Shown here: positions 1-64,000 of the stretch, piece after piece
How the letters are laid out: each line of letters opens with the position of its first letter
Position numbering within the stretch: the first letter of the stretch is position 1
Assembly (NCBI GenBank): GCA_016176685.1
Contig: JACOWS010000001.1
Span: 78,113-142,112, forward strand
DNA from: Patescibacteria group bacterium
GTDB taxonomy: Bacteria; Patescibacteriota; Minisyncoccia; Phycocordibacterales; SBAW01
Reading direction: 5' to 3'
DNA length: 64,000 bases
The notes under the pieces: generated by a model
Databases searched by the model: none
The model's input: the letters and a program-made list of their open reading frames with translations, nothing else
What the model was told of the DNA's origin: nothing
Position numbers and translations under genes: made by a program

Positions 1-265
1 CGCCTCGCTTCGCTCGGCGACTAATTCGTATTCAACTTTGGGGGTAAAAACGAATTCACGGTTTCGCATTTTGGGGGAAGAAAATTTTTTAATCCAATAC
101 TGAAACTCAGAAAAGGCCCTAAAATAGGGGTTTTTTCTGTTTGACTTGACTTCCAAGCCCGTATATGCTATGCTGTTTGTGTCATCGGAATTCCAAAAAC
201 CCGCTGATCTCTGCCGTATGAGTGCGGCTGAGAACAGCACATTCCCAAAGGAAGGAGTAACGACC

Positions 266-421
266 ATGAACAAGAAGGGTTTCGTTCTTTTCGGCAAGGC
301 CGTGGCGCTCGTTTGCTCGATGGCTGGCCTCGTATTCACAATTACGGGGCAGTACCACGAGTCCTCGATCGCATGGAACGGTGCGGCGATAGCTCTCTGG
401 GCCGTTTCGTTCGCCGCATAG
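266..421 (+). CDS. small two-TM membrane protein (hypothetical)
   Basis: ATG at 266 preceded by GGAAGGAG RBS; translation MNKKGFVLFGKAVALVCSMAGLVFTITG... has two hydrophobic helices. Confidence 0.3.
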   Translation: MNKKGFVLFGKAVALVCSMAGLVFTITGQYHESSIAWNGAAIALWAVSFAA

Positions 422-869
422 CCTGCGCTTCGCCTCGACCTCATCGCCGCGCTATTCTCCGGAGTAGCGCGGCTTTCTATTTTTATTGAAAAATTATTTG
501 ATTTCATATAAGATTCGGCTGGTATTCGCTTCGAGAATTTTTGGATTGAATGCCGCCAAAGAAAAACTTGAAATTGTCAGCGGTGCGGCTCCCCGCCTGC
601 GCCGAGGCTTCGGCGGGCAGGCGCCGCCTTTCCGAATTTTCGCGGGCCTTCGCCTCGCCGAAGCGGCTTCGGCCACGCAGGCGGGGGATTTTTTCGGAAA
701 AATGCGTTCGGACTAATTCAAGAATACTGCACCAGTTTGCCAGGGTGGCACATTTTCCAGTCTTAACCAGTCTCGCCCGCATTGTCGGTTTGAGCGGGCT
801 CAAGCGAGCTTGCGCATGTACCACATTGTGATACAATCTGGGCATATTGGATAACCACACGAGTCTATG

Positions 870-1148
870 ATGACCAAGCAGGAAATGGTGCGCGCACGCG
901 TCGAGGCGGCGACGAAGAAGAAAGCTGAGACGATCTTGAAGCGCCTGGGCCTCAGTCACAGCGCGTTCATCAACATGAGCTACCACGCCGTGATCGAGAT
1001 GGGGGGCATTCCCTTTTCGACACGCATTCTGAATGCCGAGACAAAGGCAGCGATCGCGGAAGGCCGTCACGAGCATGAGCGCGGTACGCTCACCTCGTAC
1101 GCGTCAACAGCGAAATTGATCAAAGACGCACTGAGTGAATCTGACTGA
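870..1148 (+). CDS. dinJ: type II antitoxin, RelB/DinJ family
   Basis: VRARVEAATKKKAETILKRLGLSHSAFINMSYHAVIEMGGIPF aligns with E. coli DinJ N-terminal ribbon-helix-helix region; immediately upstream of a YafQ-like toxin. Confidence 0.8.
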   Translation: MTKQEMVRARVEAATKKKAETILKRLGLSHSAFINMSYHAVIEMGGIPFSTRILNAETKAAIAEGRHEHERGTLTSYASTAKLIKDALSESD

Positions 1149-1156
1149 CCGGCTCT

Positions 1157-1426
1157 ATGCGCCTTCGCCAGCAGACCAACAAATTCAAGAAGGACCTCAG
1201 GCGCATGGTGCGCCGGGGTGCACGGGTCGACGACCTCGCTGCCGTAATCGATATTCTTGCCGCTGATACGGCCTTGCCCAAGGCGTGCCGCCCACACAAA
1301 TTGGTAGGTGACTATGCCGATCTCTGGGAGTGCCACATCGCGCCTGACTGGCTCCTTATCTATGAATTGCCGGAGGGAGTCGTACTGCTCCATCGCACCG
1401 GTACACATGCCGACCTATTTGACTGA
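1157..1426 (+). CDS. yafQ: type II toxin, YafQ/RelE family mRNA interferase
   Basis: C-terminal HIAPDWLLIYELPEGVVLLHRTGTHADLF matches YafQ HVEPDWILIYKLTDKLLRFERTGTHAALF; 8-bp gap after the antitoxin gene. Confidence 0.8.
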   Translation: MRLRQQTNKFKKDLRRMVRRGARVDDLAAVIDILAADTALPKACRPHKLVGDYADLWECHIAPDWLLIYELPEGVVLLHRTGTHADLFD

Positions 1427-1610
1427 TAGTCACAATTTCCCCCCCCATCACGATTTTCGACCTGTGTGGTACTGTATCCCTTGATGATCTCCTTCACGAA
1501 CGACTCCAACCGAAATGTTCGATTCTTGTCCCGGGTGGGGGCACCAAGATAGCGAGAATAAATAGACGTTAAGGGGAATAAAAAATTAATCATATAATCT
1601 AAATTATTTT

Positions 1611-2021
1611 ATGGAACAAGAATCACGAATATATAAATTTTTTATGACCTTGCCTTTTTGGTGGATACTGTTAACAGCTATCTATGTTGGTCTAACATTT
1701 TCAGGCTGGTTGTATGCGGCAGCATTACTGGGTCTGTTCGTTCCTATCGGGGTGTGGGATATGCTATTCTTTAGATTCGCAATTTCAGGATACCCCGTCG
1801 GAGGAATTGGCCTATGGGACTTTGCCATTGGTTTTGTGTTAGTCTTGCTGACTATTTTTGGTGGGGAATGGCTTATTCGTAAGATCAAATTATCTCCTGC
1901 CATGAAAATTTTTGTTATTCTTGGCATACTTTTTGCGCTAACTATTGTGGTTGATTTTGTTCTCTGGGGGAACTGGCAGACGCTAGAACTTCTTAAAGTA
2001 GGTGGCGAGATAACGATATAA
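1611..2021 (+). CDS. hypothetical polytopic membrane protein
   Basis: low-GC ORF, 4 predicted TM helices, Trp-rich; first gene of the low-GC island. Confidence 0.45.
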   Translation: MEQESRIYKFFMTLPFWWILLTAIYVGLTFSGWLYAAALLGLFVPIGVWDMLFFRFAISGYPVGGIGLWDFAIGFVLVLLTIFGGEWLIRKIKLSPAMKIFVILGILFALTIVVDFVLWGNWQTLELLKVGGEITI

Positions 2022-2035
2022 TTATGCTAAATCTG

Positions 2036-2500
2036 CTATGTTTTGTTCAAATTCTCGTAATAGTTTCTTAGAGCTTCCTCTTGTATTTTATGTAAATGTA
2101 TACTCGGCCTTTTAGATGCAATTAAATCAATTGCTTCCTTTGGTTTATACCCTCTTTGTATCAAATAAGCCGATACCAATGTGGGCGCACGCCCATGACC
2201 GTTTTTGCAATGTACATAGATCTTTCTATTTTGAGATACGAGTTTTTGTATTGACTCCGCGCCGAAAGAAAGTTGGTCTTGAGTGGGAGCCATTTGATCA
2301 ACCACTGGAATCCAAACATATATATCGACGCCAAATGGAACATCGAGACGGTTTTCTTCGAGTGATATATCGGCAGTTATGTTTTCTTTCTTCAACACGT
2401 CGGCAAGACCCATGACACAACACTGATTGGTGCCGATATAGATGCCATCGGTAATGTAACTATATTCCAGTATCGGCGTTTTCGGGTGAGTATGATCCAT
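2036..2500 (-). CDS. dual-specificity / protein-tyrosine phosphatase
   Basis: VHCKNGHGRAPT = HCxxGxxR(S/T) catalytic P-loop of the Cys-based phosphatase family. Confidence 0.7.
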   Translation of the reverse strand: MDHTHPKTPILEYSYITDGIYIGTNQCCVMGLADVLKKENITADISLEENRLDVPFGVDIYVWIPVVDQMAPTQDQLSFGAESIQKLVSQNRKIYVHCKNGHGRAPTLVSAYLIQRGYKPKEAIDLIASKRPSIHLHKIQEEALRNYYENLNKT

Positions 2501-2528
2501 ACTAATATTCGATTAAACCGTTTAAATC

Positions 2529-3953
2529 TTACCCAAAAAGCCGAAATAACATGCGCAAAAGTTTTTTTGAACGCGGGTTTAATGCACGCCCTTGGTATGT
2601 TTGAGCGGCCCGCTTATTGATTCTTGCGGCGGTCGGGTACGGATAAATCTTAGCAAATAAATCGGCAAGAGACAGGTGGTGTGTCTGCGCCAATATAAGT
2701 TCCTGTATAAGTTCACCGGCATGTGGAGCAATCATCGTCCCGCCCAATATGTTCCCTTTCTTTGAAACATAAATATTTAACAGGCCATCGCGATAATCGT
2801 CTGTGATGGCGCGATCATCATGAGAGAAATGTTCTGTAACTGTTTCGTACTGGACACCGCGCTCTTTAAGCTCCTCGGTGGAAATGCCGAATGTTGCAAT
2901 TTCCGGGTCGGTGAATGTAACCCAAGACAGGTTGTCGTTAACGAGCTTCTGTTTAAACGGGGAAAACCAATTATGGATGATGGTACTGGCATGAAGTTCG
3001 GCTGCGTGCGTAAATTGATATTGTCCGGCGACATCACCGCACACGACAATATTTTTATTGGTTGTGCGCAGGTACTGGTCGACTTTCAGTTTCTGCCCGC
3101 TTTCCTCAAGTTCGATATGAGCCTTTCCCAGATCAAGGCCTTCAATAGCAAGCTGCCTGCCAATACCTACAAATAATGAGTCCACCGGAAGCGACAGTTC
3201 ACGCCCCAAAACTTCCACGACGAGCTCTCTGCCCTCTCGTATATTTTTTGCCCGAGCATGGAAAAGGATATTCATTCCTTCGCCCACCAGTCGCTTATAC
3301 AAAATATCGGTAATATCTTTATCCTCTTTTGGAAGAAATTTTTCTCCTTGTTCAAGAATGGTAACCTGTGAACCCAGGCGTTGAAACGCTTGTCCGAGCT
3401 CTATACCGATAGGGCCCCCGCCTATGACGACAAGATTTTTAGGAAGAAAATCTATGTTGAAGATATTTTCATTGTTAAAGACCCGCGTATGCTCTATTCC
3501 CGGCAATGATATAGCGCGTGGTCGCGACCCCGTTGCCAACACAATACGCTTGCCTTCATACGCCACGCCTCCGACCATAACCTTATTTTGACTAATAAAT
3601 TTAGCTTCCCCCAGAACGACCGACATACCGCTTTTCCGAAACCAATCGGCATTTTCATGCTCGCGGATGATATCCTGCCTACTTTTCACATACGCCATAA
3701 CCGCCCGCATGTCCACCGTACCGGTATGGGTAATCCCAAATTTTTTAATGGTATGTCCCGCATGTACCGCGCGAGCGACATGAATAAGCGCTTTGCTTGG
3801 TACACAACCAAAATTCAAACAATCGCCGCCGATGCTCTTATCACTTTTATCAATGAGCAGGGTTGACAATCCTATGCGGTTTGCAAAAGCGGCGATATTC
3901 AACCCTCCGGAACCGGCGCCGATGACCATAACATCAAATATTTTATTTTTCAT
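2529..3953 (-). CDS. FAD-dependent pyridine nucleotide-disulfide oxidoreductase (Lpd/MerA-like, no C-terminal Cys pair)
   Basis: N-terminal VMVIGAGSGG FAD fold; redox-active GGDCLNFGCVPSK disulfide; second NAD(P) Rossmann VVIGGGPIGIELG. Confidence 0.8.
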   Translation of the reverse strand: MKNKIFDVMVIGAGSGGLNIAAFANRIGLSTLLIDKSDKSIGGDCLNFGCVPSKALIHVARAVHAGHTIKKFGITHTGTVDMRAVMAYVKSRQDIIREHENADWFRKSGMSVVLGEAKFISQNKVMVGGVAYEGKRIVLATGSRPRAISLPGIEHTRVFNNENIFNIDFLPKNLVVIGGGPIGIELGQAFQRLGSQVTILEQGEKFLPKEDKDITDILYKRLVGEGMNILFHARAKNIREGRELVVEVLGRELSLPVDSLFVGIGRQLAIEGLDLGKAHIELEESGQKLKVDQYLRTTNKNIVVCGDVAGQYQFTHAAELHASTIIHNWFSPFKQKLVNDNLSWVTFTDPEIATFGISTEELKERGVQYETVTEHFSHDDRAITDDYRDGLLNIYVSKKGNILGGTMIAPHAGELIQELILAQTHHLSLADLFAKIYPYPTAARINKRAAQTYQGRALNPRSKKLLRMLFRLFG

Positions 3954-3957
3954 GTTT

Positions 3958-4620
3958 TTACCTTGATGCTATCCTCGTACTTACATACCAGCTTATAAAA
4001 ATTACGGCTGCGGCAAGAAAAACCAGCGGTTGCAACCACACAGGCAGTGTTCCCGCGTACGCAAATACAAAGGCAAATGGCGTGACCCCGATTACCGTAG
4101 CAAAAAAATATGAACGACTCCCTATATTAGAAAAAAGGCCAATGGCATATGACAATATATCAACCGGTATGAGCATCCTAAGAAAAACAATCGTCCAAAA
4201 CATGTTTTGTGTTGAGAATCGTTCCTCAAATCTGTTTAGCTTATCAATGGAAACAAGTTTTTCCACCAGTGGTTTGCCAAAATATCGCGCAATATGAAGA
4301 GCTATTTGAGCGCCGATTGACCAGCCGATAATAGAAAGTATGGCGGCCGCAACCCACCCCCATAGACCAGCGGCCACGGGGATAAGCGGGATGGTTGAAA
4401 TTGGCGCGACCACTACCGCAAGTATGGTGATAAAAACATAGGCTGCCATGCCAAATGCCCCGCCGCGTTCCGCAAGCATGTTTATTTCACTCGCATATAT
4501 TGTTGCCATAAATGATAAAAAAACAAAAAGGGCGAGCACGAGCGCCAGGCTAAATACTGATGCAACGGCATTTTTATTAAAAATATGATTGGCGCTTTTC
4601 TCCATATATTTATTCAACAA
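3958..4620 (-). CDS. DedA/TVP38-TMEM64 family membrane protein
   Basis: polytopic membrane protein with the DedA-like core FLRMLIPVDILSYAIG. Confidence 0.5.
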   Translation of the reverse strand: MLNKYMEKSANHIFNKNAVASVFSLALVLALFVFLSFMATIYASEINMLAERGGAFGMAAYVFITILAVVVAPISTIPLIPVAAGLWGWVAAAILSIIGWSIGAQIALHIARYFGKPLVEKLVSIDKLNRFEERFSTQNMFWTIVFLRMLIPVDILSYAIGLFSNIGSRSYFFATVIGVTPFAFVFAYAGTLPVWLQPLVFLAAAVIFISWYVSTRIASR

Positions 4621-5545
4621 TCACATCTATTTTGCTTCCAAAAACTTTTGAAGCTTTTTCCGTATAGAGCGCTATATTATCTTTAAAATACGGCGGGTGC
4701 TGTTTTTGAATTTGTGCGACAATATAATAACCAATGGCCATCATAGCGGCGTACCCGGCATCTTTTGGAAGCGGTATAGAAAGTCTCCTATCTGGCTCGC
4801 CCCACATAGTATTTTCCTCGCCAAAGCTCACAAAAAGCTCGTTCGAAGGCACTACGGTTACCGCATGTTTCATATATTCGCTGGTTTCCACATCGCGAGC
4901 AATCTTTCTTCCGAAAAGCTCAATGAACTTTACTTCAAGCATTCGTACAATACCTGAAAACCTTGGAGGAACGATGAAAAAATAGGAATCATACTGCGAA
5001 AAGTCTGGGAAGATAATGGTGTCTATCTGTTCTTTAATAAATTCCTGTATTTTCTCCGGGTCTTCGTTCGTTTTCCCTAAAATCATTCCCAAATAGGTAG
5101 AGGTATTATAGGTATACGGCTCGCGATTTTTTGGAAATATAAATATATCGCCAGACTCGACAAATTCTTTTACGGGCGCATCAGAATTGTTGGTAATGAG
5201 AGTAACTTTCTTGCCGAGCTCTTTCGCCCGCTTTGCTATAATCGGCGCGTGTTTCCCGCCGGACGCGGAGATAAGAATTACACCGTCAATATCGGGGATG
5301 TACTTTAGTTTACTTTCAAAATTACTCTCTGAAGCGAAGACTGCGTCTGTGTCTTCAAAAATAATTCTCCCGGTTGCTTCAGCATTACCAGACCCGACCA
5401 CGAGCGGGCGTTTATACTTTAAAATATCTAATTTCGGCAATGCTTGTTTTTGAAAAAGTTCAAGTGCGCCCAAGACCGCCACATCCAAGTCGGGAATGGT
5501 GTTTAAAGTAAATGTATTAAGAATATCAATGTTTTTATGATTCAT
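4610..5545 (-). CDS. SIS-domain-like protein, possibly phosphoglucose/phosphomannose isomerase type (uncertain)
   Basis: two Gly/Ser-rich nucleotide/sugar-phosphate binding-like segments (PLVVGSGNAEATGRI, GVILISASGGKHAPII); co-directional and immediately downstream of zwf-gnd. Confidence 0.3.
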   Translation of the reverse strand: MNHKNIDILNTFTLNTIPDLDVAVLGALELFQKQALPKLDILKYKRPLVVGSGNAEATGRIIFEDTDAVFASESNFESKLKYIPDIDGVILISASGGKHAPIIAKRAKELGKKVTLITNNSDAPVKEFVESGDIFIFPKNREPYTYNTSTYLGMILGKTNEDPEKIQEFIKEQIDTIIFPDFSQYDSYFFIVPPRFSGIVRMLEVKFIELFGRKIARDVETSEYMKHAVTVVPSNELFVSFGEENTMWGEPDRRLSIPLPKDAGYAAMMAIGYYIVAQIQKQHPPYFKDNIALYTEKASKVFGSKIDVIVE

Positions 5546-5556
5546 AATTTTAAGTA

Positions 5557-7956
5557 CTATATTTTATGTCCGCCAAAAACAGCGCGAAGCATGGAAAGAA
5601 TTTTTCCCGTAAATGTCGGGTTCTTTTTTGAGCGTACACGGAAGAGATACGAATCTTTTATGACAGGAGCAGAAACGTCGAGCTCTTTTGCAGTCTGTAC
5701 CGTCCATTCTCCCTCGCCGGTATGAGCCACGGTACTGGATGCTTTTTTCAAGTCATCGCCATACTCTTTAAACCCCTCTTCCAGCCACCCGGTAAGTCGT
5801 GAGGTAATAATGCTGTTTTGATTGTACACATTGGCAACCTCTCGCAGACGAAACTTAAACGGCGCTTTTTGAAGTATTGCAAACCCTTCCGAGAGCGCCT
5901 GCATCATCCCATACTCAATGCCGTTATGAACCATTTTTGCGAAGTGTCCCGCTCCAGCCGCTCCCATATGTCCAGAAGTCGTATCAGACATCGCGTCAAA
6001 AATTGATTTACTGTTCTCATATATTTTTTTATCTCCCCCCACCATAATGGCAAATTTTCCAAGGGCGATAGAGACTGGTCCGCCGGAGACGCCCACATCG
6101 AGAAAATGGATTCCTTTTGCTTTCAATCGCTTTCCTCGACGAACAGAGTCTTTATAGAAAGAATTACCACCGTCAATTACGGTGTCGTCTCTTTTGAGTA
6201 ATTGTGAAAGGCCATTTTGCTTCATCCCGGGCGAAGTCGATTGACCAAAGAGTATCTCGTCCACCGGTTTCCCGGCCGGGACCATAAGCCATATGGTTCG
6301 CGGAGGGGAAAGTTTTTCCACAAATTCCGAAAGAGAATATGCGCCGACCACGCCTTCTTTCTCAAGCTCTTTTGTGGCTTCAGGCGGCGTGTTGAATCCA
6401 ACAACCCTCCATTTTTTTATACTTAGGCGTCTTGCAAGATTGGCACCCATTTTCCCTAAACCGATAATGCCAATCTCTCCGATGTGGTTGCCTACTTCTT
6501 TATCTGCACTGTCTGACAATTCTCTCGTGAAAGACGGGCCGGGGGTACTGTCGGGTTTATATTCGGTCAAAGGCACGAGATTTTGCCTCCATCCCTCTAC
6601 TACCGGATCGGTAAATTTCCAAGATACCAGCACCTCATCGGAAGAGATAAACAAGGTTTGGTCACCTCCCATGGCAGTATTGATAATTTTTGAATACTCT
6701 TCTATATACTGAACTTTTGTCTCTTTTTCATACAAAAAGAAAGAGAAAACGCGTTCTTCTATGGCTTTTTCAAAACCTGGTTTTTTTGTCCAAAAATGTA
6801 TGATGACTTCATCGTTTGGTTCAAGACGAAACACAATTCTGTTTGGAGCATGCGGCCTTTGTGCACACAGAAGACATATTTTTGGGTGCCTAAGCGTCAA
6901 TACTATTTCTTTACGGGCTTCTCCCATGCGCTTCCCAGCTTCCATATATATGGGAATCCCGCTCCAACGAGGATGCAGGAGCTCTGTTTTTAGAGCGAAG
7001 TATGTTTCCGTCTCCGAATTTTGAGCTACCCCCTTTATATCTTTGTAGTTACGGTACTGTGATCTGAAAGTTTCTTTCCGCAGGGTTTCCTCTGTCCACG
7101 GTTTAAGCGTTTCCAAAATAGTTGCTCTGTTTTTCCGTATCCCGCCAGCATTCATATCGGCAGGGTACTCCATAGTAATCGCGGCCAGCATGGTAAGAAT
7201 ATGGTTTTGTCCGACATCACGAAGCGCTCCGACTGAATCATAAAAACCTCCTCTGTCTTCTACCCCAATAGATTCAAGCAGGCGGATATCAATCCGCTCA
7301 ATCATGGTGTTGTCCCAAGCATTCTCAAAAAGATTATTTGAGAAACGAAAGTTTTCTATTCCCTGAATAATTTCCTTGTATAAGTAATGGTCGATTCTAT
7401 ACATTTGCTCTTCTTTGAAATAAGTGGAGAGGAGCGATTGCAGTTTTTTGGCGCTTGACAGATCCGTCCCGAATGGTTTTTCAATCAAAATACGGCTCCA
7501 CCCCATATCTCCTCCGCAGGGCAAGTTAAGTTTTGCTAGAGCGAGATTTTTGAAGATTCGCTCATACGAAGACGGCGGTACGGCAAGATAAAAAAGTTTA
7601 TTGGCGCATATACCCCAACCGTTTTCTATCTCTGCAATGCGGTCTGATAAAGATTGAAACGCTCCCACGTCCTCGAATGTTCCTGCGTGATAGGTGAAGA
7701 GTTCAAAGAAACGGTCAATCTTTTTATCTTCTATTTTTGAATCTGCATGTTTTTTTACCGCTTGGAGAATCAGATTTTTAAACTCTTTATCCGAAAACTC
7801 TCTTCGTGAAAACCCTATGACAGACAAGCGTTCCGGCAAGCGACCATGCTGAAATAGGTGCCAAAGGGACGGTATAATCTTTTTGGCGGCCAAATCTCCC
7901 GTTACACCAAAAATAGTGAAGATGGAAGGCGTATTTTTTATGTTTTCACTACTCAT
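5557..7956 (-). CDS. zwf: fused glucose-6-phosphate dehydrogenase / 6-phosphogluconate dehydrogenase (Zwf-Gnd)
   Basis: N-terminal half has G6PD signatures (FGVTGDLAAKKIIPSL NADP site; EKPFGTDL; C-terminal YKPDSTPGP). C-terminal about 300 aa is a short-type 6PGDH (IGIIGLGKMGANLARRL Rossmann, GHFAKMVHNGIEYGMMQ). Start taken at MSSENIK (7956). Confidence 0.8.
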   Translation of the reverse strand: MSSENIKNTPSIFTIFGVTGDLAAKKIIPSLWHLFQHGRLPERLSVIGFSRREFSDKEFKNLILQAVKKHADSKIEDKKIDRFFELFTYHAGTFEDVGAFQSLSDRIAEIENGWGICANKLFYLAVPPSSYERIFKNLALAKLNLPCGGDMGWSRILIEKPFGTDLSSAKKLQSLLSTYFKEEQMYRIDHYLYKEIIQGIENFRFSNNLFENAWDNTMIERIDIRLLESIGVEDRGGFYDSVGALRDVGQNHILTMLAAITMEYPADMNAGGIRKNRATILETLKPWTEETLRKETFRSQYRNYKDIKGVAQNSETETYFALKTELLHPRWSGIPIYMEAGKRMGEARKEIVLTLRHPKICLLCAQRPHAPNRIVFRLEPNDEVIIHFWTKKPGFEKAIEERVFSFFLYEKETKVQYIEEYSKIINTAMGGDQTLFISSDEVLVSWKFTDPVVEGWRQNLVPLTEYKPDSTPGPSFTRELSDSADKEVGNHIGEIGIIGLGKMGANLARRLSIKKWRVVGFNTPPEATKELEKEGVVGAYSLSEFVEKLSPPRTIWLMVPAGKPVDEILFGQSTSPGMKQNGLSQLLKRDDTVIDGGNSFYKDSVRRGKRLKAKGIHFLDVGVSGGPVSIALGKFAIMVGGDKKIYENSKSIFDAMSDTTSGHMGAAGAGHFAKMVHNGIEYGMMQALSEGFAILQKAPFKFRLREVANVYNQNSIITSRLTGWLEEGFKEYGDDLKKASSTVAHTGEGEWTVQTAKELDVSAPVIKDSYLFRVRSKKNPTFTGKILSMLRAVFGGHKI

Positions 7957-7972
7957 TGTCTTTATGTTGCCA

Positions 7973-8188
7973 TTATGCAAGCAACCCCATAACCTGAAAG
8001 ATATACCCGACAATGATTAACATGATACCCGCAATCCCCATGATTCGCTCCGTCCCCATTTCTTTTACGACACGAGAATCAATCGCGTGCTCTTTACGCG
8101 CACGATCGTGCACCTGAAGAACGGTATAGGCAATCAGAACGGTTCCGATGACATCAAGAGTAATTCCGATAATTAAGAAGGCTGTCAT
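7973..8188 (-). CDS. small membrane protein (hypothetical)
   Basis: 71-aa ORF with two TM helices, co-directional in island operon. Confidence 0.35.
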   Translation of the reverse strand: MTAFLIIGITLDVIGTVLIAYTVLQVHDRARKEHAIDSRVVKEMGTERIMGIAGIMLIIVGYIFQVMGLLA

Positions 8189-8613
8189 ACAAATATTTTT
8201 TTAGTAAGATACATTGAAAGAGGCAGTAAGAAAGTCATTTGAAGAATCGGGGTAAGGCCGACCTTTAGATACGGAATAATCGGCATACCCTCCGCATAAG
8301 CCCATCGCTCGAACAGCAAGGCGCGCCATTCAATCCCTACGGCTATTAAGAATCCAATGACGGCAAAAACGGCAAAATCTTTTTTGTTTAGCGTAGAAAT
8401 CCAATTACGGTCATTTTTTAATAACGCGACAATAAAATAAACAAATAAGGTAACGGCGACATCGCCTATGGTGCCAACTACACATATCGGGAAATGCAAA
8501 GAAAAAGATGCATACCCTTGGTACAAAGGCGCTTGCATATTCTCCCAGACGACATGCAGAACAAACGCAATAAGAGATAAAAAAATAATTTGTTTTCCTA
8601 CTTTCATATACAA
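8185..8613 (-). CDS. membrane protein (hypothetical)
   Basis: 142 aa, 4 TM helices, immediately downstream of merA-like gene, 4-nt overlap. Confidence 0.45.
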   Translation of the reverse strand: MYMKVGKQIIFLSLIAFVLHVVWENMQAPLYQGYASFSLHFPICVVGTIGDVAVTLFVYFIVALLKNDRNWISTLNKKDFAVFAVIGFLIAVGIEWRALLFERWAYAEGMPIIPYLKVGLTPILQMTFLLPLSMYLTKKIFV

Positions 8614-10031
8614 CAGCTTAGTTTAGAAATATCTTTCGTAAATGAAAGTGCGACAATCTTTATCGCCTCCGATAGAGTAGGAAACATCGGGAGCGAATTG
8701 ACCACATCGTCAATCGTATTTTTGTTTTTTATGAGCATCATCGCCTCGGCAATCAGCTCGCTCGCATTTGGAGCGAGAATATGAACGCCTAAGATTTGTT
8801 TTGTGTGCGGATGGATCGCCATTTTTATCATTCCCTCGGTGCGATGAGTAATGATCGCTTTCGGTACATCGGCAAGCGAAACGGTGCGGCAGGCGCACAC
8901 CCCCATTTGCTTCATCTGCTCGTCCTCGGTGAAGCCGACACCGGCGAGTTGTGGGTCGGTAAAAATAGCGTAAGGGACAGTGTGATAGTCAATAAACAAT
9001 TGCGCGTCTTTGAGGGCGTTTTCAGCGGCGAGCGTGCCCTCGCGTCCGGCGGTTGACTCCAGCCGCAAGGGTCCGCTCGTAACATCGCCGACCGCAAAAA
9101 TATTTTTGTTGGAAGTTTGAAAATTTTGATTAACGATAACCGCCTGCCGCTTATCTACTTCAACGCCGGCCAAATCAAGTCCCAGTCCTTGCGTGTTGGG
9201 TGTTTTGCCCGCCGCCAAAAGTATTTCATCTCCCGATACTTCTTCCGATTTTCCATTTACGAGATACGAGATTATCTTTTTATCGTTTTCTTTTCGCGCG
9301 CTTTTCACCTCGACATTGGTCTTGATGGTAATTCCTTCTTTTGACAACACTTCGGCGAGTCGGTCGGTGAGCGTTTTTTCAGAGTGCGGAAAAATTGAAT
9401 CGCCGCGTTGTAAAATAGTTACCTTTGTGCCAAAACGGCTGAACATTTGGGCAAATTCCAAGCCAAGCGGGCCCGCGCCGATGATAACCAATTCTTTCGG
9501 CTGACGCGGAAGGCGCAGTGCCTCAATATGCGAGACAAATCCTACTTCTTTAATTCCTTCAATCTCCGGAACATTGGCGGTCGAGCCGGCAGCGATAATA
9601 AATTTTTCCGCGCTCAACTTTTCGCCGGCTTGCCCCGAGCTTGTCGAGCGGGTCACTTCCACCTCGTTTTCGGAAACAAATGTTGCTTTTCCCTCAACGA
9701 GCGTTACATACTCTAGACTTTTCAGTACCTTCTCGTATTTTTCTTGACGCAATTTGTCCACAAGCGAGAGTTCATCTTGCACGACTTTTTGAAAATCAAA
9801 ACTTTTTACTTCAAGCTCAACACCGGCGACGCCGTGATGTTTGGCGTGGTGCAAAATTTCTCCGGCCCAGAGAAGCGTCTTTGACGGTACGCACCCGACA
9901 TTGACGCAAGTGCCGCCGAGCGGAAGCCCGTCATTGATGATCGCCGTTTTCGCCTTCAGTTCGTTGGCACGGATAGCGGAGGCAAATGCGCCTGCGCCGC
10001 CGCCGATGATGATTAGGTTAAATTCTTGCAT
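8604..10031 (-). CDS. merA: mercuric reductase-like flavoprotein (MerA core, no N-terminal metal-binding domain)
   Basis: IIIGGGAGAF FAD site; GGTCVNVGCVPSK redox disulfide; C-terminus ...KDISKLSCCI matches MerA C-terminal vicinal Cys pair (Tn501 ...KDVKQLSCCAG). Confidence 0.75.
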   Translation of the reverse strand: MQEFNLIIIGGGAGAFASAIRANELKAKTAIINDGLPLGGTCVNVGCVPSKTLLWAGEILHHAKHHGVAGVELEVKSFDFQKVVQDELSLVDKLRQEKYEKVLKSLEYVTLVEGKATFVSENEVEVTRSTSSGQAGEKLSAEKFIIAAGSTANVPEIEGIKEVGFVSHIEALRLPRQPKELVIIGAGPLGLEFAQMFSRFGTKVTILQRGDSIFPHSEKTLTDRLAEVLSKEGITIKTNVEVKSARKENDKKIISYLVNGKSEEVSGDEILLAAGKTPNTQGLGLDLAGVEVDKRQAVIVNQNFQTSNKNIFAVGDVTSGPLRLESTAGREGTLAAENALKDAQLFIDYHTVPYAIFTDPQLAGVGFTEDEQMKQMGVCACRTVSLADVPKAIITHRTEGMIKMAIHPHTKQILGVHILAPNASELIAEAMMLIKNKNTIDDVVNSLPMFPTLSEAIKIVALSFTKDISKLSCCI

Positions 10032-10090
10032 AAAGTTATGCGGGAAGACGCTCCTTGAGCATATCAGCAACGGCGGAAAATGTATATTGA

Positions 10091-10849
10091 TTAAAGGTAA
10101 TCCAACAGACAGTCATAATTTATAAATTGGAATAATTGATAGCCGTAGGAGATAAGCAGTCCGATTTTCCCGGAGACCAAAAGTATGCCGAGGAACACCA
10201 GGAAGATACCGCCGATAATTGAAATAGCGTTAAGATATTTAGAAATATTTTTGATGTAGCGGGAAGCCGAACCGATGCCAATGGCAATGAGCAAAAACGG
10301 AATTGCCAAACCGGCGGAAAAAACGGTAAGCAGCAGTCCGCCCTGCAGGGCGCTGCCGGAGGTAGACGCTAAAAGTAAAACGGAGCCCAATATCGGCCCA
10401 ACACACGGAGTCCAACCGAAAGAGAAAGCCGATCCGAGGATAAAAGAGTTTATCGGTTTTCCCTGCTTAAAAAGAGCCGGGACTTTCAACTGCTTTTCTC
10501 GCATTAAAAACGGAATTTTCAACACATTCAACATGAACAGCCCGAAGATGATGACAAAAACTCCCCCAATTCTCCCAAGCCACAATCGATACGGGGCGAG
10601 AAACGAGGCCGCGATAAAGCCAACGAGCGTTCCCATAATAATAAAGACTGCACTGAACCCAAGCATAAAGAAGAGACCATTGAGTAAAATTTTCCAGCGC
10701 GCGCGCTTCGCCTTTTCCGGGTCTTTAAGGTCATCCAAGGACGCTCCGCTGATAAACCCTAAATAGCCGGGCACCAACGGGAGAGTGCAGGGCGCCAAAA
10801 AAGTGAGCATACCAGCGATAAAGGCGGGGATGATAAGTGATAAGTCCAT
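10091..10849 (-). CDS. ccdA: cytochrome c biogenesis / thiol-disulfide transporter CcdA (DsbD core) family
   Basis: 6 TM; conserved Cys in TM1 (FLAPCTLPLVPGY) and TM4 (GWTPCVGPILG) diagnostic of CcdA/DsbD-beta. Confidence 0.8.
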   Translation of the reverse strand: MDLSLIIPAFIAGMLTFLAPCTLPLVPGYLGFISGASLDDLKDPEKAKRARWKILLNGLFFMLGFSAVFIIMGTLVGFIAASFLAPYRLWLGRIGGVFVIIFGLFMLNVLKIPFLMREKQLKVPALFKQGKPINSFILGSAFSFGWTPCVGPILGSVLLLASTSGSALQGGLLLTVFSAGLAIPFLLIAIGIGSASRYIKNISKYLNAISIIGGIFLVFLGILLVSGKIGLLISYGYQLFQFINYDCLLDYL

Positions 10850-10864
10850 AATTATTTATCTAAT

Positions 10865-11398
10865 TTATGATGATATTAATTTCTGAATCTTTTGGCGAAT
10901 TTCGTTGATATCCATCGGCCCTCGCTTATGCTCTGCAATGGCGCCGTTCCTGTCAACAAAAATCGTTTCGGGCATTGAAAAACCGCTGATGGCCTGATAA
11001 AACGAATCGCCTTGGTCAAGAAGAAAAATCAAATCATTGCTCGTGCCTTGCATATCGGTGTAACCTTTTGCCACTGCTAGGCTCTCTTGCCTGTTTATCG
11101 CGATAATAACAACTTTGTCGCCGAATTCTTTTTGCGCCGTTACGAAATCCGGAAGTTCTTTTCTGCAAAAAGGGCACCACGCCGCCCAAGCATTGATCAC
11201 CAACGGTTTGCCCGAAAAATCGGCAAGGGTTACTGTTTTTCCATTATAATCTTTCAAGGCAAGATTTTTAATGGATGAATCCAGGCTCACGATGCTTACA
11301 TCGGCGGGTTGACTTGAACTACCGCGCTGGAGAACTATAACGATCACTCCCAAAACAACCGCGACGATCGCAATAGAAATAATTATTTTTGCGTTCAT
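10865..11398 (-). CDS. TlpA/ResA-like thioredoxin-fold thiol-disulfide oxidoreductase, membrane-anchored
   Basis: N-terminal TM anchor; VINAWAAWCPFCRKELP = WCxxC thioredoxin motif. Confidence 0.75.
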   Translation of the reverse strand: MNAKIIISIAIVAVVLGVIVIVLQRGSSSQPADVSIVSLDSSIKNLALKDYNGKTVTLADFSGKPLVINAWAAWCPFCRKELPDFVTAQKEFGDKVVIIAINRQESLAVAKGYTDMQGTSNDLIFLLDQGDSFYQAISGFSMPETIFVDRNGAIAEHKRGPMDINEIRQKIQKLISS

Positions 11399-11423
11399 AG
11401 ATTTTAGAATAGATTATTACAAT

Positions 11424-12452
11424 TCATTGTAATAATTCCGTGTCGGGATGCGCGGCAACCCAGGAAAACCAGAACGAGCCGAACGGATTGATGCGCTCAC
11501 GCGTCCCATCGGCTTTCTTTTCATAGAGGCGAATAGCGTCAATGTCTTTCTCATATTCCGCGATAATTATTTTGCCTTGAAAAGAATCTTCAACTACTCC
11601 AATTTTCTTGACCGCCGTCGGCCAATATGCCTTGGCTTTACCGTCCACCACTATTCCCAAAACAAACTCTTTTTCACTCAGCCGATTATCTTTTTTATCG
11701 ACCGGGAAAAAAGTGCCGGGTGAAGTATAGTAGTCCCCATACGGGTCTTGTCCGTAAAATCTTGCCGCTCCGGTGTCTTGCGAAAGCACCTCGCCATTCG
11801 GATGAAGTTTCCGCCAATCCCCGAATCGAATCTGGTCTGACGGCAAGACTTCAAGCCGCGTTCCGGTCTTTTCTCCAACGATTGCTTCGCCTAAAATCTG
11901 CGACCACAACGAATCGGTTTTGCGGTCATACATTACCAAGTTGGAATTCCAAAGCTTGCCGGATGTGCCGAATTCCACTCGTTCTCCGTCCACCATTGGG
12001 GCAAAAACAATTCCCGACAAACACAGCGGGCAGTAGGTAACGAGCACTCGCCGGCCGTTAATAGTATCGTTGACGATTTCGTGCCACACCAAAATTTGAA
12101 ATGGATAAAAACGGCTCACGTTGTCCATTTCAAGCGCCAGACCGGGCTCGGTGTCTTGCAACTGCTTGCTCGCCTCACTGATAGAAATAAATTTTGGACG
12201 GTCAATGGAGGGAATGCCGTCTTTTGCGGGACCGCCGCCCAGGATAGAATCCAAGGGAACACTATGTTTTACTCCGTTTGTAACCATAATTTCTTTATTT
12301 ACTTCACCGCCGTTGTCTAGAATCGTGATTGTTTCTTCTTTGGCTTCTCCACCTTTCGGCAAAGAAAAATCGTCTCTTATAAATCGCTGCCACAATATAA
12401 CGGCAATCGTCGCGATAAAAATAACTATAATTATTGCGCTACTTTTTTTCAT
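11424..12452 (-). CDS. DUF3179-family exported protein
   Basis: N-terminal anchor; GGGPAKDGIPSIDRPKF and YCPLC segments characteristic of DUF3179. Confidence 0.55.
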   Translation of the reverse strand: MKKSSAIIIVIFIATIAVILWQRFIRDDFSLPKGGEAKEETITILDNGGEVNKEIMVTNGVKHSVPLDSILGGGPAKDGIPSIDRPKFISISEASKQLQDTEPGLALEMDNVSRFYPFQILVWHEIVNDTINGRRVLVTYCPLCLSGIVFAPMVDGERVEFGTSGKLWNSNLVMYDRKTDSLWSQILGEAIVGEKTGTRLEVLPSDQIRFGDWRKLHPNGEVLSQDTGAARFYGQDPYGDYYTSPGTFFPVDKKDNRLSEKEFVLGIVVDGKAKAYWPTAVKKIGVVEDSFQGKIIIAEYEKDIDAIRLYEKKADGTRERINPFGSFWFSWVAAHPDTELLQ

Positions 12453-12654
12453 GGATTTTTTCCCAAAGTTCTAACCCTCTTCGGAACAGTCTCCAGTCTT
12501 TGCCAAGACATTTTAAGCAACTCCCAAAACGTTCGCCCGCTTTTAAATATTGTTTATTACCGCAGGGCACGCATATATAAAGACCGTCCTCAGGTACCGT
12601 TGCCCCTACTTTATACGTATCTGCTTGATTTTGTTTTCTTGAAAATAATTTCAT
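12439..12654 (-). CDS. small zinc-ribbon protein
   Basis: CVPC-x14-CLKC four-Cys ribbon; 14-nt overlap with downstream gene. Confidence 0.4.
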   Translation of the reverse strand: MKLFSRKQNQADTYKVGATVPEDGLYICVPCGNKQYLKAGERFGSCLKCLGKDWRLFRRGLELWEKIHEKK

Positions 12655-12666
12655 TGATGTATAGGT

Positions 12667-13173
12667 TTAATTGATAAGCGAGGTAATATCTGATTCCTGG
12701 ATATCTCCGGGAATAGTACGAACAAGGTTACCGTTTATATCTATCAGAAGATGGGTATTGGTGTACTGAATGCCGAAAGCGCGCGAGATGCGGCCGCTAG
12801 GATCAAGCGCGATGGGGAACGTAATGCCTTTTGTTGCGATAAATTTTTCTATGGTTGACTCTGATTCCTGAAGATTAACCCCGACAACCTCCACCTTATC
12901 CTTGTATTTTTCATAAAAACGATTAAGGTTCGGCATATCGCGGCGGCAGTTTGGACACCACGAAGCCCAAAAATCAACCACGACTGGTTTCTTTCCCCTA
13001 AACTCCGCGAGTGTTATCGTGCCACCACCCAACTTCTGTAGCGTAAAATCCGAAACGGCGGCAGTATGCACTGAAGCGGTACCGGGAGTGGCATTGCTAC
13101 TGGAGAATTTGCCGAACACCAAAAGACCTACCACAACCACCACTACGCCCACGATAAGAAATTTTGTACTCAT
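12667..13173 (-). CDS. TlpA/ResA-like thioredoxin-fold thiol-disulfide oxidoreductase, membrane-anchored (second copy)
   Basis: N-terminal TM; VVDFWASWCPNCRRDMP WCxxC motif. Confidence 0.75.
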   Translation of the reverse strand: MSTKFLIVGVVVVVVGLLVFGKFSSSNATPGTASVHTAAVSDFTLQKLGGGTITLAEFRGKKPVVVDFWASWCPNCRRDMPNLNRFYEKYKDKVEVVGVNLQESESTIEKFIATKGITFPIALDPSGRISRAFGIQYTNTHLLIDINGNLVRTIPGDIQESDITSLIN

Positions 13174-13184
13174 ATGCTTGGACT

Positions 13185-13421
13185 TTACGTAATCCCCAAA
13201 AGCTTTCGAAGTTTTGGCTCGTCAAAACCCGTTACCATCTCATTATCGACCAAAATGACCGGTACGCCCATTTGGCCACTTTTTTGAATCATTTCATCAC
13301 GTCTCGCAGAATCTTCCGAAACGTCATAGTCAGTGAACGCAATAGTGTGTTCCTTGAAAAATTCTTTAGTCGCATGACAGAAGTGACACGTTGGCGTTGA
13401 ATACATAATTACGTTTTTCAT
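13185..13421 (-). CDS. glutaredoxin/NrdH-like redoxin
   Basis: MYSTPTCHFCHATKEFF CxxC at the N-terminus of a ~78-aa thioredoxin fold; GVPVILVDNE motif. Confidence 0.7.
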   Translation of the reverse strand: MKNVIMYSTPTCHFCHATKEFFKEHTIAFTDYDVSEDSARRDEMIQKSGQMGVPVILVDNEMVTGFDEPKLRKLLGIT

Positions 13422-13466
13422 AGTGTTTTTAAGTTATTTTTTAATTACATTACTTTGATAATTCTT

Positions 13467-14057
13467 TTACTCACGGGCCTTTTTCAATGCTCGTGCCCAC
13501 CACAAAAGCTGGGTGATCATGGTTTCTGCTTTCTTTGACTGCGAAGCAAATAGGTCTTTAGCTTCCGTCTTGCCGAATACCACTGGAAAATACTGTTCAC
13601 CCGGAATGTGTACGGCCGCTCGGATAGGTGCCATTTGAAGCTCGATGGCATTCATGCGCAACTGTTCAATGGCGCGCGCACCTCCGGCGCTACCATAACT
13701 CACAAAGGCAACCGTCTTGTTATTCCATTCCGGATACACCCAATCCAGCGCGTTTTTTAGCACGCCGGATGTTCCGTGGTTGTATTCGGGCGTGACGATG
13801 ACAAAAGCATCGCCTTCTTCTATTTTTTTGGTAAAACGCGCGACCGCTTCGTTTTTATATGGTTCTTGTTTGAATGACGGACTTACTGCTTCATTAAAAA
13901 ATGGCATTTCGTAGTCGCGCAAGTCAAGCACTTCAACCACGACCCCTTCCTGTTTCCCGATTTCTTCGGCAATCCACAGAGCAGCCTTGTCACTAAATCG
14001 ACCCTCACGAGTGCTACCGGCAATTACTTTAATAGTAAGTGATGCGTTGTTTTTCAT
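13467..14057 (-). CDS. NADPH-dependent FMN reductase family protein
   Basis: IKVIAGSTREGRFS and VIVTPEYNHGTSGVLKNALDW are signature segments of the FMN_red (ArsH/ChrR/YieF) family. Confidence 0.75.
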   Translation of the reverse strand: MKNNASLTIKVIAGSTREGRFSDKAALWIAEEIGKQEGVVVEVLDLRDYEMPFFNEAVSPSFKQEPYKNEAVARFTKKIEEGDAFVIVTPEYNHGTSGVLKNALDWVYPEWNNKTVAFVSYGSAGGARAIEQLRMNAIELQMAPIRAAVHIPGEQYFPVVFGKTEAKDLFASQSKKAETMITQLLWWARALKKARE

Positions 14058-14064
14058 ATTACTT

Positions 14065-14373
14065 TTACATTACACTGATAATCTTCTTAATTTTTGGGTC
14101 CTCTATCTTTGGCCTGTAGCACATCATCTGCCCCATCTTTTCGCCCTCGATCATTCTCGACATCTCAAGTATCCGCAGGTGTTGCGATACTGCCGATACT
14201 GAAATATCCAGGACATTGGCAAGGTCGGTGACACACAATTCCCCTTGTTCGATAAGAAGTTTTATAATAAGAAAGCGATTCTGGTCTCCAAGCAAACCAA
14301 ACACATCGACCAAAGAAGTGCTTTGTGCCTTAAGGGTTTCCTTAATTTTTGATATTTGCGCTGGTTCTAACAT
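14065..14373 (-). CDS. ArsR/SmtB-family metalloregulatory transcription factor
   Basis: winged HTH LIIKLLIEQGELCVTDLANVLDISVSAVSQHLRILE; first gene of the minus-strand redox operon. Confidence 0.75.
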   Translation of the reverse strand: MLEPAQISKIKETLKAQSTSLVDVFGLLGDQNRFLIIKLLIEQGELCVTDLANVLDISVSAVSQHLRILEMSRMIEGEKMGQMMCYRPKIEDPKIKKIISVM

Positions 14374-14473
14374 ATTTAAGTATTTGCGTTAATGCTTAAA
14401 TATTACTCCCACCCATAACAATAGTCAAATCCATCATGTGGATAACCGAACCGTACCATTCGCTTCGCTACTA

Positions 14474-14545
14474 TCCTCTCGGCAGGAATCGAACCTGCAT
14501 CGCCTCCTTCGGAGGGAGGTATCTTATCCATTAGACTACGAGAGG
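14474..14545 (-). tRNA. tRNA-Arg (anticodon CCG)
   Basis: reverse complement folds as CCTCTCG/CGAGAGG acceptor, D-arm GTCT..AGAT, anticodon stem CCTCC/GGAGG with loop CTCCGAA, T-arm GCAGG-TTCGATT-CCTGC; CCA not encoded. Confidence 0.85.
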
Positions 14546-14585
14546 TCTCTGCGTAAGAGTACCTACGCCTTGAGTCAGCCCACAG

Positions 14586-14825
14586 CTAGGCAAGCATCCG
14601 CGCTACCTTGGCCTTGCGGCGGGCGGCGGTGTTCTTCTTTATGATGCCTCGCTTCTGCGCTTTGTCTATCGCTTTGTAGGCAGCGGCGAGCGCCGCTGTG
14701 TCGCCCTGCTTTGCGCTGCGCGCCGCTTTGAGCGCGGCGCGCAGCGCGTCTTTGCGCGCATCATTAAACACCTTGCGGCGCAAACTTTGGCGGTAGGCTT
14801 TTTTAGCTGACGATGTAATTGCCAT
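14586..14825 (-). CDS. rpsT: 30S ribosomal protein bS20
   Basis: MAITSSAKKAYRQSLRRKVFN...GIIKKNTAARRKAKVARM aligns with S20 (SAKKR..HKN.AAR.K). Confidence 0.85.
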   Translation of the reverse strand: MAITSSAKKAYRQSLRRKVFNDARKDALRAALKAARSAKQGDTAALAAAYKAIDKAQKRGIIKKNTAARRKAKVARMLA

Positions 14826-14901
14826 GAGCCCATACAGTACCCCATAAAGATGCCGAGGGCAAGAAAGTGACGTTTTGCGCAGGACAACCTATAGTGGAGG
14901 G

Positions 14902-15489
14902 ATGATAGGCAAGCTCACCGGGATATTCTGCGGCACCACCCCCGAGGGGGCTGCCATTGTAGAGGTGGGCGGAGTTGGCTACGCGGTGCGGGTGCCGCTT
15001 GCGACGCTGAACAGTATGCACGCAGACCGCAAAACCTTTTCTCTTTTTATACATACCGCGGTGCGCGAAGACGCGATAGACCTCTATGGCTTCCCCACCG
15101 AAGAGGAGTTGGCATTTTTTAAAGAGCTCTTGGGAGTGTCGTCCATCGGCCCCAAAACGGCGCTCGGCATACTCAACATAGCCGACGTCGCGACATTAAA
15201 GCGCGGCATCGCCGCGGGCGATGCCGCCATACTTACCAAAGTGTACGGCATCGGCAAAAAAAGCGCGGAGCGCATTGTGGTGGAATTGCGCGACAAGCTC
15301 GCGAACGAAAGCAGGGCCCGCGGCGAAAAGGTTGGCACGAGCGAAGATGCCGAGGTCATAGAGGCCTTATTGGCGCTTGGTTACGGCGCGGCCGAAAGCC
15401 GCCAGGCGCTAAAAAAAGTCGATCAAGAGCTTGTCGGGGTGCGCGAGCGCCTTTCGGCGACGCTCAAAAAGCTCGGCTCGGCCTCATAG
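14902..15489 (+). CDS. ruvA: Holliday junction DNA helicase RuvA
   Basis: MIGKLTGIF...VGGVGYAVRVP...DLYGFPTEEELAFFKELLGVSSIGPKTALGIL...LTKVYGIGKKSAERIVVEL matches RuvA domains I-III. Confidence 0.85.
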   Translation: MIGKLTGIFCGTTPEGAAIVEVGGVGYAVRVPLATLNSMHADRKTFSLFIHTAVREDAIDLYGFPTEEELAFFKELLGVSSIGPKTALGILNIADVATLKRGIAAGDAAILTKVYGIGKKSAERIVVELRDKLANESRARGEKVGTSEDAEVIEALLALGYGAAESRQALKKVDQELVGVRERLSATLKKLGSAS

Positions 15490-15494
15490 GCGAT

Positions 15495-16781
15495 ATGCTG
15501 AAAGAACTGGTAAAAAAACTCATACCGACCCCGCTACTGGAGCGATACCACTACGCACTCGCGGTGTTGGGGACACTCGTGTATCGCAACCCGTCGCACA
15601 AACTGATGGTCATAGCGGTCACCGGCACCAAGGGCAAGTCAACGGTGGTTGAGCTTATCCGGGCGATATTTACCGAGGCCGGCTACACCGTGGCAGTGGC
15701 AAACACTATCCGATTTGCCATAGGGGGCGAGAGCGAGCCGAACCTTTTTAAAATGACCATGCCGGGGCGCTTTTACTTGCAAAAGTTTTTACACAAGGCG
15801 GTTGCGGCAGGCGCCACGCATGCGGTTATAGAAATGACCTCGGAGGGGGCGCGCCAACATCGGCATGTCGGCATAGAGCTCGACGCACTGGTGTTTTTGA
15901 ACCTGCAACGCGAGCATATAGAGTCGCACGGCAGCATGGAGCAGTATGCGGAGGCAAAATTATCCTTGGCGCGGCATCTTGAGACCTCTAGCAAGCGGCC
16001 GCGGTTTATTATCGCCAATGCCGACGACCCCTCTGCCAAACGTTTTCTGGAAGCAGAGGTCGAGGTACGCGCACCCTTTTCGCTTAAAGATGCCGAGCCA
16101 TACGCCGTTGACGAGCGAAACGTGCGCTTTGTGTGGCGGCCCACCGCTTCCAGCGGGGCCCCGCCAACGGCGGTGGGCGGCGAGCTGTTTGCGGTGCCAT
16201 TGCCCGGGCTCTTCAACCTCTACAACATGCTGGCGGCCATAACCCTGGCAAGCGAGCTGGGTATACCCGTGGCAGTTATTAAAAAAGCGCTGGAGCACAT
16301 AGGCCCCATCCCCGGCCGAGCCGAGCGGGTAGAGAAGGGACAGAAGTTTGCGGTCGTGGTTGATTACGCACACACGCCGGACTCTTTGCACGCTTTGTAC
16401 GAAACATATAAAGAGAGTCGCATCATCGCGGTCTTGGGTTCAACCGGCGGCGGCCGCGATACCTGGAAGCGCCCGGAGATGGGCACGTTGGCCGACGAGT
16501 ATGCCGCGGTGGCGATACTTACCAACGAGGACCCGTACGACGAAGACCCGCAAAAAATCGTGCAAGAAATTGCTAAAGGGTTTAGCAAGAAAAAGCCGCA
16601 CATCATACTCAACCGGCGCGCCGCCGTGCGAGAGGCACTGCGCGAGGCCCATGCAGGCGACGCCGTTTTAATAACCGGCAAGGGCACGGACCCCTACATC
16701 ATGGGGCCGCGAGGCGCTAAAGAGCCCTGGAGCGATAAAAAAGTGGTGGAGGAAGAGTTGGCAAAACTGGGGTATCATTAG
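15495..16781 (+). CDS. murE: Mur ligase family protein, probably UDP-MurNAc-tripeptide synthetase MurE
   Basis: VTGTKGKST P-loop, DYAHTPDSL motif, C-terminal LITGKG; shorter (428 aa) than typical MurE. Confidence 0.65.
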   Translation: MLKELVKKLIPTPLLERYHYALAVLGTLVYRNPSHKLMVIAVTGTKGKSTVVELIRAIFTEAGYTVAVANTIRFAIGGESEPNLFKMTMPGRFYLQKFLHKAVAAGATHAVIEMTSEGARQHRHVGIELDALVFLNLQREHIESHGSMEQYAEAKLSLARHLETSSKRPRFIIANADDPSAKRFLEAEVEVRAPFSLKDAEPYAVDERNVRFVWRPTASSGAPPTAVGGELFAVPLPGLFNLYNMLAAITLASELGIPVAVIKKALEHIGPIPGRAERVEKGQKFAVVVDYAHTPDSLHALYETYKESRIIAVLGSTGGGRDTWKRPEMGTLADEYAAVAILTNEDPYDEDPQKIVQEIAKGFSKKKPHIILNRRAAVREALREAHAGDAVLITGKGTDPYIMGPRGAKEPWSDKKVVEEELAKLGYH

Positions 16782-16786
16782 CATAT

Positions 16787-17185
16787 ATGTTGAGCGACTT
16801 CCCACAACTTTTGGCGTACGGGTTTTTTGCACCCACGCTCCTGCGCGCGGCGGCGGCGTTTGTGTTTTTTTACCTGGCGTACTACCACTTTAAGCATAAA
16901 GAGCAGATAGCCCACACCCGCTTCCCTGTGGTGGGTGAAGGGGTTTGGATAGCGTGGTTTGCCGTTGCGGTTGAGTTTTCCCTCGCGGCGGCACTGCTTC
17001 TGGGCTGGCATACACAAGTAGCATCGGCGTTTGGTGTCGTTGTGGCATTTAAACAGCTATTTTGGCACGGGAAGTATCCAGGCTTTTTTGTGTTTTCGCG
17101 CTCCACATCATTCCTCCTCTTGGCCGTCTGCGCCTCGCTTTTGGTAAGCGGCGCCGGCGCGCTTGCGCAAGACCTGCCGCTGTAA
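16787..17185 (+). CDS. DoxX-like small membrane protein
   Basis: 132 aa, 4 TM helices. Confidence 0.4.
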   Translation: MLSDFPQLLAYGFFAPTLLRAAAAFVFFYLAYYHFKHKEQIAHTRFPVVGEGVWIAWFAVAVEFSLAAALLLGWHTQVASAFGVVVAFKQLFWHGKYPGFFVFSRSTSFLLLAVCASLLVSGAGALAQDLPL

Positions 17186-17282
17186 AACGGATGGGAAATG
17201 CGAGCAGGCCGAAAAAAAGTGAGTAGGACTTGGCCTAGCGGCCCGGAGTGCTCACTTTTTCTGGCCTGTCCGCCCTTTCCAC

Positions 17283-17783
17283 ATGATTTTAATTCTCCAC
17301 AACATACGTAGTGTCCATAATGTTGGTTCTATATTCCGCACGGCGGATGCCGCCCTCGGCCGTAGCCATACGGGCGAGGCGGGAGCTTCTAAAATAATTT
17401 TGAGCGGCTACACGCCGGGACCCACCGACCGCTTTGGCTACCCAAGAAAAGACTTCACAAAAGTGTCGCTTGGCGCGGAAAATATGGTGGCTTGGGAACA
17501 AACAAAAACGCTTGGCGCGGCAATAAAAAAACTTAAAAAAGAAAACTGCTACGTGGTTGCTGTCGAGCAGGACAAAAGCGCCACTTCCCTCTTTACCTAC
17601 AAGCCGCCTAAAAATAAAAAACTTGCGCTTGTTTTAGGCAACGAGGTCCGCGGCCTTTCCAAAAGTGCGCTTAACCTGTGCGACGCAATTGTAGAAATCC
17701 CCATGCGCGGCAGCAAGGAGTCTTTAAATGTTTCCGTCGCCGCCGGTGTGGCGATGTTTGCACTGATACATTTGACAACTTAG
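17283..17783 (+). CDS. SpoU/TrmH-family (SPOUT) RNA 2'-O-methyltransferase
   Basis: LVLGNEVRGLS ... SLNVSVAAGVAMFAL trefoil-knot SAM-binding motifs. Confidence 0.8.
   Translation: MILILHNIRSVHNVGSIFRTADAALGRSHTGEAGASKIILSGYTPGPTDRFGYPRKDFTKVSLGAENMVAWEQTKTLGAAIKKLKKENCYVVAVEQDKSATSLFTYKPPKNKKLALVLGNEVRGLSKSALNLCDAIVEIPMRGSKESLNVSVAAGVAMFALIHLTT
17721..17765 (+). repeat. direct repeat copy 1 (15 codons SLNVSVAAGVAMFAL, 3' end of trmH-like gene)
   Basis: 45 nt repeated at 18423-18467 with only synonymous differences (tta/ctc, aat/aac, gtt/gtc). Confidence 0.8.
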
Positions 17784-17799
17784 CATATTACTGTACAAT
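17772..17799 (+). promoter_or_regulatory. sigma-70-like promoter (TTGACA-16-TACAAT)
   Basis: TTGACA 17772-17777 and TACAAT 17794-17799, 16-nt spacer, about 40 nt upstream of ATG 17840 with GGAGGGGG RBS. Confidence 0.4.
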
Positions 17800-17839
17800 A
17801 CTTCATTGGTTGAACATGAACAAACCCTTGGAGGGGGCC

Positions 17840-18371
17840 ATGACCAAGCAGCCGACGAAAGACATCCGAGTGGAGGTAAGTGTGCGTAATAATCTCCTTC
17901 TCACCGCGATGGAGGAGAGGGGGATCAAAAGTGTAAAAGAGCTATGGCGACAGCTTGGGGTGCCTGCTTCATACAGTCAGCTCGCCCTGCTCGCCGCGAT
18001 GAAGATCGCGGCTCGTAAAAACAACGGCGATTGGCTGGGCATAGCCCATAGGCTGGCAGATTTTTTCCGATGCTTGCCTGAGGACCTCTTTAGTGAACCT
18101 CAGCAATATGAGGCACTGAAAAAGAACCGCGCGAGAGCGCGTCATTCGTTTGCGCTTTGGATTTGAAACCGGGGAAGGAAAAACCCTGCAAGAAATCGGG
18201 GAAAAGATGGGGTTGTCCCCTTCCCGCGTAGCCCAAATAGAGCACGAAGCTCTGCGAAAGCTTAAAGGTGGTGCCGGGTACAGAAACCTTTTAATGGCGG
18301 GACTGAAGGAAGTTCGCCGCTCCGGATACCGAACCCTTAGGCCAGATGATGAGGTGCTCAAAGCCCTCTAA
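17840..18371 (+). pseudogene. frameshifted gene for a small protein with C-terminal sigma-70 region-4 HTH
   Basis: frame 1 (17840-18166) ends ...RARHSFALWI*; overlapping frame 2 (from 18150) reads RFGFETGEGKTLQEIGEKMGLSPSRVAQIEHEALRKLK, the canonical LRFG...TL.EIG....S.ERVRQIE.KALRKL region 4.2; a 1-nt frameshift near 18150-18166 separates them. Confidence 0.5.
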
Positions 18372-18389
18372 GAGTCGGTAAGATTCGAA

Positions 18390-18424
18390 ACTCGCTACCA
18401 ACAAATGGTAGCGAGTCTTTTTTC
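18390..18424 (+). terminator. rho-independent terminator
   Basis: ACTCGCTACCA-ACAA-ATGGTAGCGAGT hairpin followed by CTTTTTTCTCTC. Confidence 0.55.
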
Positions 18425-18467
18425 TCTCAACGTCTCCGTCGCCGCCGGTGTGGCGATGTTTGCACTA
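18423..18467 (+). repeat. direct repeat copy 2 (encodes the same 15 aa then LN-stop)
   Basis: see copy 1; lies just after the cassette terminator and 95 nt before tRNA-Lys. Confidence 0.8.
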
Positions 18468-18561
18468 CTAAACTAACATTAGCCCTCTCCAGTACAGAAA
18501 AGAAGGAGGTTGAAGCGTGGGGTGGCGACTCGAACCTGTGTCTGGTATAATATTACGGTAA

Positions 18562-18634
18562 CCGCCCGTAGCTCAGTTGGTAGAGCAGGAACCTTTTAAG
18601 TTCAAGGTCGCAGGTTCGATCCCTGCCGGGCGGA
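18562..18634 (+). tRNA. tRNA-Lys (anticodon TTT)
   Basis: CCGCCCG/CGGGCGG acceptor, GCTC-AGTTGGTA-GAGC D-arm, anticodon loop CTTTTAA, GCAGG-TTCGATC-CCTGC T-arm; close to E. coli tRNA-Lys body. Confidence 0.85.
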
Positions 18635-18635
18635 C

Positions 18636-19469
18636 ATGGAAAGTTTTAAGCATAGATGCGTTGTGCTACGGAAACAAGATTACTCTCTCTTGGAAATAGC
18701 TAGGATAACCGGTAGGCCGAAGTCATCAGTGTATTTCCATATCCGCAACATACCGCTCAGCCCTAGGAAATATCAAAAAATACACGCACTCAATATACAA
18801 CACCTTCTTCGGGTTGCCCGATCTAGAAAAGGAAAGAGTATAAGGGAGTTTAAAAAAATCTACCGATGGAACCCGGAGAATGTATCGCTAGTTGCCCACC
18901 TTCTTTTCGATGGCGAAATAAAACGAAGTGGTTGTGTATACAATAACCGCAACAAAATATTGTTAAAAAAGGTCGAGGTGAGTATGAAGAAGATGTATCG
19001 TTTTTCTCCAACACGCTATTACAACCCAAACACCGGTGTCTCACGAATAAGTTATTTTAACGTGGCACTAGGAAATTACATGGAGCAAAAAGCAAAAGAA
19101 CTGTGGCAGTGTCTTGGGGAATTACCTCTTGAGACTAAAAGGTCTTTTCTTCGGGCCTTTTTCGACGATGAGGGGTGCATCGATTTTAGACCAAAAACAA
19201 ATTCTAGAAGGATACGCGGCTACCAAAAAGATATCGCAATACTGGAACACGTTTCGCAAGCGTTGCGTAATTTTGGCATTACATCAAGAATCCAAAAACC
19301 AAATGAGGTGGTTATTACCGGCCGCAATAATTTGATCATGTTTCAAAAAGAGATAGGGTTTACCGCTGGAGTGTATATCAACGGGAACCGATCAAATAGT
19401 ATCTGGAAAAAACATCTAGAGAAGCGAGAAATCCTCGCCAGAGCAATTCACTCATATATTAAAGTGTGA
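18636..19469 (+). CDS. LAGLIDADG-family homing endonuclease (double-motif, free-standing)
   Basis: two LAGLIDADG-type motifs LVAHLLFDGEI and LRAFFDDEGCI about 100 aa apart; N-terminal HTH-like LLEIARITGRPKSSVYFHI; GC about 38% versus about 60% in flanks; starts 2 nt after tRNA-Lys. Confidence 0.75.
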   Translation: MESFKHRCVVLRKQDYSLLEIARITGRPKSSVYFHIRNIPLSPRKYQKIHALNIQHLLRVARSRKGKSIREFKKIYRWNPENVSLVAHLLFDGEIKRSGCVYNNRNKILLKKVEVSMKKMYRFSPTRYYNPNTGVSRISYFNVALGNYMEQKAKELWQCLGELPLETKRSFLRAFFDDEGCIDFRPKTNSRRIRGYQKDIAILEHVSQALRNFGITSRIQKPNEVVITGRNNLIMFQKEIGFTAGVYINGNRSNSIWKKHLEKREILARAIHSYIKV

Positions 19470-20040
19470 GTGCGAAACGCTCCAAAAGGAGTTCTAGGTC
19501 GCCCAAGCCGCGGTGGGAGTCGTGGTACATCCACACAATCTGCCGCGAGAGTGCCGCATCTTTCATGGCCCTGGCCTTCCAGGCCAACAAACCGGCAAGG
19601 GCCTCGGGCTTCTCCCCCGCGCGCAGTGCCGCCGTGAGCCCCAACCATAGTTTTTTCTTGTCGCGCGCGCCCAATGCCGCGGCAAGTCCAAACCGGTCAA
19701 ATGTGAACTCTTCTTTTTTTGGCTTCTCAATTTTTTCTATTGTTGCCCCTGCTTTGGCAAGCGCGTCGGTTTCTTTTTTTAAAAGTTTTTCTTCTTCAAA
19801 GATAAAGGTGTGGGGCGAGCCAGCAAGCTCTTTTGCCATGTCTATAAACTCCTCCCTGCGCGCACCGGCAAGCGCCCCCACCAGCACAAAAATGCGCGCG
19901 CCGCCAAACAAAGCTTGTGTTGTTGCAAGTGCCACTACTTCCTCTAACGAAATTACTTCCCACTTTATTTCTTCGCTTCCCTTGGGTCGCCTTTTTTGTC
20001 CAACAATTACGGTAATCATAACGGTTTCATTTCTCCCCAA
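19459..20040 (-). CDS. hypothetical protein, possibly short DNA polymerase III delta (HolA)-like
   Basis: weak resemblance to HolA domains I-II (FGGARIFVLVGA...; ...TFIFEEEKL...AKAGATIEKIEKP); immediately upstream and co-directional with polA; overlaps the 3' end of the homing-endonuclease gene by 11 nt. Confidence 0.35.
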   Translation of the reverse strand: MGRNETVMITVIVGQKRRPKGSEEIKWEVISLEEVVALATTQALFGGARIFVLVGALAGARREEFIDMAKELAGSPHTFIFEEEKLLKKETDALAKAGATIEKIEKPKKEEFTFDRFGLAAALGARDKKKLWLGLTAALRAGEKPEALAGLLAWKARAMKDAALSRQIVWMYHDSHRGLGDLELLLERFALTL

Positions 20041-22457
20041 TTTTTTCCCGCCTTACCTTCGGCGATAAACGGTATCCCCTGGCGCTCCTTTTCACTCATC
20101 ACCTGCTCCATAATATGTTTTATTTTGGGGGCAAGCGCCGCAACCCGCTCCTCCTCTATCTCAAAAACCAACTCGTCGTGTACCTGCAAAAGCAGGTGCG
20201 CCTTGTCGCCATGATTTTCTTTTGTAAATAGTTCGTCCACTTGTATCATCGCGAGCTTCACCAGGTCGGCTTGGGTCCCCTGCATCGGGGCGTTGACCGC
20301 CATGCGCTCGGCCGCCGCGCGCACGTAGGGTATAGGCGAGTGTATGCCCTCAAAGTACCGCCGCCGGCCAAAGTAGGTTTGCGTGTAGCCCTCGCGAGCC
20401 GCCTGTCCTTTTACCTCATCCACATACCGCGCCAAGCGCGGAAAAACTTCGAAGTACTTGTTGTAAAACTCCTGCGCCTCGGCCCGCGAGGTGCCGAGCG
20501 ACTCTTTTAAGGCGTTCACCCCCATGCCGTAGAGAATGCCGAAGTTGATAACCTTGGCGCGGCGACGCTGCTCATACGTTACCTCCTCTGGTTTTATTTT
20601 AAATACGCGCGCCGCCACCTCGGCATGCGCATCCCGACCGCTCTTAAAAATCCCCATGAGCCATGGGTCTTTGGAGAGCAGAGCCGCAATGCGCAACTCT
20701 ATCTGGCTATAATCAAAAGCAACCAGTGCATACCCCTCTGCGGCGACAAACGCGCGGCGTATCGCGCGCCCAAGCTCTGTCTTGATAGGAATGTTCTGCA
20801 GGTTGGGGTTTTGCGAGGCAAGCCGGCCTGTTGAAGTGCCGGTCTGCACAAAAGTGGTGTGCAGGCGGTCTTTTTTGTCGAGCAACATTGGTATTGCGTC
20901 GATGTAGGTGGAAAGGAGTTTGGACAACTCGCGGTATAGAAGTACGTCGGCAATCACCGGGTGCACACCCTGCAGTTTTACCAGCTCGGACTCGCGGGTG
21001 GAACGCGCGCCGCCGGCCGTCTTCTTCTGGTTTTTTGCCGAGAGCCCGAGCTTATCAAACAGCACCTCGCCCAACTGTTTGGGCGAGGAAATGTTAAACT
21101 CGCCGCCCGCCGCCCGGTAAATGCGCCCGGCTATTTTATCGAGCTCGCCGTGGTATTCTGTGGAAAGTTTTTTCAAAAAAGCTCGGTCTATAGAGATGCC
21201 GCGTCGCTCCATCTTGCGCAAAATCGGTATGAGCGGGCGCTCTATCTTCTCGTACACGAAGGTCAGCCCTCTTTTTTCTATCTCCACGAGTATATTTTTT
21301 TTTGCCTCGGCAAAGTCGTGGCTCTTCCCTGCGCGGTAGAGGTCGTCAAGGGTCGGCTCGGTAACGGATGAGTCGAGCAACCACACGGCAACCGCCAGTT
21401 GCTGAAACTCTTCGTCGTCTATAGACGGGGTGCCGGCGGGGCTGCTAGGGTTTTCCGCCAAAACTCCCACTGAAAAAGTCCTCGGTGTCCTCGCGTTGCT
21501 CAAAGCAACGCTTGCGCCAGACTTTTCCAATGGGAGTTTTGGCTCTAAAAGCTCCCGCACGCGCGGTATGAGCGAGCGAAATTCAAGCTCCGACAAAAGG
21601 TCAAGTAAGGGCGTGGGGTTGGCGCTCTCGCGCCAGGTCTTAGCAGGCAGAGTAAAATCTATAGGAACGTCGCGATGTATGGTGGCCAGCTCTTTTGAAA
21701 GCTCGGCCTCTTCCCTCCCCTCTTTTATCTTTTCAAATGTGGCGCCCTTCACCCCGGCCGCCGCAAGCCAATCCGGATGTTTTTCAACCGCATCGTAAAT
21801 TTTTTCAAGCCCCCCGAACTGCGACACCAACGATGTTGCCGTTTTCTCGCCGATGCCTTTAATACCCGGGATATTGTCGGATGGGTCGCCGCGCAACCCT
21901 TTGTAGTCCGGCAACAGTTCAGGACCGAAGCCAAACCGCTCCCTCACCCCCGCCTCGTCGTAAAGCACCGTTTCCGAAAGACCTTTCTTAAGCGTGTAGA
22001 CCCGCACCCGGTCGTCATCCACCAGCTGGAGCGTGTCCATGTCGCCGGACGCGATGATAATGTCAACATTATTCTGATGTTTGAGTTTTTTCACCACAGT
22101 ACCCAACACATCGTCTGCCTCAAAACCCTGCTTCTCGTACCGCGGGATGCCAAAGGCGTCCAAAACATCGCGCGAGCGCTTAATCTGCGCAATTAAATCA
22201 TCCTCGGCCTTGGGGCGGGTCGCTTTGTACTCTTTAAACGCGGCGTGGCGGTAGGTGGGGCCCGGCAGGTCAAACGCCGCGGCAAGGTAGTCTGGCTTCA
22301 GCTCGGCAATAATACGCACCAACATAGAGATGAGCCCGTACAATGCGCCGGTTGGTTCGCCTTTAGAGGAAGAAAAGTCCGGCAGTGCGTGGTACGCACG
22401 GTGCAGTATCGCGTGGGTGTCTAGCAACACTAACCGCTTTCTTTTTTTGGTATCCAT
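20016..22457 (-). CDS. polA: DNA polymerase I (5'-3' exonuclease plus polymerase domains)
   Basis: N-terminal 5' nuclease motifs (LVLLDTHAILHRAYHAL, FDLPGPTYRH), polymerase motifs RRRAKVINFGILYGMG and LLQVHDELVFE; start taken at MDTKKRK. Confidence 0.9.
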   Translation of the reverse strand: MDTKKRKRLVLLDTHAILHRAYHALPDFSSSKGEPTGALYGLISMLVRIIAELKPDYLAAAFDLPGPTYRHAAFKEYKATRPKAEDDLIAQIKRSRDVLDAFGIPRYEKQGFEADDVLGTVVKKLKHQNNVDIIIASGDMDTLQLVDDDRVRVYTLKKGLSETVLYDEAGVRERFGFGPELLPDYKGLRGDPSDNIPGIKGIGEKTATSLVSQFGGLEKIYDAVEKHPDWLAAAGVKGATFEKIKEGREEAELSKELATIHRDVPIDFTLPAKTWRESANPTPLLDLLSELEFRSLIPRVRELLEPKLPLEKSGASVALSNARTPRTFSVGVLAENPSSPAGTPSIDDEEFQQLAVAVWLLDSSVTEPTLDDLYRAGKSHDFAEAKKNILVEIEKRGLTFVYEKIERPLIPILRKMERRGISIDRAFLKKLSTEYHGELDKIAGRIYRAAGGEFNISSPKQLGEVLFDKLGLSAKNQKKTAGGARSTRESELVKLQGVHPVIADVLLYRELSKLLSTYIDAIPMLLDKKDRLHTTFVQTGTSTGRLASQNPNLQNIPIKTELGRAIRRAFVAAEGYALVAFDYSQIELRIAALLSKDPWLMGIFKSGRDAHAEVAARVFKIKPEEVTYEQRRRAKVINFGILYGMGVNALKESLGTSRAEAQEFYNKYFEVFPRLARYVDEVKGQAAREGYTQTYFGRRRYFEGIHSPIPYVRAAAERMAVNAPMQGTQADLVKLAMIQVDELFTKENHGDKAHLLLQVHDELVFEIEEERVAALAPKIKHIMEQVMSEKERQGIPFIAEGKAGKNWGEMKPL
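21467..21551. repeat. 85-bp nested palindromic element (family B), inside polA coding sequence
   Basis: outer inverted repeat CCAAAACTCCCACTG/CAATGGGAGTTTTGG flanking core AAAAAGTCCTCGGTGTCCTCGCGTTGC-TCAAA-GCAACGCTTGCGCCAGACTTTT; same core at 58648-58732. Confidence 0.75.
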
Positions 22458-22464
22458 AGATTCT

Positions 22465-22499
22465 GGGACTTCGTAAGTCCTCGGGGACTTACGAAGTCC
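22465..22499. repeat. perfect 15-bp-arm palindrome spanning tsaE stop and polA 5' leader
   Basis: GGACTTCGTAAGTCC-TCGG-GGACTTACGAAGTCC; right arm encodes tsaE C-terminal RTS-stop, left arm lies 8 nt upstream of polA ATG. Confidence 0.65.
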
Positions 22500-22944
22500 T
22501 AATATCAATATACCGCTCTTTCTCCCCTGCATTTTCGGACGAGAATTGTAGCGTCATATCGGGTACGGGGAGTGCACCCCCGACCCGCTCCGGCCACTCG
22601 ATGCACACCAGGTTGTGCGGGTCTTCTAAAAACCGCTCGGGCCGCAGAGCCGCAAACTCCTTAGCGCCCTCCAAACGGTAGGCATCTATGTGTATGAGGC
22701 GCGCAAAGCGCGGATGGTGCGGTATGTGGTAGCTCTTCATCAATACATAGGTAGGGCTTTGTATAGTGTCTGCTATACCAAGCTCTTTTGCGAGTGCCTG
22801 CACAAACGTGGTCTTCCCGGCTCCCAAGTCGCCCAGCAAGGCAATTATGGTCGCTTTGTTGCCTTGCAAATCCTTGGCGAAGTTTGGACCAGCCAACAGT
22901 CTGTGTACAAAATCTCCGAGCCTCTTCAGCAGCACTTTTTCCAT
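22489..22944 (-). CDS. tsaE: tRNA threonylcarbamoyladenosine biosynthesis protein TsaE
   Basis: ALLGDLGAGKTTFVQALAK Walker A and IQSPTYVLMKSY segment typical of YjeE/TsaE. Confidence 0.8.
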   Translation of the reverse strand: MEKVLLKRLGDFVHRLLAGPNFAKDLQGNKATIIALLGDLGAGKTTFVQALAKELGIADTIQSPTYVLMKSYHIPHHPRFARLIHIDAYRLEGAKEFAALRPERFLEDPHNLVCIEWPERVGGALPVPDMTLQFSSENAGEKERYIDIRTS

Positions 22945-23014
22945 ACGCGCAGTATACCAAGGCGACACCTTCCAAAGCTAAGGAGTCGCCTTAAAACTGC
23001 TACAATACACAGGT

Positions 23015-24697
23015 ATGGTCCAGTTTAGAGATGCCGAGGAACAAAAACATTTAGACTTTCTGCGCAAGCGCGAGGAAGAAGATCTCGCGCAAATGCTCGC
23101 ACAAAAATATGGAGTAGCGTATGTCGACCTTACGCTGGTTGCTATAAACGCAGATGCCTTGCGGTTGATAACAGAAGCAGACGCCCGCAACGCCGAGGCG
23201 GCGACCTTTGGCCGTGTCGGCAAGCACGTGTCTCTTGCCGCACGCTCACCGGAAAACCCCAAAGTCAAAGCGCTGGTTGAGAAACTAAAAGAGCTTGGAT
23301 ATCAGGTGGTGGTCTTCATCACTTCAAGCGAGTCGCTCAAGCGCGCGTTTGAGCGCTATGCCGACCTTTCCTATGCAACCGAAACAAAGGCCGGGGTGTT
23401 TGAACTCTCCAACCAAGAGCTTGAGGATCTGTTGGGTAAGGTCGAGAAATTGGAGGACGTTAGTACACTCATCAACGAAGCCATAGAGCTTAAAAAAGCC
23501 TATCGCATTACTCGTATACTGGAAGTTGTTCTTGCAGGAGGCCTTTCCACCGGGGCCTCGGATGTACATTTTGAGCCGGAGGAAAAGTCGGTGCGCCTGC
23601 GCTACCGGCTAGACGGCGTCTTGACCGATGTAACCATGTTCGACCACGAGACCTACGGCTTAGTTTTGAGCCGGCTTAAACTGCTCTCCGGGCTCAAACT
23701 AAATGTCGAGCACGAGGCGCAGGACGGACGTTTTTCCGTAAAAATAAAAGAGAGCGAGATAGAACTGCGCACCAGTGTTTTGCCCGGCAACTATGCCGAG
23801 ACTTTGGTGATGCGTATCCTTAACCCCACTACCATCGGGGTGCAGCTTGAAGCGCTCGGCCTTGAGGAAAAGTTGCGTATGCGGATAGAAAAAGAGCTGG
23901 AAAAACCAAACGGTATGATACTCACCACCGGTCCCACCGGTTCCGGCAAAACTACGACGCTCTACGCCTTTTTGCGCAAGGTTAACAAGCCGGGGAATAA
24001 AATTATCACCATTGAAGACCCTATCGAGTACCACCTGGACGGCATTGTGCAGACACAGGTTGATATAAAAAAATACAGCTTTGCCCAAGGGCTACGCTCG
24101 GCACTTCGGCAAGACCCGGACATCATTATGGTGGGCGAGATACGCGACGGAGAGGTTGCCGAGGTGGCTATCAACGCGGCGCTCACCGGACACCTGGTGT
24201 TCTCAACACTCCACACCAACGACGCGGCGGGGTCGTTCCCCCGGCTTATTGACCTTGGCGTCAGCGAAAAAGTGCTTTCCTCCGCCATTAACGTAGCGAT
24301 TGCACAGCGGCTGGTACGCACCCTGTGCACACAATGTAAAAAGGGGCGGACGGCGACTCCAGAGGAGCAAAAAATTATAAACGACACGCTCGCTGGAGTA
24401 ACCGACCAGTCGCTGGTGCCACAGGATAACACAAAGGTATATGATGCAGGCAAGGAAGGATGCGGTGCGTGCCATGGGCGCGGCTACAAAGGGCGCATTG
24501 GCATATTTGAGGCGATATTTATGGATAGTGCCATAGAAACAATTTTGCGCGAAAAGCCCAGCGAGCGCGAGGTCGCCGCCGCGGCCAAGCCGCAAGGCAT
24601 CCCCACCATACAGCAGGACGGCATTATCAAGGTCTTGCGCGGCATTACCTCGCTTGAGGAGTTAGCGCGCGTGGCAGACCTACACACTGCCAATTGA
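23015..24697 (+). CDS. pilB: type IV pilus / type II secretion assembly ATPase (PilB/GspE family)
   Basis: GPTGSGKTTT Walker A, DPDIIMVGEIRD Walker B/Asp box, C-terminal tetra-Cys CTQC...CGAC zinc site. Confidence 0.85.
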   Translation: MVQFRDAEEQKHLDFLRKREEEDLAQMLAQKYGVAYVDLTLVAINADALRLITEADARNAEAATFGRVGKHVSLAARSPENPKVKALVEKLKELGYQVVVFITSSESLKRAFERYADLSYATETKAGVFELSNQELEDLLGKVEKLEDVSTLINEAIELKKAYRITRILEVVLAGGLSTGASDVHFEPEEKSVRLRYRLDGVLTDVTMFDHETYGLVLSRLKLLSGLKLNVEHEAQDGRFSVKIKESEIELRTSVLPGNYAETLVMRILNPTTIGVQLEALGLEEKLRMRIEKELEKPNGMILTTGPTGSGKTTTLYAFLRKVNKPGNKIITIEDPIEYHLDGIVQTQVDIKKYSFAQGLRSALRQDPDIIMVGEIRDGEVAEVAINAALTGHLVFSTLHTNDAAGSFPRLIDLGVSEKVLSSAINVAIAQRLVRTLCTQCKKGRTATPEEQKIINDTLAGVTDQSLVPQDNTKVYDAGKEGCGACHGRGYKGRIGIFEAIFMDSAIETILREKPSEREVAAAAKPQGIPTIQQDGIIKVLRGITSLEELARVADLHTAN

Positions 24698-24987
24698 AAA
24701 AGCTTCCGGGTCAATGTTGCACATGGACTCCCGCACGGTAGAGTGGAGTGGGAAGAATTTCAGCTCTTTTATGAGAAAAATCGGGAATGTACACCTCCAA
24801 GCAACAACCTTATCGAGCGTGTCGAAAAGCGAAAACCAACATTGGGGATGGCCCCCGCGCTACTCCACAAGGGGATAGGCCGGAGCGTCCCTACGTCGGT
24901 TCCGAAACCTGCGAGAGGCCGCATTGTTTGGAGGTGTACGCACCCGAAGAAAAATCGCTAGTAAAAGCCTAGCATACTTAAAAAAAT

Positions 24988-26049
24988 ATGTCAAGCGCCC
25001 CAAAACACCCAAGAAAAAAATCTGACGTTGCAGGGGCCGGGGGAGAACCTCTTGCCGCGGCGCCGCAGGACTCGTTTTTGGACCAAACATTGCGCCCCGC
25101 CTCGTGGGACGAGTACGTCGGCCAGGAAAGTATCAAAAACAACCTGCATATACTGATACGCGCGGCAAAAGAGCGCGCCGCGCCGCCGGAACATATTTTG
25201 TTTTACGGCCCGCCCGGGCTTGGCAAGACCACGCTCGCCCACCTTATTGCACGCGAGCTCGGCGGTACCCTGCGCGCAACCTCGGGGCCCGCTATAGAGC
25301 GCGTCGGCGACCTGGCCGCTCTTCTTTCCAACCTATCGCCCGGCGACATTCTGTTTATAGACGAGATACACCGCCTAGCCCGCACTATAGAAGAGGTGCT
25401 TTACCCGGCCATGGAGTCGGGCGTCCTCAACATTATCATCGGCAAGGGGCCCTCGGCCCGCACCCTGGAGCTCCCGCTCCCGCCCTTTACACTCATAGCC
25501 GCTACCACACGCGTGGCCGACCTCTCGGCACCATTGCGTAGCCGTTTTGGCGGTGGAGTTTTCCGGCTTGAGTTTTATTCAGAAAAAGATATCGCGCAGA
25601 TTGTTCACCGCTCGGCAAATATACTAGGTGTAGTGGTAAAAGATGATGGTGTTGCTGAAATTGCCAAGAGGAGCCGGGCCACACCGCGCACCGCCAACTA
25701 TCTGCTCAAGCGCGTGCGCGACTACGCACAGCTTAAACGCACCGCGCTTACCCGCGAAGCGGTAGAGACAGCGCTGGGTATGCTCGAGGTCGACCTGTTG
25801 GGGCTCACGCCTCTTGATAGAAAACTGTTAGAGGTGTTGATAGAGCGATTTGGCGGCGGCCCCGCGGGGGTCAACGCGCTGGCGGCCGCACTGAGCGAGG
25901 AGCCAAACACCATTTCGGAAGTGCACGAGCCGTTTCTGCTCCAGATAGGGCTCATCGAGCGCACTCCGCGCGGCCGCGTGGCCACCAGGGCGGCCTACCT
26001 GCACTTGGGCAAAGTGCCACCCCAAGGATTGAACGAAAAACTCCTGTAG
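24988..26049 (+). CDS. ruvB: Holliday junction DNA helicase RuvB
   Basis: [19 protein letters not shown] Walker [11 protein letters not shown] Walker B, winged-helix C-terminus. Confidence 0.9.
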
Positions 26050-26064
26050 TGTAAAACTGTATCT

Positions 26065-26592
26065 ATGGCGGGACACAGTAAATGGGCGAAGTTGAAGCAT
26101 GTTAAGGGTAAAACCGATGCGCAAAAGAGCAAGGTCTTTTCCAAACTCGTGCGCTTTATCTCGGTTGAGGCAAAAAAGTCTAAGGGTGACCGCTCTGCCC
26201 CCGGGTTGCGCGCGGCGGTTGAGAAGGCGCGCGCGGCAAACATGCCGCAGGAAAACATAGACCGCGCGATAGACAAAGCATCAACGTCCGGAGAGCTAGA
26301 GCCGGTGGTATATGAGGCATACGGCCCCGGCGGCGTGGCGCTCATAATCGACGGGTACACCGACTCGCGCAACCGCACCGCGCAGGAAATAAAGCACCTT
26401 CTTTTGCTCCACGGCTCCTCATTGGCAACCCCGGGCGCAGCCAGCTGGGCGTTTAGCAAAAATGCGGAAGGAGCGCTTGAGCCCATGACTGCGGTCGAAA
26501 TTTCCGAAGAAGACGGGCAGAAGCTCGCCGAGCTCGTTGACGCGCTGGAAGAGCACGACGATATCAACAATGTATACACCAATGCGGCGTAA
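26065..26592 (+). CDS. yebC: YebC/PmpR-family transcriptional regulator (short form)
   Basis: MAGHSKWAKLKHVKG N-terminus diagnostic of the YebC (DUF28) family. Confidence 0.75.
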   Translation: MAGHSKWAKLKHVKGKTDAQKSKVFSKLVRFISVEAKKSKGDRSAPGLRAAVEKARAANMPQENIDRAIDKASTSGELEPVVYEAYGPGGVALIIDGYTDSRNRTAQEIKHLLLLHGSSLATPGAASWAFSKNAEGALEPMTAVEISEEDGQKLAELVDALEEHDDINNVYTNAA

Positions 26593-26633
26593 AGGTTCGA
26601 CCTTGAAGAGCCTGGGTGTTAAGGTCGAACCTT
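26592..26633. repeat. 42-bp palindromic element (family A) copy 1
   Basis: AAGGTTCGACCTT-16 nt-AAGGTCGAACCTT; first A's overlap yebC TAA stop; lies just before ruvC start. Confidence 0.75.
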
Positions 26634-26641
26634 GGAGAGTT

Positions 26642-27118
26642 TTGGCGTGCGACCCCGGTTTTGAGCGGCTGGGTGTTGCGGTGCTAGAAAAAAATTATTC
26701 TACAAACTCAAAGCAAGAAAAATTCTTATACTCCGACTGCATCCGCACTGATGCAGCGCTTCCATTCCACAGGCGGCTACAGATTATTGGTTCTGCGGTC
26801 GAACTTCTTTTAAAAGAGTGGCGGCCGGATGCGGTGGCGCTTGAGGATGTGTACTTTGCTAAAAACGAAAAGACCGCGATGAAGATAGCCGAGGTGCGGG
26901 GCATGTTGACCTACCTTGCCGTGTTGCAGGGTCTGCCATTGTTTGAGTACTCGCCCGCCGAGGTTAAGGCCGCTGTCACCGGGTACGGCAAGGGTGACAA
27001 GCGGGCGGTAGCCGTCATGGTGCCCAAGCTCATTGCACTGCCGCAAAAAAAGCGCCTGGATGACGAGCTTGACGCCATTGCGGTGGGCCTTACCTGCCTG
27101 GCCTCGGCAAGATTTTAG
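26642..27118 (+). CDS. ruvC: crossover junction endodeoxyribonuclease RuvC
   Basis: VLACDPGFERLGVAVLE matches RuvC N-terminal ILGIDPG..TG motif; start uncertain (TTG at 26642 chosen to avoid overlap with yebC and the repeat). Confidence 0.7.
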   Translation: MACDPGFERLGVAVLEKNYSTNSKQEKFLYSDCIRTDAALPFHRRLQIIGSAVELLLKEWRPDAVALEDVYFAKNEKTAMKIAEVRGMLTYLAVLQGLPLFEYSPAEVKAAVTGYGKGDKRAVAVMVPKLIALPQKKRLDDELDAIAVGLTCLASARF

Positions 27119-27247
27119 CTACGCTAGGATTGGCCGCAGGGTAATAACCGGCAGATATCCACAGGCACTACTGATACTGATTGCAAAATTAGGCAGGTTT
27201 GGTACAAACTGGTCATTGGGCTAATTATCAACCGTAGCATTGCTTGT

Positions 27248-27382
27248 ATGTATATGCGCGAGGAGTTTGAACTAGAGGATCCCCTGCTCGATGAGATGGG
27301 TGACGATGCAGAAACGGATGACAAGGCGGAGGAAGAGGAGGATGCGGACGAAGAAGAGGCGGCTGATAGCGAAGAAGTGTAG
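27248..27382 (+). CDS. small highly acidic peptide (44 aa), hypothetical
   Basis: ATG-initiated ORF MYMREEFELEDPLLDEMGDDAETDDKAEEEEDADEEEAADSEEV ending 5 nt before a strong terminator hairpin. Confidence 0.2.
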   Translation: MYMREEFELEDPLLDEMGDDAETDDKAEEEEDADEEEAADSEEV

Positions 27383-27386
27383 GGTA

Positions 27387-27430
27387 AAAACAAAACCCCC
27401 TCCGCCAACTGGCGGAGGGGGTTTTGTTTT
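27387..27430. terminator. bidirectional rho-independent terminator
   Basis: perfect 20-bp arms AAAACAAAACCCCCTCCGCC-AACT-GGCGGAGGGGGTTTTGTTTT between convergent genes. Confidence 0.6.
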
Positions 27431-27431
27431 T

Positions 27432-27473
27432 AAGGTTCGACCTTGGAGAGCCCTGATTTTAAGGTCGAACCTT
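27432..27473. repeat. 42-bp palindromic element (family A) copy 2
   Basis: AAGGTTCGACCTT-GGAGAGCCCTGATTTT-AAGGTCGAACCTT; right arm encodes tyrS C-terminal KVRP-stop. Confidence 0.75.
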
Positions 27474-28631
27474 AATTCGTACAAATCGGTGCTTGCCGAT
27501 CTTGAGTGTCGCACTCGTAAGCTCGGCTTCAATACTCGCCACTTTTTCTCCGCCAGCTACCTCTACGGCGCCGGCGGCCACCAGCCGGCGCAGTTCTCCT
27601 ATAGAAAGACCGAGGGTCCCCGCTGTATCGCGCAGCTTGGTACCATGGGGAACTACGACCTCCTCTGCGTCGTCCGGCTTCATAAATCCGGCGGCCGCCT
27701 TTTCTGCCGCATCTTTGCCGTGGTAGAGCGTAACAATTTCTTTTGCCAAGCGCATCTTTGCCTCCTTGGGGTGCAGGGCCATTATTTCTTCAATAGCTTC
27801 CGTGGGTACGCGAGTGCAGAGTGTGAAGTATCTCTCAACCAGTTCGTCTTTGACTGACATAATCTTCCCGTACATATCATTTGGCTTGTCGAGGACATTT
27901 ACTACATTACCCCACGACGAACTCATCTTTCGTCCGTCAGTTCCTTCAAGGAGTTCCAGCGTCATGATATCCTGCGGCTCCTGGTTATAAAGCTTTTGAA
28001 TATTTCTTCCAGCCAAAAGGTTGAAGCGCTGGTCCGTGCCGCCAAGTTCGACGTTCGCACGCACGGCGACAGAATCATAACCTTGCATGAGCGGATACAA
28101 CAGTTCATGGAAAGATACCCGCTGTCCCGCATCCATCCTTTTTGAGATGAGCTCGCGGGACGCAAACTCGTTGAGCCCAAACAAGCTCGCCATTTTGGTG
28201 AGTTCGAGAAATCCCAGCTTGTCGAGCCATTTGGAGTTGTAATGAGTCTCGGTCTTTTGCGGGTCGAGTATTTTGAATGCCTGATCAAAATAGGTCTTCA
28301 TGTTTTTCCCGACCCTCTCTTGGGTGAGCATTGGCCTTTCTGCCTCCTTGTCGGAAGTGTCCCCCACGACTCCTGTCGCGTCGCCAACAATAAAGACCGC
28401 CGTGTGACCGAGGTCTTGAAACGCTCTAAGTTTCCAAAGTGCTACCGCGCGGCCGATGTGGAGGTCGGGAGAGGTTGGGTCGATGCCGAGCTTTACGCGT
28501 AGTCGCTCGCCGGAAAGAAGCCGCTTGCGCAGTGAGTCTTTGACAATCACCTCGGTAACCCCGCGGGTCAAGAGCTCGTCCACCTTTTTTTCGTCTGTGA
28601 TAACCCTGGGGTGTCGCGTAAACAGCCGCAT
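27459..28631 (-). CDS. tyrS: tyrosyl-tRNA synthetase
   Basis: class I aaRS: GIDPTSPDLHIGRAV (HIGH) and KMSSS (KMSKS) motifs; C-terminal S4-like domain. Confidence 0.9.
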   Translation of the reverse strand: MRLFTRHPRVITDEKKVDELLTRGVTEVIVKDSLRKRLLSGERLRVKLGIDPTSPDLHIGRAVALWKLRAFQDLGHTAVFIVGDATGVVGDTSDKEAERPMLTQERVGKNMKTYFDQAFKILDPQKTETHYNSKWLDKLGFLELTKMASLFGLNEFASRELISKRMDAGQRVSFHELLYPLMQGYDSVAVRANVELGGTDQRFNLLAGRNIQKLYNQEPQDIMTLELLEGTDGRKMSSSWGNVVNVLDKPNDMYGKIMSVKDELVERYFTLCTRVPTEAIEEIMALHPKEAKMRLAKEIVTLYHGKDAAEKAAAGFMKPDDAEEVVVPHGTKLRDTAGTLGLSIGELRRLVAAGAVEVAGGEKVASIEAELTSATLKIGKHRFVRIKVRP

Positions 28632-28676
28632 ACGCTAGCTACTGTAACATATCCCCGACATGGTAAAATTGCCCGT

Positions 28677-30911
28677 ATGCATTTCTCCAAAAACCACACG
28701 GAGAGCGCGCGGCGCGCCGCAAGAGAAGCCCGCAAAAACTGGCGTACGTTGGCCACGTGGGCTTTGGGCGGTTGTTTTCTTTTTGGCGGGCTGGTGTTTG
28801 TCTGGGCGGCAACCTTGCGCATCCCCGACCTCTCCTCGCTTGAAAACAGAAAGGTTGAGCAGTCGGCAAAAATCTATGATCGCACCGGCACCGTGGTACT
28901 CTATGACCTCAACCAGGACGTGTCGCGCACGCTGGTGCCGCTAGCGTCTATCACTGCCGACCTACAGCACGGAATTATTGCCATAGAAGATCCGAGCTTT
29001 TATCGGCACGGCGGTATTGAGCCGAGGGCTATTTTACGCGCCATACTTGCAGACATCACCCCCGGCGGGGTGACCCAAGGGGGCTCCACTATTACCCAAC
29101 AGGTGGTAAAGAGCACCATACTTACCGGCGACAAAACTATTACGCGAAAACTCAAAGAGTGGATACTCGCAATAAAACTTGAGCGGGTGCTCCCTAAAGA
29201 TCAAATACTGGAGCTCTACCTCAACCAGGTGCCTATGGGTGGCAGTATGTACGGGGTTGAAGAAGCATCGGGAACTTTTTTCAACAAACACGCACAAGAT
29301 GTCACGCTGGCCGAAGCGGCCTACCTGGCGGCTATACTTCCCGCCCCCACCTACTACTCTCCCTATGGTAGTCACAAGGCGGCACTGGACGCGCGCAAAA
29401 ACTTGGTGCTCGACAAAATGTATGAGCATGGATATGTCACGGAGGAGGAGCGCGACCAGGCCAAGGTGGCGCGGGTTGTTTTTGAGCCGCAACGCGCCTC
29501 TTCGATACAGGCGCCGCACTTTGTGTTTTTTGTACGGCAATATCTGGAAGACAAGTATGGCCAGAGTGAGCTACAGGAAAACGGGTGGAAGATAACAACC
29601 ACACTTGATGCCGACCTGCAGGTGCGCGCGGAAGAGATAGTGCGGCGCAACGCTTTGGAAAATACCGACAAATTTAACGCGAGCAATGCGGGGCTCGTGG
29701 CTATTAACCCGCAGACGGGCGAAATTTTGTCCATGGTCGGCTCACGTTATTACTTTGACACGCAGATAGACGGCGCGTTCAATGTCACCGCGTCGGCGCC
29801 TGGGCGGCAACCCGGTTCGGCCTTTAAACCTTTTGCCTATGCCGAGGCATTTATCAAAGGGTATACGCCCGACACCGCGCTGTTTGACCTCCGCACCCAG
29901 TTCCAAACCACCTGCCCGCCCGACAATATGACCAGTGTGGGCGACTGCTACTCGCCCGTTAACTACGACGACCAGTTCCGCGGGCCGATGACCATGCGCG
30001 AGGCGCTGGCGCAGTCTATCAATGTGCCGTCGGTCAAGGTGTTGTACCTTGCGGGTATTTCGGACACCTTACGGCTTGCAAAAGCTATGGGTATTACCAC
30101 GCTCGGCGACCCTAACCAGTACGGACTTACGCTGGTGCTGGGAGGCGGTGAAGTAACCCCACTTGATATAACGAGTGCCTACGGCGTGTTTGCCAACAAC
30201 GGCGTGCGGCTAGACCCTATTGTCGTACTGCGAGTAGAAAATCCCGACGGCAGCGTGGTCGAGGACAACTCCAGGCGCCAAGGCACGCAAGTACTACCAA
30301 AAGAGGTTGCAGAAAAAATAAACGATATACTCTCCGACCCCGTTGCAAGGGCCCCTTTGGGAGAAAACCAGTATCTCTCCTTCCCCGGCCGTGACGTGGC
30401 GGTCAAAACCGGCACCACCAACAACTACCGCGATGCGTGGACCATCGGCTACACGCCAAACCTGGCTATGGGTATCTGGGTGGGCAACAACAACAACACG
30501 TCTATGGTTAAAAAAGTATCTGGGTTTATTGTGGGGCCGATGTGGCATGAGTTTATGCAGTATGCGCTTTCCAAAGTGCCGGCGCAGTCTTTTACCCGCA
30601 ACGAATACAGTAGTGCGGGGCAGAAGCCGGTTTTGCGCGGCGTATGGCAGGGCGAAGATAGCTATGTGCAAAACGGCATAGAGTTTGTAACACGCTCGGT
30701 CCACTCAATACTCAATTGGGTCGACAAAAACAACCCTAATGGTCCGTTACCGCAAGACCCCGGGCAGGACCCACAGTATGAGCGGTGGGAGTATCCGGTG
30801 CGCCTGTGGGCACAGCAAAACAACTACGTTGACGGTGTACCGGTCCCGGTTGGCCCCGCACCAACCACAACCCCCAGCCCTTTTCCTCTCCTACTCACTC
30901 CAGCGCAGTAG
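28677..30911 (+). CDS. mrcA: class A penicillin-binding protein (bifunctional glycosyltransferase/transpeptidase)
   Basis: N-terminal TM; GT51 motifs EDPSFYRHGG, GGSTITQQVVK; transpeptidase SAFKPF (SxxK), SxN and KTGT motifs; start at MHFSK. Confidence 0.85.
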   Translation: MHFSKNHTESARRAAREARKNWRTLATWALGGCFLFGGLVFVWAATLRIPDLSSLENRKVEQSAKIYDRTGTVVLYDLNQDVSRTLVPLASITADLQHGIIAIEDPSFYRHGGIEPRAILRAILADITPGGVTQGGSTITQQVVKSTILTGDKTITRKLKEWILAIKLERVLPKDQILELYLNQVPMGGSMYGVEEASGTFFNKHAQDVTLAEAAYLAAILPAPTYYSPYGSHKAALDARKNLVLDKMYEHGYVTEEERDQAKVARVVFEPQRASSIQAPHFVFFVRQYLEDKYGQSELQENGWKITTTLDADLQVRAEEIVRRNALENTDKFNASNAGLVAINPQTGEILSMVGSRYYFDTQIDGAFNVTASAPGRQPGSAFKPFAYAEAFIKGYTPDTALFDLRTQFQTTCPPDNMTSVGDCYSPVNYDDQFRGPMTMREALAQSINVPSVKVLYLAGISDTLRLAKAMGITTLGDPNQYGLTLVLGGGEVTPLDITSAYGVFANNGVRLDPIVVLRVENPDGSVVEDNSRRQGTQVLPKEVAEKINDILSDPVARAPLGENQYLSFPGRDVAVKTGTTNNYRDAWTIGYTPNLAMGIWVGNNNNTSMVKKVSGFIVGPMWHEFMQYALSKVPAQSFTRNEYSSAGQKPVLRGVWQGEDSYVQNGIEFVTRSVHSILNWVDKNNPNGPLPQDPGQDPQYERWEYPVRLWAQQNNYVDGVPVPVGPAPTTTPSPFPLLLTPAQ

Positions 30912-30932
30912 GTTACATATCCAATATTGAAA

Positions 30933-31550
30933 CTATACTTGGTAGCCATAATTTAAAAGCACGGCCCTAAATGATTGATAATCTTTGTATTGTTGGCCAT
31001 TAAACCCAGCCTTATTTGAATTCTGTATGTTTTCATCACGATCATCCCAATACATAATTTCTCCCTTCTCAAATATATTGTATTTTTCTTTAATCCTTTG
31101 ATATATCTTTTCTAAACCTTCAAGGCTGTGTTTGTATACACCCAGACTAGCAGAACAGAATATTTCATCAAAAACCTTACTGTAGGAATATTTGCGCACT
31201 AAATATTGATTTCGATATTTTTCTTGGTTAGTTGCCACACAAACAACCAACCCTTGTTTTTTAAGTTTAGCGATTGACGCGTAAACATCTTCATACAACA
31301 CATTACCAACCGCAAACCAATACTGCATCAGTTCATCGACCGTGCCTTTCCATTTCCATATTTCTACCACTTGTGCAAGTTCCTCTCTGAGGTCTGCTTT
31401 ACCTGTTAGACATTTTTTAAACGGTCCGTCGAAGAAAGGCATCATGGTGGTAAGGTCCACACCAAACTCTTTTGAGTATTGATCACTAAAACGGCCACCG
31501 TGAATTATCATGCCATCATTGTCATAAATTATTACTTTTGGCTTTTTCAT
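30933..31550 (-). CDS. HAD-superfamily hydrolase
   Basis: N-terminal IIYDNDGM (DxDG motif I), low GC. Confidence 0.55.
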   Translation of the reverse strand: MKKPKVIIYDNDGMIIHGGRFSDQYSKEFGVDLTTMMPFFDGPFKKCLTGKADLREELAQVVEIWKWKGTVDELMQYWFAVGNVLYEDVYASIAKLKKQGLVVCVATNQEKYRNQYLVRKYSYSKVFDEIFCSASLGVYKHSLEGLEKIYQRIKEKYNIFEKGEIMYWDDRDENIQNSNKAGFNGQQYKDYQSFRAVLLNYGYQV

Positions 31551-31591
31551 AAAACTTGATTTGCTAGCTGCGCGAGGCAGTATCGATAACA

Positions 31592-32002
31592 TCAATCAAA
31601 AGGGTTAATTCCTTTCTTGAGGTAGTTACGAATAGGGAGAAAAAGTGGTGAGGGAAGGTCGTCCCATACAAACCATTCCCAACACTCGCACTTTTCTGGC
31701 TCTCTTAACTCAACATTTCCAGACTTCCAATCCGCAACAACAAAAATGGTAACGTAGTGTTTTTTATCCTTTTCAAATAGGTCATTTGTATAGGTACTCT
31801 GTTTTATATTTTTTATTTTTATACCAACTTCCTCTTCAACTTCCCTTGCCGCACATTCTTCAACACTTTCCCAAAATTCAAGATGTCCGCCAGCAAAACA
31901 CCAGGATCCTTCACCGTGAGCATTTTTCCTTTTTCCCAAAAGCACTTTATTGTCTTTTTTAACAATTACTCCGACTCCTACTTTTGGTCTTTGATTTTCC
32001 AT
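31592..32002 (-). CDS. NUDIX hydrolase
   Basis: Nudix box GGHLEFWESVEECAAREVEEEVG (GX5EX7REUXEEXGU). Confidence 0.75.
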   Translation of the reverse strand: MENQRPKVGVGVIVKKDNKVLLGKRKNAHGEGSWCFAGGHLEFWESVEECAAREVEEEVGIKIKNIKQSTYTNDLFEKDKKHYVTIFVVADWKSGNVELREPEKCECWEWFVWDDLPSPLFLPIRNYLKKGINPFD

Positions 32003-32012
32003 TTTATAAAAC

Positions 32013-33110
32013 CTACCGGTTCATGGGCATGGCGAGGTAGAGGAAGGACTCGTCGGAGGAGTCTCTTACCAAAAGCGGTTTGCCGGGGCCGTTAGTCTGT
32101 AGGCGGACACTGTCGCCCACAATAGATTGTAAGCTGTCTGACAGGTAACGACTGTTAAAGTTCATGGTAGCCATTTCGCCGGAAATAGTGGCTTGTATAG
32201 TGGTGGTTTGCTCGCCGACATCCGGGTTGCGCGAGGAAAGGAGTATGGATTTTTTTGAAGGTTCAAAAGTAAGCGACACCTGAGAAAATTTGTCGGAAAA
32301 TATGGAGAGTGATTTAAGCGCCTGTGCAACATCCTCCCTAAGTACAATGGCTTCTGTGGTAAACGTTTTTGGTATTATTTGTTTATAGTTTGGGAATGCA
32401 CCGTCTATAATCCTACTGGTGTAATATACATTCCCCACCTGTGTGGATATCTGATTTTCGTTGTAATAGAGCACGGTTTCTCCTCCCACCACTTCCAAAA
32501 TACGCACCAGTTCTGCAACATTTCTAGATGGTATGAGTAATTGCGGTACATTTCCACCAGACCGCAGTGCTATGGTTTTTTCAGCAAGACGGAAGGAGTC
32601 TGTGGCGGCGGATATGATTTTTCCTCCCTCACCATACACCAAAACGCTTTGAAGTTCCGGTTTTATTGTTGATGTTGAGGTACTATACATCACACTACGC
32701 AGTAGTTTCACAAAATCTGCTGATTTTATTGAAAAAGATGCTGTTGCTGACACGCGCGGCAGTGCCGGAAAGTCTTCATGTGGAATTGTTTTTATTGAAG
32801 CCGTAGAGCGTTCTGTTTCTAATTTACACATCTCTCCCACTAAAGTAACCGAGGTTGTTTTACCGCGCGCATTACTCAAAAAACCGGCTAATATGGAACC
32901 TGGTATGGCAACAGTTCCTTTTTCATTAACTTTTGCCGGTATAGAAATCTCTACACCACACTCAAGATTTGTTGCGTGCAATACTACCCGACCTCCATCC
33001 GCAGTCACAAGGATACTGGAGAGTACCGGTAAGTTTGCTCGCCGTTCAATAAACCTAACCACGGTAGCAACAGCAGTACTAAACTCTTGCGTATTACAAT
33101 TAAACTTCAT
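32013..33110 (-). CDS. dnaN: DNA polymerase III beta sliding clamp
   Basis: 365 aa, three-domain beta-clamp pattern starting MKFNCNTQEFSTAV...; immediately downstream of dnaA. Confidence 0.85.
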   Translation of the reverse strand: MKFNCNTQEFSTAVATVVRFIERRANLPVLSSILVTADGGRVVLHATNLECGVEISIPAKVNEKGTVAIPGSILAGFLSNARGKTTSVTLVGEMCKLETERSTASIKTIPHEDFPALPRVSATASFSIKSADFVKLLRSVMYSTSTSTIKPELQSVLVYGEGGKIISAATDSFRLAEKTIALRSGGNVPQLLIPSRNVAELVRILEVVGGETVLYYNENQISTQVGNVYYTSRIIDGAFPNYKQIIPKTFTTEAIVLREDVAQALKSLSIFSDKFSQVSLTFEPSKKSILLSSRNPDVGEQTTTIQATISGEMATMNFNSRYLSDSLQSIVGDSVRLQTNGPGKPLLVRDSSDESFLYLAMPMNR

Positions 33111-33319
33111 AACTTTCTAATTATTTTCTTATATATAAAAGATTAGTGCTATTAGGGTTGTGTATAGCCTTAATAACCTTAATAAATGTTGTTATATATA
33201 GTAATATAGGGAAAAAACTAGACGTATAGGTTGGTGATTGTGTCTCATAAGTTTGTATATAATTCTGTAAAAATATTTTTTTGTTTTTTATTTTCATACA
33301 TTTCCCTACTATATACACA
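33111..33319. other. AT-rich dnaA-dnaN intergenic region, candidate oriC/DNA unwinding element
   Basis: 209 bp at roughly 25% GC with A/T tracts between dnaA stop and dnaN start; degenerate DnaA-box-like 9-mers (TGTGTATAG, TATACACAC). Confidence 0.35.
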
Positions 33320-34654
33320 CTATTTCAACATAAGGCGTATTTGATGCACCTCTTGCCCTAATAAACTGTCGGTTATGATATCTCTTTTTACTTTGTCACA
33401 TGAGTGTATAACGGTGGTATGATCTCGACCACCCATTTTGTCTCCTATTGATGGGAAAGAGATATGAAAATCTTCACGTAAAATATACATAATAACCTGT
33501 CGCGGCCGCACTATCTCCTTTCGACGTGTTTTTTCGTAAATACTATTTTCATCAATACCGTAGAAGTCTGCAATAGTTTTTACCACCTCTTGTACCGACA
33601 CCACTTTTTTAGGGCTGCCTGCGCCACGCAGTAATACCTTTGCATCGGCGAGGGTTAGTTCGCGCCCGCGCATCTCAAAGTTTATAAGAAGAGTATTAAG
33701 CGCACCCTCAAGCTCACGCACATTCCCTTCCACAGTACTGGCAAGGTATTCAAGCACCTCGTCTGGGAGTATAAAGTTGTGTTGTATTGCTTTGGTTCGC
33801 ACAATAGCGAGCCGCGATTCGTGGTCCGGTGCGGTTATTGAAACGATCATACCCGCGTTGAAACGAGACTTTATTCTGTCTTCGAGATTTTGTATAAGGT
33901 TGGGATGCTGGTCTGAAGAAAAGACCAATTGTTTGTTACTGTCATGCAGGAAGTTAAAAAGGTGAAAAAATTCTTCCTTCGTTTTTTCCATTTTTGCCAA
34001 AAACTGCACATCGTCCATTATTAAAAGATCATATTGCCGGTATTTTTCCTTAAACCACTGCATCTTGCCCGACTGTACCGAGGACACATAGTCCATAGCG
34101 AACTTTTCAGACGTGAGGTAATGTACTTTTCGATCCGGAGTGCTCACTCTAAAATGGTTTCCTATTGCCTGTATAAGGTGTGTTTTACCCAAACCGGTTG
34201 GTCCGTACACTAAAAGCGGATTGTAGGCGATACCCGGACTACGTATAACGGCTTGCGCGGCCGCATGTGCCAGCTCGTTAAAAGGCCCCACCACAAATGA
34301 GGAAAAGGAAAAACGCGGGTTAAGGTTTGTTTTTGTATGGACCGCTTCGAGTTGGAGCTCGGTGGGTGCCGCGGGCGGCCGCATCTCCTCGATTGCCTTT
34401 TTGGGCCCGCGGGAGATAACATACTCCACATTGCGTATAGAGTCGGAAAGATTGCGTAAAGAGCCGAGAATATCTTTATGAAATTTAGTAGAGAGCCAAT
34501 CGCGGGCAAATTGTGATGGCACACCAAGGTGCACCACGCCGTCGTCTACCCGTAGTATGTGTGTATCTTTAAACCAGGTATTAAAATTAGGCCGCGAGAT
34601 AGAAATTTCAAGCTCCACTAATGCGTTTTCCCAAAGTTCTTTCGTGGTAGTCAT
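33320..34654 (-). CDS. dnaA: chromosomal replication initiator DnaA
   Basis: AAA+ Walker [11 protein letters not shown], Walker [11 protein letters not shown]-terminal DNA-binding domain (..[13 protein letters not shown]); start taken at [12 protein letters not shown]. Confidence 0.9.
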
Positions 34655-34768
34655 ACGGGTGTGCGGTACGACAAGGATACGCGAGCGAACCCAATGCGTC
34701 AAAAATCGTTCCATTACCTTTTTTGTGCACAAGTTGTGGAGAATTGGTGGATATCGTATAGTAGACAG

Positions 34769-34903
34769 ATGTCGCAAACATACCAACCTAAAAAAAGAAA
34801 AAGAGCCCGCACGCACGGGTTTCTTAAGCGCTCCAAGAGCACCAGCGGCCGCAGGACCCTTGCTCGCCGCCGTCGCAAGGGGCGGGCGCGCATTGCAGTG
34901 TAA
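34769..34903 (+). CDS. rpmH: 50S ribosomal protein bL34
   Basis: [44 protein letters not shown] matches L34 consensus. Confidence 0.85.
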
Positions 34904-34918
34904 GGTTATAGTGGCACT

Positions 34919-35182
34919 ATGCTCTCAAAACAGAGACGCTTACGTGCAAAAGAGGTGCAAACAGTGCTTAGAGAGGGCCGCTCTATGCGCTGCGGACCCT
35001 ACCGGGCCAAATTCTTTGCCATAGAGGCGCCACTGCGTATTGCAGTAGTCGTTTCAAAAAAAGTGGCCCGTTTGTCAGTAGAAAGGAGCAAGCTGCGCCG
35101 CCAAGCGTACCAAGCCACTACCGCCCTCCCCTTACCCCACACGGGCCAAATAGTCTTATTTGTTGATCGTGTACAATCGTAA
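34919..35182 (+). CDS. rnpA: RNase P protein component
   Basis: position between rpmH and yidC; basic 87-aa protein with RLRAKEVQTVLREGRS...RIAVVVSKKV RnpA-like segments; start may lie upstream at a non-ATG codon. Confidence 0.7.
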   Translation: MLSKQRRLRAKEVQTVLREGRSMRCGPYRAKFFAIEAPLRIAVVVSKKVARLSVERSKLRRQAYQATTALPLPHTGQIVLFVDRVQS

Positions 35183-35185
35183 TAC

Positions 35186-35902
35186 ATGTTCCAGACATAC
35201 TTAGTTGAGCCGCTCTATAATATGTTTATATTCCTCATCGGCGTTATGCCGGGCGGCGATGTGGGGCTGGCTATTATCGCACTCACCCTTATGGTGCGTA
35301 TTGTGTTTTACCCGGCATTTACCGCCTCTATCCGCACCCAAATGGGCATGCAGGCCGTGCAGGGCGAGCTTGATGAAATAAACAAACTATACAAAAACAA
35401 TGCAGAGGAGCGCGGCCGGCGCACCATGGCCCTGTTTAAAGAGCACAAGGTCCGGCCTTTTGCCAGTATTGTTGCCCTTATGGTGCAAATACCCATCTTT
35501 CTCGCACTATACTTTACTTTTTTGCGGGAGGGGCTCCCCAACATATCGACCAACCTCCTCTACTCGTTCGTGCAGGTACCATCCACTATTAATGTAGAGT
35601 TTTTAGGAATACTCAACCTCCTTTCCGCGCACGTTATTCCTCTTGCTCTGGTGGTTGGCGGCTTGCAGTATTTGGTGGCGCGCTACTCTTTGGCGCGCGC
35701 ACCACAGCCGAACGTGGCCAAAGAGCGCACTGCGGCGCACCATATGCAGCAGCGCATGCTGCTCTACTTTTTACCGGCGGTGATAGCGGTGGTTTCCTAC
35801 ACTCTGCCAGCGGCGGCGGGGCTCTACTTCACCGCCGGCAACCTTATTTCGCTCGGCCAGGAGTGGCTTATCAGGCGGAATGTTGGGGTTAAAACGCCAT
35901 AA
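35186..35902 (+). CDS. yidC: membrane protein insertase YidC (short form)
   Basis: 5 TM helices, conserved PFASIVALMVQIPIFLALYFTF region. Confidence 0.85.
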   Translation: MFQTYLVEPLYNMFIFLIGVMPGGDVGLAIIALTLMVRIVFYPAFTASIRTQMGMQAVQGELDEINKLYKNNAEERGRRTMALFKEHKVRPFASIVALMVQIPIFLALYFTFLREGLPNISTNLLYSFVQVPSTINVEFLGILNLLSAHVIPLALVVGGLQYLVARYSLARAPQPNVAKERTAAHHMQQRMLLYFLPAVIAVVSYTLPAAAGLYFTAGNLISLGQEWLIRRNVGVKTP

Positions 35903-35940
35903 CGTTGCAAAGAGCGGGTGCTCTGGGGTATGGTGTCCTC

Positions 35941-36387
35941 ATGAGCTCTCAACTCCTTATCGAAACCGTTTCCACCCTCCTCTCGCTCCTGGGGCTTGAT
36001 GTGGAAGATATAGCCGTGTCCGAGGGTCACCGCACCGTGGTTGCCGTGACCTCCAAGGACCACCAACACCTCATTGGGCCGCGCGGCGAGCACCTGCGCG
36101 CGCTCAACACCGTGGCGCGCCGACTGGTGGAGACAAAACACGGCGAGGGCGCGGCGGCTTTTCTTATAGACATCAACGGCTACCATGAAGAGAAAATGGA
36201 GGTGGTGCGCCAAAACGCGCGCATGCTGGCCCAGCGCGCGCGGCTTTTTAAACACGATGTAGAAATGGGCCCTATGAGCTCATACGAGCGTTTGGTTGTA
36301 CACGAATTATTTGCAGACGACCCAGAGATAAAAACCGAGTCCGCGGGCGAAGGTAAGCACCGCCATGTGGTGCTGAAGTGCAGGTAG
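35941..36387 (+). CDS. jag: Jag/KhpB RNA-binding protein (KH plus R3H domains)
   Basis: canonical position after yidC; R3H-like ...MSSYERLVVHELFADDPEIKTESAGEGKHRHVVL. Confidence 0.75.
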   Translation: MSSQLLIETVSTLLSLLGLDVEDIAVSEGHRTVVAVTSKDHQHLIGPRGEHLRALNTVARRLVETKHGEGAAAFLIDINGYHEEKMEVVRQNARMLAQRARLFKHDVEMGPMSSYERLVVHELFADDPEIKTESAGEGKHRHVVLKCR

Positions 36388-36396
36388 AGGTTTCGC

Positions 36397-36492
36397 AAAA
36401 AACAGGCGTGGGGGAGAGCGGGAATTTCCTGCTGATAAATTCCCTCGCCTCGGCGCCGTCGCGCCTCAGACTCTCCCCCACGCCTGTTTTTT
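36397..36492. repeat. long nested inverted repeat / bidirectional terminator-like structure
   Basis: AAAAAACAGGCGTGGGGGAGAG ... CTCTCCCCCACGCCTGTTTTTT (22-bp arms) enclosing inner GGGAATTT..AAATTCCC hairpin; between convergent jag and T4SS-locus terminal gene. Confidence 0.45.
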
Positions 36493-36499
36493 GCTTTCT

Positions 36500-37735
36500 C
36501 TACTGCGTTAACCTAACTCCCCACAGGGCTTGGTTGCCTTGCGCGACAAACACCAGATAGCGGTCGTCCGACGATAGTGCAAAAGTTTCTATAGCCCCCA
36601 CGACCCCGCCGTCTTTTGAGCCGGGCAGTGCCGCAAGGTTGCTCAAACCGGTAGACACGCTGAACGAAAGGACACTCTCCGCCACACTCCCCAACCCTTG
36701 GTGCCAGAGGTCAAGGTAGTTGCTTTGGGTAAACTGGAGCGGTGCGGCACAGTACAGCAGGTCGGTTTTTGCCGCGCTCCAGACGCATTTCTCCGGGAAC
36801 GGGTCGAAGGAAAGCGCAATATCTGTCCCGCTTCCCACATTGCGCACATAGGTGGGGTGTACGTCTCCCGCCGCAGATGTTTTTTGATATACCACGTGAG
36901 AAAAGGTGTTGTCAGCCAGCGCGGTGAGCCCCGCCGCATACAAGAGCGGCACCACCGAGCCGCTTTTAACCCCGATAGAAAACAACATGCCTGGTACGCC
37001 GGCCGCAGATTTAGTCTGTACCAGTAAAGTGTTTAGCGAGGGCCACGAAAGCAAAAGCTCGGTAAGCGGAAGAGAAAATAACTTTTTACTGCCGGTGCCA
37101 TCTGCTTTTGCGGTATACCCGTCGGCCCCACGTGCGGTAACAAGCAGGTACGCAACCTGTGTGCCGTCGGGCGAGGCGGCGATACTCGCTATGTTGTCCG
37201 GCAAAAACTGGATACGTATCGGTGCTGGTGTGCTTGAGGTGGTGGTTGCGGGCGGGAGCGACACATGCACGCTTTTGAGCACGCCGCTGTCAAAGTATTG
37301 GAAGACCACCCCCTCTCCCCCCTCGGTCCATAGTGTGCGCACCACACCGGGGATAGTGGTGTTTGACACGGCGCGCGGTACCGAGCCGGGCGAGTCGAGC
37401 GGGAGGTCGAATATATGCCCGTTGCTTGCGAGCACGTAGCGGGCCATGGTGGTGGTGGGGTGGAGTGTTTGAACCAAGGTGGCGCCAGCAACAGGTCCTG
37501 TGGCCACCAAAAATATCTTCTGTGTGCTCGCTTGGCCGGCGATGGGCTGCAGGTTGTTGGTGTCGCTGCCGCCACTGCCAGTGCCAACGGTAGAAACATT
37601 ACTCCCGGTGCCAAAAGCCGGGCCGTTTGTGGATGTGGGGAGTGCGGCTGGCGCGCGGAAAAAGAAAAACCACGCGGCAAATACCAAAATACTGATGCCA
37701 ACAACTCCCATCACTATTTGTGTTGCTTTGGTCAT
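36500..37735 (-). CDS. hypothetical exported protein with N-terminal TM anchor (last gene of T4SS-like locus)
   Basis: MTKATQIVMGVVGISILVFAAWFFFF anchor followed by Thr/Gly-rich linker and about 330-aa beta-rich domain. Confidence 0.5.
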   Translation of the reverse strand: MTKATQIVMGVVGISILVFAAWFFFFRAPAALPTSTNGPAFGTGSNVSTVGTGSGGSDTNNLQPIAGQASTQKIFLVATGPVAGATLVQTLHPTTTMARYVLASNGHIFDLPLDSPGSVPRAVSNTTIPGVVRTLWTEGGEGVVFQYFDSGVLKSVHVSLPPATTTSSTPAPIRIQFLPDNIASIAASPDGTQVAYLLVTARGADGYTAKADGTGSKKLFSLPLTELLLSWPSLNTLLVQTKSAAGVPGMLFSIGVKSGSVVPLLYAAGLTALADNTFSHVVYQKTSAAGDVHPTYVRNVGSGTDIALSFDPFPEKCVWSAAKTDLLYCAAPLQFTQSNYLDLWHQGLGSVAESVLSFSVSTGLSNLAALPGSKDGGVVGAIETFALSSDDRYLVFVAQGNQALWGVRLTQ

Positions 37736-37738
37736 AAT

Positions 37739-38653
37739 TTATTTTACACACTCATAAGTATCACGCGTAAAATTTTCCTCCACGGAAGAACCCTTTTTAC
37801 TAACTGATCCAGCACACTTACTCGTAAAACTTTGCAGTAGCGCGCTACCGCTTTGGTCATTGCTTTTGATGGTTATAACCCCTGAACTTTCAACTGTTGT
37901 ATTTGACGTGCTATTCGTTTGGGTAGCACTGGTGTTAGTTGTGGCCGCGCCACCCGCGTTACCAGAGGGGCCAAAGTTAAAGTTAAGCAGTTGAGGGTTG
38001 ATGGTTTGTAATATAAGCACCGAAGAAATAAGTATCAAAAGCCCCCACAGTGCGCCACTAATTCGTTTACGGGCCTGCTCCTTTTTGTCGGCTATATCGG
38101 AAACCATGTAGGTAATACCGCCTATAACCAAAGCAAGCACCGCCACCAACCCACCGAGCGAAATAAGAATACGGAACACTCCGTTTAGCAAACTCCCAAA
38201 ACTCCCCGGCTTCCCCGACTCGTCAATATTGCCCGGCAATGGCTCAAGCGGCGTGTAGCACAGCTCCCCCGCCGGCGTCCCCGGCGGGCAAGTGGTTCGT
38301 GTGGTTTGTGTGGAAGGCGCGGAAGGGGTAGAGGGTGTCTGAGGCACAGTAGTTATGTTGCCACTCCGGCTACATTGCAGGCTAGCGGGTCTAATAAGAA
38401 AGCCAGGCGTTTCTTCACAAGAATATCCTGAAGGCACGCCAGTACAGACCCAGGAACCACTAATAACCTTACAGTTGTTTGGTAGTGGAGGTTTTTCTGC
38501 TGGCGGTGTGCAAAGCCAATCCGAATCAACAAAACCGCTCTCTTTGCACGAAAAACTCATTTCCGCAGCGTAGAGTGGTAATGGAGATAAGATTCCTCCA
38601 GCAACAATGGCGAATGCCACAACTGCAAATAGGTTGATGAAAATATTTCTCAT
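37739..38653 (-). CDS. exported Cys-rich protein with C-terminal two-helix membrane hairpin (VirB2/TrbC-pilin-like candidate)
   Basis: signal peptide, 8-Cys domain, Thr/Pro linker, then ILISLGGLVAVLALVIGGITYMV / ALWGLLILISSVLILQ hydrophobic pair as in conjugative pilins. Confidence 0.4.
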   Translation of the reverse strand: MRNIFINLFAVVAFAIVAGGILSPLPLYAAEMSFSCKESGFVDSDWLCTPPAEKPPLPNNCKVISGSWVCTGVPSGYSCEETPGFLIRPASLQCSRSGNITTVPQTPSTPSAPSTQTTRTTCPPGTPAGELCYTPLEPLPGNIDESGKPGSFGSLLNGVFRILISLGGLVAVLALVIGGITYMVSDIADKKEQARKRISGALWGLLILISSVLILQTINPQLLNFNFGPSGNAGGAATTNTSATQTNSTSNTTVESSGVITIKSNDQSGSALLQSFTSKCAGSVSKKGSSVEENFTRDTYECVK

Positions 38654-39690
38654 AAGCCAAAGAAGGAACTTAGGGTATTGCCAGTTTGCTCGCCAAAGAC
38701 TATGCGGAGAGCCGTGGAGGCAGACTGCACAAACTTGCTCGGGTCGTTGTTTTGTAGTGTTACGCCAAGTATGGCGCTCCCTACCCCGCTCCCCGTTTGC
38801 CGGAGTGTCAAAAGCCCGCGCGCGCTGTCGGGCCCGCTGGTTGGCGTACCGTTAAGCGTCCAGGCGTAGGTAGCCGCGCCGCTTGCCACACTGTCGGTCG
38901 AAAAAAAGTACGGCACGGCCTGGAGAGTCAGCTCTTTGCTGCCAAGCGCAATGCCGCTTGGCACCGCCTGGCCGTATAGCACGCCTCTAAGCGGGTCGCG
39001 TGCATATAGTACGAGCTGCGGGTCCTCGGATGGGATTACTATCTCTGCGTGCCCGACTTTTACCTCGCTTAGGTATACATCCACCCCCACCGCCTCGGCG
39101 CTTCGCAGCTGCGAGCCGACAAAGGTAAAGGTGTCGCGCCCCTTGCCCGAGGATTGCGGCACCGGCTCGCCATTTTGCTGCCACTGAAAAGAAAGGTTGT
39201 TGGAAGAAATGGTAGTGCCGTTTGCCACCACCGTGGGGAATGCCGTTACGCTAACTTGAGAGCCGGCGCTGTAGAGGGCCTTACCGGCATAGCGTGGCGG
39301 CACCGAGGTGTCGGCCTCCCACAGCAAGTTTATTGCCGATGGTATAAAAACAAAGTCGCGCACAAAGGTGCCGTTGGTCGGCGAGTTTACCACCACGTGC
39401 ACGCGGGTGGAGACCCCAAGCCCCCCGGCTGTAAAGGAAAAAACTCTCTCCCCCACGCCGGAAAGTGCCGTGGCGCCGTTTTTTTGCCAGGTAATGGTAG
39501 CGTTGCCAAGGAAGGTACCCACCCCTTGTACCTGTATCACCACCTGCTCCCCCGGGCCGGGCAACTCCGGCGCTATCACAAATTGTATGGGGTCCGGCTG
39601 GCTCCCAAGCGTTTGCGCGTGTACTGCCGCGCCAGCCGCCAAGGCGACACCGGCGAGAAACAGCGCGATTATTTTAGGTAGTCGCTTCAT
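38650..39690 (-). CDS. secreted repeat-containing (Ig-like) protein, hypothetical
   Basis: signal peptide MKRLPKIIALFLAGVALAAGAAVHA; internal approx. 90-aa repeats (..WQKNG..PV..SSGKGRDTFTF..). Confidence 0.5.
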   Translation of the reverse strand: MKRLPKIIALFLAGVALAAGAAVHAQTLGSQPDPIQFVIAPELPGPGEQVVIQVQGVGTFLGNATITWQKNGATALSGVGERVFSFTAGGLGVSTRVHVVVNSPTNGTFVRDFVFIPSAINLLWEADTSVPPRYAGKALYSAGSQVSVTAFPTVVANGTTISSNNLSFQWQQNGEPVPQSSGKGRDTFTFVGSQLRSAEAVGVDVYLSEVKVGHAEIVIPSEDPQLVLYARDPLRGVLYGQAVPSGIALGSKELTLQAVPYFFSTDSVASGAATYAWTLNGTPTSGPDSARGLLTLRQTGSGVGSAILGVTLQNNDPSKFVQSASTALRIVFGEQTGNTLSSFFGL

Positions 39691-40111
39691 GTAATTGTGT
39701 TTCCTGCCCATCCGCTTTTTTATATGTTTGAACTGCCCGCTCCTCTTCCTTGACTTTTTTATACGCGCAGCGATAGGCAAGTATGGTCCAACTTGGTGCA
39801 AGGTTTATAAGCGGCAGAGCCTCTCCTAAATAAGTAGCAAAAACAGCGCCCGGGTAAAACATCTTGCCATGTATGAGAAGGGCTGTCAGCAAAACTCCGC
39901 CACCCAGGCCGATACAGACTTCAAATACGTAGCCCAGTATCATTCCAATTGGGATGGTTACAGTGCTTGCTAGCGTCCCTACTACCGGTATAGCTCCAAT
40001 GCCAAAAATAATGCCCGAAAGCGCTAAACCAACCCCAATTTGCAAACCGTCGATAACAGCCCCTACGACTATGTACAGAAATCCTTTTTTTAATGCTTTG
40101 GCAAATAGCAT
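39674..40111 (-). CDS. small polytopic membrane protein, hypothetical
   Basis: 145 aa, 4 TM, directly downstream of VirB4-like ATPase. Confidence 0.45.
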   Translation of the reverse strand: MLFAKALKKGFLYIVVGAVIDGLQIGVGLALSGIIFGIGAIPVVGTLASTVTIPIGMILGYVFEVCIGLGGGVLLTALLIHGKMFYPGAVFATYLGEALPLINLAPSWTILAYRCAYKKVKEEERAVQTYKKADGQETQLHEATT

Positions 40112-40119
40112 ATATGGTA

Positions 40120-41925
40120 TTACGTCTGTTGGCGCTGTTTGCGCAGGGCGAGTACTTGGCTTGGGTCGGAGGTGATTATCTGGTCTTCAGTGTAGGAAGC
40201 GATGACTTTAATGGCCACGTGCTTCATGCCAGCAAAAAAGATACCCTCCCCTACGTCTGATTCTAGCAACAAATACTTTTCTTCGTCGGAGAGGTTAAAG
40301 GTTTTTTGGAGCGTGTCTATCGTGGTCGGCGACTGTTTAAGCAAGAGTTGGATAGATGAGTTGGTTATCATCGGCAAGCCGTACGGCGACTTTAAAAAGT
40401 CGTCCACGTCTTGCGTGATGGTCGCCAGCCCCAGGTAGTACTTGCGGCCGCGCTTGGCCATGCTGTAAAGGAAGGAGGCGGTGTCCTCCGACTTCATCAT
40501 CCACCACGCCTCGTCTATAACGAGCAGGCGTTTTTTAAGGTTTTTGCGCACCGCGTTCCAAATGTAGTGGGTAATCAGGTACATCGCCACCGGCTTTAGG
40601 TCGTCTTCCATATCGCGGACGGAAAAGACGACAAACTTTTTGTTGAGGTCCACGTTGGTGGCGCGGTTGATAAAACCGGCCCACGTGCCCTTGGTGTACT
40701 TGGAGAGCCGCTGGACCAACGACTCGCTCCCCTGCATCCCCGAGAGCACCAGCTCAAAGTCGGAGAGGAGCGGCGGCTCCACCTGGGAAAAGTCGGAGTC
40801 CACGGTAATATCTTTAAGCGCGTAGGTCTCGGTAATCGCTTTGTCTATGAGCGCATCCTCCTCCGGGGTAAGGCCGCCGAGCATGATGCGGAACATCCCC
40901 ACCAGCGCCACAATGTTGCTACGCAGGATGTCGGCGGGGTTTTCGTCTTCCCTCGGGGGGGCAAGGTCAAACGGGTTTATGTGGTGCTCGGAGTTGAGAG
41001 AAATGTTGAAGTACCGCCCGCCTACCGCTTGGGAGAGGAACTCATATTCCCGCTCCGGGTCTATCACTATTACCTCGGCATCAAACATCAACGTGCGCAA
41101 AATTTCAAGCTTGGTGGCATAGCTTTTGCCGGAGCCCGACTTGGCAAAGATAACCGAGTTGTAGTTTTCCAAAGAAAAGCGGTCAAACAACACCAAGGAG
41201 GCATTGTGTCGGTTGACGCCATAGAGTATCCCGCGGTCGGAGGTGAGGTCGAAGGAAACGAATGGAAAAATGGAGGAGAGCGGGCTGGAGTTGAGCTTGG
41301 AATTGACATTCAGCTCGTCCTTCCCCAACGGCAAGACCGACTTAAAGCCCTGCTCCTGCTGGAAGAGCGCCGGTTTTACATACACCAGGCGGCTCTCGAG
41401 CATCGACTTTATCTCGCTCTCCGTTTTGTCGAGCTCTTCTGTTGATGCACCGTATAGGGTGATGTACACGCCCACGTCAAAAATGCGTTCTTGCGCCTGC
41501 TGGAGCTGGTCGCGCAGGTCCTCCAGGTCGCGGTACGCGGTGTCGAGCATCGGGTCGCGGACCATGCCCTTTTCCTCCCGCGCCATAATCTGGCTTTGCA
41601 CCTCGGCTACTTTTTTTTGAAACTTTTTGAGTATCTCGGCGGAGTCTATCGGGTGGATAAAAACAGAGATGTCGAGCACGCGGTCGAGATTGATAATGGG
41701 GGCAAACCACGAGTCGGTAAGCACCCGGGGGTAGGACATCACAAAAAAAGTGCGCGCAATTTTGTCGCCCAAGTTTATTTCGCGCGGGGTAATTTTGAGC
41801 GCGGAGGGCGCTATGACATCCTGGAGCTCCAAGACCCCCTGCTTGTATATCTGCTCGGGCATAATAGGCGCCACCGGGGTGGTTTGCGAGAGCTTTTTTG
41901 GTTTTAGAAAGTCGAGTAATGCCAT
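40120..41925 (-). CDS. virB4: type IV secretion VirB4/TrbE/TraC-family ATPase, C-terminal (ATPase) part
   Basis: Walker A FAKSGSGKSY and the family-specific Walker B RLLVIDEAWWMM (DEAW) plus LGLATITQDV. Confidence 0.8.
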   Translation of the reverse strand: MALLDFLKPKKLSQTTPVAPIMPEQIYKQGVLELQDVIAPSALKITPREINLGDKIARTFFVMSYPRVLTDSWFAPIINLDRVLDISVFIHPIDSAEILKKFQKKVAEVQSQIMAREEKGMVRDPMLDTAYRDLEDLRDQLQQAQERIFDVGVYITLYGASTEELDKTESEIKSMLESRLVYVKPALFQQEQGFKSVLPLGKDELNVNSKLNSSPLSSIFPFVSFDLTSDRGILYGVNRHNASLVLFDRFSLENYNSVIFAKSGSGKSYATKLEILRTLMFDAEVIVIDPEREYEFLSQAVGGRYFNISLNSEHHINPFDLAPPREDENPADILRSNIVALVGMFRIMLGGLTPEEDALIDKAITETYALKDITVDSDFSQVEPPLLSDFELVLSGMQGSESLVQRLSKYTKGTWAGFINRATNVDLNKKFVVFSVRDMEDDLKPVAMYLITHYIWNAVRKNLKKRLLVIDEAWWMMKSEDTASFLYSMAKRGRKYYLGLATITQDVDDFLKSPYGLPMITNSSIQLLLKQSPTTIDTLQKTFNLSDEEKYLLLESDVGEGIFFAGMKHVAIKVIASYTEDQIITSDPSQVLALRKQRQQT

Positions 41926-41933
41926 ACCGTTAT

Positions 41934-42608
41934 TTATTTTACCGCTTCGGCCATCTTGGTGACTTGGAGCGGCTTCTCGAGCTCGCCGGGGTTGAATAGT
42001 TTGTAAAACAGCTCGATAACCTCCTCGGTGCCGAGCTTTACCACGCGCACGCCGGTGCGCACCAGCCCCTGCTCGATAACCGCCACGCGCTGCTCCAGCT
42101 GGGTGCGATACTGCTCAAACTGCAGATCGGTGGGGGCAACCGCACTGCTACCACCCGACGGCAAAAGCGAGGAGAGCGAGCCCATGACCCCGCCGCCGCG
42201 GACAAAGAGCGCCGGGTCGTACGGCACTACAATGAAGAAGTTTTTGGTCATGATGTTTGCCCGCTCGGTGAAGTCTTTTATAAAGGCGATGTACTCGCGT
42301 ATCTGTATCTTCATCAGGTCGTCCAGCTCGGCGGCATAGCGCTCTTCGAGGAGCGCTATGTAGGGGCGGATGTCGAGCTCGCGGCTTTCGATAAAAAATT
42401 GCACGGTAAACTCCAGCGAGTTAAGAAAGTTTTGAAACTGGCTGACAATGGCCTGCTGCTCGTCTTGCGACTTAAGCGCCAGGTTTATTGATGAGGCCAT
42501 AAGGAGCGCGCGCAGGCTCCCGTCTTTGAGTATCACCAAGCCATCCCGCACCTCTTTGAGTGGGACAAATTCCTGCGTACCTTTTGTTTTTACACCTCCT
42601 TCGTCCAT
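41934..42608 (-). CDS. VirB4-family N-terminal domain protein (separate ORF)
   Basis: TQEFVPLKEVRDGLVILKDGSLRALLMASSINLALKSQDEQQAIVSQFQNFLNSLEFTVQF resembles the N-terminal region of Gram-positive-type VirB4 (TrsE/PrgJ); stop at 41934-36, downstream ATG at 41925. Confidence 0.6.
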   Translation of the reverse strand: MDEGGVKTKGTQEFVPLKEVRDGLVILKDGSLRALLMASSINLALKSQDEQQAIVSQFQNFLNSLEFTVQFFIESRELDIRPYIALLEERYAAELDDLMKIQIREYIAFIKDFTERANIMTKNFFIVVPYDPALFVRGGGVMGSLSSLLPSGGSSAVAPTDLQFEQYRTQLEQRVAVIEQGLVRTGVRVVKLGTEEVIELFYKLFNPGELEKPLQVTKMAEAVK

Positions 42609-42618
42609 AATTTGTATC

Positions 42619-43074
42619 TCAAATTTCAAACCCGGTGCGTACTTTGTTTTCCGTAACGCCCATGGTGGTACGGTCTTTGATGTTGAGCGACCACGCAAGG
42701 TCTTTGAGCCGGCTCTCCGACAGCTTGGGGACCGGCAATAGCGGTCCCGGCGGTTTGGCTGTGGCCCCAGCCGCTTCTCGCGCAGGGGCCGCGGTATGCG
42801 GCTTCCATAGGTACAGCTTGTTGCCCAAGAGATACCCAAAGGCGTGCTCCAAGACCACTATAAAGGGCCGGCCATTAACCTCGTAAAAGGCAAGCGCGGC
42901 CGCAAAAACCATAACCGGTATGATAAAAATCACCGCAAGCCAGAGCGGCAAGAGCGTAAAGAAAGCGAGAGAAAGTCCGCCGCCGCCGGCAAGGTAGATA
43001 AATTGTTTAAAGGTCAAAGGCCCAAAGATCTTGTCCTCGACCTCTATAAACTGCGGGACTTGGTACCGAGCCAT
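42619..43074 (-). CDS. VirB3/TcpE-like small membrane protein
   Basis: MARYQVPQFIEVEDKIFGPLTFKQFIYLAGGGGL followed by two adjacent TM helices, the architecture of TcpE/PrgI-type VirB3 homologs that precede VirB4. Confidence 0.5.
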   Translation of the reverse strand: MARYQVPQFIEVEDKIFGPLTFKQFIYLAGGGGLSLAFFTLLPLWLAVIFIIPVMVFAAALAFYEVNGRPFIVVLEHAFGYLLGNKLYLWKPHTAAPAREAAGATAKPPGPLLPVPKLSESRLKDLAWSLNIKDRTTMGVTENKVRTGFEI

Positions 43075-43097
43075 CGCTCATAAGTATATCGCACCTT

Positions 43098-43673
43098 TTA
43101 CTCTACCGGCTCGCGGTAGGGGTCGGCTTTGTAATTTTGCGGCTTGGGCGGCTGTTGGTTGCCGGTTGTTTGTTGTTTGTGGTCAGTGGTTGGTTGCGGT
43201 ACCGGAGTCACGCTCGCTGTTTTTTGCGTGAGCATCAAGTCGGCCGAGTGCATCTCTGCTGGTTTTGGCGTAAGTAGTGGTGCCGTCACAGGGGCTGAAA
43301 CTGGCGTGGGGGTTACTGGTGTAGAGGAAATCGGCGACACACTTCCCAACTCGGCCACTTTTTTCATAGAGTCGCGGATTTTTAAAAAAAGCATATCATT
43401 TACATCTCGGGCAACTGCGCCGGCTTTTGCTTGGTCAATTTGCAGGACCTCTGCCACGTGGGTGACAAAATCATTTGGCTTGGTAAAACCAATCATCACA
43501 TCGACCGCCTCTGCCTCCAGCACTCCCATTTGGTCAATATGCAACGTGTGTTTGGCACCAATCTGGCGGATAATCGAATCCATATCTGCGCTATAAATAA
43601 TATTTCGTATATCCTCCGGTAGCGACTCAAGCCGCCGTCCAACCTCTTCTGGTGTGTGTAATTCTCGTACCAT
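43098..43673 (-). CDS. hypothetical protein with Pro/Thr-rich tail
   Basis: 191 aa, soluble N-domain then TPVTPTPVSAPVTAP low-complexity. Confidence 0.4.
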   Translation of the reverse strand: MVRELHTPEEVGRRLESLPEDIRNIIYSADMDSIIRQIGAKHTLHIDQMGVLEAEAVDVMIGFTKPNDFVTHVAEVLQIDQAKAGAVARDVNDMLFLKIRDSMKKVAELGSVSPISSTPVTPTPVSAPVTAPLLTPKPAEMHSADLMLTQKTASVTPVPQPTTDHKQQTTGNQQPPKPQNYKADPYREPVE

Positions 43674-43692
43674 AAATAAATTGTAACACTAG

Positions 43693-45942
43693 CTAAATAA
43701 TCTCGGTACGCACCGGTGTTGCTGGGTTAGGAGTATTTTTCATCTCAACTTTTACCCGATACTCTCCGGCTGTCTTTGTGTCGCTTACCGCCGATGGTAT
43801 TTTTTTAGTCTCATCAGCGAGCTTGTTCAGAGAATTTTTTACTTCTTGGAGGCGTGCGGCGTTTTGCCCGGCAATAACCCGATCTTTTTTGGAAAGGTCA
43901 GTATCACGGCTCTTGAAGTTTTCTGCGGCAACCTTATCGTTTATCTCTACAATCATTTCTTTTACAGATGCAGAATTTATCAGCGCTCTCTCGGCAGTAT
44001 GTGCAGAAAGTTTTTCAAGAGATACCCCGCGCGCTTTAAGTTCTTCGCGCACCTTCTGCAGCTCGCGTACTATCTTTTGTGTTTGTTGGCGCGGAGCATC
44101 GCCTGATTGCTCGTGCCATACTTTTTCGAGATTCTCTTTTTGTTTATCGGAGATTTTGTCGAGTTCTTTAATAGCCGCCATTTGTTTCTCGCTTACGTGT
44201 TCAATCACACCGTTCAACTGCTTATAGTCCATCTGTCCTAACTGGTTTTTAGAAAGGTTCCTGATCCTCTCTTTGTCTCGCGGGGAGGGTGCGCGGCCCT
44301 TCGCTACAGCGTGAACCGTACTCGGGGCGCCCAAGTCAAGAGGGAGGGACCCGTACTTGGCGTAAGCCGCCCCGGCGGCAACCTCTGGGATCTTCGTAAC
44401 ACCCGGCACCGCGCGCACATCATAGGTCCTATTTTGGAGAAAGCTCCCCACCCCCGCAGCTCCGGCTCGGCTCAGTCGAGTAACTACTCCATCTGTCGCT
44501 GTGCTGGCCGAACCTAACCTCCTTAGGCCCCCTCCCACCGCTGTGCCAAAAGTAAGTCTGCCAAGCCCGGCCACTGCCCCAAGTCCTGCCCCAAATACTT
44601 TCCCTTGGAACGAGCGCGCCCAACCAGAACCGGCTTTCACTATCATGTCCGCGCCGGAGAGCGCTACGTACATCATCGCAATAACAAACCCCATGCGGAT
44701 AGCCACGCTTGCTATTGCTACACCTACCGTTGCAACAAAGGACTCGTTGTTTGGCGTTTGGCCCGCCGCCCAGATACCATTGACCAAGTTGCCGCTTTGC
44801 GCCATTTCTTTCATAAATGTGGTAAGGATGAAGAACAAAAAGAGGTATATCGCCGGGTAGAACGAGTACTTAACAAGCGCCTCAAGCCACTGGTCGTACA
44901 GTTTTTTTGTGGCCGGCACATTGAGCGCGCGGCCAATGAGTGCAAGCGGCGCGGCGATGATAACGATCCACAGCCCGACCACCCGCATCACAAACTTTGC
45001 CCCCGCAAAGAGGAACGACCCCGCCAAGAGCGCAAACATAATCCCTACCGCCACATACACCAGCGATAGGGTGATAACTGTGTACAGAAACCCGTTGACC
45101 CCGCTGCCTGCTTCACTTTTGTTGTACAGCTGAAAACTTGGGGTATTAAAAATATTGTCAATGCGAACCGCGCTCATAATGCTATAGGTTAGGTCTTTGT
45201 ATTGACCGCCGGCAAAGCTGGTGACCACATTGGGGCCCGGCAGGGTGTTGGTGCTGTTGCTTACCCCGATGGGGTGGTACTCTATGAGGTTGTAAAACTG
45301 TATTGCCAGCACATTGCCGCCATCTATCACCACCCGGGTGAGGAAGAAGCTAAAGTTGATAACCAATGCCACCACAATGACGCCGGCGAGCATCTTCATC
45401 GTGCCCCCGGTTTCGGCCTTGAGCATCACGGTAAAGGCGATGTAGATGAGGATAAATATGAATGCCATGTTGGCGAGGTCGCGCGTGGTTTCCCAGCTGG
45501 TGTTGAGGAAGCTTAGCGCATAGGCGGTGCTGTCGAGAGAAAGTTGCACGGCAAAGCTAAAAAAGTATGCGGCAATGTAGGCAAAGGAGCCAAAGAGCCC
45601 CACCATAACGTAGTAGACGATGTTGGAGATGCAGAAGGCGAACCAATTATTGCCGCTAAAATTCAAGCAGCCGGAATTGTCTTCTGTGCCAAAGTCGGTC
45701 TTAGCAGCTTTATTGGACTCCTGTGCCGCGGGGTTGGCTGTTGCAGTGGTGTTTGGGGTGGTGGATAGCGGGTCTGCTTTGCCCGCGGTGTTGACGGTTT
45801 GGGGGTCGGCAGGCTCAATCGCTTGTGTTAGGGAAATTGACTGCACCAGTGGCGAGAATGCGAGCACCACCATAATTCCCGTGAGCAAGGTTTTTGCCCC
45901 CATGCGCAAAATGTTTTTCTTTATGTTATAGGCCAAAGGCAT
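43693..45942 (-). CDS. VirB6/TrbL-like polytopic membrane protein with long C-terminal coiled-coil extension
   Basis: N-terminal signal, periplasmic segment, about 6-8 TM helices across residues 100-450, then about 280-aa charged coiled-coil tail; position upstream of VirB3/VirB4. Confidence 0.5.
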   Translation of the reverse strand: MPLAYNIKKNILRMGAKTLLTGIMVVLAFSPLVQSISLTQAIEPADPQTVNTAGKADPLSTTPNTTATANPAAQESNKAAKTDFGTEDNSGCLNFSGNNWFAFCISNIVYYVMVGLFGSFAYIAAYFFSFAVQLSLDSTAYALSFLNTSWETTRDLANMAFIFILIYIAFTVMLKAETGGTMKMLAGVIVVALVINFSFFLTRVVIDGGNVLAIQFYNLIEYHPIGVSNSTNTLPGPNVVTSFAGGQYKDLTYSIMSAVRIDNIFNTPSFQLYNKSEAGSGVNGFLYTVITLSLVYVAVGIMFALLAGSFLFAGAKFVMRVVGLWIVIIAAPLALIGRALNVPATKKLYDQWLEALVKYSFYPAIYLFLFFILTTFMKEMAQSGNLVNGIWAAGQTPNNESFVATVGVAIASVAIRMGFVIAMMYVALSGADMIVKAGSGWARSFQGKVFGAGLGAVAGLGRLTFGTAVGGGLRRLGSASTATDGVVTRLSRAGAAGVGSFLQNRTYDVRAVPGVTKIPEVAAGAAYAKYGSLPLDLGAPSTVHAVAKGRAPSPRDKERIRNLSKNQLGQMDYKQLNGVIEHVSEKQMAAIKELDKISDKQKENLEKVWHEQSGDAPRQQTQKIVRELQKVREELKARGVSLEKLSAHTAERALINSASVKEMIVEINDKVAAENFKSRDTDLSKKDRVIAGQNAARLQEVKNSLNKLADETKKIPSAVSDTKTAGEYRVKVEMKNTPNPATPVRTEII

Positions 45943-47842
45943 AGCATTGTGTCAACTCCGCATTGGTTGCTTGGTTTTGTGCCGCCAGCTGTGCTTGCAG
46001 GGTGGTGCGGTCTTGGAGCGCGGTGGTAACGTCGTTTTGCGTAATGAGCTCGCCTAGGGCTTCTGCCGCGGCAAACTGGGCATCCGCCGCCCGCACCTCT
46101 TTGAGCGTGCGCGCGGCAAGTGCCGCGGTTTGTATCTCTTGCACCGCGACAATAGCGGCGTTAGCGCGGGTAATCCCCGTGTTGTATGAGGCAACCTGCA
46201 CCTCCAGCGCTTGCACCGCCGCGTCTGCCGCCGCAACACCGGCGAGCGCCTGCGCTTGCTGCGATGCGGTCAGGCCGGTCGAGGAGGCGGCCGTGCTCCA
46301 GCAGTTTTGCAACCCCACCAGCTGTGCTTGGGCGTTTTGTATGTCGGCAATGCTTCCCTGCTTGGTGGTACCGTACTGCTGGGCCACCCCCACCGCGCTT
46401 TGGAGTTTGGTAAGGAGAGATTCCGCCGCAATTTGTGCTTGCACATCTTGCGCGCTCGAAAAGTTGCCCGCGTAGCCGTTTTGCCCGCTTAGGTTGGCAA
46501 GCCCCTGGTAGAGCACGCGGGTCATCAGCTGGTTGATGAGCGCGCTTATAATTTCGTCAAAATTGTCGGCAAGGTTGAGTGAGTCTATGTTGGTGCCAAG
46601 CGTTTTATGCAGCTCGGCCTCTATGGTTTGGCCGGGGGTCACTATCTTGCACGACGTTTGTTTGCCGTAGTTTGGAGTGCCTGGCACCGTGTTTATAGGG
46701 CCATCACATTTTTCCTGCGAGAGAAATCCGCCGGGAGATATTTTGAGTCCGGCATCCCTGCTGTCTTTAAGTATCTTATTGTTAAGCGCTATCTGCCCAT
46801 ACATGTACGCGCCGTAGGGGTTGTTGGTCGGCTCGGTGGTAACGGCCAAAAGTCCGCCCCACCCACCGCTTGAAAAGCCGTTGTTGAGAAAATCGTCCAC
46901 ATTGGTTACCGCCTTCGAGAGTGTGCAAGAGGTTGCGGCGGCATTGCTCCCGCTCCTTTGGTGTGCATAGCTCTGTGCTATGGCGATGCGCACCTGGAGC
47001 TTAAACGGACTGCACAAAAAGGCCAGGTCGCTCCCTTGGATAAACTCGCCCGCGGCCCTGTCGGCCACGTTGGTAAAAAATTGCTTGTAATCTTGTACAA
47101 ACGCCGGCTTGCCGTCAAAGCCGGAGTTTATCCAGTCAACCACGCTCGCGGTTACCTGCTGTATCACCGAGCGGGCTATGCCTCGCGCAATGCAGTTAAG
47201 GAAGTTGTCCCGCACCGTGTTGGATGCGTCGACAGCATTTTGCACCGGCGCATTTACCGTCACCGCAACAAAACTAAGCGCCGCGCTTATGCCAGTACCC
47301 CCCACGGCGCCGCTTAGGAGCCCGGGCGTGCAGGCAATTGCTCCAGCCACCCCCGTCCCAACAAGTGTTTCAAGCAGCCCGGGTCCGCTTAGCCCTTTAG
47401 CGTTATTGAAGTATCCTGTCCCGTTGATGCCCACATTGTTTATTTGGTTTATAGGCGTCGGGGTAAAGGTTTTGGTGCTTCCCGTGCCGCCACCACTACC
47501 GTCTAGCCAGGTAACATCAGTGACGGTAGTGGTGGTAACGGTAATGGTAATTGGCGGCGACACTCCGCCCGTTGGCCCTCCTCCCGTGTATGTTGGTAGA
47601 GGGGTTTGTATATTGGCCGAGCCCCCTCCTCCTGCAGATATACTGTTTTGACCAAAGGGTGTTTGTTGGTTGCCGCCGCTCAAAGTGCCGGAGCCCGGAG
47701 TGCCCGTACTGCTTGCCGTGTTAAAAAAACCAAAATCTTCCGGTGTTTTTGGACCTTGGCCGAAGAACCAAAACCATACAAAAATGATAAGCCCCAGCAC
47801 CACCAGAGCCCCCACGATGATAAAAATAAGTTTGCGTTTCAT
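45926..47842 (-). CDS. large exported protein, N-terminal TM anchor, Gly/Thr-rich stalk (hypothetical T4SS surface component)
   Basis: MKRKLIFIIVGALVVLGLIIFVWFWFF anchor; TITVTTTTVTDVT stalk; C-terminal Ala/Gln-rich coiled-coil; 17-nt overlap with next gene. Confidence 0.5.
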   Translation of the reverse strand: MKRKLIFIIVGALVVLGLIIFVWFWFFGQGPKTPEDFGFFNTASSTGTPGSGTLSGGNQQTPFGQNSISAGGGGSANIQTPLPTYTGGGPTGGVSPPITITVTTTTVTDVTWLDGSGGGTGSTKTFTPTPINQINNVGINGTGYFNNAKGLSGPGLLETLVGTGVAGAIACTPGLLSGAVGGTGISAALSFVAVTVNAPVQNAVDASNTVRDNFLNCIARGIARSVIQQVTASVVDWINSGFDGKPAFVQDYKQFFTNVADRAAGEFIQGSDLAFLCSPFKLQVRIAIAQSYAHQRSGSNAAATSCTLSKAVTNVDDFLNNGFSSGGWGGLLAVTTEPTNNPYGAYMYGQIALNNKILKDSRDAGLKISPGGFLSQEKCDGPINTVPGTPNYGKQTSCKIVTPGQTIEAELHKTLGTNIDSLNLADNFDEIISALINQLMTRVLYQGLANLSGQNGYAGNFSSAQDVQAQIAAESLLTKLQSAVGVAQQYGTTKQGSIADIQNAQAQLVGLQNCWSTAASSTGLTASQQAQALAGVAAADAAVQALEVQVASYNTGITRANAAIVAVQEIQTAALAARTLKEVRAADAQFAAAEALGELITQNDVTTALQDRTTLQAQLAAQNQATNAELTQCYAFGL

Positions 47843-48738
47843 TGTGGCAATGGCAACAGCGCGCTCCAGGCAGCCCCCGGCTCGCTCTTGTCAAAAAGTA
47901 TAGCGTTTTTGGCCAGTTGCTGTGCGATGTTTGTCAACACGCGCTCCGTTTCTTGCACCAAAGACTGGTAGAGCTGTATCCCGGAGAGCCCGCGCAAAGG
48001 GTCCCCTATCACCGCCGCCATGTCGGGGTAAGTTTCCGCCATGCGCGCGAAGTTGTTTACCACCTGCAAGTGCAGCGGCGCCAGCGTTTGCGGTACCAAA
48101 AGCGCCGCAAGCTCATCGGCTATCGCCTGATACTCGGCCCCAATGGCGGCAAGCGGCGCAAGCGGAGCCGGATCGTTACTGTCGGTGGCGCGCCCCACGG
48201 CAATCAAGGTGTCCACATAGCTCGCCTTGGGACGGTTTTGTACCACCGCGATAACCGCATTGCCGTAGGCGTGCAGTGTATCTGGCGTTGTGGATATTGG
48301 GTTTAGGTCGGCGGCCGTGTACACGCCGGCACCCCTGTTTTGGCTTACCTGCGAGAGAGCGTCGGCAATGAGCGCGTCTTGGGTGGGTATGTCGTCGCCA
48401 AGTCCCTGCGCCTTAGCGTCTGACAATTTTATAAAAAGACTGCGGCCTATGGTGTTGGTTAGGTTCTCGCTCTGCGCCGCCCCAAGGAGGTTTAAGACGC
48501 TGTCTTTGTTGGGGCTTTGCGGCAAGCCGGCACTGCTTTGTGCCTGTATGTCGTGCAAGGTTGTAAGCCAATTGTCTCCCGCCTGGTTGGTGGTAGATAC
48601 GGCGACCCCTCCCGGCGCCTTTCCCGCATCTCTACCGGTTAGGTAGTCTGCCGCAAACACCAACCCTGCCGAAAGCGCCACTGCGCCCACCATGAATGCA
48701 AACTGCGCACTGGGCAGGTACTCCCGTATACTCATCAT
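47839..48738 (-). CDS. membrane-anchored hypothetical protein (first gene of T4SS-like operon)
   Basis: N-terminal TM FAFMVGAVALSAGLVFAA; 4-nt overlap with downstream gene. Confidence 0.5.
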   Translation of the reverse strand: MMSIREYLPSAQFAFMVGAVALSAGLVFAADYLTGRDAGKAPGGVAVSTTNQAGDNWLTTLHDIQAQSSAGLPQSPNKDSVLNLLGAAQSENLTNTIGRSLFIKLSDAKAQGLGDDIPTQDALIADALSQVSQNRGAGVYTAADLNPISTTPDTLHAYGNAVIAVVQNRPKASYVDTLIAVGRATDSNDPAPLAPLAAIGAEYQAIADELAALLVPQTLAPLHLQVVNNFARMAETYPDMAAVIGDPLRGLSGIQLYQSLVQETERVLTNIAQQLAKNAILFDKSEPGAAWSALLPLPQ

Positions 48739-48778
48739 CGTTTAGTATACAAGAGATTCTGTACGGTATACTGTCTTT

Positions 48779-49129
48779 ATGGTTTCTTTTAAGAAAATGT
48801 TTGTGCTCGCCGCACTTATTGGTGTAATGAGTGCTCCGCTTGTTGCATCGGCATTCGGTACTTCTTTCGGTGGGCGGATACTATCTGTTATTCCCTGCTC
48901 CGGCGGGATGCGTCACGTAACTATTATTCCGGCGGGTGTCTTCCCCATATCCTACATATGGACCCCGTTTACCATTACCTACTCGGTCGGAGCGCCACGG
49001 CGTCCGGGCCAGCAGATACTCGGAGTGGCGGACATCCCGTTTGTCTGTTTTGTAGGCGGTGGCGGATTCTTCTCCTCCCCAGTACCGCTCCACGGTTTGC
49101 GGATGCAGATAGTCGGCACCAGCCCCTAA
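48779..49129 (+). CDS. small secreted protein, hypothetical
   Basis: signal peptide MVSFKKMFVLAALIGVMSAPLVASA; divergent from T4SS-like operon. Confidence 0.3.
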   Translation: MVSFKKMFVLAALIGVMSAPLVASAFGTSFGGRILSVIPCSGGMRHVTIIPAGVFPISYIWTPFTITYSVGAPRRPGQQILGVADIPFVCFVGGGGFFSSPVPLHGLRMQIVGTSP

Positions 49130-49929
49130 TCGCCGCCCGCCAGGTCTATGGCGCTTAAACGTACCCACTGCTCTAAATGCACATCCTCCGCCCGCGCTTT
49201 TTCCGATATTCCAATATTCTGCAGAATATGAGAATAGTTTTTGCCGAGCATGGGCTCGAGGTTGCGGGCAAGCAGTTTGCGTTTTTTTGCAAAACCCGCG
49301 CGCACCAGCGCAAAAAATCTCTCCTCTTGTTTTGCAGTAGCAAAATGTGCGCGTGAAATGTTTTTTATAACCAATACCGCGGAGTCTACAGCGGGCGGCG
49401 GGGCAAACGCGCCGCGCGGCACGGTGCAGACATAGGTTGGGTCGCCATACGCTTTTACGGAAAGAGAGAGTATTGACTCTTTTTTACTGCAAGCAATACG
49501 CTCGGCGACCTCTTTTTGCAGCAGCAGTACCATCTGCATGGGCTGGCGCGCTCCGGTCAGCAGTTTTTTTAACAGCGCGCCGGTGATGTAGTACGGGATG
49601 TTTGCCGCCACTTTGTATCCCAAAGGACCGTCCTTAGACACATCAAACTTTGCTATAGCAAAGCGGAGAATGTCACCTTCTACTATGTGTAACTTTTCCT
49701 CGCCTATTTCTTTTGAAAATTTTTCTTTCAAAACAGGGATAAGCCGGCGGTCTTTCTCTACCGCAACCACGGTTGCCCCACGCGCAAGTAGTTCGCGCGT
49801 TAATGCCCCTTCGCCCGGCCCAACCTCGAGCACCAAGTCGCCTGCCGCAAGCTCGGCCGCGTCGGCAATTTTTGCAAGGTAATGCTTCGAGTGTAAAAAG
49901 TGCTGTCCAAGCGATTTTTTCTTTTCCAT
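49126..49929 (-). CDS. rsmA: 16S rRNA (adenine1518/1519-N6)-dimethyltransferase RsmA/KsgA
   Basis: LGQHFL N-terminus, SAM motif LEVGPGEGALT, NIPYYIT. Confidence 0.85.
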   Translation of the reverse strand: MEKKKSLGQHFLHSKHYLAKIADAAELAAGDLVLEVGPGEGALTRELLARGATVVAVEKDRRLIPVLKEKFSKEIGEEKLHIVEGDILRFAIAKFDVSKDGPLGYKVAANIPYYITGALLKKLLTGARQPMQMVLLLQKEVAERIACSKKESILSLSVKAYGDPTYVCTVPRGAFAPPPAVDSAVLVIKNISRAHFATAKQEERFFALVRAGFAKKRKLLARNLEPMLGKNYSHILQNIGISEKARAEDVHLEQWVRLSAIDLAGGD

Positions 49930-49956
49930 AGGGTACTGGTAGTTAATGTAGACGAA

Positions 49957-51936
49957 CTAATCGAGATAGATTGTCTTGCCCAGGCGCTCTGGTGCCTCCA
50001 GTTCAAGCAGGTGCTCGGGGATGTCGGAAAGAAACTGCGAGGGCAGAGTGGCCTGCTTAGAGCCAAAAATAGTGCGGTAGGCGGCATAGGTCAAGTACAC
50101 TTCGAGCTTGGCGCGCGTAAGCGCCACATACATAAGCCGCCGCTCCTCCTCTTTGTCGGCACCCTCGTCAGCTTCCCTTGCATAGGGGAAGAGTCCTTCC
50201 TCAAGCCCGGTGATAAACACCACGGGGAACTCAAGACCCTTGGCTGCATGCACGGTCATAAGCCGCACGGCATTTTTTTCTTCTTTTAGCTCGTCTTGGT
50301 CGCTCGCAAGCGCCGCATACTCCAACAATGATTCAACCCCCTCTAAGTTAGTGAGTACTCGCCCCGAGCCCGTCGAGGGGTCGTAGCGCGCCGCAAGCGA
50401 GGCTAGCTCGCGCACATTTTCCAACCGCTCGACGCCCTCCAATTTGTCGTCTTTGAGCATGCATTCGATGCCGCTCTCCACAACCACGTATTGCACCAGT
50501 TTAGACGGCGGCAATTTTTTGGCGGCGTCTTTTATGCGCGCAAGCAGTGCACGAAATGCCGCAACCTTATCGCGCATAGCGCCGCCGAGCTCCCCTTCTC
50601 TCCCCGTAAGTATTTTTAAGAGTGTGACCTTCCCTATCCCGCGCGCAGGGACATTGGCCACCCGCGCAATGTCGGGCCGGGTGTCGTAGAGCGCGGCGCG
50701 GACAAGTGCAAGCACATCTTTAACTTCCTTGCGCTCAAAAAAGCGCGTCCCCACCACTTGGTAGGGTACCTCGGCCGCAAGAAATGCTTCTTCCAGCGCA
50801 CGCGACTGGAAGTTAGCGCGGTACAGTATGGCGCAGTCTCTTGGTTGGCGACCGAGCGCCACATGCTCCAAAACTTTCCGCACGACAAATGCGGCTTCGT
50901 CCACCTCGTCAAACGCCTGGTAGAGCGACAGCTCCTTGCCATCCTGGTTTTTGGTAAACAAGTTTTTTTCTTGGCGGAATACATTTTTAGCTATCACGTC
51001 ATTTGCCGCGGCAAGAATATTTTTGGTCGAGCGATAATTTTCTTCGAGCAGGACAATGCGCGCACCCGGATAGGTCTTTTCGAACTCGAGCATGTTTGCT
51101 ATCTTGGCGCCGCGCCAGCTGTAAATGGTCTGGTCGATGTCGCCCACCGCGCATATATTTTTTTGCGGGCCCACCAACAACCCTGCCAATTGCGCCTGCA
51201 CGTGGTTGGTGTCCTGGTACTCATCTATATGCACATAGCGCCAGCGCGCAAGGTAGCGTTCTCGCGCGGCAGTATCTGTACGCAAAAAATGCATGGCGCG
51301 CAGAAGCAGGTCGTCGAAGTCCAGCGCGCCTTCGGCGCGCAGCGACTTTTCATAAGTAAGCCATGCGAGCGAAATCGCGCGGTCGCGTCCGTTCGGTGCA
51401 TCCTCGGCGCACGCGTCGGCAGTTACCCCATCTCCTTTGTGGCGAGACATAAACGAAAGTGCCGCACGCGCATCGATGTCTTCCACGCCAACGCTCTTGA
51501 GCGCCGCCTTCATCGCGCGCAACGAGTCGGCTCGGTCGTATATTGCCGGCGCGCGGGCAAACCCAAGCGCCTTGGCATTTTCTTTTATAATAGCGAGCCC
51601 CAGTGAGTGGAAGGTGGACACAAACGGCGTGTTAAGGCGACGCCCTGAAGAGCCCTTGCCTCCCGCGTCGCCTTGGGTCTGCAACAAATGCATCACACGC
51701 TCCCGCATCTCCCGCGCCGCCTTGTTGGTAAAGGTAACCGCCAAAACCTCCTCGGGGGCGGTTCCGCCCCGCACTATCTCCAGTATCCGGTGGGTAATAA
51801 CCTTGGTTTTTCCCGCTCCGGCTCCTGCAAGTATAAGAAGCGGTCCTTCTGTGTGGAGCACTGCCACTCTTTGAACATCATTGAGATTTCCTAAATGTTC
51901 CGACACCCACCTATAGTATGGCAAATCGCTGTCCAC
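49957..51936 (-). CDS. pcrA: ATP-dependent DNA helicase PcrA/UvrD
   Basis: SF1 motifs: AGAGAGKTKVITHRI (Ia), VTFTNKAAREMRERV, VDEYQDTN (DEXQD), VGDIDQTIYSWRGA, TVHAAKGLEF. Confidence 0.9.
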   Translation of the reverse strand: MDSDLPYYRWVSEHLGNLNDVQRVAVLHTEGPLLILAGAGAGKTKVITHRILEIVRGGTAPEEVLAVTFTNKAAREMRERVMHLLQTQGDAGGKGSSGRRLNTPFVSTFHSLGLAIIKENAKALGFARAPAIYDRADSLRAMKAALKSVGVEDIDARAALSFMSRHKGDGVTADACAEDAPNGRDRAISLAWLTYEKSLRAEGALDFDDLLLRAMHFLRTDTAARERYLARWRYVHIDEYQDTNHVQAQLAGLLVGPQKNICAVGDIDQTIYSWRGAKIANMLEFEKTYPGARIVLLEENYRSTKNILAAANDVIAKNVFRQEKNLFTKNQDGKELSLYQAFDEVDEAAFVVRKVLEHVALGRQPRDCAILYRANFQSRALEEAFLAAEVPYQVVGTRFFERKEVKDVLALVRAALYDTRPDIARVANVPARGIGKVTLLKILTGREGELGGAMRDKVAAFRALLARIKDAAKKLPPSKLVQYVVVESGIECMLKDDKLEGVERLENVRELASLAARYDPSTGSGRVLTNLEGVESLLEYAALASDQDELKEEKNAVRLMTVHAAKGLEFPVVFITGLEEGLFPYAREADEGADKEEERRLMYVALTRAKLEVYLTYAAYRTIFGSKQATLPSQFLSDIPEHLLELEAPERLGKTIYLD

Positions 51937-51954
51937 ACCAGGTTCACAACGTAG

Positions 51955-51982
51955 TTGACGGCAAGTGCTATGGCAGTATAGT
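51955..51982 (+). promoter_or_regulatory. sigma-70-like promoter (TTGACG-16-TATAGT) with about 250-nt leader
   Basis: TTGACG 51955-51960, TATAGT 51977-51982; oriented toward the M23 peptidase gene. Confidence 0.35.
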
Positions 51983-52232
51983 GGATAAGTACAGGGTCAG
52001 GCCGTTGTGAAAATGGCTCTGTTAAGCCACCGATTGGAAAAAACGACCATGGCTTGCTCGATTTAGGCTTATAAACTCCCCTAAAACAGACCCTTCTCCT
52101 GCGGTTGAGCCGTATTCTGCAGAGAAGGCTAAAAAGCCGTTATTTCACAAGCTCTTCATAGAGGTTGCTCCTGTTCTTTTATCTATTACGCCTCTTTTTA
52201 TACCCGCAGGCATCCTCTCCTTCTTTCACGGA

Positions 52233-53192
52233 TTGTTTGCGCCACCCGCACAAGCGGCGGCTACCCAAGCATTAGCACTCAACTCCCAAACACTTCCCCT
52301 ACTTGCACCGGCGATAAACCTCGACCCAAACCCAGCAAAAGGAGGCGGCGGCATCACCGTGGTTGACGGCACGGCGCTTTTGCCGGCAGAAGGTCCGTCA
52401 GGCACCGCAGCCGACATAGAAGAGTGGCCGACCTCCTCGCAGGTGTCGGTGTATACCGTGCGGCCAGGCGACACCCTGTCGCAGATTGCAGAGATGTACA
52501 ACGTTTCCATCAACACCATCATTTGGTCAAACGACATTGCGGGTGGGGTGATCCGCCCCGGCGACAGTTTGGTAATACTCCCTATCACGGGAATCAAACA
52601 CACGGTGACCAAGGGTGAAACACTTTCCTCAGTAGCTAAAAAGTTTAATAGCGATGCTACCGAAATCGCCCAGTACAACGGTCTTGAGGCGGGTGCGCCG
52701 CTTGCGGTGGGGGCCTCTATAATCATCCCCCATGGTGAGATAGCTGCAGCCCCCGCTCCCGCCAAGAGTACTAAAACAAAAGTTCCTTCCGCACCGCTGC
52801 ATGACGCGGGCGGGCCCGACCTCGGCGGCTACTGGGTCTTGCCTATTGCAAGCGGCATTGTCACCCAAGGGCTCCACGGCTACAATGGCGTTGACATCGG
52901 CGCGCCAAAAGGAACCGATATTTATGCTGCGGCTGGCGGCATTGTGCTGGTTGCACGCTCTAGCGGATGGAACGGCGGCTACGGCATCTACCTGGTTATC
53001 CAGCACGACAACGGCACGCAAACACTCTACTCGCACGCAAGCAAGATACTGGTCTCCGCGGGAGACCGTGTCGCGCAAGGACAAACTATAGCGCTGGTCG
53101 GCGCAACCGGCCTTGCAACCGGCAACCACCTCCACTTCGAAGTCCGTGGCGCCAAAAACCCGCTCGGCAACTTACCAGTCGGCACGCGGTAG
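52233..53192 (+). CDS. LysM-domain M23-family peptidoglycan endopeptidase
   Basis: two LysM repeats (YTVRPGDTLSQIAEMY; HTVTKGETLSSVAKKF) and M23 catalytic motifs (HGYNGVDIG, GNHLHFEV); annotated from a TTG start, but see finding on upstream in-frame signal-like extension. Confidence 0.8.
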   Translation: MFAPPAQAAATQALALNSQTLPLLAPAINLDPNPAKGGGGITVVDGTALLPAEGPSGTAADIEEWPTSSQVSVYTVRPGDTLSQIAEMYNVSINTIIWSNDIAGGVIRPGDSLVILPITGIKHTVTKGETLSSVAKKFNSDATEIAQYNGLEAGAPLAVGASIIIPHGEIAAAPAPAKSTKTKVPSAPLHDAGGPDLGGYWVLPIASGIVTQGLHGYNGVDIGAPKGTDIYAAAGGIVLVARSSGWNGGYGIYLVIQHDNGTQTLYSHASKILVSAGDRVAQGQTIALVGATGLATGNHLHFEVRGAKNPLGNLPVGTR

Positions 53193-53204
53193 TAACCCTC
53201 TCTA

Positions 53205-53241
53205 GAAAAAACCGCCGGCCCCAAAAGGCCGGCGGTTTTTA
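53205..53241. terminator. bidirectional rho-independent terminator
   Basis: AAAAAACCGCCGGCC-CCAAAA-GGCCGGCGGTTTTT. Confidence 0.6.
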
Positions 53242-53269
53242 TAAGACTATCTTCAGGATAGGAGTCCTG

Positions 53270-53542
53270 CTATTTCTTAACTTTCCCCAACACATAGATT
53301 GTGCGGAGGACGTTAGAAGGGTCGGATTGAACATGCAGAATCGTGTATTTTCCAGTCTTCAATAGGGTATTAACTTTATTAGGACCGTTTCTGTCAGTCT
53401 CGGTAACTATTTCGTAAATCACACGGCTCTTGTGCCAGGCCACAACAGAAACAACAATGGCCGCAAAGCTCAGGATTAAAGGTGTGTACTGTAGAATGCT
53501 TCCACCCATTGTGATTATGCGATTTATCAGTTCGTATTCCAA
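53270..53542 (-). CDS. small membrane protein, hypothetical (low GC)
   Basis: 90 aa, one to two TM helices, GC about 40%. Confidence 0.4.
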   Translation of the reverse strand: MEYELINRIITMGGSILQYTPLILSFAAIVVSVVAWHKSRVIYEIVTETDRNGPNKVNTLLKTGKYTILHVQSDPSNVLRTIYVLGKVKK

Positions 53543-53581
53543 AATATAGACTTATTATAGCCTTTTCTATAAGGTTATTCT

Positions 53582-55039
53582 ATGGAAGACGACGAGATGA
53601 AAAAACGATATAGGCAACATGTTGATTCGATAATCAAAAGAGCCCAACTGGTAGCATTTGAAAACTATACACAAATGTTCCCTTGGTTTATCCGAGCTTT
53701 AAGATTGTCTAGAATCCCTTTCTTAAAGAGAAATCATTTTTGGGTCGGAGTGCTCCAGTTAGGCATGTTGAGGAACCTTCCTCGGTTTCAAGGCTGGCTT
53801 AGAGAAACACGAGTAAAGTTAGAGGGCGATGTACTCGGTGCTAAAGAGAGGGAGCATTTAGAACACGTCGCTCTCATTCAACAAGAGTGGATAAGGATAT
53901 ACCAGACCATCATTGACGGAGTTGTGTGGCGTGTTTTAAATTTTAATCGGCCAGTACTTCGTTTGTTGTCGGAGAATGAGGGTCCAGGACATATCCACCC
54001 TCCCTACGCTGATATTTTAAGAAAGTTTATTGACAGCTCTGACACAGTCCTAATCAATGACCTGTCCAGGTATCTTCGCATTGGTGATTTAACAAGGGTC
54101 ACCAAAGAAGGAAAGATACTTTTATATGAGCTTAAGAAAAGTGGCCGTGTTGTTAGTGGTATGTCGGACATCTTCAAAGAGGCGAGAAAGCATGGCTCAG
54201 GCAGTATAAGTAAACAAAGGCATAGACACTGGACAGCTCAAATGAGCATAGCCAGTCAATCAATAAACATCCCTGTTATTTCTGGGGACATGGTTAGAGA
54301 GGATCACCGAGCCGACATAGTTGATTCTAGTATAAAAATCTTCCATCATTTCAAAGCTATAAAAGATCTTATCAAAAAAGCAGACAGAACTGGATTTGAA
54401 CAAAAAGAAGTTGAGGAAGGTTACTTCATCGAGGTTACTGCATTCGATACGATACTTGCTTCGGTCAAGGAAGATGATGTAGAAAAAAATCCGATGATGC
54501 AAAGGAAACTTCATGCTGAAGAACAAAGACCGGAGTGGCTTAAAGCTAAAGCGGCACGGACCATAGATTTATCCAGTCTTGAGTCTTTTGTGTATGAAGG
54601 AACTCAGTTTCCAAGAAATTTCACTCCCCAGTCTGTGTTGCCTTTTTCATCAAGAAACTGTGTCCGTCTAATGATGGGACATCTAGAGATAAGGGTTTAC
54701 TACAACATAGAGTTTTTAAAAAAACGACTCCAAGAGAGGGGTTGGCAAGTTAGAGAAGTAGAGCGTCTCGCGGAGCCGATGAGAGAAAGGACGCTCACTG
54801 GCGAGTTTCTACCCGAGCTACCGAGTGAAGATTTTCTCGATTTGTCTAAACGGGATGGCGACGGAGAGTATCATACAATCGTCCCCCTAACTCTTATTTT
54901 GATTGCTCTTTCCTCTTACTATGCAACAGACTTTCTTCTGAATGCTATAGAAGACGGCTTCGAAAGAAGCAGAATCGAAAGACCTTCGGGCAGACAAGTC
55001 ACGATTAACTTTACTCAGGAGCATGCAGTTTTGGTGTAA
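53582..55039 (+). CDS. hypothetical protein of low-GC islet; possible PD-(D/E)xK nuclease-like core
   Basis: 485 aa, no family recognised; mid-protein IGDLTRVTKEGKILLYELKKS fits a D-x14-E-x-K nuclease-like spacing; GC about 40% versus about 60% in flanks. Confidence 0.5.
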   Translation: MEDDEMKKRYRQHVDSIIKRAQLVAFENYTQMFPWFIRALRLSRIPFLKRNHFWVGVLQLGMLRNLPRFQGWLRETRVKLEGDVLGAKEREHLEHVALIQQEWIRIYQTIIDGVVWRVLNFNRPVLRLLSENEGPGHIHPPYADILRKFIDSSDTVLINDLSRYLRIGDLTRVTKEGKILLYELKKSGRVVSGMSDIFKEARKHGSGSISKQRHRHWTAQMSIASQSINIPVISGDMVREDHRADIVDSSIKIFHHFKAIKDLIKKADRTGFEQKEVEEGYFIEVTAFDTILASVKEDDVEKNPMMQRKLHAEEQRPEWLKAKAARTIDLSSLESFVYEGTQFPRNFTPQSVLPFSSRNCVRLMMGHLEIRVYYNIEFLKKRLQERGWQVREVERLAEPMRERTLTGEFLPELPSEDFLDLSKRDGDGEYHTIVPLTLILIALSSYYATDFLLNAIEDGFERSRIERPSGRQVTINFTQEHAVLV

Positions 55040-55138
55040 GTGGTGCTGTATGCCCCCACGTTCACGTCTCGTGAATGTTTGGTGCCTAGTTGGTGGTATC
55101 TACCATCTCTCAAACCAAGGTTTTCGGGACGCAAAGGA

Positions 55139-55579
55139 TCAACTAATGATTCCCTTGTTCCATGACAAGACAAATTCTGGGTGGAACTTGTGGCCAGACA
55201 CCATCATCTTTGCGATTGTCTCAAATGAAAAAAATTCCACCCTCTCAACTTCTGTGGGGTCTAGGGTAAACGGACCGTTGTGATGAGTTCTGTATATCCA
55301 CAGTTCTGTCTCTCGCGTAACAGATGGCTTCCAAGCCGGATAGGTGTAGTTTTCTTCGGTTACAAACTCAATATCTATTTTGACTCCAAGCTCCTCAAAT
55401 AACTCTCTTTCTGCAGAGGCCTTCTCGGCTTCTCCAGGGTCAATACCACCACCAGCAGAAAAATCCCAGTGTGATGGAAACGAGTCATCATGAGCGGCGC
55501 GCAACTGTAGAGCCAACTCGCCCTTATCATTGAAAACCATTATTGCTGAGCTTTTCTTATGTTCTATCATGAATATCAC
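55139..55579 (-). CDS. NUDIX hydrolase
   Basis: Nudix box GGGIDPGEAEKASAERELFEELG. Confidence 0.7.
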   Translation of the reverse strand: MIFMIEHKKSSAIMVFNDKGELALQLRAAHDDSFPSHWDFSAGGGIDPGEAEKASAERELFEELGVKIDIEFVTEENYTYPAWKPSVTRETELWIYRTHHNGPFTLDPTEVERVEFFSFETIAKMMVSGHKFHPEFVLSWNKGIIS

Positions 55580-55630
55580 TCTACATCAGTACTTTAAGAG
55601 ATGAAACGTTATTTGTGAGGTGAAACTCAT

Positions 55631-57193
55631 TTATGCTTTGTGCCCTCGGTACTGGAGCGCCTCTAGCACGTGCGGCTCTAAAATCTCCGGAGCTCCCTCG
55701 ATGTCTGCTATGGTGCGCGCCACTTTTATCACTCGGTGGAAGGCGCGCGGAGACAGGCTCAATCGCTCGCCCGCTTTTTCTAGCGTGGAGCGCACCTCGG
55801 GTGCCAATGGCACCAGCAGGTCGAGCTCGCGAGGCGATAGGTCGCTGTTCATCTTTCCTTTGGTATTAAATCTTTTTTCCTGCGCGGCGCGCGCTTTTTG
55901 TACCTGTGCCCGTGCCTTTTTTGTCTCACTCCCCTCTTTGTTGCGGTACCCCAGCGTGCGCAACTCCACCGGCCCCATGGTAACCCACAGGTCTACACGG
56001 TCGGCTATGGGGCCGGAGATTTTGCGGCGATAGCGCTCAAGACTCATAGGGGTACAGATGCACGAGAGGTTTGGGTGCCCCCAGTTGCCGCAGGGGCACG
56101 GATTCATTGCCGCCACCAGGCAAAACCGAGCGGGGAATATTGCCGAGCCGCGCGCGCGAGCAACCGATATTACCCTGTCCTCCAGCGGCTGGCGCAGCGC
56201 CTCGATGACCCTCCGGTCAAACTCGGGGAACTCGTCCAGAAACAAAACTCCTCGGTGCGCCAGCGTGGCCTCGCCCGGGCGCGGGGTGGCGCCGCCGCCA
56301 ACTATAGAAACGTAGGAGGAGGTGTGATGCGGCGCGCGCATAGGCGGCATGGTCAAAAGTTTGCCGCGCAGAGTGCCGGCAACCGAGTGTATACTGTTGA
56401 CCTCGAGCATTTCCTCAAAAGTGAGCGGCGGCAAGACAGAGGCAAGCGCGCGCGCAAGCATGGTTTTGCCGGTACCGGGCGGCCCCTGGAGTCCCAGGTT
56501 GTGCCCGCCGGCCGCGGCTATCACCGCCGCGCGCTTGGCGCTTTCCTGCCCGCGGATGTCTTCAAACGCGAATTGCGTTTCTGTTTCACCCGGCTCCAGC
56601 TTGGTTTGCGGAGTGGGGGTAAGGTTCGACCTTGGAGAGCCTTGGTGTAAGGTCGAACCTTTGGCGCTCGTTTTTTTAGTATCCAAATGCTCAACCACTT
56701 CGCGCAAGGTGGAAACACCAAACACGGTGATGCCGGGCACCAGCGCGGCCTCGTCGGCGTTTTCTTTCGGGACAAATACTTGCCGCTTACCCAACCGCTT
56801 TGCCTCTGCCACTAACGGCAAAATGCCGCGCACGCCGCACACTTCGCCCTTAAGCGAAAGCTCGCCGACAAAAAGACACCGCTCGGGGTCAAAGCGTATG
56901 TCTCCCGCCGCCAGGAGGTAGGAGAGTGCAATAGGCAGGTCAAACATCGGCCCCTCTTTTTTTAGGTCGGCGGGCGCTAGCGAAATGACTATCTTTTGGT
57001 TGCGGCTCTTAGGCGAGTCAAAGCCGGCATGTTTTATTGCCGCGGCCACCCGGTCGCGGCTTTCTTCTACCGCTTTGTCGGGGAGCCCCACCAGGGTAAA
57101 AGCGTGGAGACCGCGCGAGAGGTCTGTCTCTACTGACACCAGGTAGGGAGTCAGCGCCAGCGTTTCGGCCCCGTAGACGCGTGCATACTGCAT
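55631..57193 (-). CDS. comM: YifB/ComM-family Mg-chelatase-like AAA+ ATPase
   Basis: N-terminal Lon-protease-like domain (VETDLSRGLHAFTLVGLPDKAV), AAA+ GPPGTGKTMLA, VLFLDEFPEF, C-terminal Mg-chelatase domain. Confidence 0.85.
   Translation of the reverse strand: MQYARVYGAETLALTPYLVSVETDLSRGLHAFTLVGLPDKAVEESRDRVAAAIKHAGFDSPKSRNQKIVISLAPADLKKEGPMFDLPIALSYLLAAGDIRFDPERCLFVGELSLKGEVCGVRGILPLVAEAKRLGKRQVFVPKENADEAALVPGITVFGVSTLREVVEHLDTKKTSAKGSTLHQGSPRSNLTPTPQTKLEPGETETQFAFEDIRGQESAKRAAVIAAAGGHNLGLQGPPGTGKTMLARALASVLPPLTFEEMLEVNSIHSVAGTLRGKLLTMPPMRAPHHTSSYVSIVGGGATPRPGEATLAHRGVLFLDEFPEFDRRVIEALRQPLEDRVISVARARGSAIFPARFCLVAAMNPCPCGNWGHPNLSCICTPMSLERYRRKISGPIADRVDLWVTMGPVELRTLGYRNKEGSETKKARAQVQKARAAQEKRFNTKGKMNSDLSPRELDLLVPLAPEVRSTLEKAGERLSLSPRAFHRVIKVARTIADIEGAPEILEPHVLEALQYRGHKA
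56621..56661. repeat. 42-bp palindromic element (family A) copy 3, in-frame inside comM
   Basis: AAGGTTCGACCTT-GGAGAGCCTTGGTGT-AAGGTCGAACCTT; on the coding (minus) strand it is translated as ...AKGSTLHQGSPRSNLTP... in the inter-domain linker. Confidence 0.75.
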
Positions 57194-57237
57194 CGCGCTA
57201 TAGTACGCATGAGCGCCATTTAGGCAAGTCTGGCCGG

Positions 57238-57621
57238 TTAGAGCCCTTTCTCCTGTGACAGGTGCTTGAGGCAGGTGCGCGCGGCAGGGTTGGCCATGAG
57301 CCGCGCCTCTTCTATTTCTTCGTCATCCACCTCGCAACGGCCGTAGGTGCCGTCTTCTATCTTTTTTAGTGCACGTTTAACATTGTTGTAGCGAATTTCC
57401 AGCTCGTCTACTATGGCGCGGTTCTCGTTGTACTCTTCTATTTTGTCCGCAGACTCGTTTGGGTCGGCCATAGGGGCCATAACATCCATGTTCTTCTCGG
57501 TCGCTTCCCAGTCATTGGGGTTTGCGGGGTTTTGCCAGCCAATGCCTCTAAGCTCCCTTTCCACCACCCCAAACTCCTCTTCAAGTTTTTTTTTATACTG
57601 CGCGGTGTTGTGTGATGTCAT
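57238..57621 (-). CDS. DksA/TraR-family protein
   Basis: coiled-coil N-terminus and C-terminal ...DGTYGRCEVDDEEIEEARLMANPAARTCLKH resembling the DksA zinc-finger region (only two Cys). Confidence 0.55.
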   Translation of the reverse strand: MTSHNTAQYKKKLEEEFGVVERELRGIGWQNPANPNDWEATEKNMDVMAPMADPNESADKIEEYNENRAIVDELEIRYNNVKRALKKIEDGTYGRCEVDDEEIEEARLMANPAARTCLKHLSQEKGL

Positions 57622-57685
57622 ATAGAAATAGTATCAAGCCGCACAGAGAGCGCAACTGGGAGGATTTGCGGTTAGTGTGGCGTGG

Positions 57686-58900
57686 TTACCGGACCGGTGC
57701 GTTTGAAATGCGGCTGACAATCTCGCGCAGGGTGTACTCGTTGGTGGTGATAAGCAGGGTCGAGCGGTCAAGGAAGGTCCACAGCAAGAGTATGTCGCCG
57801 TACTCGTTTTTTATCACGCGCGCGTCGTGGTTTTCAACCACGACGTCGGTAAACCCGGTGACGATAGCCCTCTGCTCTGGGGTAGAGGTTGCCAAACCCT
57901 CTTCCGGGATGTGCGGCCGCGGCGTGCGGGTAAAGAGGGGTGCCAGGTCGCTTTGCATGGTTGCCTCCCACCCCAACATCCCGGCAAAGGCCTGTTCGTA
58001 CGAGTCAACCGTGAGCATAAGAAACGCTTGGTGGTCGTCAAACACGTGCGCGCCAAACAAGTATGGCGCCGGCTCCACAGTGCGCACCAGTTCTTGTGGC
58101 GCGGTGGGCCCCAAAAGCGCCAAAAGTTTTTGTGCGTCTATAAGCGTGTACACCGCGACGCCGTCGGCATTGGTCGACATGGTGGCGGGATATATGCGCT
58201 CGATAAGTCCGAGCGAGAGCGCGACATTTTTGCGCATATCGTTGAACGCGCCCATGGCTATGGGGCGGGTAAAATCCGCTTCTGCAAAAGCAATCCCCCT
58301 GGTGTCGTCAACCAGTATAAAAGGCGCATCAGCCGCTGTGTTTGGCGGGACGCTTGGCACGGGCCGTAAAAAAAAGTACGCCAGCAGACCCGCCGCCGCC
58401 GCGAAAAAAAACACGCCACCCATAACCATGGCCAACCGGCCCCCAAGCCAATTGAGCCATTCGGTAGCCGGCGCGATGCTTGAAGCTTCGGGTGCCGCGT
58501 GCGGCGTGTGCGAGCGGCGTATCGCCTCTGCCGCGGCAATAGACACCACCGAGAGGTTTTTATTTTGCACCAAACTTTCTATGTCGCCCTGGTAGGTCTC
58601 AATCGGCCGCACCGCCGACTCTTCTTTTTTTTGTGGAACCGACTCTGCAGAACCCCCCGGAGCAAAAGTCCTCGGTGTCCTCGCGTTGCCTTCGGCAACG
58701 CTTGCGCCAGACTTTTGCTCCGGGGGGTTCTGCGCCGTGCCGCCCAGTTTTGCCGAAGTCTCCTGCTCAAGCAAAATGCCGGCGTTTACACGCTCGGTAC
58801 TGGCCGGCACGGCGCCTTCTTTTTTAGGCAGCAGAACGCTTTTAGGGTCTATGAGGAGGCCCCGCTCGCCGCTCGCCGCTGTGTCTTTGTCCGTTTCCAT
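57686..58900 (-). CDS. hypothetical membrane-anchored protein with low-complexity N-terminus
   Basis: start tentatively at METDKD; N-terminal low-complexity region (contains the family B element), single TM (LAMVMGGVFFFAAAAGLLAYFFL), about 230-aa C-terminal domain. Confidence 0.45.
   Translation of the reverse strand: METDKDTAASGERGLLIDPKSVLLPKKEGAVPASTERVNAGILLEQETSAKLGGTAQNPPEQKSGASVAEGNARTPRTFAPGGSAESVPQKKEESAVRPIETYQGDIESLVQNKNLSVVSIAAAEAIRRSHTPHAAPEASSIAPATEWLNWLGGRLAMVMGGVFFFAAAAGLLAYFFLRPVPSVPPNTAADAPFILVDDTRGIAFAEADFTRPIAMGAFNDMRKNVALSLGLIERIYPATMSTNADGVAVYTLIDAQKLLALLGPTAPQELVRTVEPAPYLFGAHVFDDHQAFLMLTVDSYEQAFAGMLGWEATMQSDLAPLFTRTPRPHIPEEGLATSTPEQRAIVTGFTDVVVENHDARVIKNEYGDILLLWTFLDRSTLLITTNEYTLREIVSRISNAPVR
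58648..58732. repeat. 85-bp nested palindromic element (family B) copy 2, inside coding sequence
   Basis: outer perfect inverted repeat CAGAACCCCCCGGAGC/GCTCCGGGGGGTTCTG around the same core as 21467-21551 (loop CTTCG instead of TCAAA); translated as ..PEQKSGASVAEGNARTPRTFAPGGS.. Confidence 0.75.
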
Positions 58901-61070
58901 TAGGGTTTTGTGAGGGTTTGAGCCCGTGGCGTGTCGCGAAGTCCGGGTCAACCGCTTTTATCGAAAGGTTGATGCGGCCTTTCTCATCTATCTCCTTTAT
59001 CATAACCCGCACTTTGTCCCCCACTTTTAAAGCGTCGCCGATTTTGTCGACACGAAACGGCGCAACTTCAGACACATGCACCAACCCCTCGGCATCTTTG
59101 CCGGGGCCAATACGCACAAACGCGCCAAAGTCCATAAGCCGTGTTACCTCGCCCTCGTACACTTCTCCCGCAAGATATTCTTTTACCACGGCCTCTATCA
59201 TTTCTTTTGCTTTCTTCGCGGTGCCGTTTTTGCCGGTGATAAACACGCTGCCGTCGTCTTCAATAGTAATGTCCTCCACGCCCGTGGCGTCTTTGATGCC
59301 GTTTATGGTTTTGCCGCCGCCGCCTATAACCAGGCCGATTTGCTCTTGCTTGACCCTCATGGTTATTATTTCCGGTGCGCGCGGCGAAAGTTGTGCGCGC
59401 GGTGCAGTTATTTCTTTTTCTATCACCGAAAGTATTTCCAGCCGCGCTTTTTTTGCCTGCATAAACGCTTCCGAAAGTGCCGCAAGCGGCACCCCCGCCA
59501 CCTTGACGTCCATCTGTACGGCGGTGACACCGTCACGAGTGCCGGCAACTTTAAAATCCATGTCGCCGTGGTGGTCTTCTGGCCCTTGGATGTCGGTAAG
59601 CACTTTATAGGCGCCGGCTTTAGCGTCCGACATCATGCCCATGGCGATCCCGGCAACCGGTTTGGTAATGGGGACGCCCGCATCCATAAGCGCCAGGGTG
59701 CCTGCACACACCGAGGCCATTGAGGTTGAGCCGTTAGAGGCGAGACTTTCGCACACAATGCGTATCGTGTACGGGAAGAGGTCTTTTGCAGGGATGACCG
59801 CGCGCAATGCTTTTTCGGCCAACGCACCGTGCCCTATCATGCGCCGATTCATGCCGCCCATCCGACCTGTCTCTCCCACTGAAAATGGCGGAAAGTTGTA
59901 GTGCAACATAAAACGCTTGGAGCCGTCCCGGGTTTCAATGGTGTCGACCACTTGCGCCTCGCCGGGGCCGCCCAGGGTGAGTGCGCCGAGTACGTGCGTG
60001 GCACCTCGGTAAAACAGGCCGGTCCCGTGTATCACCGGTGAAATACCGCCGGCTTTTGCATAGAGCGGGCGTATTTCGTCAAACGCGCGACCGTCGACGC
60101 GCTTACCTTCCTTTAGGGCCAGGTCGTGCACATACTCATCGAGCCGCTGCTCAAAGTAGGCATCTATCTGTCCGCCAGCAATATCGGGGATTTTTTCTGC
60201 GGCCTTCACTACCCACTCCTTTTTCATCGCGCCTATGTCGTCTTTGCCAAAAAGCCCGCCATGAATTGCCAGTATTGGCTCGACAATCTCGGCGAATGCA
60301 TCGGTTATTTCCGGGCCGTTTTCTTGCTGTTCAAAGACCGCTTTTGCCACCCCGCGCTCTTTAATTATTTCTTTCTGCCAATCCTGTATCTTTTCTATCT
60401 CTTGCAATGAGCGCGCCAATGCCCGTTCAAGCACATCCTCTCCCACCTCGCGCGCACCAACCTCTAGCATGTTAATAAGCCCGTCTTTGCCGCAGGCGGT
60501 CAGGTCCATGCGAGCCTTGGGCGGGAGGTCCTCATCGCGTTGCCGGTAGGTCGGGTAGACAATGAAATCATCCTCACTGTTACTTTGAGCAGAGTTGACG
60601 GGCTCTTCAAGGCCAAGGCGCACGGCAGAGACAGGGCCATGCCACGGTATGTTAGAGGTCGAAAGTGCGAGAGAAGCGGCTATAACCGCAAGCACATCGG
60701 TGTCATACTCTTCTATGGCAAGCACGGAGAGGATCACCTGCACCTCGCGCTTGAGCCCTTTGGGAAAGAGCGGGCGTATGGTGCGGTCGACAATGCGGCC
60801 GGAAAGCACCGCCTCGTCGCTGGGGCGCCCTTCGCGCCGCATAAAGCGGCTGCCGAGTATAGCCCCCGCAGCGTAAAATTTTTCTTCATACTCGACCGAG
60901 AGCGGAAAGTAGTCTAGTGTCGTTTCCTTAGTGCCCATGACCGCGGTGGCCAACACGGCGGAGTTGCCGTAGCGCACCAAGACCGAGCCGTTTGCCTGGT
61001 CGGCCCAGTCGTTAAACTCGGCGGTTACTGTTTTGCCGCCGATGTCTATCGAATATGTTTTGCTTTGCAT
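58842..61070 (-). CDS. pnp: polynucleotide phosphorylase
   Basis: two RNase PH domains, KH and S1 domains (..GEVYEGEVTRLMDFGAFVRIGPGKDAEGLVHVSEVA..), basic C-terminal tail. Confidence 0.9.
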   Translation of the reverse strand: MQSKTYSIDIGGKTVTAEFNDWADQANGSVLVRYGNSAVLATAVMGTKETTLDYFPLSVEYEEKFYAAGAILGSRFMRREGRPSDEAVLSGRIVDRTIRPLFPKGLKREVQVILSVLAIEEYDTDVLAVIAASLALSTSNIPWHGPVSAVRLGLEEPVNSAQSNSEDDFIVYPTYRQRDEDLPPKARMDLTACGKDGLINMLEVGAREVGEDVLERALARSLQEIEKIQDWQKEIIKERGVAKAVFEQQENGPEITDAFAEIVEPILAIHGGLFGKDDIGAMKKEWVVKAAEKIPDIAGGQIDAYFEQRLDEYVHDLALKEGKRVDGRAFDEIRPLYAKAGGISPVIHGTGLFYRGATHVLGALTLGGPGEAQVVDTIETRDGSKRFMLHYNFPPFSVGETGRMGGMNRRMIGHGALAEKALRAVIPAKDLFPYTIRIVCESLASNGSTSMASVCAGTLALMDAGVPITKPVAGIAMGMMSDAKAGAYKVLTDIQGPEDHHGDMDFKVAGTRDGVTAVQMDVKVAGVPLAALSEAFMQAKKARLEILSVIEKEITAPRAQLSPRAPEIITMRVKQEQIGLVIGGGGKTINGIKDATGVEDITIEDDGSVFITGKNGTAKKAKEMIEAVVKEYLAGEVYEGEVTRLMDFGAFVRIGPGKDAEGLVHVSEVAPFRVDKIGDALKVGDKVRVMIKEIDEKGRINLSIKAVDPDFATRHGLKPSQNPNGNGQRHSGERRAGPPHRP

Positions 61071-61128
61071 TTTGAAACTGTAGCAAAAAAACAGCGTGGG
61101 GGCGAGGATGCCATGCCCTCGCTTGGCA

Positions 61129-61782
61129 CTATATTTCTCCGGACATTTTTATTGCCGGGTCTTCGTCGTCACCAAAGGTACCGGGTGTTTCGGTGGTGTC
61201 GGGCGAGACGTCGGCGCTCTGCGCACGATCGTCGGAGCCGCTGCGGAAAGATGGGATAAACCGTCCGCCGCCGCGGTAACCTATGAGATAGTTTTTTGGA
61301 TTGTCGCACAGGTCGGTAAAGTCGTCGACCGCTTCGCGCAGTTGCCCGCTTGAAGATTTGCCAAACGCAATGACCTCCACTTGGCAGCCTTCGGTAAACC
61401 GCAGGTACTCCACCAGGGGGACAAAGTCACCGTCGCCCGTTGCCAAAATCACCGTGTCGAGTTTGTTGGCCATGGCAATGGCGTCTATAGCCATGCCGAT
61501 GTCCCAGTCTGCCTTTTTGGCGCCGCCGGCAAAAATGCGGATATCTTTTATTTTGGTTTCGATACCGAGTTTGTTGAGCGCTTCGAAAAAGCCCTTCTCG
61601 TCTTCCGACTCGGTGCGTATCACGTATGCCACCGCGCGGATAAGCTGGCGGCCGGCAAGCGCGTCTTTGACCACCTGGCCAAAGTTTACCTTTGCCTTAT
61701 AAAGGTTTTTTGCGCTGTGGTAGAGGTTTTGCGTGTCTATAAAAATGCCGACACGCTGGCTTTTATGTTTGATGATAGCCAT
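61129..61782 (-). CDS. NYN-domain (LabA-like) protein
   Basis: VGIFIDTQNLYHSAKNL ... ILATGDGDFVPLVEYLR = PIN-like NYN core; acidic C-terminal tail. Confidence 0.65.
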   Translation of the reverse strand: MAIIKHKSQRVGIFIDTQNLYHSAKNLYKAKVNFGQVVKDALAGRQLIRAVAYVIRTESEDEKGFFEALNKLGIETKIKDIRIFAGGAKKADWDIGMAIDAIAMANKLDTVILATGDGDFVPLVEYLRFTEGCQVEVIAFGKSSSGQLREAVDDFTDLCDNPKNYLIGYRGGGRFIPSFRSGSDDRAQSADVSPDTTETPGTFGDDEDPAIKMSGEI

Positions 61783-61897
61783 ATAAATGAATGAACGTAC
61801 TTATAAAAAGTGCACTAAAGTACAGAACGGTTGAAGGAAGCTCCTTCAGTATATACGACGCACGAAGAAAAAGGGTGTTACAAAAAAGAAAAAGTGT

Positions 61898-62164
61898 TTA
61901 CTTCTTGAGGCCGAGCTTCTTTACCAGGGCGCTGTAGCGGCGCTTGTGGTTGCCCTCGAGATACTTCAAATGGGTGCGGCGGTCCGCAACCATTTGCAAA
62001 AGCCCGCGGCGGCTGTGCTTGTCCTTGGTGTGCTTCTTCAAATGCGAGGCGAGCTCATCTATACTCTTGGTCAAAAGAGCGACCTGCACCTCGGCCGAGC
62101 CGGTATCCCCCTCGTGGATACCCACCTCTTTCATAGTCTTGGCCTTTTTCTGCTTCGTAAGCAT
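61898..62164 (-). CDS. rpsO: 30S ribosomal protein uS15
   Basis: GDTGSAEVQVALLTKSIDELASHLKKHTKDKHSRRGLLQMVADRRTHLKYL matches S15; start at MLTKQKK. Confidence 0.85.
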   Translation of the reverse strand: MLTKQKKAKTMKEVGIHEGDTGSAEVQVALLTKSIDELASHLKKHTKDKHSRRGLLQMVADRRTHLKYLEGNHKRRYSALVKKLGLKK

Positions 62165-62298
62165 ATATAAATGCAGGGCCATACCAGCGCCCTGCTCCAA
62201 ACACCATATCACAGTGCCCCTTACTTTGCAAGGGGTTTGGTTATGGTATGTGAGAGTGTAGCGATATTGTGCGACGCCTCTGCTACAATAGGCAGAGT

Positions 62299-63225
62299 AT
62301 GGCATCACAAGATCTCAGGGTGCTCAAGACCGAGTTTTTGGAATATTTAGAGATAGAGCGCGGCCGGAGTGTCAAAACGGTCGCGAGTTACGACCGCTAC
62401 CTCACGCGTTTTTTTTCCCATGCAAAAGTAAGCTCTCCTGCCCGCATAACCGAGCCCGCGGTGCGCGAGTTTAGGCTCCACCTCAACCGCGCCCCCTCCG
62501 CCAAGGCTTCCGCGGGCCAGGCAGGCCTTAAGTTAATAACTGTAAACTACTACCTTATAGCTCTGCGCGCGTTCCTTAAGTTTTTGCGCAAGCGGGGTAT
62601 CGAGTCGCTCAACCCCGAGCGCATAGAGCTTGCCAAGGTCGGCGGGCGCGACCTCGACCTCATTTCCTCGGCCGAGCTTGAGCGCCTTATGCAGGGGCCC
62701 TCGGGCGGCTCGCTCCCGGCTTTGCGCGACAAGGCAATTTTGGAGCTCTTCTTCTCTACCGGGTTGCGCGTTTCGGAGCTGTGCGGGCTCAACCGCGACC
62801 TCGACCTCACGCGCGACGAGTTTTCCGTGCGCGGCAAGGGCGAGAAGGTGCGCGTGGTCTTCCTCTCCCCCGTGGCCAAGGCGGCCATCAAAAACTACCT
62901 TGCCAGACGCGCCGACATGGACGAGGCGTTGTTTGTGCAGATGGGCAGGTCCGCCAAAAGCGCAAAAGACTTGCGGCTTACCCCGCGCAGTATTGAAAGG
63001 ATGGTTAAGCACTACGCAATAAAGGCCGGTATCAACCGCAAAGTGACCCCGCATGTTATCCGCCACTCATTTGCCACCGACCTGCTCGAAAATGGGGCCG
63101 ATTTGCGTAGCGTACAGGCTCTGCTCGGCCACCAAAACATTGCAACCACCCAGGTCTACACCCACGTTACCGACAAGCACCACCGCGAGGTGCACCAGGC
63201 CTTCCATGGCAAGAGGAGGAAGTAG
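62299..63225 (+). CDS. xerD: tyrosine site-specific recombinase XerC/XerD
   Basis: N-terminal core-binding domain (FLEYLEIERGRSVKTVASYDRYL) and catalytic R..HxxR..Y: HVIRHSFATDLLENGADLRSVQALLGHQNIATTQVYTHV. Confidence 0.85.
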   Translation: MASQDLRVLKTEFLEYLEIERGRSVKTVASYDRYLTRFFSHAKVSSPARITEPAVREFRLHLNRAPSAKASAGQAGLKLITVNYYLIALRAFLKFLRKRGIESLNPERIELAKVGGRDLDLISSAELERLMQGPSGGSLPALRDKAILELFFSTGLRVSELCGLNRDLDLTRDEFSVRGKGEKVRVVFLSPVAKAAIKNYLARRADMDEALFVQMGRSAKSAKDLRLTPRSIERMVKHYAIKAGINRKVTPHVIRHSFATDLLENGADLRSVQALLGHQNIATTQVYTHVTDKHHREVHQAFHGKRRK

Positions 63226-63233
63226 CAACCTCT

Positions 63234-63262
63234 AGCCCGGCAAGGTTAAACCTTGCCGGGCT
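63234..63262. terminator. bidirectional rho-independent terminator
   Basis: AGCCCGGCAAGG-TTAAA-CCTTGCCGGGCT followed by AAAAATT. Confidence 0.55.
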
Positions 63263-63267
63263 AAAAA

Positions 63268-63981
63268 TTAGAACGAGAAGTTAAACAGCGCCGCGGCGGC
63301 CGCGCCAATGGTGCCGGTGAGGTACTGCCACACCCCTCCTATAAACGACGTGTCAGAAGGGGGTGCCACAGTAACCGTTGCTTTCGGCGTGAGTATCATG
63401 TCGTAGTCTTTAAACTCCATTTCGACGCTCTTGAGCGCGGTCATCTCCCAGTGTACACCGGTAAATCGAGGAACGTAGTCGTCCAAACTCGACGACGTAA
63501 GGTACCCCTTGCTATACCCAACCTGAATCGCCTTTGCAAACATCGGTAAGATGTCTTTATCGATGGTTATCCACTGCATATCCCAGGCGCTCTGGCTCCC
63601 GTAGAAGTCACTGCTGGGAAGGCGATACAACAGTGCGCCGGTGCCTCCGTCTTTTTTGAGCTGGTACGAAATTGTGCGGTAGCGATTGTCATACAGTTTA
63701 ATGATGAAGTAGACCCACTCCCCATACCCAGGCGAGTTTGGGTTTGAGTTAACCAGTCTAAGATTTGCCTGCGCGTGCGCTCCCCCATTTCCTGGGCCGC
63801 CCTGCTCGGCCTTCGTCAACCGGAACGACATGGTGTAGTGCACCGACGCAAGTTGTGAAATAGGGATATCGTCTTCTTCATGCGTCTTGGGTGCCAGACT
63901 AAGGAATCCCTTTACGGGTGACACTGTTCCCAGACGTTGTATATGCGAACCCCAATCGATGGAATTCAGGCCGAGAAGCAC
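63268..63981 (-). CDS. hypothetical protein (C-terminal part; gene likely continues beyond window end)
   Basis: long minus-strand ORF running to the window edge; no recognised motifs. Confidence 0.35.
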   Translation of the reverse strand: MLLGLNSIDWGSHIQRLGTVSPVKGFLSLAPKTHEEDDIPISQLASVHYTMSFRLTKAEQGGPGNGGAHAQANLRLVNSNPNSPGYGEWVYFIIKLYDNRYRTISYQLKKDGGTGALLYRLPSSDFYGSQSAWDMQWITIDKDILPMFAKAIQVGYSKGYLTSSSLDDYVPRFTGVHWEMTALKSVEMEFKDYDMILTPKATVTVAPPSDTSFIGGVWQYLTGTIGAAAAALFNFSF

Positions 63982-64000
63982 GTAGTCGCCGGGGCCTAGT

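Follow-up and report, generated by a model that had tools for sequence, protein, structure and literature searches.

A probable horizontally acquired, ArsR-headed redox operon beside tRNA-Arg(CCG) in a Candidatus Adlerbacteria-like genome

An ArsR-headed operon within a low-GC block

The window (the whole 64-kb stretch of DNA analysed here) comes from an ultra-small host bacterium that is Candidatus Adlerbacteria-like (Paceibacteria, CPR/Patescibacteria). A low-GC block within it carries 19 genes, of which 18 lie on the minus strand, as the initial annotation had indicated in placing nearly all of them there. Together, these 18 minus-strand genes make up a mosaic operon headed by ArsR, and family searches confirmed the cargo first proposed for the island, namely metal and redox resistance, a phosphatase and a fused pentose phosphate pathway (PPP) enzyme.

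A putative, conserved promoter/operator (14374-14447, minus strand; -35 TTGACT, -10 TAATAT) precedes the operon, and an invariant 9-nt inverted repeat (14372-14380 and 14395-14403) overlaps both the -10 element and the start codon. The first gene (14065-14373, minus strand, as are all operon genes below) encodes an ArsR/SmtB-family regulator that matches NF033788 at 73.9 bits (cut-off 55) and shares 82-89% amino acid identity with five loci. There follow an NADPH-dependent FMN reductase (13467-14057; PF03358, 5e-40; 87-91% amino acid identity to the fetched loci L083/L167) and a glutaredoxin with a CHFC motif (13185-13421; PF00462, 1.3e-19; 86% nucleotide identity to L166), the ORF of which was overlooked in the initial ORF pass. 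Next come the second of two membrane-anchored redoxins, with a WCPNC motif (12667-13173; PF00578, 4e-27), a 71-aa zinc-ribbon-like ORF with four cysteines and no family match (12439-12654), a DUF3179 protein with an N-terminal anchor and a CPLC motif (11424-12452; PF11376, 1.3e-88), a membrane-anchored TlpA/ResA-like redoxin with a WCPFC motif (10865-11398; PF08534, 4e-20) and a CcdA/DsbD-type transmembrane thiol-disulfide electron transporter in which both transmembrane cysteines are present (10091-10849; PF02683, 9.8e-17). The core of a mercury(II) reductase (MerA; 8604-10031; TIGR02053, 518 bits, cut-off 454) has the CVNVGC active site and a C-terminal Cys-Cys pair and is without an NmerA domain; it is 100% identical to P0241 and 79-90% identical to proteins labelled from many CPR phyla. 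Its stop codon is overlapped by the gene for a 142-aa membrane protein (8185-8613; 80-82% amino acid identity to L166/L169).

A small membrane protein of 71 aa (7973-8188), with a 71-aa gene in the same position in related clusters, lies upstream of a 799-aa fusion of glucose-6-phosphate dehydrogenase and 6-phosphogluconate dehydrogenase (Zwf-Gnd; 5557-7956). This fusion scores 462.7 bits against TIGR00871 (cut-off 400.6) and, among gnd-related models, 321 against NF007161 (cut-off 271) and 309.9 against TIGR00872 (cut-off 297.2). It is 100% identical to P0001 and shares 84-86% identity with proteins that carry Uhrbacteria and Roizmanbacteria labels; thousands of relatives are found at E ≤ 1e-20, and the named ones within the best 120 are exclusively from CPR. 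A double-SIS phosphosugar-isomerase-like protein without a Pfam or NCBIfam model (4610-5545) comes after Zwf-Gnd in the 79-86% relatives examined, with a transaldolase between the two in L167/L168. A VTT/DedA-family membrane protein (3958-4620; PF09335, 2.6e-15) is paired with a 474-aa class-I pyridine-nucleotide disulfide oxidoreductase bearing a CxxxxC motif (2529-3953; assigned by Pfam), which reaches 436 bits with NF004991, below its cut-off, and shares 83% amino acid identity with L081/L083/L167. The conserved cluster ends with the gene for a dual-specificity phosphatase (DSP; 2036-2500; PF00782, 1.8e-15; 87.6% amino acid and 87% nucleotide identity to L166).

Composition and edges of the block

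Positions 1440-14400 have a GC content of 44.3% compared with 53.1% for the remainder of the window. The checks proposed for the locus, on sliding-window GC, tetranucleotides and codon usage (here as GC3), all set the island apart from the host. In 1-kb non-overlapping windows GC is 44.3±2.5% in the island (n=13, range 40.1-49.0) against 54.9±2.5% in the host (n=41; Mann-Whitney p=8e-8), whilst GC3 is 0.38-0.56 in island genes and 0.60-0.74 in most host genes. Tetranucleotide correlations (GC-normalised) are 0.89-0.95 between host segments and 0.72-0.74 between island and host. Both edges are sharp in 200-nt windows, GC passing from 0.61 (1200-1399) to 0.345 (1500-1699) at ~1450-1550 on the left and from 0.40 (14300-14499) to 0.58-0.635 (14500-14799) at 14447-14474 on the right. 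Given 57.7% GC in the neighbouring toxin-antitoxin module, 57.5% in the right flank and 44.3% in the block, the step amounts to ~13 points (~57 to 44); the drop is therefore real, but smaller than the 60 to 40 originally claimed. Low GC by itself is no diagnostic of acquisition in this genome. Approximately 20 of the 64 1-kb windows fall below 48% GC, and dnaA and dnaN lie in a separate low-GC block of the same window, which appears native because a relative has the same dip; the caution first raised over these core genes was well placed. DnaA is 95% identical to P0121, from another genome.

To the left lie a RelB/DinJ-type antitoxin (867-1148, plus strand; PF04221, E=2.8e-11) and a YafQ-type toxin (1157-1426, plus strand; PF15738, E=4e-30), which form a type II toxin-antitoxin pair. 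The initial annotation named both genes correctly, but the boundary role that it gave them is not borne out, the pair lying outside the low-GC block and having host-like GC. A tblastn search with the antitoxin gave no match in any fetched locus, the 80 related loci described below included. The intergenic transition (1427-1610), over which GC falls from ~0.6 to 0.35, contains neither an att repeat nor a significant remnant of a tRNA, a tRNA-like bit at 1515-1547 scoring within noise. It is followed by a low-GC ORF for a 136-aa membrane protein (1611-2021, plus strand), the sole plus-strand gene of the block, which lies outside the conserved cluster and has neither a family match nor a homologue in any fetched locus. 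Nucleotide homology of the cluster to L166 stops at 2027.

On the right, island-side homology to other clusters stops at 14447 and host-side homology at 14474, the 3′ end of an intact, host-lineage tRNA-Arg(CCG) gene (14474-14545, minus strand) that lies exactly where it was annotated, with its 3′ end adjoining the island. The 26-nt junction between them (14448-14473) matches neither related clusters nor related host genomes. Near the left boundary, where a direct repeat was sought, the 3′ end of this tRNA does not recur. Since the source is a metagenome-assembled genome and one junction lies at a tRNA, a cross-species repeat, a low-GC contig of another CPR organism might have been joined at the conserved tRNA gene during assembly or binning. 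We regard such a chimera as very unlikely. Higher-GC sequence flanks the block on the left (53.7%) as well as on the right, so that two independent mis-joins would be needed; island homology stops 26 nt short of the tRNA and not within it, and the GC step at ~1450-1550 would persist even were the tRNA join false.

Related loci and the origin of the island

Anchoring on the Mur ligase adjacent to the island, we compared 80 related Adlerbacteria-like loci, which keep the order S20-RuvA-Mur-membrane-SpoU-tRNA-Lys-holA-PolA at 55-72% identity. The signature island genes are found in 0/80 of these loci, the comparison with relatives thus agreeing with the proposed acquisition: within ~9 kb on the tRNA/ruvA side there is no Zwf-Gnd, 474-aa reductase, MerA, double-SIS protein or FMN reductase, and no ArsR, DUF3179, DSP or VTT protein either. 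Weak paralogues of CcdA, redoxin and membrane proteins (30-38% identity) occur in a few. Both tRNA-Arg(GCG) and tRNA-Arg(CCG) lie upstream of ruvA in 15 relatives, 8-33 nt apart in 9 of the 15, and in the two closest relatives, L001 and L002, this slot holds unrelated genes over 4.5 and 7.4 kb, Gly_rich_2 giant proteins included. As tRNA-Arg(GCG) is absent from positions 1-1440, the window begins inside the variable slot, which probably continues leftward past the window start.

Near-copies of the island are found in other CPR lineages. Loci L081-L085 and L166-L169 have the same gene order and an overall GC of 38-45%; some come from MAGs labelled Roizmanbacteria or Uhrbacteria, these labels being those of metagenome bins. 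Identity to the island is 79-88% for nucleotides and 80-91% for proteins, compared with 55-72% between host core proteins and their nearest relatives. By segment, nucleotide identity is 79-81.5% (2520-8178), 84-88% (13184-14447) and 87% (DSP gene). In the lower-GC contigs (39-45%) that carry it, the GC of the cluster is near that of its neighbours. Values of dN/dS (~0.1) and dS (0.5-1.5) relative to the nearest copies indicate that the island genes are functional and that none of the sampled copies was its immediate source, and with the closest sampled copy at ~80-88% nucleotide identity the transfer was not very recent.

The many low-GC windows and the dip at dnaA/dnaN, shared with a relative, would fit native GC heterogeneity, with an ancestral cluster lost from the sampled relatives. 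This explanation is extremely improbable: it needs loss in all 80 related loci and leaves unexplained both the closer identity to contigs labelled as other CPR classes than that of host core proteins to their relatives and a tetranucleotide signature nearer the L167 genome than the host (0.86 against the non-homologous flank of this donor-like locus, GC-normalised). Taken together, the 80 relatives, the contents of the tRNA slot and the near-copies support horizontal acquisition, as initially proposed, without recourse to composition. We therefore consider that the ~1.44-14.47 kb block is probably a horizontally acquired island whose core is a shared modular redox operon. This core (2027-14447) would be one mosaic copy of an ArsR-headed operon common to distant lower-GC CPR lineages, and it occupies a variable slot that lies 3′ of tRNA-Arg(CCG). 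With near-copies in distantly related CPR lineages, the block exemplifies a known phenomenon, the acquired island. In CPR the oxidative PPP has a scattered distribution with little phylogenetic depth (PMC7304191), and MerA has been ascribed to lateral transfer (PMC8261052). The main text of a study of groundwater Patescibacteria (PMC12455944, mSystems 2025) reports frequent genomic islands and transfers mostly within the phylum. Those islands share with ours the phylum and habitat type, detection by composition and an inferred predominance of Patescibacteria-to-Patescibacteria exchange; that main text mentions neither pentose, mercury, oxidative stress, tRNA or integrase nor an ArsR/Zwf-Gnd/MerA/CcdA cluster with cross-phylum near-copies.

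Like tRNA-associated genomic islands, the block has atypical composition, a position next to the 3′ end of a tRNA gene, stress-resistance cargo, a nearby toxin-antitoxin pair and no counterpart in close relatives. Unlike them, it is without integrase, att direct repeats or mobility genes, its cargo is one co-directional operon and its copies elsewhere are not beside a tRNA. The island indeed encodes no integrase, as first stated, with every ORF assigned and all intergenic gaps < 300 bp, and the block ends have no transposase, att direct repeat or tRNA fragment. Among the listed genes of eight distinct cluster contexts there are no integrase or transposase Pfam families, and the cluster adjoins a tRNA in none of the eight; in L081/L082, tRNA-Thr and tRNA-Gly lie ~1 kb downstream. 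A classical integrase-mediated island in the tRNA-Arg(CCG) 3′ end, with its integrase and distal att decayed or left of the window beyond RelB-YafQ, would accord with the intact tRNA at the block edge, the window start inside the slot and the accessory toxin-antitoxin pair at the far side. Such an event seems unlikely in view of the missing tRNA repeat at the GC boundary, where the tRNA-like bit is no more than noise, the eight contexts elsewhere and the host-like GC of the toxin-antitoxin pair. As neither integrase nor att repeat is present, the mechanism of insertion can only be inferred. Tentatively, the favoured route of entry for the acquired operon would be uptake of DNA followed by its recombinational capture at a hot spot flanked by tRNA genes, a self-encoded site-specific recombinase being less likely. 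The host encodes a T2SSE/PilB-type ATPase, a ComM-like Mg_chelatase, and a TraG P-loop ATPase and TrbL-like protein (type IV secretion parts).

Proposed function of the operon

The island resembles mer operons, including the ArsR-regulated CPR examples L171/L172 (ArsR-MerA-MerT-HMA), in its MerA equivalog with CxxxxC and a C-terminal Cys pair and in the co-occurrence of MerA with an ArsR/SmtB-family regulator in one operon. It differs in the absence of MerT, MerP, MerC, MerR and MerB from the island and in the position of MerA, mid-operon in a larger NADPH/thiol-redox set, 4 kb from the regulator. The Plasmodium enzyme GluPho is also a fused oxidative-PPP enzyme, joining G6PD to 6PGL, whereas the island fuses steps 1 and 3 (G6PD and 6PGDH) and contains no 6-phosphogluconolactonase gene. 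Bacillus CcdA-ResA is an extracellular thiol-reduction system. Such a system is also formed by CcdA-Etrx-MsrAB2 in Streptococcus pneumoniae (PMC3914529). The island shares with CcdA-Etrx/TlpA systems a CcdA-type membrane electron conduit and surface-anchored thioredoxin-fold CxxC proteins; unlike them, it is without MsrAB and cytochrome c maturation genes, and the partner is DUF3179 (CPLC motif).

We hypothesise that the promoter at 14374-14447 drives most of the transcription of the 18 closely spaced genes, which all run in one direction. The ArsR/SmtB repressor would bind the 9-nt inverted repeat over the -10 element and be released by thiol-reactive metal or oxidant stress. The double-SIS protein may convert fructose-6-phosphate to glucose-6-phosphate, feeding or cycling the pathway. 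Judging from family assignments, the NADPH consumers would be MerA (Hg2+ to Hg0), the second class-I disulfide reductase beside VTT/DedA, the FMN reductase and the glutaredoxin, whilst CcdA, the two membrane-anchored TlpA-like redoxins and DUF3179 would form an extracytoplasmic thiol-reducing branch. As predicted from its gene content, the island makes NADPH and spends it on defence against mercury and thiol stress.

Composition of the low-GC block and of the rest of the window

The GC content of 1440-14400 is 44.3%, compared with 53.1% for the remainder of the window. In non-overlapping 1-kb windows the island (n = 13) stands at 44.3 ± 2.5% and the host-like parts (n = 41) at 54.9 ± 2.5% (Mann-Whitney p = 8e-8). 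Both edges are sharp at 200-nt resolution, with GC falling from 0.61 at 1200-1399 to 0.345 at 1500-1699 on the left and rising from 0.40 at 14300-14499 to 0.58-0.635 at 14500-14799 on the right. As the immediate flanks have 57.7% (toxin-antitoxin pair) and 57.5% GC (14546-17185), the step is therefore ~13 points. Thus the block described in the initial annotation is real, but its fall from 60 to 40% is measured as roughly 57 to 44%. That annotation had also proposed comparing tetranucleotide and codon usage, and here too the island departs from its host. GC3 is 0.38-0.56 in island genes versus 0.60-0.74 in most host genes, and GC-normalised tetranucleotide correlation is 0.89-0.95 between host segments versus only 0.72-0.74 between island and host, a compositional and codon-usage signature of an acquired genomic island. 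The island correlates at 0.86 with a non-homologous core-gene flank of L167, a groundwater contig carrying a related cluster.

Low GC alone is no proof of transfer in this genome, as dnaN and dnaA (32013-34816) lie ~10 points below the host average. Most of the best 120 DnaA matches are 80-84% identical; those that carry labels are mostly Paceibacteria, including the genome of L002, an Adlerbacteria-like relative of 47% GC. In this relative dnaA and dnaN dip to 43-45% GC (GC3 0.39 and 0.34) within the same PBP1-dnaN-dnaA synteny (L170, 8001-10670). On the strength of the DnaA identity and the shared dip and synteny, a foreign origin of the dnaA/dnaN block is rejected and the trough is therefore native, which vindicates the caution first attached to it.

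Several smaller features of the window were also observed. The 3′ end of the SpoU methylase gene occurs twice, as a 44-nt direct repeat (17721-17764 and 18423-18466; 91% identity, 702 nt apart). Each copy encodes ...SLNVSVAAGVAMFAL and then a stop codon, and bringing 17720 and 18423 together restores an alternative full ORF. The arrangement resembles a ~0.7-kb insertion that entered the gene at its 3′ end and supplied a replacement end of its own; the insertion holds a small ORF (17678-18166) that has no family match. A free-standing LAGLIDADG_3 endonuclease-like ORF (18636-19469, GC 40.5%) starts 1 nt after tRNA-Lys(TTT) (18562-18635). It is not seen in most of the 25 relatives listed, and a 54%-identical copy lies near SpoU and membrane-protein genes in the related locus L019. 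Between PBP1 and dnaN, 30933-32002 carries a HAD hydrolase (36.7% GC) and a 136-aa ORF (38%), both with GC3 of 0.30-0.35; PBP1 and dnaN are adjacent in L170, and the segment is probably a second small insertion. Lastly, 53270-55579 is a low-GC block (42-44%) of three ORFs, one of 485 aa and lacking a Pfam match, whose tetranucleotide signature resembles neither host nor island (r about 0.2, noisy for so short a segment).

Gene content and predicted functions

The island holds 19 genes, 18 of them tightly packed on the minus strand, with all intergenic gaps below 300 bp; the initial annotation was correct as to strand and as to cargo (metal/redox resistance, a phosphatase and a fused pentose-phosphate enzyme). 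Read from the tRNA side, an ArsR/SmtB regulator (14065-14373) heads the operon and is followed by an NADPH-dependent FMN reductase (13467-14057), a glutaredoxin (13185-13421), an anchored redoxin (12667-13173; WCPNC motif), a 71-aa ORF with four cysteines (12439-12654), a DUF3179 protein (11424-12452), a second anchored redoxin (10865-11398; WCPFC motif), CcdA/DsbD_TM (10091-10849) and MerA (8604-10031). Next come two small membrane proteins (8185-8613 and 7973-8188), the Zwf-Gnd fusion of G6PD and 6PGDH (5557-7956), a 311-aa protein (4610-5545), a VTT/DedA protein (3958-4620), a 474-aa class-I disulfide oxidoreductase (2529-3953) and a dual-specificity phosphatase (2036-2500), all on the minus strand. 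A plus-strand membrane ORF (1611-2021) occupies the remainder of the low-GC stretch. Beyond it, the DinJ-YafQ module named in the initial annotation is recovered by family matches: on the plus strand a RelB/DinJ antitoxin gene (867-1148, 93 aa, PF04221) lies directly upstream of a YafQ toxin gene (1157-1426, 89 aa, PF15738), with 8 nt between them, as in type II toxin-antitoxin systems. The pair, not found in any fetched locus, could be accessory in its own right.

By family or fold membership, the predicted NADPH-generating module is the fusion, whose two parts score above cut-off for zwf (TIGR00871, 463 bits vs 401) and for gnd-related models (NF007161, 321 vs 271; TIGR00872, 310 vs 297). 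It is thereby predicted to provide both G6PD and 6PGDH in the oxidative pentose-phosphate pathway; no lactonase family match, as sought for 6-phosphogluconolactonase, occurs among the island proteins. On the same basis the candidate NADPH consumers are MerA, the second class-I disulfide reductase beside the VTT protein and the FMN reductase, together with the glutaredoxin. MerA exceeds the cut-off of the NCBI equivalog model TIGR02053 (518 vs 454.45 bits) and has the CVNVGC motif and C-terminal CC of mer-operon MerA. Among Hg(II) uptake proteins (MerT, MerP, MerC, MerF), no MerT or HMA Pfam match was obtained in any island protein, and MerT-like genes are present in the related loci L166, L169, L171 and L172. 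CcdA (PF02683) has two transmembrane cysteines, in the motifs APCTLP and TPCVGP, and together with the two CxxC redoxins, each with an N-terminal hydrophobic anchor, and DUF3179 (CPLC motif) would form an extracytoplasmic reducing branch of the CcdA/TlpA type.

No Pfam, NCBIfam or PDB sequence match was found for the 311-aa protein, the family of which is small, at 265 clusters out of 1.84 billion representatives. It has two SIS (flavodoxin-like) domains in tandem, which place it with the SIS-domain phosphosugar isomerases. A single-sequence AlphaFold model (pLDDT 47) was discarded. In the close relatives that were examined (79-86%), the gene for the 311-aa protein follows that of the fusion, with a transaldolase in between in L167/L168. 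Because of this fixed position we infer that it supplies or recycles glucose-6-phosphate, glucose-6-P/fructose-6-P being proposed as substrate from gene position only.

The single ArsR/SmtB regulator has two Cys residues and, on reading of the sequence, lacks the canonical CVC motif. Alignment of ArsR upstream regions from the island and the related clusters reveals an invariant promoter (-35 TTGACT, -10 TAATAT) and a 9-nt inverted repeat (14372-14380/14395-14403), a putative operator overlapping both the -10 box and the start codon of ArsR. Under thiol-reactive metal or oxidant stress the ArsR repressor would leave the promoter, and the induced operon would couple sugar-phosphate oxidation to Hg(II) reduction and to thiol repair inside and outside the cell.

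Distribution among host relatives and other CPR lineages

The initial annotation had called for comparison with the corresponding locus of related genomes. A scan with the adjacent Mur ligase, covering one genome per GTDB species, yielded 80 loci, each reaching up to ~9 kb on the tRNA side. The best Mur ligase matches (50-72% identity) carry the labels Candidatus Adlerbacteria, Paceibacterota or other Patescibacteria. These loci keep the order S20-RuvA-Mur-membrane protein-SpoU-tRNA-Lys-holA-PolA, with proteins 55-72% identical. None of the 80 contains the fusion, either disulfide reductase, the 311-aa protein, the FMN reductase, ArsR, DUF3179, the phosphatase or VTT, and the signature island genes are thus absent from every syntenic locus; in a few loci, paralogs of CcdA, of the redoxins or of the small membrane proteins occur (30-38% identity).

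As in the relatives, tRNA-Arg(CCG) of the window is on the minus strand, 330 nt from ruvA. Fifteen relatives have both tRNA-Arg(GCG) and tRNA-Arg(CCG) upstream of ruvA, only 8-33 nt apart in nine of these. In the closest relatives, L001 and L002, the two are convergent, with 4.5 and 7.4 kb of unrelated genes between them, including giant glycine-rich proteins. At L001 4487-8323 and L002 6147-8486 these slots encode very large Gly_rich_2 proteins, with a local GC of 58-70% in L001, a different cargo in the same hot spot. There is no tRNA-Arg(GCG) within the window, and therefore the variable slot probably extends to the left of its start.

The nearest copies come from other lineages. Proteins from bins labelled Uhrbacteria and Roizmanbacteria match the fusion at 84-86% identity, and their contigs show the same gene order. 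In the Roizmanbacteria-type contigs (L083-L085, GC 38-39%) this runs ArsR (82%), FMN reductase (87%), glutaredoxin, DUF3179 (54%), redoxin (62%), CcdA (62%), FMN reductase, a 71-aa gene, fusion (83%), 311-aa protein (81%), VTT and disulfide reductase (83%). The Uhrbacteria-type contigs (L081/L082, GC 43%) hold the right-hand half of this order, and three more groundwater contigs (L166, L167/L168, L169) show the same pattern. The phosphatase is also found in L166 (88%) and in L169, where the contig ends inside the gene, and the 142-aa membrane protein in both (80-82%). Nucleotide identity of the island to these loci is 79-81.5% at 2520-8178, 84-88% at 13184-14447 and 87% at 2027-2501, and at most 64% in the middle, from MerA to DUF3179 (~8.6-12.7 kb). 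The middle has relatives of its own: for MerA, identities of 79-90% are reached with proteins assigned by label to many CPR phyla and to a few non-CPR lineages, where it occurs in the contexts ArsR-MerA-MerT-HMA or ArsR-MerA-fusion-reductase. The island is thus a mosaic of modules that recur together.

Content of the related clusters is shuffled module by module. Upstream of the fusion, L083, L166, L167 and L169 carry modules missing from the window: DUF3105, DsbA, a Mqo/DAO-type oxidoreductase, DoxX, a 325-aa thioredoxin-reductase-like protein, a weak MerT-like protein, transaldolase, and alpha-amylase with a ROK kinase. Cluster GC equals that of its neighbours in L081-L085, L166 and L173, with a mild contrast in L167, L169 and L171/L172. 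Codon-level comparison with the nearest copies gives dS of 0.5-1.5, and therefore no sampled contig is the direct donor, and dN/dS of ~0.1, indicating purifying selection on the island genes. When metagenomes were scanned with the fusion protein, generic 6PGDH peptide patterns saturated the output, and every relative returned was at most 60% identical.

Taken together, horizontal acquisition, as first suggested in the initial annotation, is well supported on sequence grounds by composition, by absence from 80 relatives and by closer homologs in unrelated lineages, the last judged by identity (80-91% protein, 79-88% nucleotide; some contigs labelled Roizmanbacteria/Uhrbacteria, others unbinned). 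The fetched flanks contain no core gene common to the host and the related-cluster genomes, so that the case for phylogenetic discordance is made from lineage labels and synteny. Native compositional heterogeneity, as exists at dnaA/dnaN, would explain neither the island's absence from the 80 relatives nor the near-copies in other phyla, and we consider it highly improbable.

Boundaries, mode of insertion and significance

ARAGORN and Rfam agree with the initial placement of tRNA-Arg(CCG) at 14474-14545 on the minus strand, its 3′ end toward the island. Homology to the other clusters begins exactly at GGTTATCCACAT (14447) in the alignment of ArsR upstream regions, and homology to host relatives stops at the tRNA 3′ end (14474). 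The 26 nt between match neither, so that the island adjoins a tRNA 3′ end at this distance, as genomic islands do. An assembly chimera, which would need two mis-joins, would leave unexplained a right-hand homology break 26 nt outside the tRNA and not inside it; it is very unlikely. On the left, homology to L166 stops at 2027; for 1440-2027, plus-strand membrane ORF included, none of the fetched loci holds a relative.

A direct repeat of the tRNA-Arg 3′ end had been predicted at the left edge; neither repeat search (seed 10, minimum length 14; 12-mers with one mismatch allowed) found one. A tRNA-like string at 1515-1547 (GTTCGATTC...CACCA) was considered as a decayed tRNA-Arg(GCG) and rejected, with no Rfam tRNA at E ≤ 10 and local alignment scores to related tRNA-Arg genes (18-24) equal to background elsewhere in the window. 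As initially reported, no integrase is found in the island: none of the 19 assigned island genes matches an integrase, transposase, recombinase or mobility family, and no recombinase family occurs among the genes listed in eight distinct cluster contexts. At 23015-24697, 40120-45942 and 55631-57193 the host encodes a PilB/T2SSE ATPase, a TraG-type P-loop ATPase with a TrbL/VirB6-like protein (type IV secretion), and a ComM-like protein of the Mg-chelatase family, a set of genes that could serve in DNA import or exchange. With neither a recombinase nor an att site here, and with a PilB-type ATPase, ComM and parts of a type IV secretion system in the host, we tentatively favour a route in which imported DNA was captured by recombination at the tRNA-flanked hot spot, although with less than even confidence. 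The main alternative, a decayed or out-of-window integrase, seems unlikely.

Genomic islands have been reported to be common in groundwater Patescibacteria, with exchange mostly inside the phylum (PMC12455944). In CPR the oxidative pentose-phosphate pathway is patchy and of low phylogenetic depth (PMC7304191), and CPR MerA has been ascribed to lateral transfer (PMC8261052). Our literature search found no paper on this operon, on a Zwf-Gnd fusion in CPR or on the double-SIS family. We put at about even the chance that the island is one copy of an undescribed, integrase-less modular operon for NADPH supply and thiol/mercury defence, exchanged whole and module-shuffled among distant CPR phyla, and comprising ArsR, FMN reductase, glutaredoxin, CcdA/redoxins/DUF3179, the fusion, a new double-SIS isomerase family and the VTT/disulfide-reductase pair, with MerA or a thioredoxin-reductase-like gene as options.

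The added value is modest: a recurrent portable operon architecture and a newly placed protein family. The unannotated double-SIS enzyme family and DUF3179 gain a clear functional context, and the locus offers a defined unit, with a testable regulator and operator pair, in which to study CPR adaptation to oxygen and metals. It is a concrete case of how such a trait travels, as a compact self-regulated operon in which NADPH production would be tied to the reduction of mercury and of cytoplasmic disulfides and to the export of reducing power. Contigs assigned by label to several CPR phyla carry the operon at about 80-90% identity, and here it occupies a tRNA-flanked hot spot of a higher-GC host. 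If the modular-operon reading is true, it would give otherwise fermentative, minimal-genome epibionts a portable means of survival in oxic or metal-laden groundwater.

Follow-up and report, generated by a model that had tools for sequence, protein, structure and literature searches.

We uncovered a gene joining two dehydrogenases from the oxidative part of the pentose phosphate pathway (PPP) in the window, i.e., the whole 64-kb stretch of Patescibacteria DNA that was analyzed. It is embedded in a low-GC island bordered by a tRNA gene, which displays the following organization:

1611..14373, no strand: low-GC island of 12.8 kb, GC 0.39-0.49
2036..2500, minus strand: dual-specificity phosphatase, which also matches PTP-NADK, a type found fused to NAD kinase
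2529..3953, minus strand: second class-I FAD pyridine-nucleotide disulfide oxidoreductase, below every equivalog cut-off
3958..4620, minus strand: VTT/DedA-family membrane protein
4610..5545, minus strand: X311, a 311-aa protein resembling double-SIS phosphosugar isomerases and assigned to no Pfam family (MBI2004621.1, HYS79_00480)
5557..7956, minus strand: fused zwf::gnd, 799 aa, G6PD followed by short-type 6PGDH (public protein MBI2004622.1)
7973..8613, minus strand: two small membrane proteins (71 aa and 142 aa), flanked by merA and the fusion
8604..10070, minus strand: mercuric reductase core, MerA
10091..14373, minus strand: CcdA/DsbD_TM, a ResA/TlpA-like redoxin, DUF3179, a second redoxin, an NADPH-dependent FMN reductase and an ArsR/SmtB metalloregulator
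14474..14545, minus strand: tRNA-Arg(CCG), which borders the island on the right

The low-GC island noticed around the gene in a sequence-only reading of this DNA is borne out by its composition, with a GC3 of 0.33-0.56 lying below that of its flanks (0.57-0.70). At the nucleotide level the island is 80% identical to an Uhrbacteria contig and 69-79% identical to a Niyogibacteria genome. We found no att-like direct repeats of at least 10 nt between the tRNA-Arg gene and the island's left border, and scanning the island for promoters and terminators gave counts not clearly above those of shuffles.

The fused gene itself is an ATG-started minus-strand ORF (5557-7956) enclosed in a longer TTG-started one (5557-8013). 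It holds YKPDSTPGP (466-474), IGIIGLGKMGANLA (495-508) and GHFAKMVHNGIEYGMMQ (670-686), and its frame runs unbroken through the zwf/gnd junction with 0 stops. A Pfam search of the protein matched G6PD_N, G6PD_C, NAD_binding_2 and 6PGD, the four domains named in advance, which are arranged thus:

7363..7914, minus strand: G6PD NAD(P)-binding domain, residues 15-198, with GxxGDLA (G17, G20, L22), R51 and EKPFG (159-163)
6511..7350, minus strand: G6PD C-terminal catalytic domain, residues 203-482
6478..6549, minus strand: inter-domain linker, about residues 470-493, with no stop codon
5968..6477, minus strand: 6PGDH Rossmann domain, residues 494-663, with GLGKMG (499-504), GGNS (596-599) and an atypical F-N-T-P (521-524)
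5560..5949, minus strand: short 6PGDH helical domain, residues 670-799

Thus, the proposal of a single polypeptide combining a G6PD with a short-type 6PGDH holds good, the 799-aa ORF being uninterrupted and each half passing NCBIfam cut-offs. In the N-terminal half, residues 1-485 pass the zwf equivalog TIGR00871 (462.7 bits vs a cut-off of 400.6), and the Pfam G6PD_N (15-198, E 2.6e-56) and G6PD_C (203-482, E 2e-74) domains are recovered in succession. The nearest solved structures for residues 9-463 are G6PDs (E about 1e-82). The fingerprint residues G17/G20/L22, E159-K-P-F-G163 and I188-D-H-Y191..K194-E195 align to the motifs of human G6PD (1qki); the stretch directly upstream of the C-terminal domain, RIDHYLYKE (187-195), departs from the RIDHYLGKE fingerprint solely by a Tyr for Gly, and the catalytic His252, in DVGQNH inside that domain, aligns with the human QNH motif. 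In an alignment of 49 fused homologues of 58-87% identity, GxxGDL, EKPxG, IDHYxxKE, D247/Q250/H252 and K342 are invariant, and R51 is kept in 48 of the 49. The latter aligns to R72 of human G6PD, the 2′-phosphate contact.

The C-terminal half passes two NCBIfam models, gnd_rel TIGR00872 (residues 494-799, 309.9 bits vs 297.2) and NF007161 (321.2 bits vs 271). Here, Pfam NAD_binding_2 covers residues 494-663 (E 8.6e-43) and 6PGD covers residues 670-778, spanning only positions 1-115 of the 290 of its profile, which marks the short type. The best PDB matches for residues 494-797 are likewise short tetrameric 6PGDHs of 330-358 aa (6vpb, 4e21, 8ihe and 6xeq; E about 1e-50), to which the motifs of the fusion align. 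The helical domain bears K674, H677, N678, E681, Y682, GEGxW (747-751), R773, R791 and FGGH (794-797). In the sheep numbering, the catalytic and substrate residues of 6PGDH are S128, K183, H186, N187, E190, R287, R446 and H452. Across the 49 homologues GLGKMG, GGN, GHFxKM-N-GIEYG, GEGxW, R773, R791 and FGGH are invariant, and GGNS 596-599, K674, H677, N678, E681, R773, R791 and H797 are each invariant or at least 90% conserved. With both cut-offs passed and the catalytic residues invariant, the earlier assignment of some 300 C-terminal residues to a 6PGDH is upheld.

Within the oxidative PPP, the fusion joins steps 1 and 3 and skips the lactonase, as had been surmised: the protein has no Pfam match to the Glucosamine_iso (6-phosphogluconolactonase) domain. 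The absence of a nearby pgl is also confirmed, none being detected in the 64-kb window with Pfam or with our own Pgl HMM (best E 9.3). Among the fetched loci, pgl is found near 0 of 51 fused genes vs 7 of 13 unfused CPR-type ones, and is linked in 22 of 37 gnd-zwf loci, these absences applying to the 64-kb window and to the locus flanks. The strict association of fusion with loss of a linked lactonase offers a natural test of the dispensability of 6PGL when the dehydrogenases are tethered. The linker of about 20 aa is predicted to be disordered, with a pLDDT below 50 at residues 480-491 in a model of mean pLDDT 84.8 and pTM 0.59; both its sequence and its length (0-30 aa) vary among homologues.

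The G6PD-6PGDH fusion is a widespread Patescibacteria family already present in public databases: the best 120 database matches are all fused proteins of 776-856 aa with all four domains, drawn from many CPR lineages, and a single ORF is seen in the 51 fetched fused loci. Some members have been named "G6PD/6PGDH" by JGI. The fused genes fall in one CPR-type zwf->gnd clade. In their unfused relatives zwf and gnd are in frame and separated by one stop codon, with 3-5 codons from the stop of zwf to the ATG of gnd in loci L009, L022 and L024. Literature searches yielded neither a published description of the CPR fusion nor a measured activity for any bacterial member. Our analysis thus supports the sequence-only interpretation, with a novelty lower than it implied because the family is already public and a comparable fusion in the diatom Phaeodactylum has been published (PMC2173943, PMC3148214). 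Annotation pipelines call these proteins only "glucose-6-phosphate dehydrogenase"; hence, the 6PGDH step will be overlooked in metabolic reconstructions.

The closeness of zwf and gnd in the unfused relatives means that one miscalled base could merge two neighboring genes, and an assembly, frameshift or gene-calling error has to be considered on that account. However, this explanation is effectively refuted by the best 120 matches, which are full-length fusions from NCBI, JGI, ENA and Logan assemblies, by the 51 fetched loci and by a linker that is coding and of differing length. It is only marginally less improbable that the C-terminal half is another β-hydroxyacid dehydrogenase of the HIBADH, tartronate-semialdehyde or L-threonate type, a possibility the sequence-only reading had itself raised for the first two. 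Although the NAD_binding_2 Rossmann domain is held in common and weak matches to those families are seen, the HIBADH and tartronate-semialdehyde models reach just 77-84 bits vs cut-offs of 290-397 (TIGR01692, 77.1 vs 291.6; TIGR01505, 81.9 vs 340.75; NF008592, 84.1 vs 397). With L-threonate models included, the range is 54-84 bits vs 290-451. In contrast, the best structural matches are short 6PGDHs, and the 6PGDH-specific signatures GHFxKMVHNGIEYG, GEGxW and RxxFGGH are invariant. Further, the polypeptide might be split after synthesis, or an extra 6PGDH might arise from an internal start, leaving separate enzymes in the cell. The predicted disorder of the linker and the suggestion of Kroth et al. 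that certain diatom fusion proteins may undergo post-translational cleavage (PMC2173943) are consistent with this, but we consider it improbable: there is no ATG or GTG from residue 470 to the Rossmann motif, the sole TTG (L482) lacks a spaced Shine-Dalgarno sequence, and a large clade has kept the two enzymes fused, which suggests selection for fusion.

Hence, we consider it likely that the gene codes for a bifunctional oxidative-PPP enzyme with a flexible tether and no channel, which was fused inside Patescibacteria by loss of a stop, is borne by an island and most probably supplies NADPH to co-encoded reductases. Its N-terminal half would convert glucose-6-phosphate to 6-phosphoglucono-δ-lactone with generation of NADPH, and hydrolysis of the lactone would take place outside the fusion polypeptide, as a spontaneous reaction or through an unlinked enzyme. 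The short-type 6PGDH would then oxidatively decarboxylate 6-phosphogluconate to ribulose-5-phosphate, yielding a second NAD(P)H. As the tether joining the halves is flexible and poorly conserved, it would provide 1:1 co-expression and co-localization rather than a channel. The fusion originated through loss of the stop codon that had separated translationally coupled zwf and gnd genes, and it appears to have reached the present genome on a horizontally acquired low-GC island. Our data show the integrity of the gene, the families to which its halves belong, the conservation of catalytic residues, and the distribution, origin and genomic context of the fusion, while enzyme activities, cofactor use, the fate of the lactone and the physiological role are inferred.

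The neighbors of the fusion on the island point to a local supply of NADPH. MerA passes its equivalog (TIGR02053, 518 bits vs 454.45) and retains the C-terminal Cys pair (...KLSCCI), and MerA enzymes are NADPH-dependent. MerA, FMN_red, Pyr_redox_2, DsbD_TM, the redoxins and ArsR are all encoded on the strand of the fusion; the ArsR/SmtB metalloregulator heads the gene string, and the genes surrounding the fusion are spaced by -11 to +28 nt. The gene for the 71-aa membrane protein is upstream of the fusion in most related loci, and the dual-specificity phosphatase again adjoins it in loci L003 and L087. The NADPH would most probably serve MerA, the second FAD disulfide reductase, the NADPH-FMN reductase and the CcdA/ResA-type thiol relay. 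This placement among MerA, disulfide reductases and thiol-relay proteins ties NADPH capacity to defense against metal and oxidative stress.

A different emphasis would make carbon flux the main role of the family, namely the provision of pentoses by an oxidative PPP cycle or shunt, which would circumvent the phosphofructokinase that CPR often lack, with NADPH for stress being secondary and the redox context a matter of island composition. At many loci the fusion stands at the head of operons that also contain a split transketolase, transaldolase and X311, and a PPP shunt replacing PFK has been described in CPR (PMC5220378, PMC7143001), bacteria usually portrayed as having the non-oxidative PPP only. 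Against this stand the several NAD(P)H-linked reductases co-oriented with the fusion, the absence of any other detected PPP gene in the 64-kb window and the recurrence of similar thiol-redox neighborhoods in three distant genomes (Niyogibacteria, Levybacteria and Parcubacteria loci). We regard carbon flux as the rather less likely main role, and it does not exclude NADPH supply. Nevertheless, the NADPH-for-stress role may be specific to the island and not the primary role of the family, because in many other genomes the fusion belongs to operons of carbon metabolism, together with transketolase, transaldolase and X311. A related doubt attaches to the coenzyme of the second step: residues 521-524 (F-N-T-P) do not match the NADP fingerprint N-R-T/S following strand β2 and lack its Arg/Lys, such that this step may not be NADPH-specific. 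An NAD+-preferring or dual-specific 6PGDH half, giving one NADPH and one NADH, is favored by the F-N-T-P without the Arg being the sole such case among the 49 homologues, by TIGR00872 being named NAD+-dependent and by the presence of the NAD+-dependent 8ihe among the closest solved short 6PGDHs. On the other hand, the Asn is retained, vs an Asp at that position in 6vpb, 4e21 and 8ihe, and NF007161, which is also passed, bears an NADP-dependent name. Moreover, most fused relatives carry an N-R/K-S/T fingerprint, position 523 being R or K in 33 of 49. On balance, NAD+ use seems a possible but somewhat unlikely alternative to NADP+. With NADPH supply as the preferred reading, this widespread oxidative branch, carried by a single gene, shows how some CPR make NADPH.

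The most novel element of the locus is X311, whose gene lies 11 nt downstream of the fusion and whose family is tightly linked to PPP operons. This family, distinct from others, is compact, with only 265 clusters at 50% identity. X311 has a double-SIS fold, and the earlier description of the downstream gene as SIS-like is therefore apt as regards fold. Its score against Pfam SIS/SIS_2 is 13.4 bits, below the gathering score of 25. Of 56 close homologues, 36 show a SIS match at E<=1 that nearly always falls short of the gathering score, and one distant member, P0260, lies just over it at 25.7 bits. Its closest known systems are the double-SIS enzymes, i.e., the GlmS isomerase domain, NagB-II, AgaS, Lmo0035 (2aml) and PGI. 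Comparisons of X311 with Pfam SIS, GlmS and Pgi gave nothing significant at the level of either sequence or profile, and similarity to phosphoglucose isomerase (PGI, PF00342) in sequence and profile comparisons was likewise insufficient. Neither a shallow (A1) nor a deeper (A3) X311 profile gave anything significant with hhalign against E. coli GlmS and Pgi, and an hmmsearch against the PDB matched only the SxSG loop. A local pairwise alignment places the KH of X311 on the KH of GlmS with an ambiguous register for the Glu; the invariant K206/E209/H227 of X311 might thus correspond to K485/E488/H504 of GlmS, a mapping that we offer as a lead and not as a result.

X311 occupies the place of pgl in unfused operons, an arrangement that prompted the idea of a Pgl replacement. 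This is unlikely, as pgl and X311 occur together in loci L036, L133 and L167 and the fold is that of an isomerase-type double SIS. Instead, we tentatively suggest that the locus might represent a mobile Patescibacteria module for NADPH supply without a classical lactonase. Its constant partner, X311, might be a new sequence-orphan double-SIS family that completes the oxidative PPP cycle, with a non-canonical phosphoglucose isomerase (fructose-6-phosphate to glucose-6-phosphate) being the foremost candidate and another Ru5P- or lactone-handling activity a lesser one. The X311 family is a concrete, testable candidate for a sugar-phosphate isomerase step that is missing from the central metabolism of CPR.

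In comparison with separate zwf and short-type gnd genes (TIGR00872/NF007161), the halves of the CPR fusion are orthodox family members with all catalytic motifs, and its gene order is that of the operons of unfused CPR, Mycobacterium and Bacillales. Unlike the separate operons (zwf-gnd(-pgl), gnd-zwf-pgl), it forms one polypeptide and a linked pgl is missing in 51 of 51 fused loci. The G6PD::6PGL fusions, such as Plasmodium GluPho, the Giardia/Trichomonas G6PD::6PGL and metazoan H6PD, also couple G6PD to another oxidative-PPP enzyme; however, their partner is the lactonase (Glucosamine_iso fold), catalyzing the directly consecutive step, whereas here it is 6PGDH. The closest parallel is the G6PDH/6PGDH fusion of Phaeodactylum tricornutum (protein 54663/XP_002183714.1; Kroth 2008, PMC2173943; Stover 2011, PMC3148214), which by its published description is likewise in one frame with G6PD first and a short spacer. 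Both fusions join steps 1 and 3 without the lactonase, and we found no biochemical characterization of either in the literature. The diatom version is eukaryotic, cytosolic and reported as confined to one species and its closest relatives, in contrast to the large bacterial family seen here. PPP gene fusions are known to recur independently (PMC3148214), and an origin of the CPR fusion independent of that in the diatom is suggested here too because a local stop-codon loss explains it.

We found the gene for glucose-6-phosphate dehydrogenase (G6PD; zwf) and that for a short-type 6-phosphogluconate dehydrogenase (6PGDH; gnd) to form one uninterrupted 799-aa minus-strand ORF, with an ATG at 7956 and a stop at 5557–5559; an alternative TTG start would extend it to 8013 and overlap the upstream gene. 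The single bifunctional polypeptide proposed by the sequence-only reading is thus borne out: every peptide it cited is present, the four Pfam domains that it named are all matched, and both halves exceed NCBIfam cut-offs (462.7 against a curated 400.6 for the zwf model; 309.9 against 297.2 for gnd_rel and 321.2 against 271 for NF007161).

Pfam domains of the zwf::gnd fusion (5557–7956, minus strand; MBI2004622.1)
Residues 15–198: G6PD_N
Residues 203–482: G6PD_C
Residues 494–663: NAD_binding_2
Residues 670–778: 6PGD, first 115 of 290 profile positions only

The restriction of the last match to 115 of 290 profile positions marks the enzyme as the "short" 6PGDH type (~300 aa), and among solved structures those closest to the N-terminal half are ordinary G6PDs, whereas the C-terminal half is nearest to the short tetrameric 6PGDHs 6vpb, 4e21, 8ihe and 6xeq. 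An assignment of the C-terminal half to the HIBADH, tartronate-semialdehyde reductase, L-threonate dehydrogenase or sulfolactaldehyde reductase families is rejected, with scores of 54–84 bits against cut-offs of 290–451 across all four.

Could the joining of the two halves be an assembly artefact? The junction DNA shows no stop or change of frame, and the fusion, an nr entry named 'glucose-6-phosphate dehydrogenase [Patescibacteria group bacterium]' and carried by a contig of 143.5 kb, has abundant relatives: the best 120 matches among 5.8 billion proteins are all fused, as 776–856-aa proteins with four domains and 57–87% identity, labelled Uhr-, Roizman-, Harrison-, Niyogi-, Wolfe-, Magasanik-, Nomura-, Levy- and Liptonbacteria and Parcubacteria. 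Since these full-length fusions come from independent assemblies (NCBI, JGI, ENA and Logan), a frameshift or stop at the junction is effectively excluded; some members already bear the JGI name 'G6PD / 6PGDH (decarboxylating)'.

Across 49 aligned fused homologues, conservation is complete or at least 90% at the following motifs: in the G6PD half, GxxGDL (17–22), EKPFG (159–163), RIDHY..KE (187–195), D247/Q250/H252 and K342, and, in the 6PGDH half, GLGKMG (499–504), GGNS (596–599), GHFxKMxHNGIEYG (670–683), GEGxW (747–751), R773, R791 and FGGH (794–797). When aligned with human G6PD, R51 corresponds to R72, the IDH and K residues match the RIDHYLGKE motif and H252 falls on the catalytic His of QNH. 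We take K674, H677, N678 and E681 to be the counterparts of sheep 6PGDH K183, H186, N187 and E190, and R773, R791 and H797 those of R287, R446 and H452. Downstream of strand beta2 in the Rossmann fold of the 6PGDH half, the NADP-type N-(R/K)-(S/T) is found in most relatives and an Asp in 10 of the 49; the present protein has F-N-T-P (residues 521–524; nt 6385–6396), unique among the 49, at a site where relatives at 85% identity have F-N-R-S. The cofactor of the second step is therefore uncertain, and this substitution may have altered the NADP/NAD preference.

The ~20-aa linker noted in the earlier reading is indeed coding and in frame (~470–493); it varies in sequence and, among fused homologues, in length from 0 to ~30 residues. 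In the AlphaFold2 model both halves are well folded (mean pLDDT 84.8), and the pLDDT below 50 at residues 480–491, together with a whole-model pTM of 0.59, indicates a predicted flexible tether, a fixed interface being disfavoured. Because G6PD yields a lactone, which 6PGDH can use only after its hydrolysis, a simple substrate channel is impossible, and the advantage of the fusion would likely lie in stoichiometric co-expression and proximity.

That intervening step directs attention to the lactonase gene, pgl, the absence of which near the fusion had also been noticed. No window ORF scanned matched the Glucosamine_iso or Lactonase families. With an HMM built on 22 genes that adjoin zwf in non-CPR loci (3 of them Pfam-confirmed Glucosamine_iso), run with HMMER filters off against all ORFs of 80 aa or longer from the window and from all retrieved loci, the best window match had E = 9.3. 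The search did recover divergent CPR homologues (E 1e-8 to 1e-18), which among the retrieved loci occur only with unfused zwf/gnd. A nearby pgl was found in 0 of 51 fused CPR-type loci, 7 of 13 unfused CPR-type loci with zwf→gnd order and 22 of 37 loci of the gnd→zwf clades, counts that come from non-independent loci with limited flanks and speak for locus surroundings, not whole genomes. Thus, fusion is strongly associated with absence of a linked pgl, an association that is no proof of genome-wide absence.

We scanned one genome for each GTDB species and obtained 594 relatives; ORF analysis of the best 80 revealed three states.

States of zwf and gnd among the 80 best relatives
Fused zwf::gnd: many CPR loci; MAG contigs labelled Coriobacteriia, Slackia and Actinomycetes (up to 293 kb)
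Unfused, zwf→gnd: other CPR; Mycobacterium and other Actinomycetota; Bacillales
Unfused, gnd→zwf: Chloroflexota, Chlorobi, Proteobacteria, Bacteroidota and others

Rough NJ trees of the two halves each place every fused gene in a single CPR-type clade. The Actinomycetota-labelled copies (L010, L012, L013, L014) are nested within this clade, pointing either to transfer from CPR to Actinomycetota or to mis-binning. In the unfused Parcubacteria locus L009 and Mycobacterium loci L022 and L024 the gnd ATG is in frame with the zwf stop, 3–5 codons apart; the loss of one such stop codon would generate the fusion. L009 itself nests among fused genes in the G6PD tree (rough NJ), and its halves are separated by one in-frame TAG followed by RRTM (4945–4951), so that the locus may have undergone fission recently, may represent an intermediate or may contain a sequencing error.

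The low-GC island reported around the fusion, 12.8 kb long, is likewise upheld: its genes have GC 0.39–0.49 and GC3 0.33–0.56, against GC3 0.57–0.70 in flanking housekeeping genes. Nearly all are encoded by the minus strand, and around the fusion they overlap or are separated by tiny spacers.

Gene order of the island (1611–14373) and its edge
1–3: ArsR/SmtB metalloregulator, NADPH-dependent FMN reductase, ResA-like redoxin
4–6: DUF3179, second redoxin, CcdA/DsbD_TM
7–9: MerA (equivalog, 518 bits against 454; C-terminal CC pair), two small membrane proteins
10–12: fusion, X311 (4610–5545, minus strand), DedA/VTT
13–14: second class-I FAD disulfide oxidoreductase, dual-specificity phosphatase
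14474–14545: tRNA-Arg(CCG), adjoining the right edge

Block 2520–8178 has 80% DNA identity to an Uhrbacteria contig, and several segments, including 10092–13052, have 69–79% to a complete Niyogibacteria genome. As both are ~43% GC overall against ~54% in the present host, the island was probably acquired, in what looks like lateral transfer among CPR lineages; no att-like repeat was found for it, nor an integrase at its edges. Thiol-redox neighbours of the fusion (glutaredoxins, thioredoxins, redoxins, DsbD, Pyr_redox_2, ArsR) recur in Niyogibacteria, Levybacteria and one Parcubacteria locus, and elsewhere the fusion heads operons of the pentose phosphate pathway (PPP) that include transaldolase and a split transketolase. 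The dual-specificity phosphatase (2036–2500, minus strand) also matches PF22741, the DSP-PTPase type fused to NAD kinase, and adjoins the fusion in each of three distant genomes (the window; L003, 8758–9222; L087, 10394–10876); it may be linked to NADP(H) metabolism or regulation.

X311, the 311-aa product of the downstream gene, matched no Pfam or NCBIfam family, and its 2,377 homologues are all labelled 'hypothetical', the best 120 being 68–86% identical across nominal CPR phyla. It belongs to a highly conserved double-SIS family that lacks a Pfam model and, among 1.84 billion representatives, amounts to only 265 clusters at 50% identity; the AF2 model of X311 is confident (pLDDT 92.4, pTM 0.92). 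The residues invariant in 79 divergent members are limited to S52, E142, N147, Y151, K206, E209, H227 and Q280, and profile methods gave no alignment with GlmS or Pgi. G6PD, 6PGDH and/or transaldolase matches occur in 66 of 80 metagenome loci encoding its relatives, mostly on the same strand and directly upstream, the usual orders being fusion-X311, fusion-tal-X311 and fusion-tktN-tktC-tal-X311; in ~10 loci zwf/gnd lies downstream or tal on the opposite strand. In CPR (the window; L036, L086 and L089–L168), zwf/gnd/tal/tkt adjoin X311 almost always. A role as the missing lactonase is unlikely given that X311 and pgl occur together in three operons. We put at about even the chance that this candidate non-canonical phosphosugar isomerase is a hexose-6-phosphate aldose-ketose isomerase, recycling F6P to G6P in a PGI-like manner. 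Two cluster representatives carry further domains: P0302 joins a glucokinase domain (PF02685, residues 3–196) to that of X311 (253–460), which either gives a Rosetta-stone hint that X311 uses hexose-6-phosphate or is a merged gene call, and P0339 joins riboflavin kinase to X311.

No further PPP genes were detected elsewhere in the window, the remainder of which holds ordinary CPR housekeeping genes (dnaA/dnaN, polA, ruvABC, PBP, pilus or T4SS genes). The cluster of dnaN, dnaA, an rnpA-like ORF, yidC and jag (R3H) at 32013–36387 places the chromosomal origin region within the window. A low-GC (0.41) LAGLIDADG homing-endonuclease-like ORF (18562–19469), which begins right after tRNA-Lys(TTT), appears to be a second small insertion. 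Other low-GC patches span 31000–34000 (GC 0.40; HAD-like ORF, NUDIX gene, dnaN) and 53000–55500 (GC 0.44; a 485-aa ORF at 53582–55039 without a Pfam match). A PilB-type T2SSE ATPase lies at 23015–24697, and large secreted or membrane proteins without Pfam matches cluster at 36500–48738, where one gene (37739–38653) has a T4SS_pilin match.

Papers on CPR usually report the non-oxidative branch alone (PMC5220378, PMC7143001), and our literature search found no paper on a bacterial G6PD-6PGDH fusion. The observation of the sequence-only reading is hence confirmed and its interpretation supported: the fusion is a real member of a family populated in databases and apparently without discussion in the literature. 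Three leads are more original: the association of fusion with the disappearance of a linked lactonase, the mobile NADPH/thiol/metal-stress island, and X311 as an orphan double-SIS family. Fusions of G6PD with 6PGL are well known. A G6PDH/6PGDH fusion has been reported in Phaeodactylum tricornutum (PMC2173943), was called unique in nr in 2011 (PMC3148214), and provides a published eukaryotic precedent for the architecture of the bacterial protein.

Follow-up and report, generated by a model that had tools for sequence, protein, structure and literature searches.

The window analysed here is a 64-kb stretch of a Patescibacteria genome, and all coordinates refer to it. An earlier note, made from the sequence alone, had described an eleven-gene minus-strand set running from an ArsR-family regulator to two small membrane proteins; all eleven ORFs are found in that order and the family assignments hold. 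Its stated span, 8185-14373, starts too late, as the 71-aa gene (7973-8188) falls outside 8185. The co-directional, close-packed run extends beyond these genes to about 16 genes (2036-14373, minus strand), adding a G6PD/6PGD fusion, a 311-aa protein, a DedA/VTT protein, a second flavoprotein disulfide reductase and, as its final gene, a DSP-type phosphatase. Intergenic gaps across the run are -14 to +59 nt, with ATGA stop/start overlaps at two junctions, merA/TM142 and TM142/TM71. The features are as follows.

14474-14545, minus: tRNA-Arg(CCG) (ARAGORN and Rfam)
14376-14428, minus: sigma-70-like promoter and putative ArsR operator (promoter scan)
14065-14373, minus: module-type ArsR/SmtB repressor (HTH_5 E 6e-14; NF033788 73.9 bits, cutoff 55)
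13467-14057, minus: FMN_red, NAD(P)H-dependent FMN reductase (Pfam E 5e-40)
13185-13421, minus: cytoplasmic glutaredoxin-like redoxin, YruB/NrdH-like, active site CHFC (Pfam E 1e-19; TIGR02196 84.7 bits, slightly below the cutoff of 88.55)
12667-13173, minus: TlpA/ResA-like thioredoxin no. 1 (WCPNC), membrane-anchored by an N-terminal hydrophobic segment
12439-12654, minus: 71-aa zinc-ribbon-like protein, four Cys as CxxC...CxxC (DUF1451 match sub-threshold only, E 1.4e-3)
11424-12452, minus: DUF3179 protein with N-terminal membrane anchor (Pfam E 1e-88)
10865-11398, minus: TlpA-like thioredoxin no. 2, membrane-anchored (WCPFC)
10091-10849, minus: CcdA, the DsbD transmembrane core (Pfam DsbD_TM 61 bits), with conserved C21 in 'APCTLP' and C149 in 'WTPCVGP'
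10036-10073, minus: relic of a mer-type (3-Cys) arsR 3' end (...ADMLKERL.. and stop)
8604-10031, minus: merA, core mercuric reductase of archaeal/CPR type (TIGR02053); ORF 8604-10070, true start probably the ATG at 10031
8185-8607, minus: TM142, membrane protein; ORF 8185-8613, start probably at 8607, ATGA onto the merA stop
7973-8188, minus: TM71, two-helix membrane protein, 71 aa, zero Cys
5557-7956, minus: G6PD/6PGD fusion (Pfam G6PD_N/C and NAD_binding_2/6PGD; TIGR00871 463 bits and TIGR00872 310 bits, both over cutoff)
4610-5545, minus: 311-aa protein with weak HAD/SIS-like matches
3958-4620, minus: DedA/VTT-domain membrane protein (Pfam VTT_dom E 3e-15)
2529-3953, minus: FDR2, second flavoprotein disulfide reductase (PRK06370-like, 437 bits); rejected as a MerA (MerA model 300 bits, below cutoff; 27% identity to the window MerA)
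2036-2500, minus: dual-specificity/PTP-type phosphatase (Pfam DSPc; HCX5R motif VHCKNGHGR)

Composition and regulation of the locus

The run lies in a compositionally foreign block (~1400-14470) with a GC content of 0.37-0.47 versus 0.55-0.64 in the flanks, and this block is a patchwork in which each segment is closest to a different locus. The tRNA-Arg(CCG) gene stands at the boundary, its 3' end facing the operon, where GC falls from ~0.6 to ~0.4. The 5' part of the operon is 85% identical in loci L112/L113, where it adjoins tRNA-Thr, and the tRNA gene next to this 5' end varies from genome to genome. Searches of the locus detected neither an integrase nor an att repeat.

A promoter (TTGACT-17-TAATAT, 14428-14400) is directly followed by a 24-bp imperfect palindrome, TTAAGCATTAACGCAAATACTTAA (14399-14376), the putative ArsR operator; the same arrangement of promoter and palindrome (TTAAGCAnTT..AAnTGCTTAA) precedes the related arsR in L086-L092, L097, L100, L101 and L112-L114. 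The window ArsR, 81% identical to the L112 copy, carries two conserved Cys, C47 (alpha3, 'ELCVTD'), which aligns with SmtB C61, and C85 (wing, 'GQMMCY'), a pair kept in the ~35 ArsRs of this type examined. In contrast, the ArsR upstream of MerA elsewhere has a C..CxxxC triad (20 of 31 related loci). Gene spacing and the conserved operator suggest that the operon is co-transcribed under ArsR control.

An intact mercuric reductase

The earlier note would have given up a mercury-specific reading of the reductase had it grouped with dihydrolipoamide dehydrogenases, but the reading holds, as the protein groups with MerA: TIGR02053 scores 518 bits (equivalog cutoff 454), whereas lipoamide_DH, at 380 bits, misses its cutoff of 409, and among solved structures the best relatives are all MerA (5x1y, 4ywo and 1zk7). 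Alignment to these places the redox motif CVNVGC (CxxxxC), a Tyr at the Tn501 Y194 position and the terminal SCC; the protein has no HMA/NmerA domain and ends in ...SCCI. Of the active-site tyrosines proposed for checking, that at Y194 is kept and that at Tn501 Y535 is replaced by Phe, as in the solved Metallosphaera enzyme 4ywo; Phe at this position is an accepted archaeal-type state, also present in 46 bacterial MerA (PMC8261052). Given the redox Cys pair, the Y194 Tyr, the Phe at Y535 and the C-terminal CC, the window protein counts as MerA by the criteria of that study. An NCBI entry named 'mercury(II) reductase [Patescibacteria group bacterium]' matches it at 100% identity, and the MerA of canonical compact mer operons at 88-90%. 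The gene is intact and under purifying selection (dN/dS 0.07-0.10, including against L023, which has the same merA-TM142 junction). By its sequence the product is an authentic mercuric reductase, of which Hg(II) reductase activity would be expected.

A widespread thiol-redox module

Judged by gene content across 80 DUF3179 loci, the ArsR-Grx-DUF3179-TlpA-CcdA set is an independent and widespread CPR operon, hitherto undescribed. Its parts are the 2-Cys ArsR, the Grx-like redoxin, an FMN reductase or a TrxR-like protein, TlpA, DUF3179, CcdA, TM142, TM71 and G6PD/6PGD. At least two further core parts accompany DUF3179 in 32 of the 80 loci and at least three in 20, and 137 of 140 core and accessory matches are co-directional with it. 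As to the co-occurrence of DUF3179, TlpA, CcdA and MerA suggested for checking, the module recurs but MerA almost never joins it, being present in one locus of 80 (L114, there with its own ArsR and MerF). TM142, TM71, the DSP-type phosphatase, the 311-aa protein and G6PD/6PGD are all present in MerA-less modules (L112, L163-L168), and in L112 DoxX and flavodoxin-like genes occupy the slot of merA.

On the extracytoplasmic side, the DUF3179 protein is likely a terminal redox or metal-binding component: C141-P-L-C144 (CPLC), H63 and W123-H124-E125 are invariant across 29 homologues, and selenoprotein forms with UxxC/T have been reported (PMC9312934, PMC13188914); its structure model was too poor for use. 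Homologues of the zinc-ribbon-like protein occur in modules L092, L095 and L123. On the cytoplasmic side, FMN_red sits where other module copies hold a TrxR-like gene, and the two are mutually exclusive (six and seven DUF3179 loci, respectively, none with both); at the DNA level, the window FMN_red shares 82% identity with those FMN_red genes that lie divergently to compact mer operons. A search of the window for a TrxR-like gene found none, and FMN reductases are not known to reduce redoxins, which weighs against the electron path proposed below at its cytoplasmic entry point.

The two small membrane proteins, in which the earlier note had proposed to look for metal-binding Cys/His motifs, have none. 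TM142 is CPR-restricted (~114 homologue clusters, no Pfam family), with conserved W21-E22, D49 and E93 and one near-invariant Cys but no Cys pair, and TM71 precedes G6PD/6PGD in many module copies; by their distribution, both are components of the thiol module rather than mer genes. Further along the run, the G6PD/6PGD fusion is also found in modules L001, L112 and L163-L168 and beside MerA in L009, L012 and L019, and the 311-aa gene follows it in L166/L167. The DSP-type phosphatase recurs within modules at nine DUF3179 loci; in L011, L015, L070 and L175 it is the gene that comes immediately after MerA.

Capture of merA

The closest MerA relatives are encoded in compact operons, each comprising a 3-Cys ArsR gene, merA and a gene for either MerT, MerC, MerF or a 166-aa protein. 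Blastn homology to such operons (L170-L175, L004) runs from the merA stop through position 10073, past the merA start, and window positions 10036-10069 align with the final codons and stop of a mer-type arsR. This relic of ~34-38 nt, followed by a CTTT spacer and the merA ATG, is the left breakpoint of a merA insertion, whose right junction is the common ...TGTTGTATATGAAA overlap; the surviving fragment of the cognate arsR upstream of merA shows secondary capture. In L006, merA is embedded at a different module site, which represents an independent second event. Within the close clade, some 25-50% of loci have MerA in the neighbourhood of module parts, exceeding the chance adjacency expected in a ~1 Mb genome, which counts against the explanation proposed below.

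The canonical mer transporters are absent, as first noticed: no MerT, MerP, MerC, MerF or HMA gene is detectable in the 64-kb window, and tblastn across all of it with MerT, MerC, MerF, an HMA protein, the 166-aa family and a MerT-like 122-aa protein returned chance-level matches only. Paenarthrobacter and Cellulomonas plasmids, with a regulator and merA but no annotated transporter in the incomplete PLSDB gene table, are a precedent within the limits of that table.

Proposed explanation and alternatives

We consider it most probable (roughly 0.6) that a thiol/NADPH stress operon, whose regulator is not cognate to merA, acquired this gene and with it the reduction of Hg(II) in the cytoplasm. 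The backbone is a conserved Patescibacteria operon, probably expressed from one ArsR-controlled promoter, and would serve thiol upkeep on both sides of the membrane. Along the electron path that we infer, the G6PD/6PGD fusion would be the NAD(P)H source, a flavoreductase (FMN reductase here, TrxR-like elsewhere) and the glutaredoxin-like redoxin would be the cytoplasmic carriers, and CcdA would pass reducing equivalents across the membrane to the two anchored TlpA-like thioredoxins, which would maintain DUF3179, itself a CxxC protein, in the reduced state, probably together with further cysteines at the cell surface. Into this backbone a single gene, merA, was inserted between ccdA and TM142 from a compact CPR mer operon (3-Cys ArsR, MerA, Cys-bearing transporter), with one break within the arsR of that operon and the other end joined at the ATGA overlap. 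The captured enzyme most likely still uses NADPH to turn cytoplasmic Hg(II) into Hg(0), and would now depend on the 2-Cys ArsR and promoter of the module; as there is no dedicated importer, Hg(II) would have to come in as a neutral or a thiol complex. Functionally, the combination would make sense in that the thiols kept up by the module are the very targets of Hg(II), which also draws on the same supply of NADPH.

The pairing of MerA with the module would then be a real but secondary graft. The earlier suggestion, taken as an operon purpose-built to join MerA to electron delivery outside the cytoplasm, finds no support, given the independence of the module, the near absence of MerA from it and the arsR relic; the other suggestion, in which a system for disulfide repair in the envelope was co-opted together with a soluble reductase, comes close to the evidence for the same reasons, together with the compact mer operon relatives, and the direction of co-option is now defined. 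The graft may be less incidental than we propose, since MerA-less modules often carry a distant but true MerT homologue (motif ASLCCxxP) and Cys/His-rich peptides, and the module may itself handle metals.

These MerT-like proteins and peptides also speak for the strongest alternative, which we nevertheless regard as unlikely: a dedicated mercury or soft-metal system, in which both TlpA proteins and DUF3179 capture Hg(II) outside, from where it travels via the transmembrane Cys pair of CcdA to the Grx-like protein and the C-terminal Cys of MerA, the relay being a functional MerP/MerT analogue. The regulator is an ArsR of a metalloregulator family, with C47 at the classical alpha3 metal site, and Trx-like or CcdA genes adjoin MerA in several independent arrangements (L010, L013, L018, L173/174, L001, L006, L019, L114); however, in compact mer operons with a Trx-like gene, a membrane protein with Cys (MerC or the 166-aa family) is retained as well, the Trx-like protein there supplementing a transporter without replacing it. 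TlpA, Sco and CueR accompany the closest plasmid CcdA homologues, which lie in copper-resistance islands, but the window CcdA and TlpA are ordinary module members, 62-87% identical to MerA-less copies. Proteins with CcdA and TrxA domains are annotated as 'mercury transporter' in Actinomycetes (review, PMC12195606), a precedent that is database annotation only. The late arrival of merA marked by the arsR relic tells against such a system, as do the 31 of 32 module-bearing DUF3179 loci without MerA, in which Hg(II) import lacking a reductase would be harmful.

Clearly less probable is that the adjacency is meaningless, the low-GC block being pieced together from horizontally acquired cassettes, with merA as a passenger, maybe poorly expressed. 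The foreign GC, the patchwork of nearest relatives, the different cargo in the ccdA-TM71 slot of L112 and the changing tRNA neighbours fit this reading, but the missing integrase and att repeat do not; moreover, the 59-nt gap between ccdA and merA contains no convincing terminator, and a frame-perfect ATGA overlap joins merA to the next gene. Strong purifying selection, also in the junction-sharing lineage, the independent embedding in L006 and the recurrence of Trx-like, DSP, FMN_red and G6PD/6PGD genes beside MerA in many loci likewise point away from a passenger. Least probable of all is that MerA, a member of the same flavoprotein disulfide reductase superfamily that has lost its Hg-type regulator and transporter, was recruited without any Hg role to serve the module as its NADPH-dependent disulfide reductase, feeding the Grx-like protein and CcdA in place of the TrxR-like gene that seven other DUF3179 loci, L001 and L163-L165 possess: modules such as L112/L113 have FMN_red with neither TrxR-like gene nor MerA, so MerA is unneeded to complete the module, every Hg-specific residue including the C-terminal CC is kept at 88-90% identity to canonical MerA, dN/dS (~0.08) reveals no relaxed or redirected selection, and a generic disulfide reductase, FDR2, is already in the run.

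Gene organisation of the locus

On sequence evidence, the locus is a bona fide merA of the type found in the Candidate Phyla Radiation (CPR), without regulator and transporters of its own, rewired into a conserved CPR thiol/NADPH operon. The earlier note had listed eleven minus-strand genes at 8185-14373 and had pointed to the absence of canonical mer transporters. The ORF list from 6.5 to 16.5 kb gives the same gene order, and the families are upheld by Pfam and NCBIfam. The absence of the transporters also stands: the cluster proteins have no corresponding Pfam matches, and tblastn over the whole window with MerT, MerC, MerF, HMA, a 166-aa protein and a MerT-like protein as queries gives matches at chance level only. 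The boundary has to be extended, as the 71-aa gene falls outside a start at 8185 and the tightly spaced co-directional run goes on for five further genes, down to 2036. The interpretation offered with the observation, a metal(loid) or oxidant detoxification route acting partly outside the cytoplasm or an envelope disulfide-repair system co-opted with a soluble reductase, is partly supported.

Genes of the run, in transcriptional order, with the support for the assignment where a model match applies
14065-14373, minus, ArsR/SmtB regulator (Pfam/NCBIfam)
13467-14057, minus, NADPH-dependent FMN reductase, FMN_red (Pfam/NCBIfam)
13185-13421, minus, YruB/NrdH-like glutaredoxin, Grx-like, CHFC (Pfam/NCBIfam)
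12667-13173, minus, membrane-anchored TlpA/ResA-like thioredoxin, WCPNC (Pfam/NCBIfam)
12439-12654, minus, four-Cys zinc-ribbon-like peptide (sub-threshold family match only)
11424-12452, minus, DUF3179 (Pfam/NCBIfam)
10865-11398, minus, membrane-anchored TlpA/ResA-like thioredoxin, WCPFC (Pfam/NCBIfam)
10091-10849, minus, CcdA (DsbD_TM, 61.4 bits)
8604-10070, start probably 10031, minus, MerA (Pfam/NCBIfam)
8185-8607, minus, small membrane protein of 142 aa, TM142
7973-8188, minus, small membrane protein of 71 aa, TM71
5557-7956, minus, G6PD/6PGD fusion (both halves above NCBIfam cutoffs)
4610-5545, minus, 311-aa protein
3958-4620, minus, DedA/VTT membrane protein
2529-3953, minus, generic flavoprotein disulfide reductase, FDR2
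2036-2500, minus, PTP/DSP-type phosphatase, HCX5R intact

Neighbouring genes of the run are separated by -14 to +59 nt, and stop and start codons overlap as ATGA both at merA/TM142 and at TM142/TM71. The only regulator of the run belongs to the ArsR/SmtB family, not to the MerR family as in the canonical Tn21/Tn501 mer operon. The whole run lies in a block (about 1400-14470) with a GC content of 0.37-0.47 versus 0.55-0.64 in the flanks, and this block adjoins the 3' end of a tRNA-Arg gene. GC contents of 0.41-0.46 also occur at about 30000-34000 and about 54000-56000, stretches that may be other acquired blocks, with about 0.53-0.58 in the rest of the window. For each of MerA, DUF3179 and TM142, NCBI has a 'Patescibacteria group bacterium' protein of 100% identity. 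Rfam returns only two tRNAs across the window and no riboswitch or further RNA element, and the 23 predicted internal promoters (14 +/- 4 expected) and 19 terminators (13 +/- 4 expected) were kept out of the evidence.

A check of the 142-aa and 71-aa membrane proteins for metal-binding Cys/His motifs, as the earlier note had proposed, was negative: TM142 has one Cys and TM71 none, neither has His clusters, and both are typical of MerA-less copies of the operon, and they were accordingly rejected as metal-binding transporters. FDR2 was rejected as a second MerA (300 bits, below the cutoff, with the C-terminal extension missing). It follows the DedA/VTT gene after a 4-nt gap (2529-4620, minus strand); a DedA-DedA-FDR2 arrangement lies close to a DUF3179 gene in L139, one of the comparison loci (L numbers) from other genomes and metagenomes, and an FDR2 of 81% identity lies downstream of DUF3179-Grx-TlpA in L121.

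Identity of the mercuric reductase

The reductase was assessed with the TIGR02053 equivalog model and the diagnostic residues of PMC8261052. It scores 518 bits against the TIGR02053 cutoff of 454.45, and 380 bits with the lipoamide_DH model, under the cutoff of 408.8 for that model. Its best solved relatives are 5x1y (Lysinibacillus), 4ywo (Metallosphaera) and 1zk7 (Tn501), and its redox Cys pair, the CxxxxC of GGTCVNVGCVPSK (CVNVGC; Bacillus C207/C212, Tn501 C136/C141), aligns with the same motif in these structures. The protein ends in ...DISKLSCCI, the vicinal Cys of which (Bacillus C628/C629, Tn501 C558/C559) align with ...LSCC in 3/3 solved MerA, and it has no NmerA/HMA domain, both as previously described. 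The Tyr at Bacillus 264/Tn501 194 (chain residue 100 in 1zk7) is kept ('RQEKYEKVL' versus 'RHAKYEGIL' in Tn501), while Bacillus 605/Tn501 535 is Phe ('LPMFPTL' versus 'LFPYLTM' in Tn501 and 'VHMFPTI' in Metallosphaera), an archaeal-type state that is shared by 46 bacterial MerA (PMC8261052). The mercury-specific reading of the reductase withstands both the active-site alignment and the model comparison, and by every sequence criterion the protein is a MerA. The CPR MerA lineage has been traced to lateral acquisition from thermophilic archaea (Christakis, Barkay & Boyd 2021, PMC8261052).

Two kinds of operon in related genomes

The contig index has no exact match to either MerA or DUF3179 of the window, and the genomic context was therefore taken from relatives. 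The MerA-centred set comprised 80 loci of species-representative genomes plus close-relative neighbourhoods and was searched by tblastn with all cluster proteins; a DUF3179-centred set of 80 metagenomic loci was screened likewise. The nearest MerA relatives (88-90% amino acid identity, L170-L175) all lie in compact operons, arranged as ArsR-MerA-MerT-HMA (L170-L172), ArsR-MerA-redoxin-MerC (L173 and L174) or ArsR-MerA-DSP-MerT (L175). Among the 31 other loci with a MerA at least 65% identical, a specific ArsR is found directly upstream in 20, a Cys-bearing membrane protein (MerT, MerC, MerF or the 166-aa family) in 14 and an HMA protein in 5. We define the compact CPR mer operon from L001, L004, L013, L018, L022 and L170-L175; the window lacks its hallmarks, a 3-Cys ArsR (C..KICYLLCRH) directly upstream of merA and a Cys-bearing membrane protein beside it, the single Cys of TM142 forming no pair.

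The DUF3179 gene is accompanied by at least two of ArsR, Grx, Trx-like and CcdA in 32 of the 80 loci centred on it and by at least three in 20, with 137 of 140 such matches on the DUF3179 strand. Co-occurrence of DUF3179 with MerA, by contrast, is rare: MerA is present in only one of these 80 loci (L114), and there it belongs to a distinct unit further downstream, which has an ArsR and a MerF to itself. TM142, TM71, the DSP phosphatase, the 311-aa protein and the G6PD/6PGD fusion recur in MerA-less operons (L112/L113, L163-L168), and because these parts recur without MerA, we regard the cluster backbone as a conserved CPR operon with no obligatory tie to it. This thiol module is defined here as a 2-Cys ArsR with conserved promoter/operator and co-directional Grx-like, DUF3179 (CPLC), TlpA-like and CcdA genes; the full set is present in the window and also in 20-32 of the 80 DUF3179 loci, in L001 and in L163-L165. 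No description of a DUF3179 thiol module was found in the searchable literature.

In L170-L172 and L175, an ArsR-(DsrE-like)-FMN_red pair is divergent from ArsR-MerA. FMN_red is linked to both kinds of unit, because the copy divergent from compact mer operons has 82% DNA identity to that of the window. The 156-kb contig of L166 carries a module fragment (6538-11231, TlpA-G6PD/6PGD-311aa-DSP-TM142-CcdA) with genes for a haem-copper oxidase (COX_ARM, COX1, COX3, COX4_pro) and for a haem O synthase of the UbiA family next to it; if this contig is from a member of the Patescibacteria, one would not expect such genes there.

Breakpoints around merA

The DNA homology of merA to compact mer operons passes the merA start by 42 nt, reaching 10073, and ends 17 nt past the ccdA stop. 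Window positions 10036-10069 are the final 30-odd nt and stop codon of a mer-type arsR (...GATATGCTCAAGGAGCG.CTT......TAA), followed by the same CTTT spacer and merA ATG as in compact mer operons, so that only 34-38 nt of the 3' part of the cognate 3-Cys arsR are left as a relic upstream of merA. The right junction lies exactly at the stop/start overlap ...AGCTGTTGTATATGAAA, which is common to all these mer operons and beyond which the sequence matches the respective downstream gene (MerT, redoxin, DSP or TM142). A merA-TM142 junction identical in kind to that of the window is found in L023. The window merA is full length with all catalytic residues kept, and comparison with seven relatives, among them L023 (dS 0.78), with which it has the composite junction in common, gives a dN/dS of 0.07-0.10; because the gene is intact and under such constraint, also relative to L023, we conclude that the captured merA is maintained by selection in its present arrangement.

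In L112, DoxX-like genes and genes for a Cys/His-rich peptide and a flavodoxin-like reductase lie where the window has merA and TM142, after ccdA and before TM71. In L006 (Vogelbacteria), merA is embedded separately, at a different site of the module; a methyltransferase lies upstream of it and the 166-aa protein downstream, and a mer-type ArsR is absent. The DUF3179 gene of L006 appears split into 59-aa and 160-aa ORFs (7405-8063), which could be decay of the putative client of the module or an assembly error.

The window cluster is a mosaic, with each segment nearest to a different locus. The 5' end of the module, promoter and operator included (about 85% DNA identity), comes just after a tRNA gene in both cases, tRNA-Arg(CCG) for the window (14474-14545) and tRNA-Thr(TGT) for L112/L113 (L112 5619-5694), which suggests a tRNA-targeted mobility. 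Composition, mosaic structure and these differing tRNA neighbours are the only signs of mobility; the flanking ORFs contain no integrase or recombinase domain, a direct repeat of the tRNA-Arg 3' end (att) was not found, and viral contigs yielded no relative of the window merA.

Regulator and promoter

ArsR proteins of these loci fall into two classes by their Cys, the module type with two (C47 in 'LCVTD' and C85 in 'GQMxCY') and the type upstream of MerA with three (C24...KIC40YLLC44RH). The window has the module type only, 81% identical to the L112 copy. Its gene is preceded by a TTGACT-17-TAATAT promoter and, directly after this, a 24-bp imperfect palindrome (TTAAGCATTAACGCAAATACTTAA, 14376-14399), a putative operator with the typical ArsR/SmtB layout overlapping the transcription start. 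Promoter and palindrome (TTGACA-17-TAnAnT, TTAAGCAnTT..AAnTGCTTAA) are kept in at least a dozen module loci, the coding sequences of which have diverged to 35-50% identity. C47 aligns with SmtB C61 and the CadC alpha3 cysteines, C85 occupies a non-classical wing position, and the two thiolates could serve as a sensor of a thiophilic metal or oxidant.

A proposed trans-membrane thiol path

For the proposed mechanism, we read localisations from the sequences and infer the electron flow. The G6PD/6PGD fusion would be the NAD(P)H source in the cytoplasm, with the FMN reductase, FDR2 and MerA as consumers, and the CHFC Grx-like protein is the likely cytoplasmic redoxin. CcdA, with one conserved Cys per transmembrane repeat (C21 in 'APCTLP', C149 in 'WTPCVGP'), would provide the membrane step. 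Anchored outside would be the two TlpA-like proteins, which have N-terminal hydrophobic anchors and match Redoxin, AhpC-TSA, ResA and TlpA models, and DUF3179, which has an N-terminal anchor helix and is the putative extracytoplasmic client at the end of the thiol-reducing path. We argue for a redox or metal-binding role of the DUF3179 cysteines, because CPLC is invariant and UxxC/T selenoprotein forms have been reported (PMC9312934, PMC13188914), the Sec of which probably aligns with C141. PDB sequences searched with a DUF3179 profile yielded no relative, and the AlphaFold2 model, built with 29 close homologues, is poor (mean pLDDT 55, pTM 0.46). The substrate of MerA itself would be Hg(II) that has entered the cytoplasm with no importer dedicated to it, and MerA would reduce it there; merA loci with no annotated transporter are known on actinobacterial plasmids.

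The cytoplasmic donor is the weakest link of the electron path. The window has the CHFC Grx-like protein but no TrxR-like gene, which adjoins the Grx-like gene in other module copies. FMN_red takes its place in the window and six other loci, the two being mutually exclusive, and the gene for the donor may lie in another part of the genome. The pairing of TrxR-like and Grx-like proteins resembles the Cp34/Cp9 system of Clostridium pasteurianum. The 16 genes of the run include no ResB/CcsB, CcsA/ResC or c-type cytochrome gene, and the run is thus not classed as a System II cytochrome c locus. The union of G6PD and short-type 6PGD in one polypeptide recurs in L001, L009, L012, L019, L112 and L163-L168, usually preceded in CPR loci by the 71-aa membrane protein, and no report of such a fusion was found in the literature on Patescibacteria. 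In P0331, the TM142 homologue of Harrisonbacteria, the TM142 part is continued at the C-terminus by a four-Cys segment resembling DUF7128, a fusion that ties TM142 to the small Cys-rich peptide of many module copies.

An alternative is that the CPR module itself handles thiophilic metals: Hg(II) or a similar soft metal would be bound by its CxxC proteins outside the cytoplasm and relayed across the membrane by the Cys of CcdA or the MerT-like protein, and this relay, not MerT/MerP, would feed the captured MerA in the window. We consider this unlikely; if true, mer transport would gain a new class of machinery and DUF3179 its first function. Module parts are found near MerA more often than by chance (31 close-clade loci: Trx-like in 8, CcdA and FMN_red in 5 each, G6PD/6PGD and DSP in 4 each), and Trx-like proteins occur within the compact mer operons L173, L013 and L018; however, the module mostly occurs without MerA, and the mer operons that contain Trx nonetheless retain a Cys-pair membrane protein. 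MerA-less modules often carry Cys/His-rich peptides and a true MerT homologue (PF02411 matches, 28% identity to L170 MerT, ASLCCxxP kept), but the arsR relic marks merA as a secondary arrival. As for CcdA, its nearest plasmid homologues are in copper-resistance islands, and proteins with CcdA or TrxA domains carry the annotation of mercury transporter in Actinomycetes, according to a review (PMC12195606). A mer link of actinobacterial plasmid CcdA was rejected on the Rhodococcus homologues inspected, which lie in cytochrome c biogenesis clusters (ccdA with resB and ccsB), and the precedent for CcdA as a mercury transporter therefore comes down to the annotation table of that review. Capture of merA by a thiol module remains the preferred reading.

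Comparison with known systems

With the compact CPR/archaeal-type mer operons, the window shares the MerA lineage (F605-type, NmerA absent in both), an identical merA-stop junction sequence and, as a relic, their upstream arsR. It differs in lacking the 3-Cys ArsR, the Cys-bearing transporters and the HMA protein, and in having merA under the promoter and regulator of another operon. The CcdA-Etrx-MsrAB2 system of Streptococcus pneumoniae (PMC3914529), and CcdA-ResA/TlpA pathways generally, resemble the window in combining a CcdA core, anchored WCxxC thioredoxin-fold proteins and a candidate client, and a role in stress resistance rather than in cytochrome c maturation would be common to both. 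In the window, however, the putative client is DUF3179 (CPLC), not MsrAB; ResB/CcsB and cytochrome c genes are missing; and the operon additionally encodes an ArsR repressor, flavoreductases, a fusion enzyme that would generate NADPH, and a Grx-like protein as the putative donor.

The actinobacterial plasmids pMAB23/pMM23 (ArsR-MerT divergent from merA-merH-merB) likewise have an ArsR-family, not a MerR-family, regulator beside merA, and some actinobacterial regulator-plus-merA plasmid loci have no annotated transporter, whereas their MerA is of another lineage (about 33-35% identity) and the window ArsR is not of the mer-cognate type. The CPR 166-aa protein that follows MerA was rejected as a MerH, the similarity being undetectable. 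Copper islands with TlpA-Sco-CcdA-Grx, CueR and CopA (e.g. Roseovarius pSMR3-1) hold the nearest plasmid CcdA (42% identity) and similarly join CcdA, TlpA-family protein and glutaredoxin to a soft-metal determinant and metalloregulator; they differ in being copper-specific (multicopper oxidase, Sco, P-type ATPase), with the MerR-family CueR and without DUF3179 or MerA. In Thermus thermophilus, the mer operon is co-transcribed with the thiol-biosynthesis gene oah2 under MerR. There, too, merA is coupled to thiol homeostasis and not to dedicated transporters, whereas the partner is cytoplasmic thiol synthesis under MerR in Thermus and a trans-membrane thiol path with NADPH supply under a non-cognate ArsR in the window. 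Thioredoxins and low-molecular-weight thiols reportedly play a role in Hg(II) resistance, according to work by Norambuena and colleagues from 2018.

Significance and further leads

MerA in the CPR, known before this locus, and CcdA/TlpA pathways are both already on record. What is new is a precisely documented merA without regulator and transporter under a different stress regulon, with breakpoints and regulator relic defined. Because merA can be rewired, its presence in metagenome counts does not equal Hg-inducible expression or active uptake. Also new is the delineation of a conserved, apparently undescribed operon of Patescibacteria, which are thought to have a minimal redox metabolism; the operon would couple NADPH from G6PD/6PGD to a trans-membrane thiol path and yields a testable hypothesis for DUF3179, a family with selenocysteine forms.

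Leads to new mercury-handling proteins come from the 166-aa CxxC membrane family, the MerT-like paralogues in MerA-less modules and the Trx-like proteins in compact mer operons. The first, of 166-174 aa, directly follows MerA in L001 (11409-11909), L004, L006, L013, L018 and L022; its members are apparently multi-pass membrane proteins by inspection, show the motif 'AACxSCxAxxxGFLG' and, at the C-terminus, a CxxC, match no Pfam family and are absent from the window. They are a candidate new Hg(II) transporter family. The second, a 122-aa MerT-like protein, is frequent in thiol modules without MerA (L001 4156-4524; L084, L105, L114, L115, L132, L135, L163-L165, L168), with 'ASLCCLxP' in TM1 and PF02411 matches from sub-threshold to significant. 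The DSP/PTP phosphatase directly follows MerA in L011, L015, L070 and L175 (with an ATGA overlap in L175) and lies between TlpA and CcdA in 9 DUF3179 loci, and such a Cys-based phosphatase fold, placed among thiol or metal genes, may point to a redox function or one like that of arsenate reductase.
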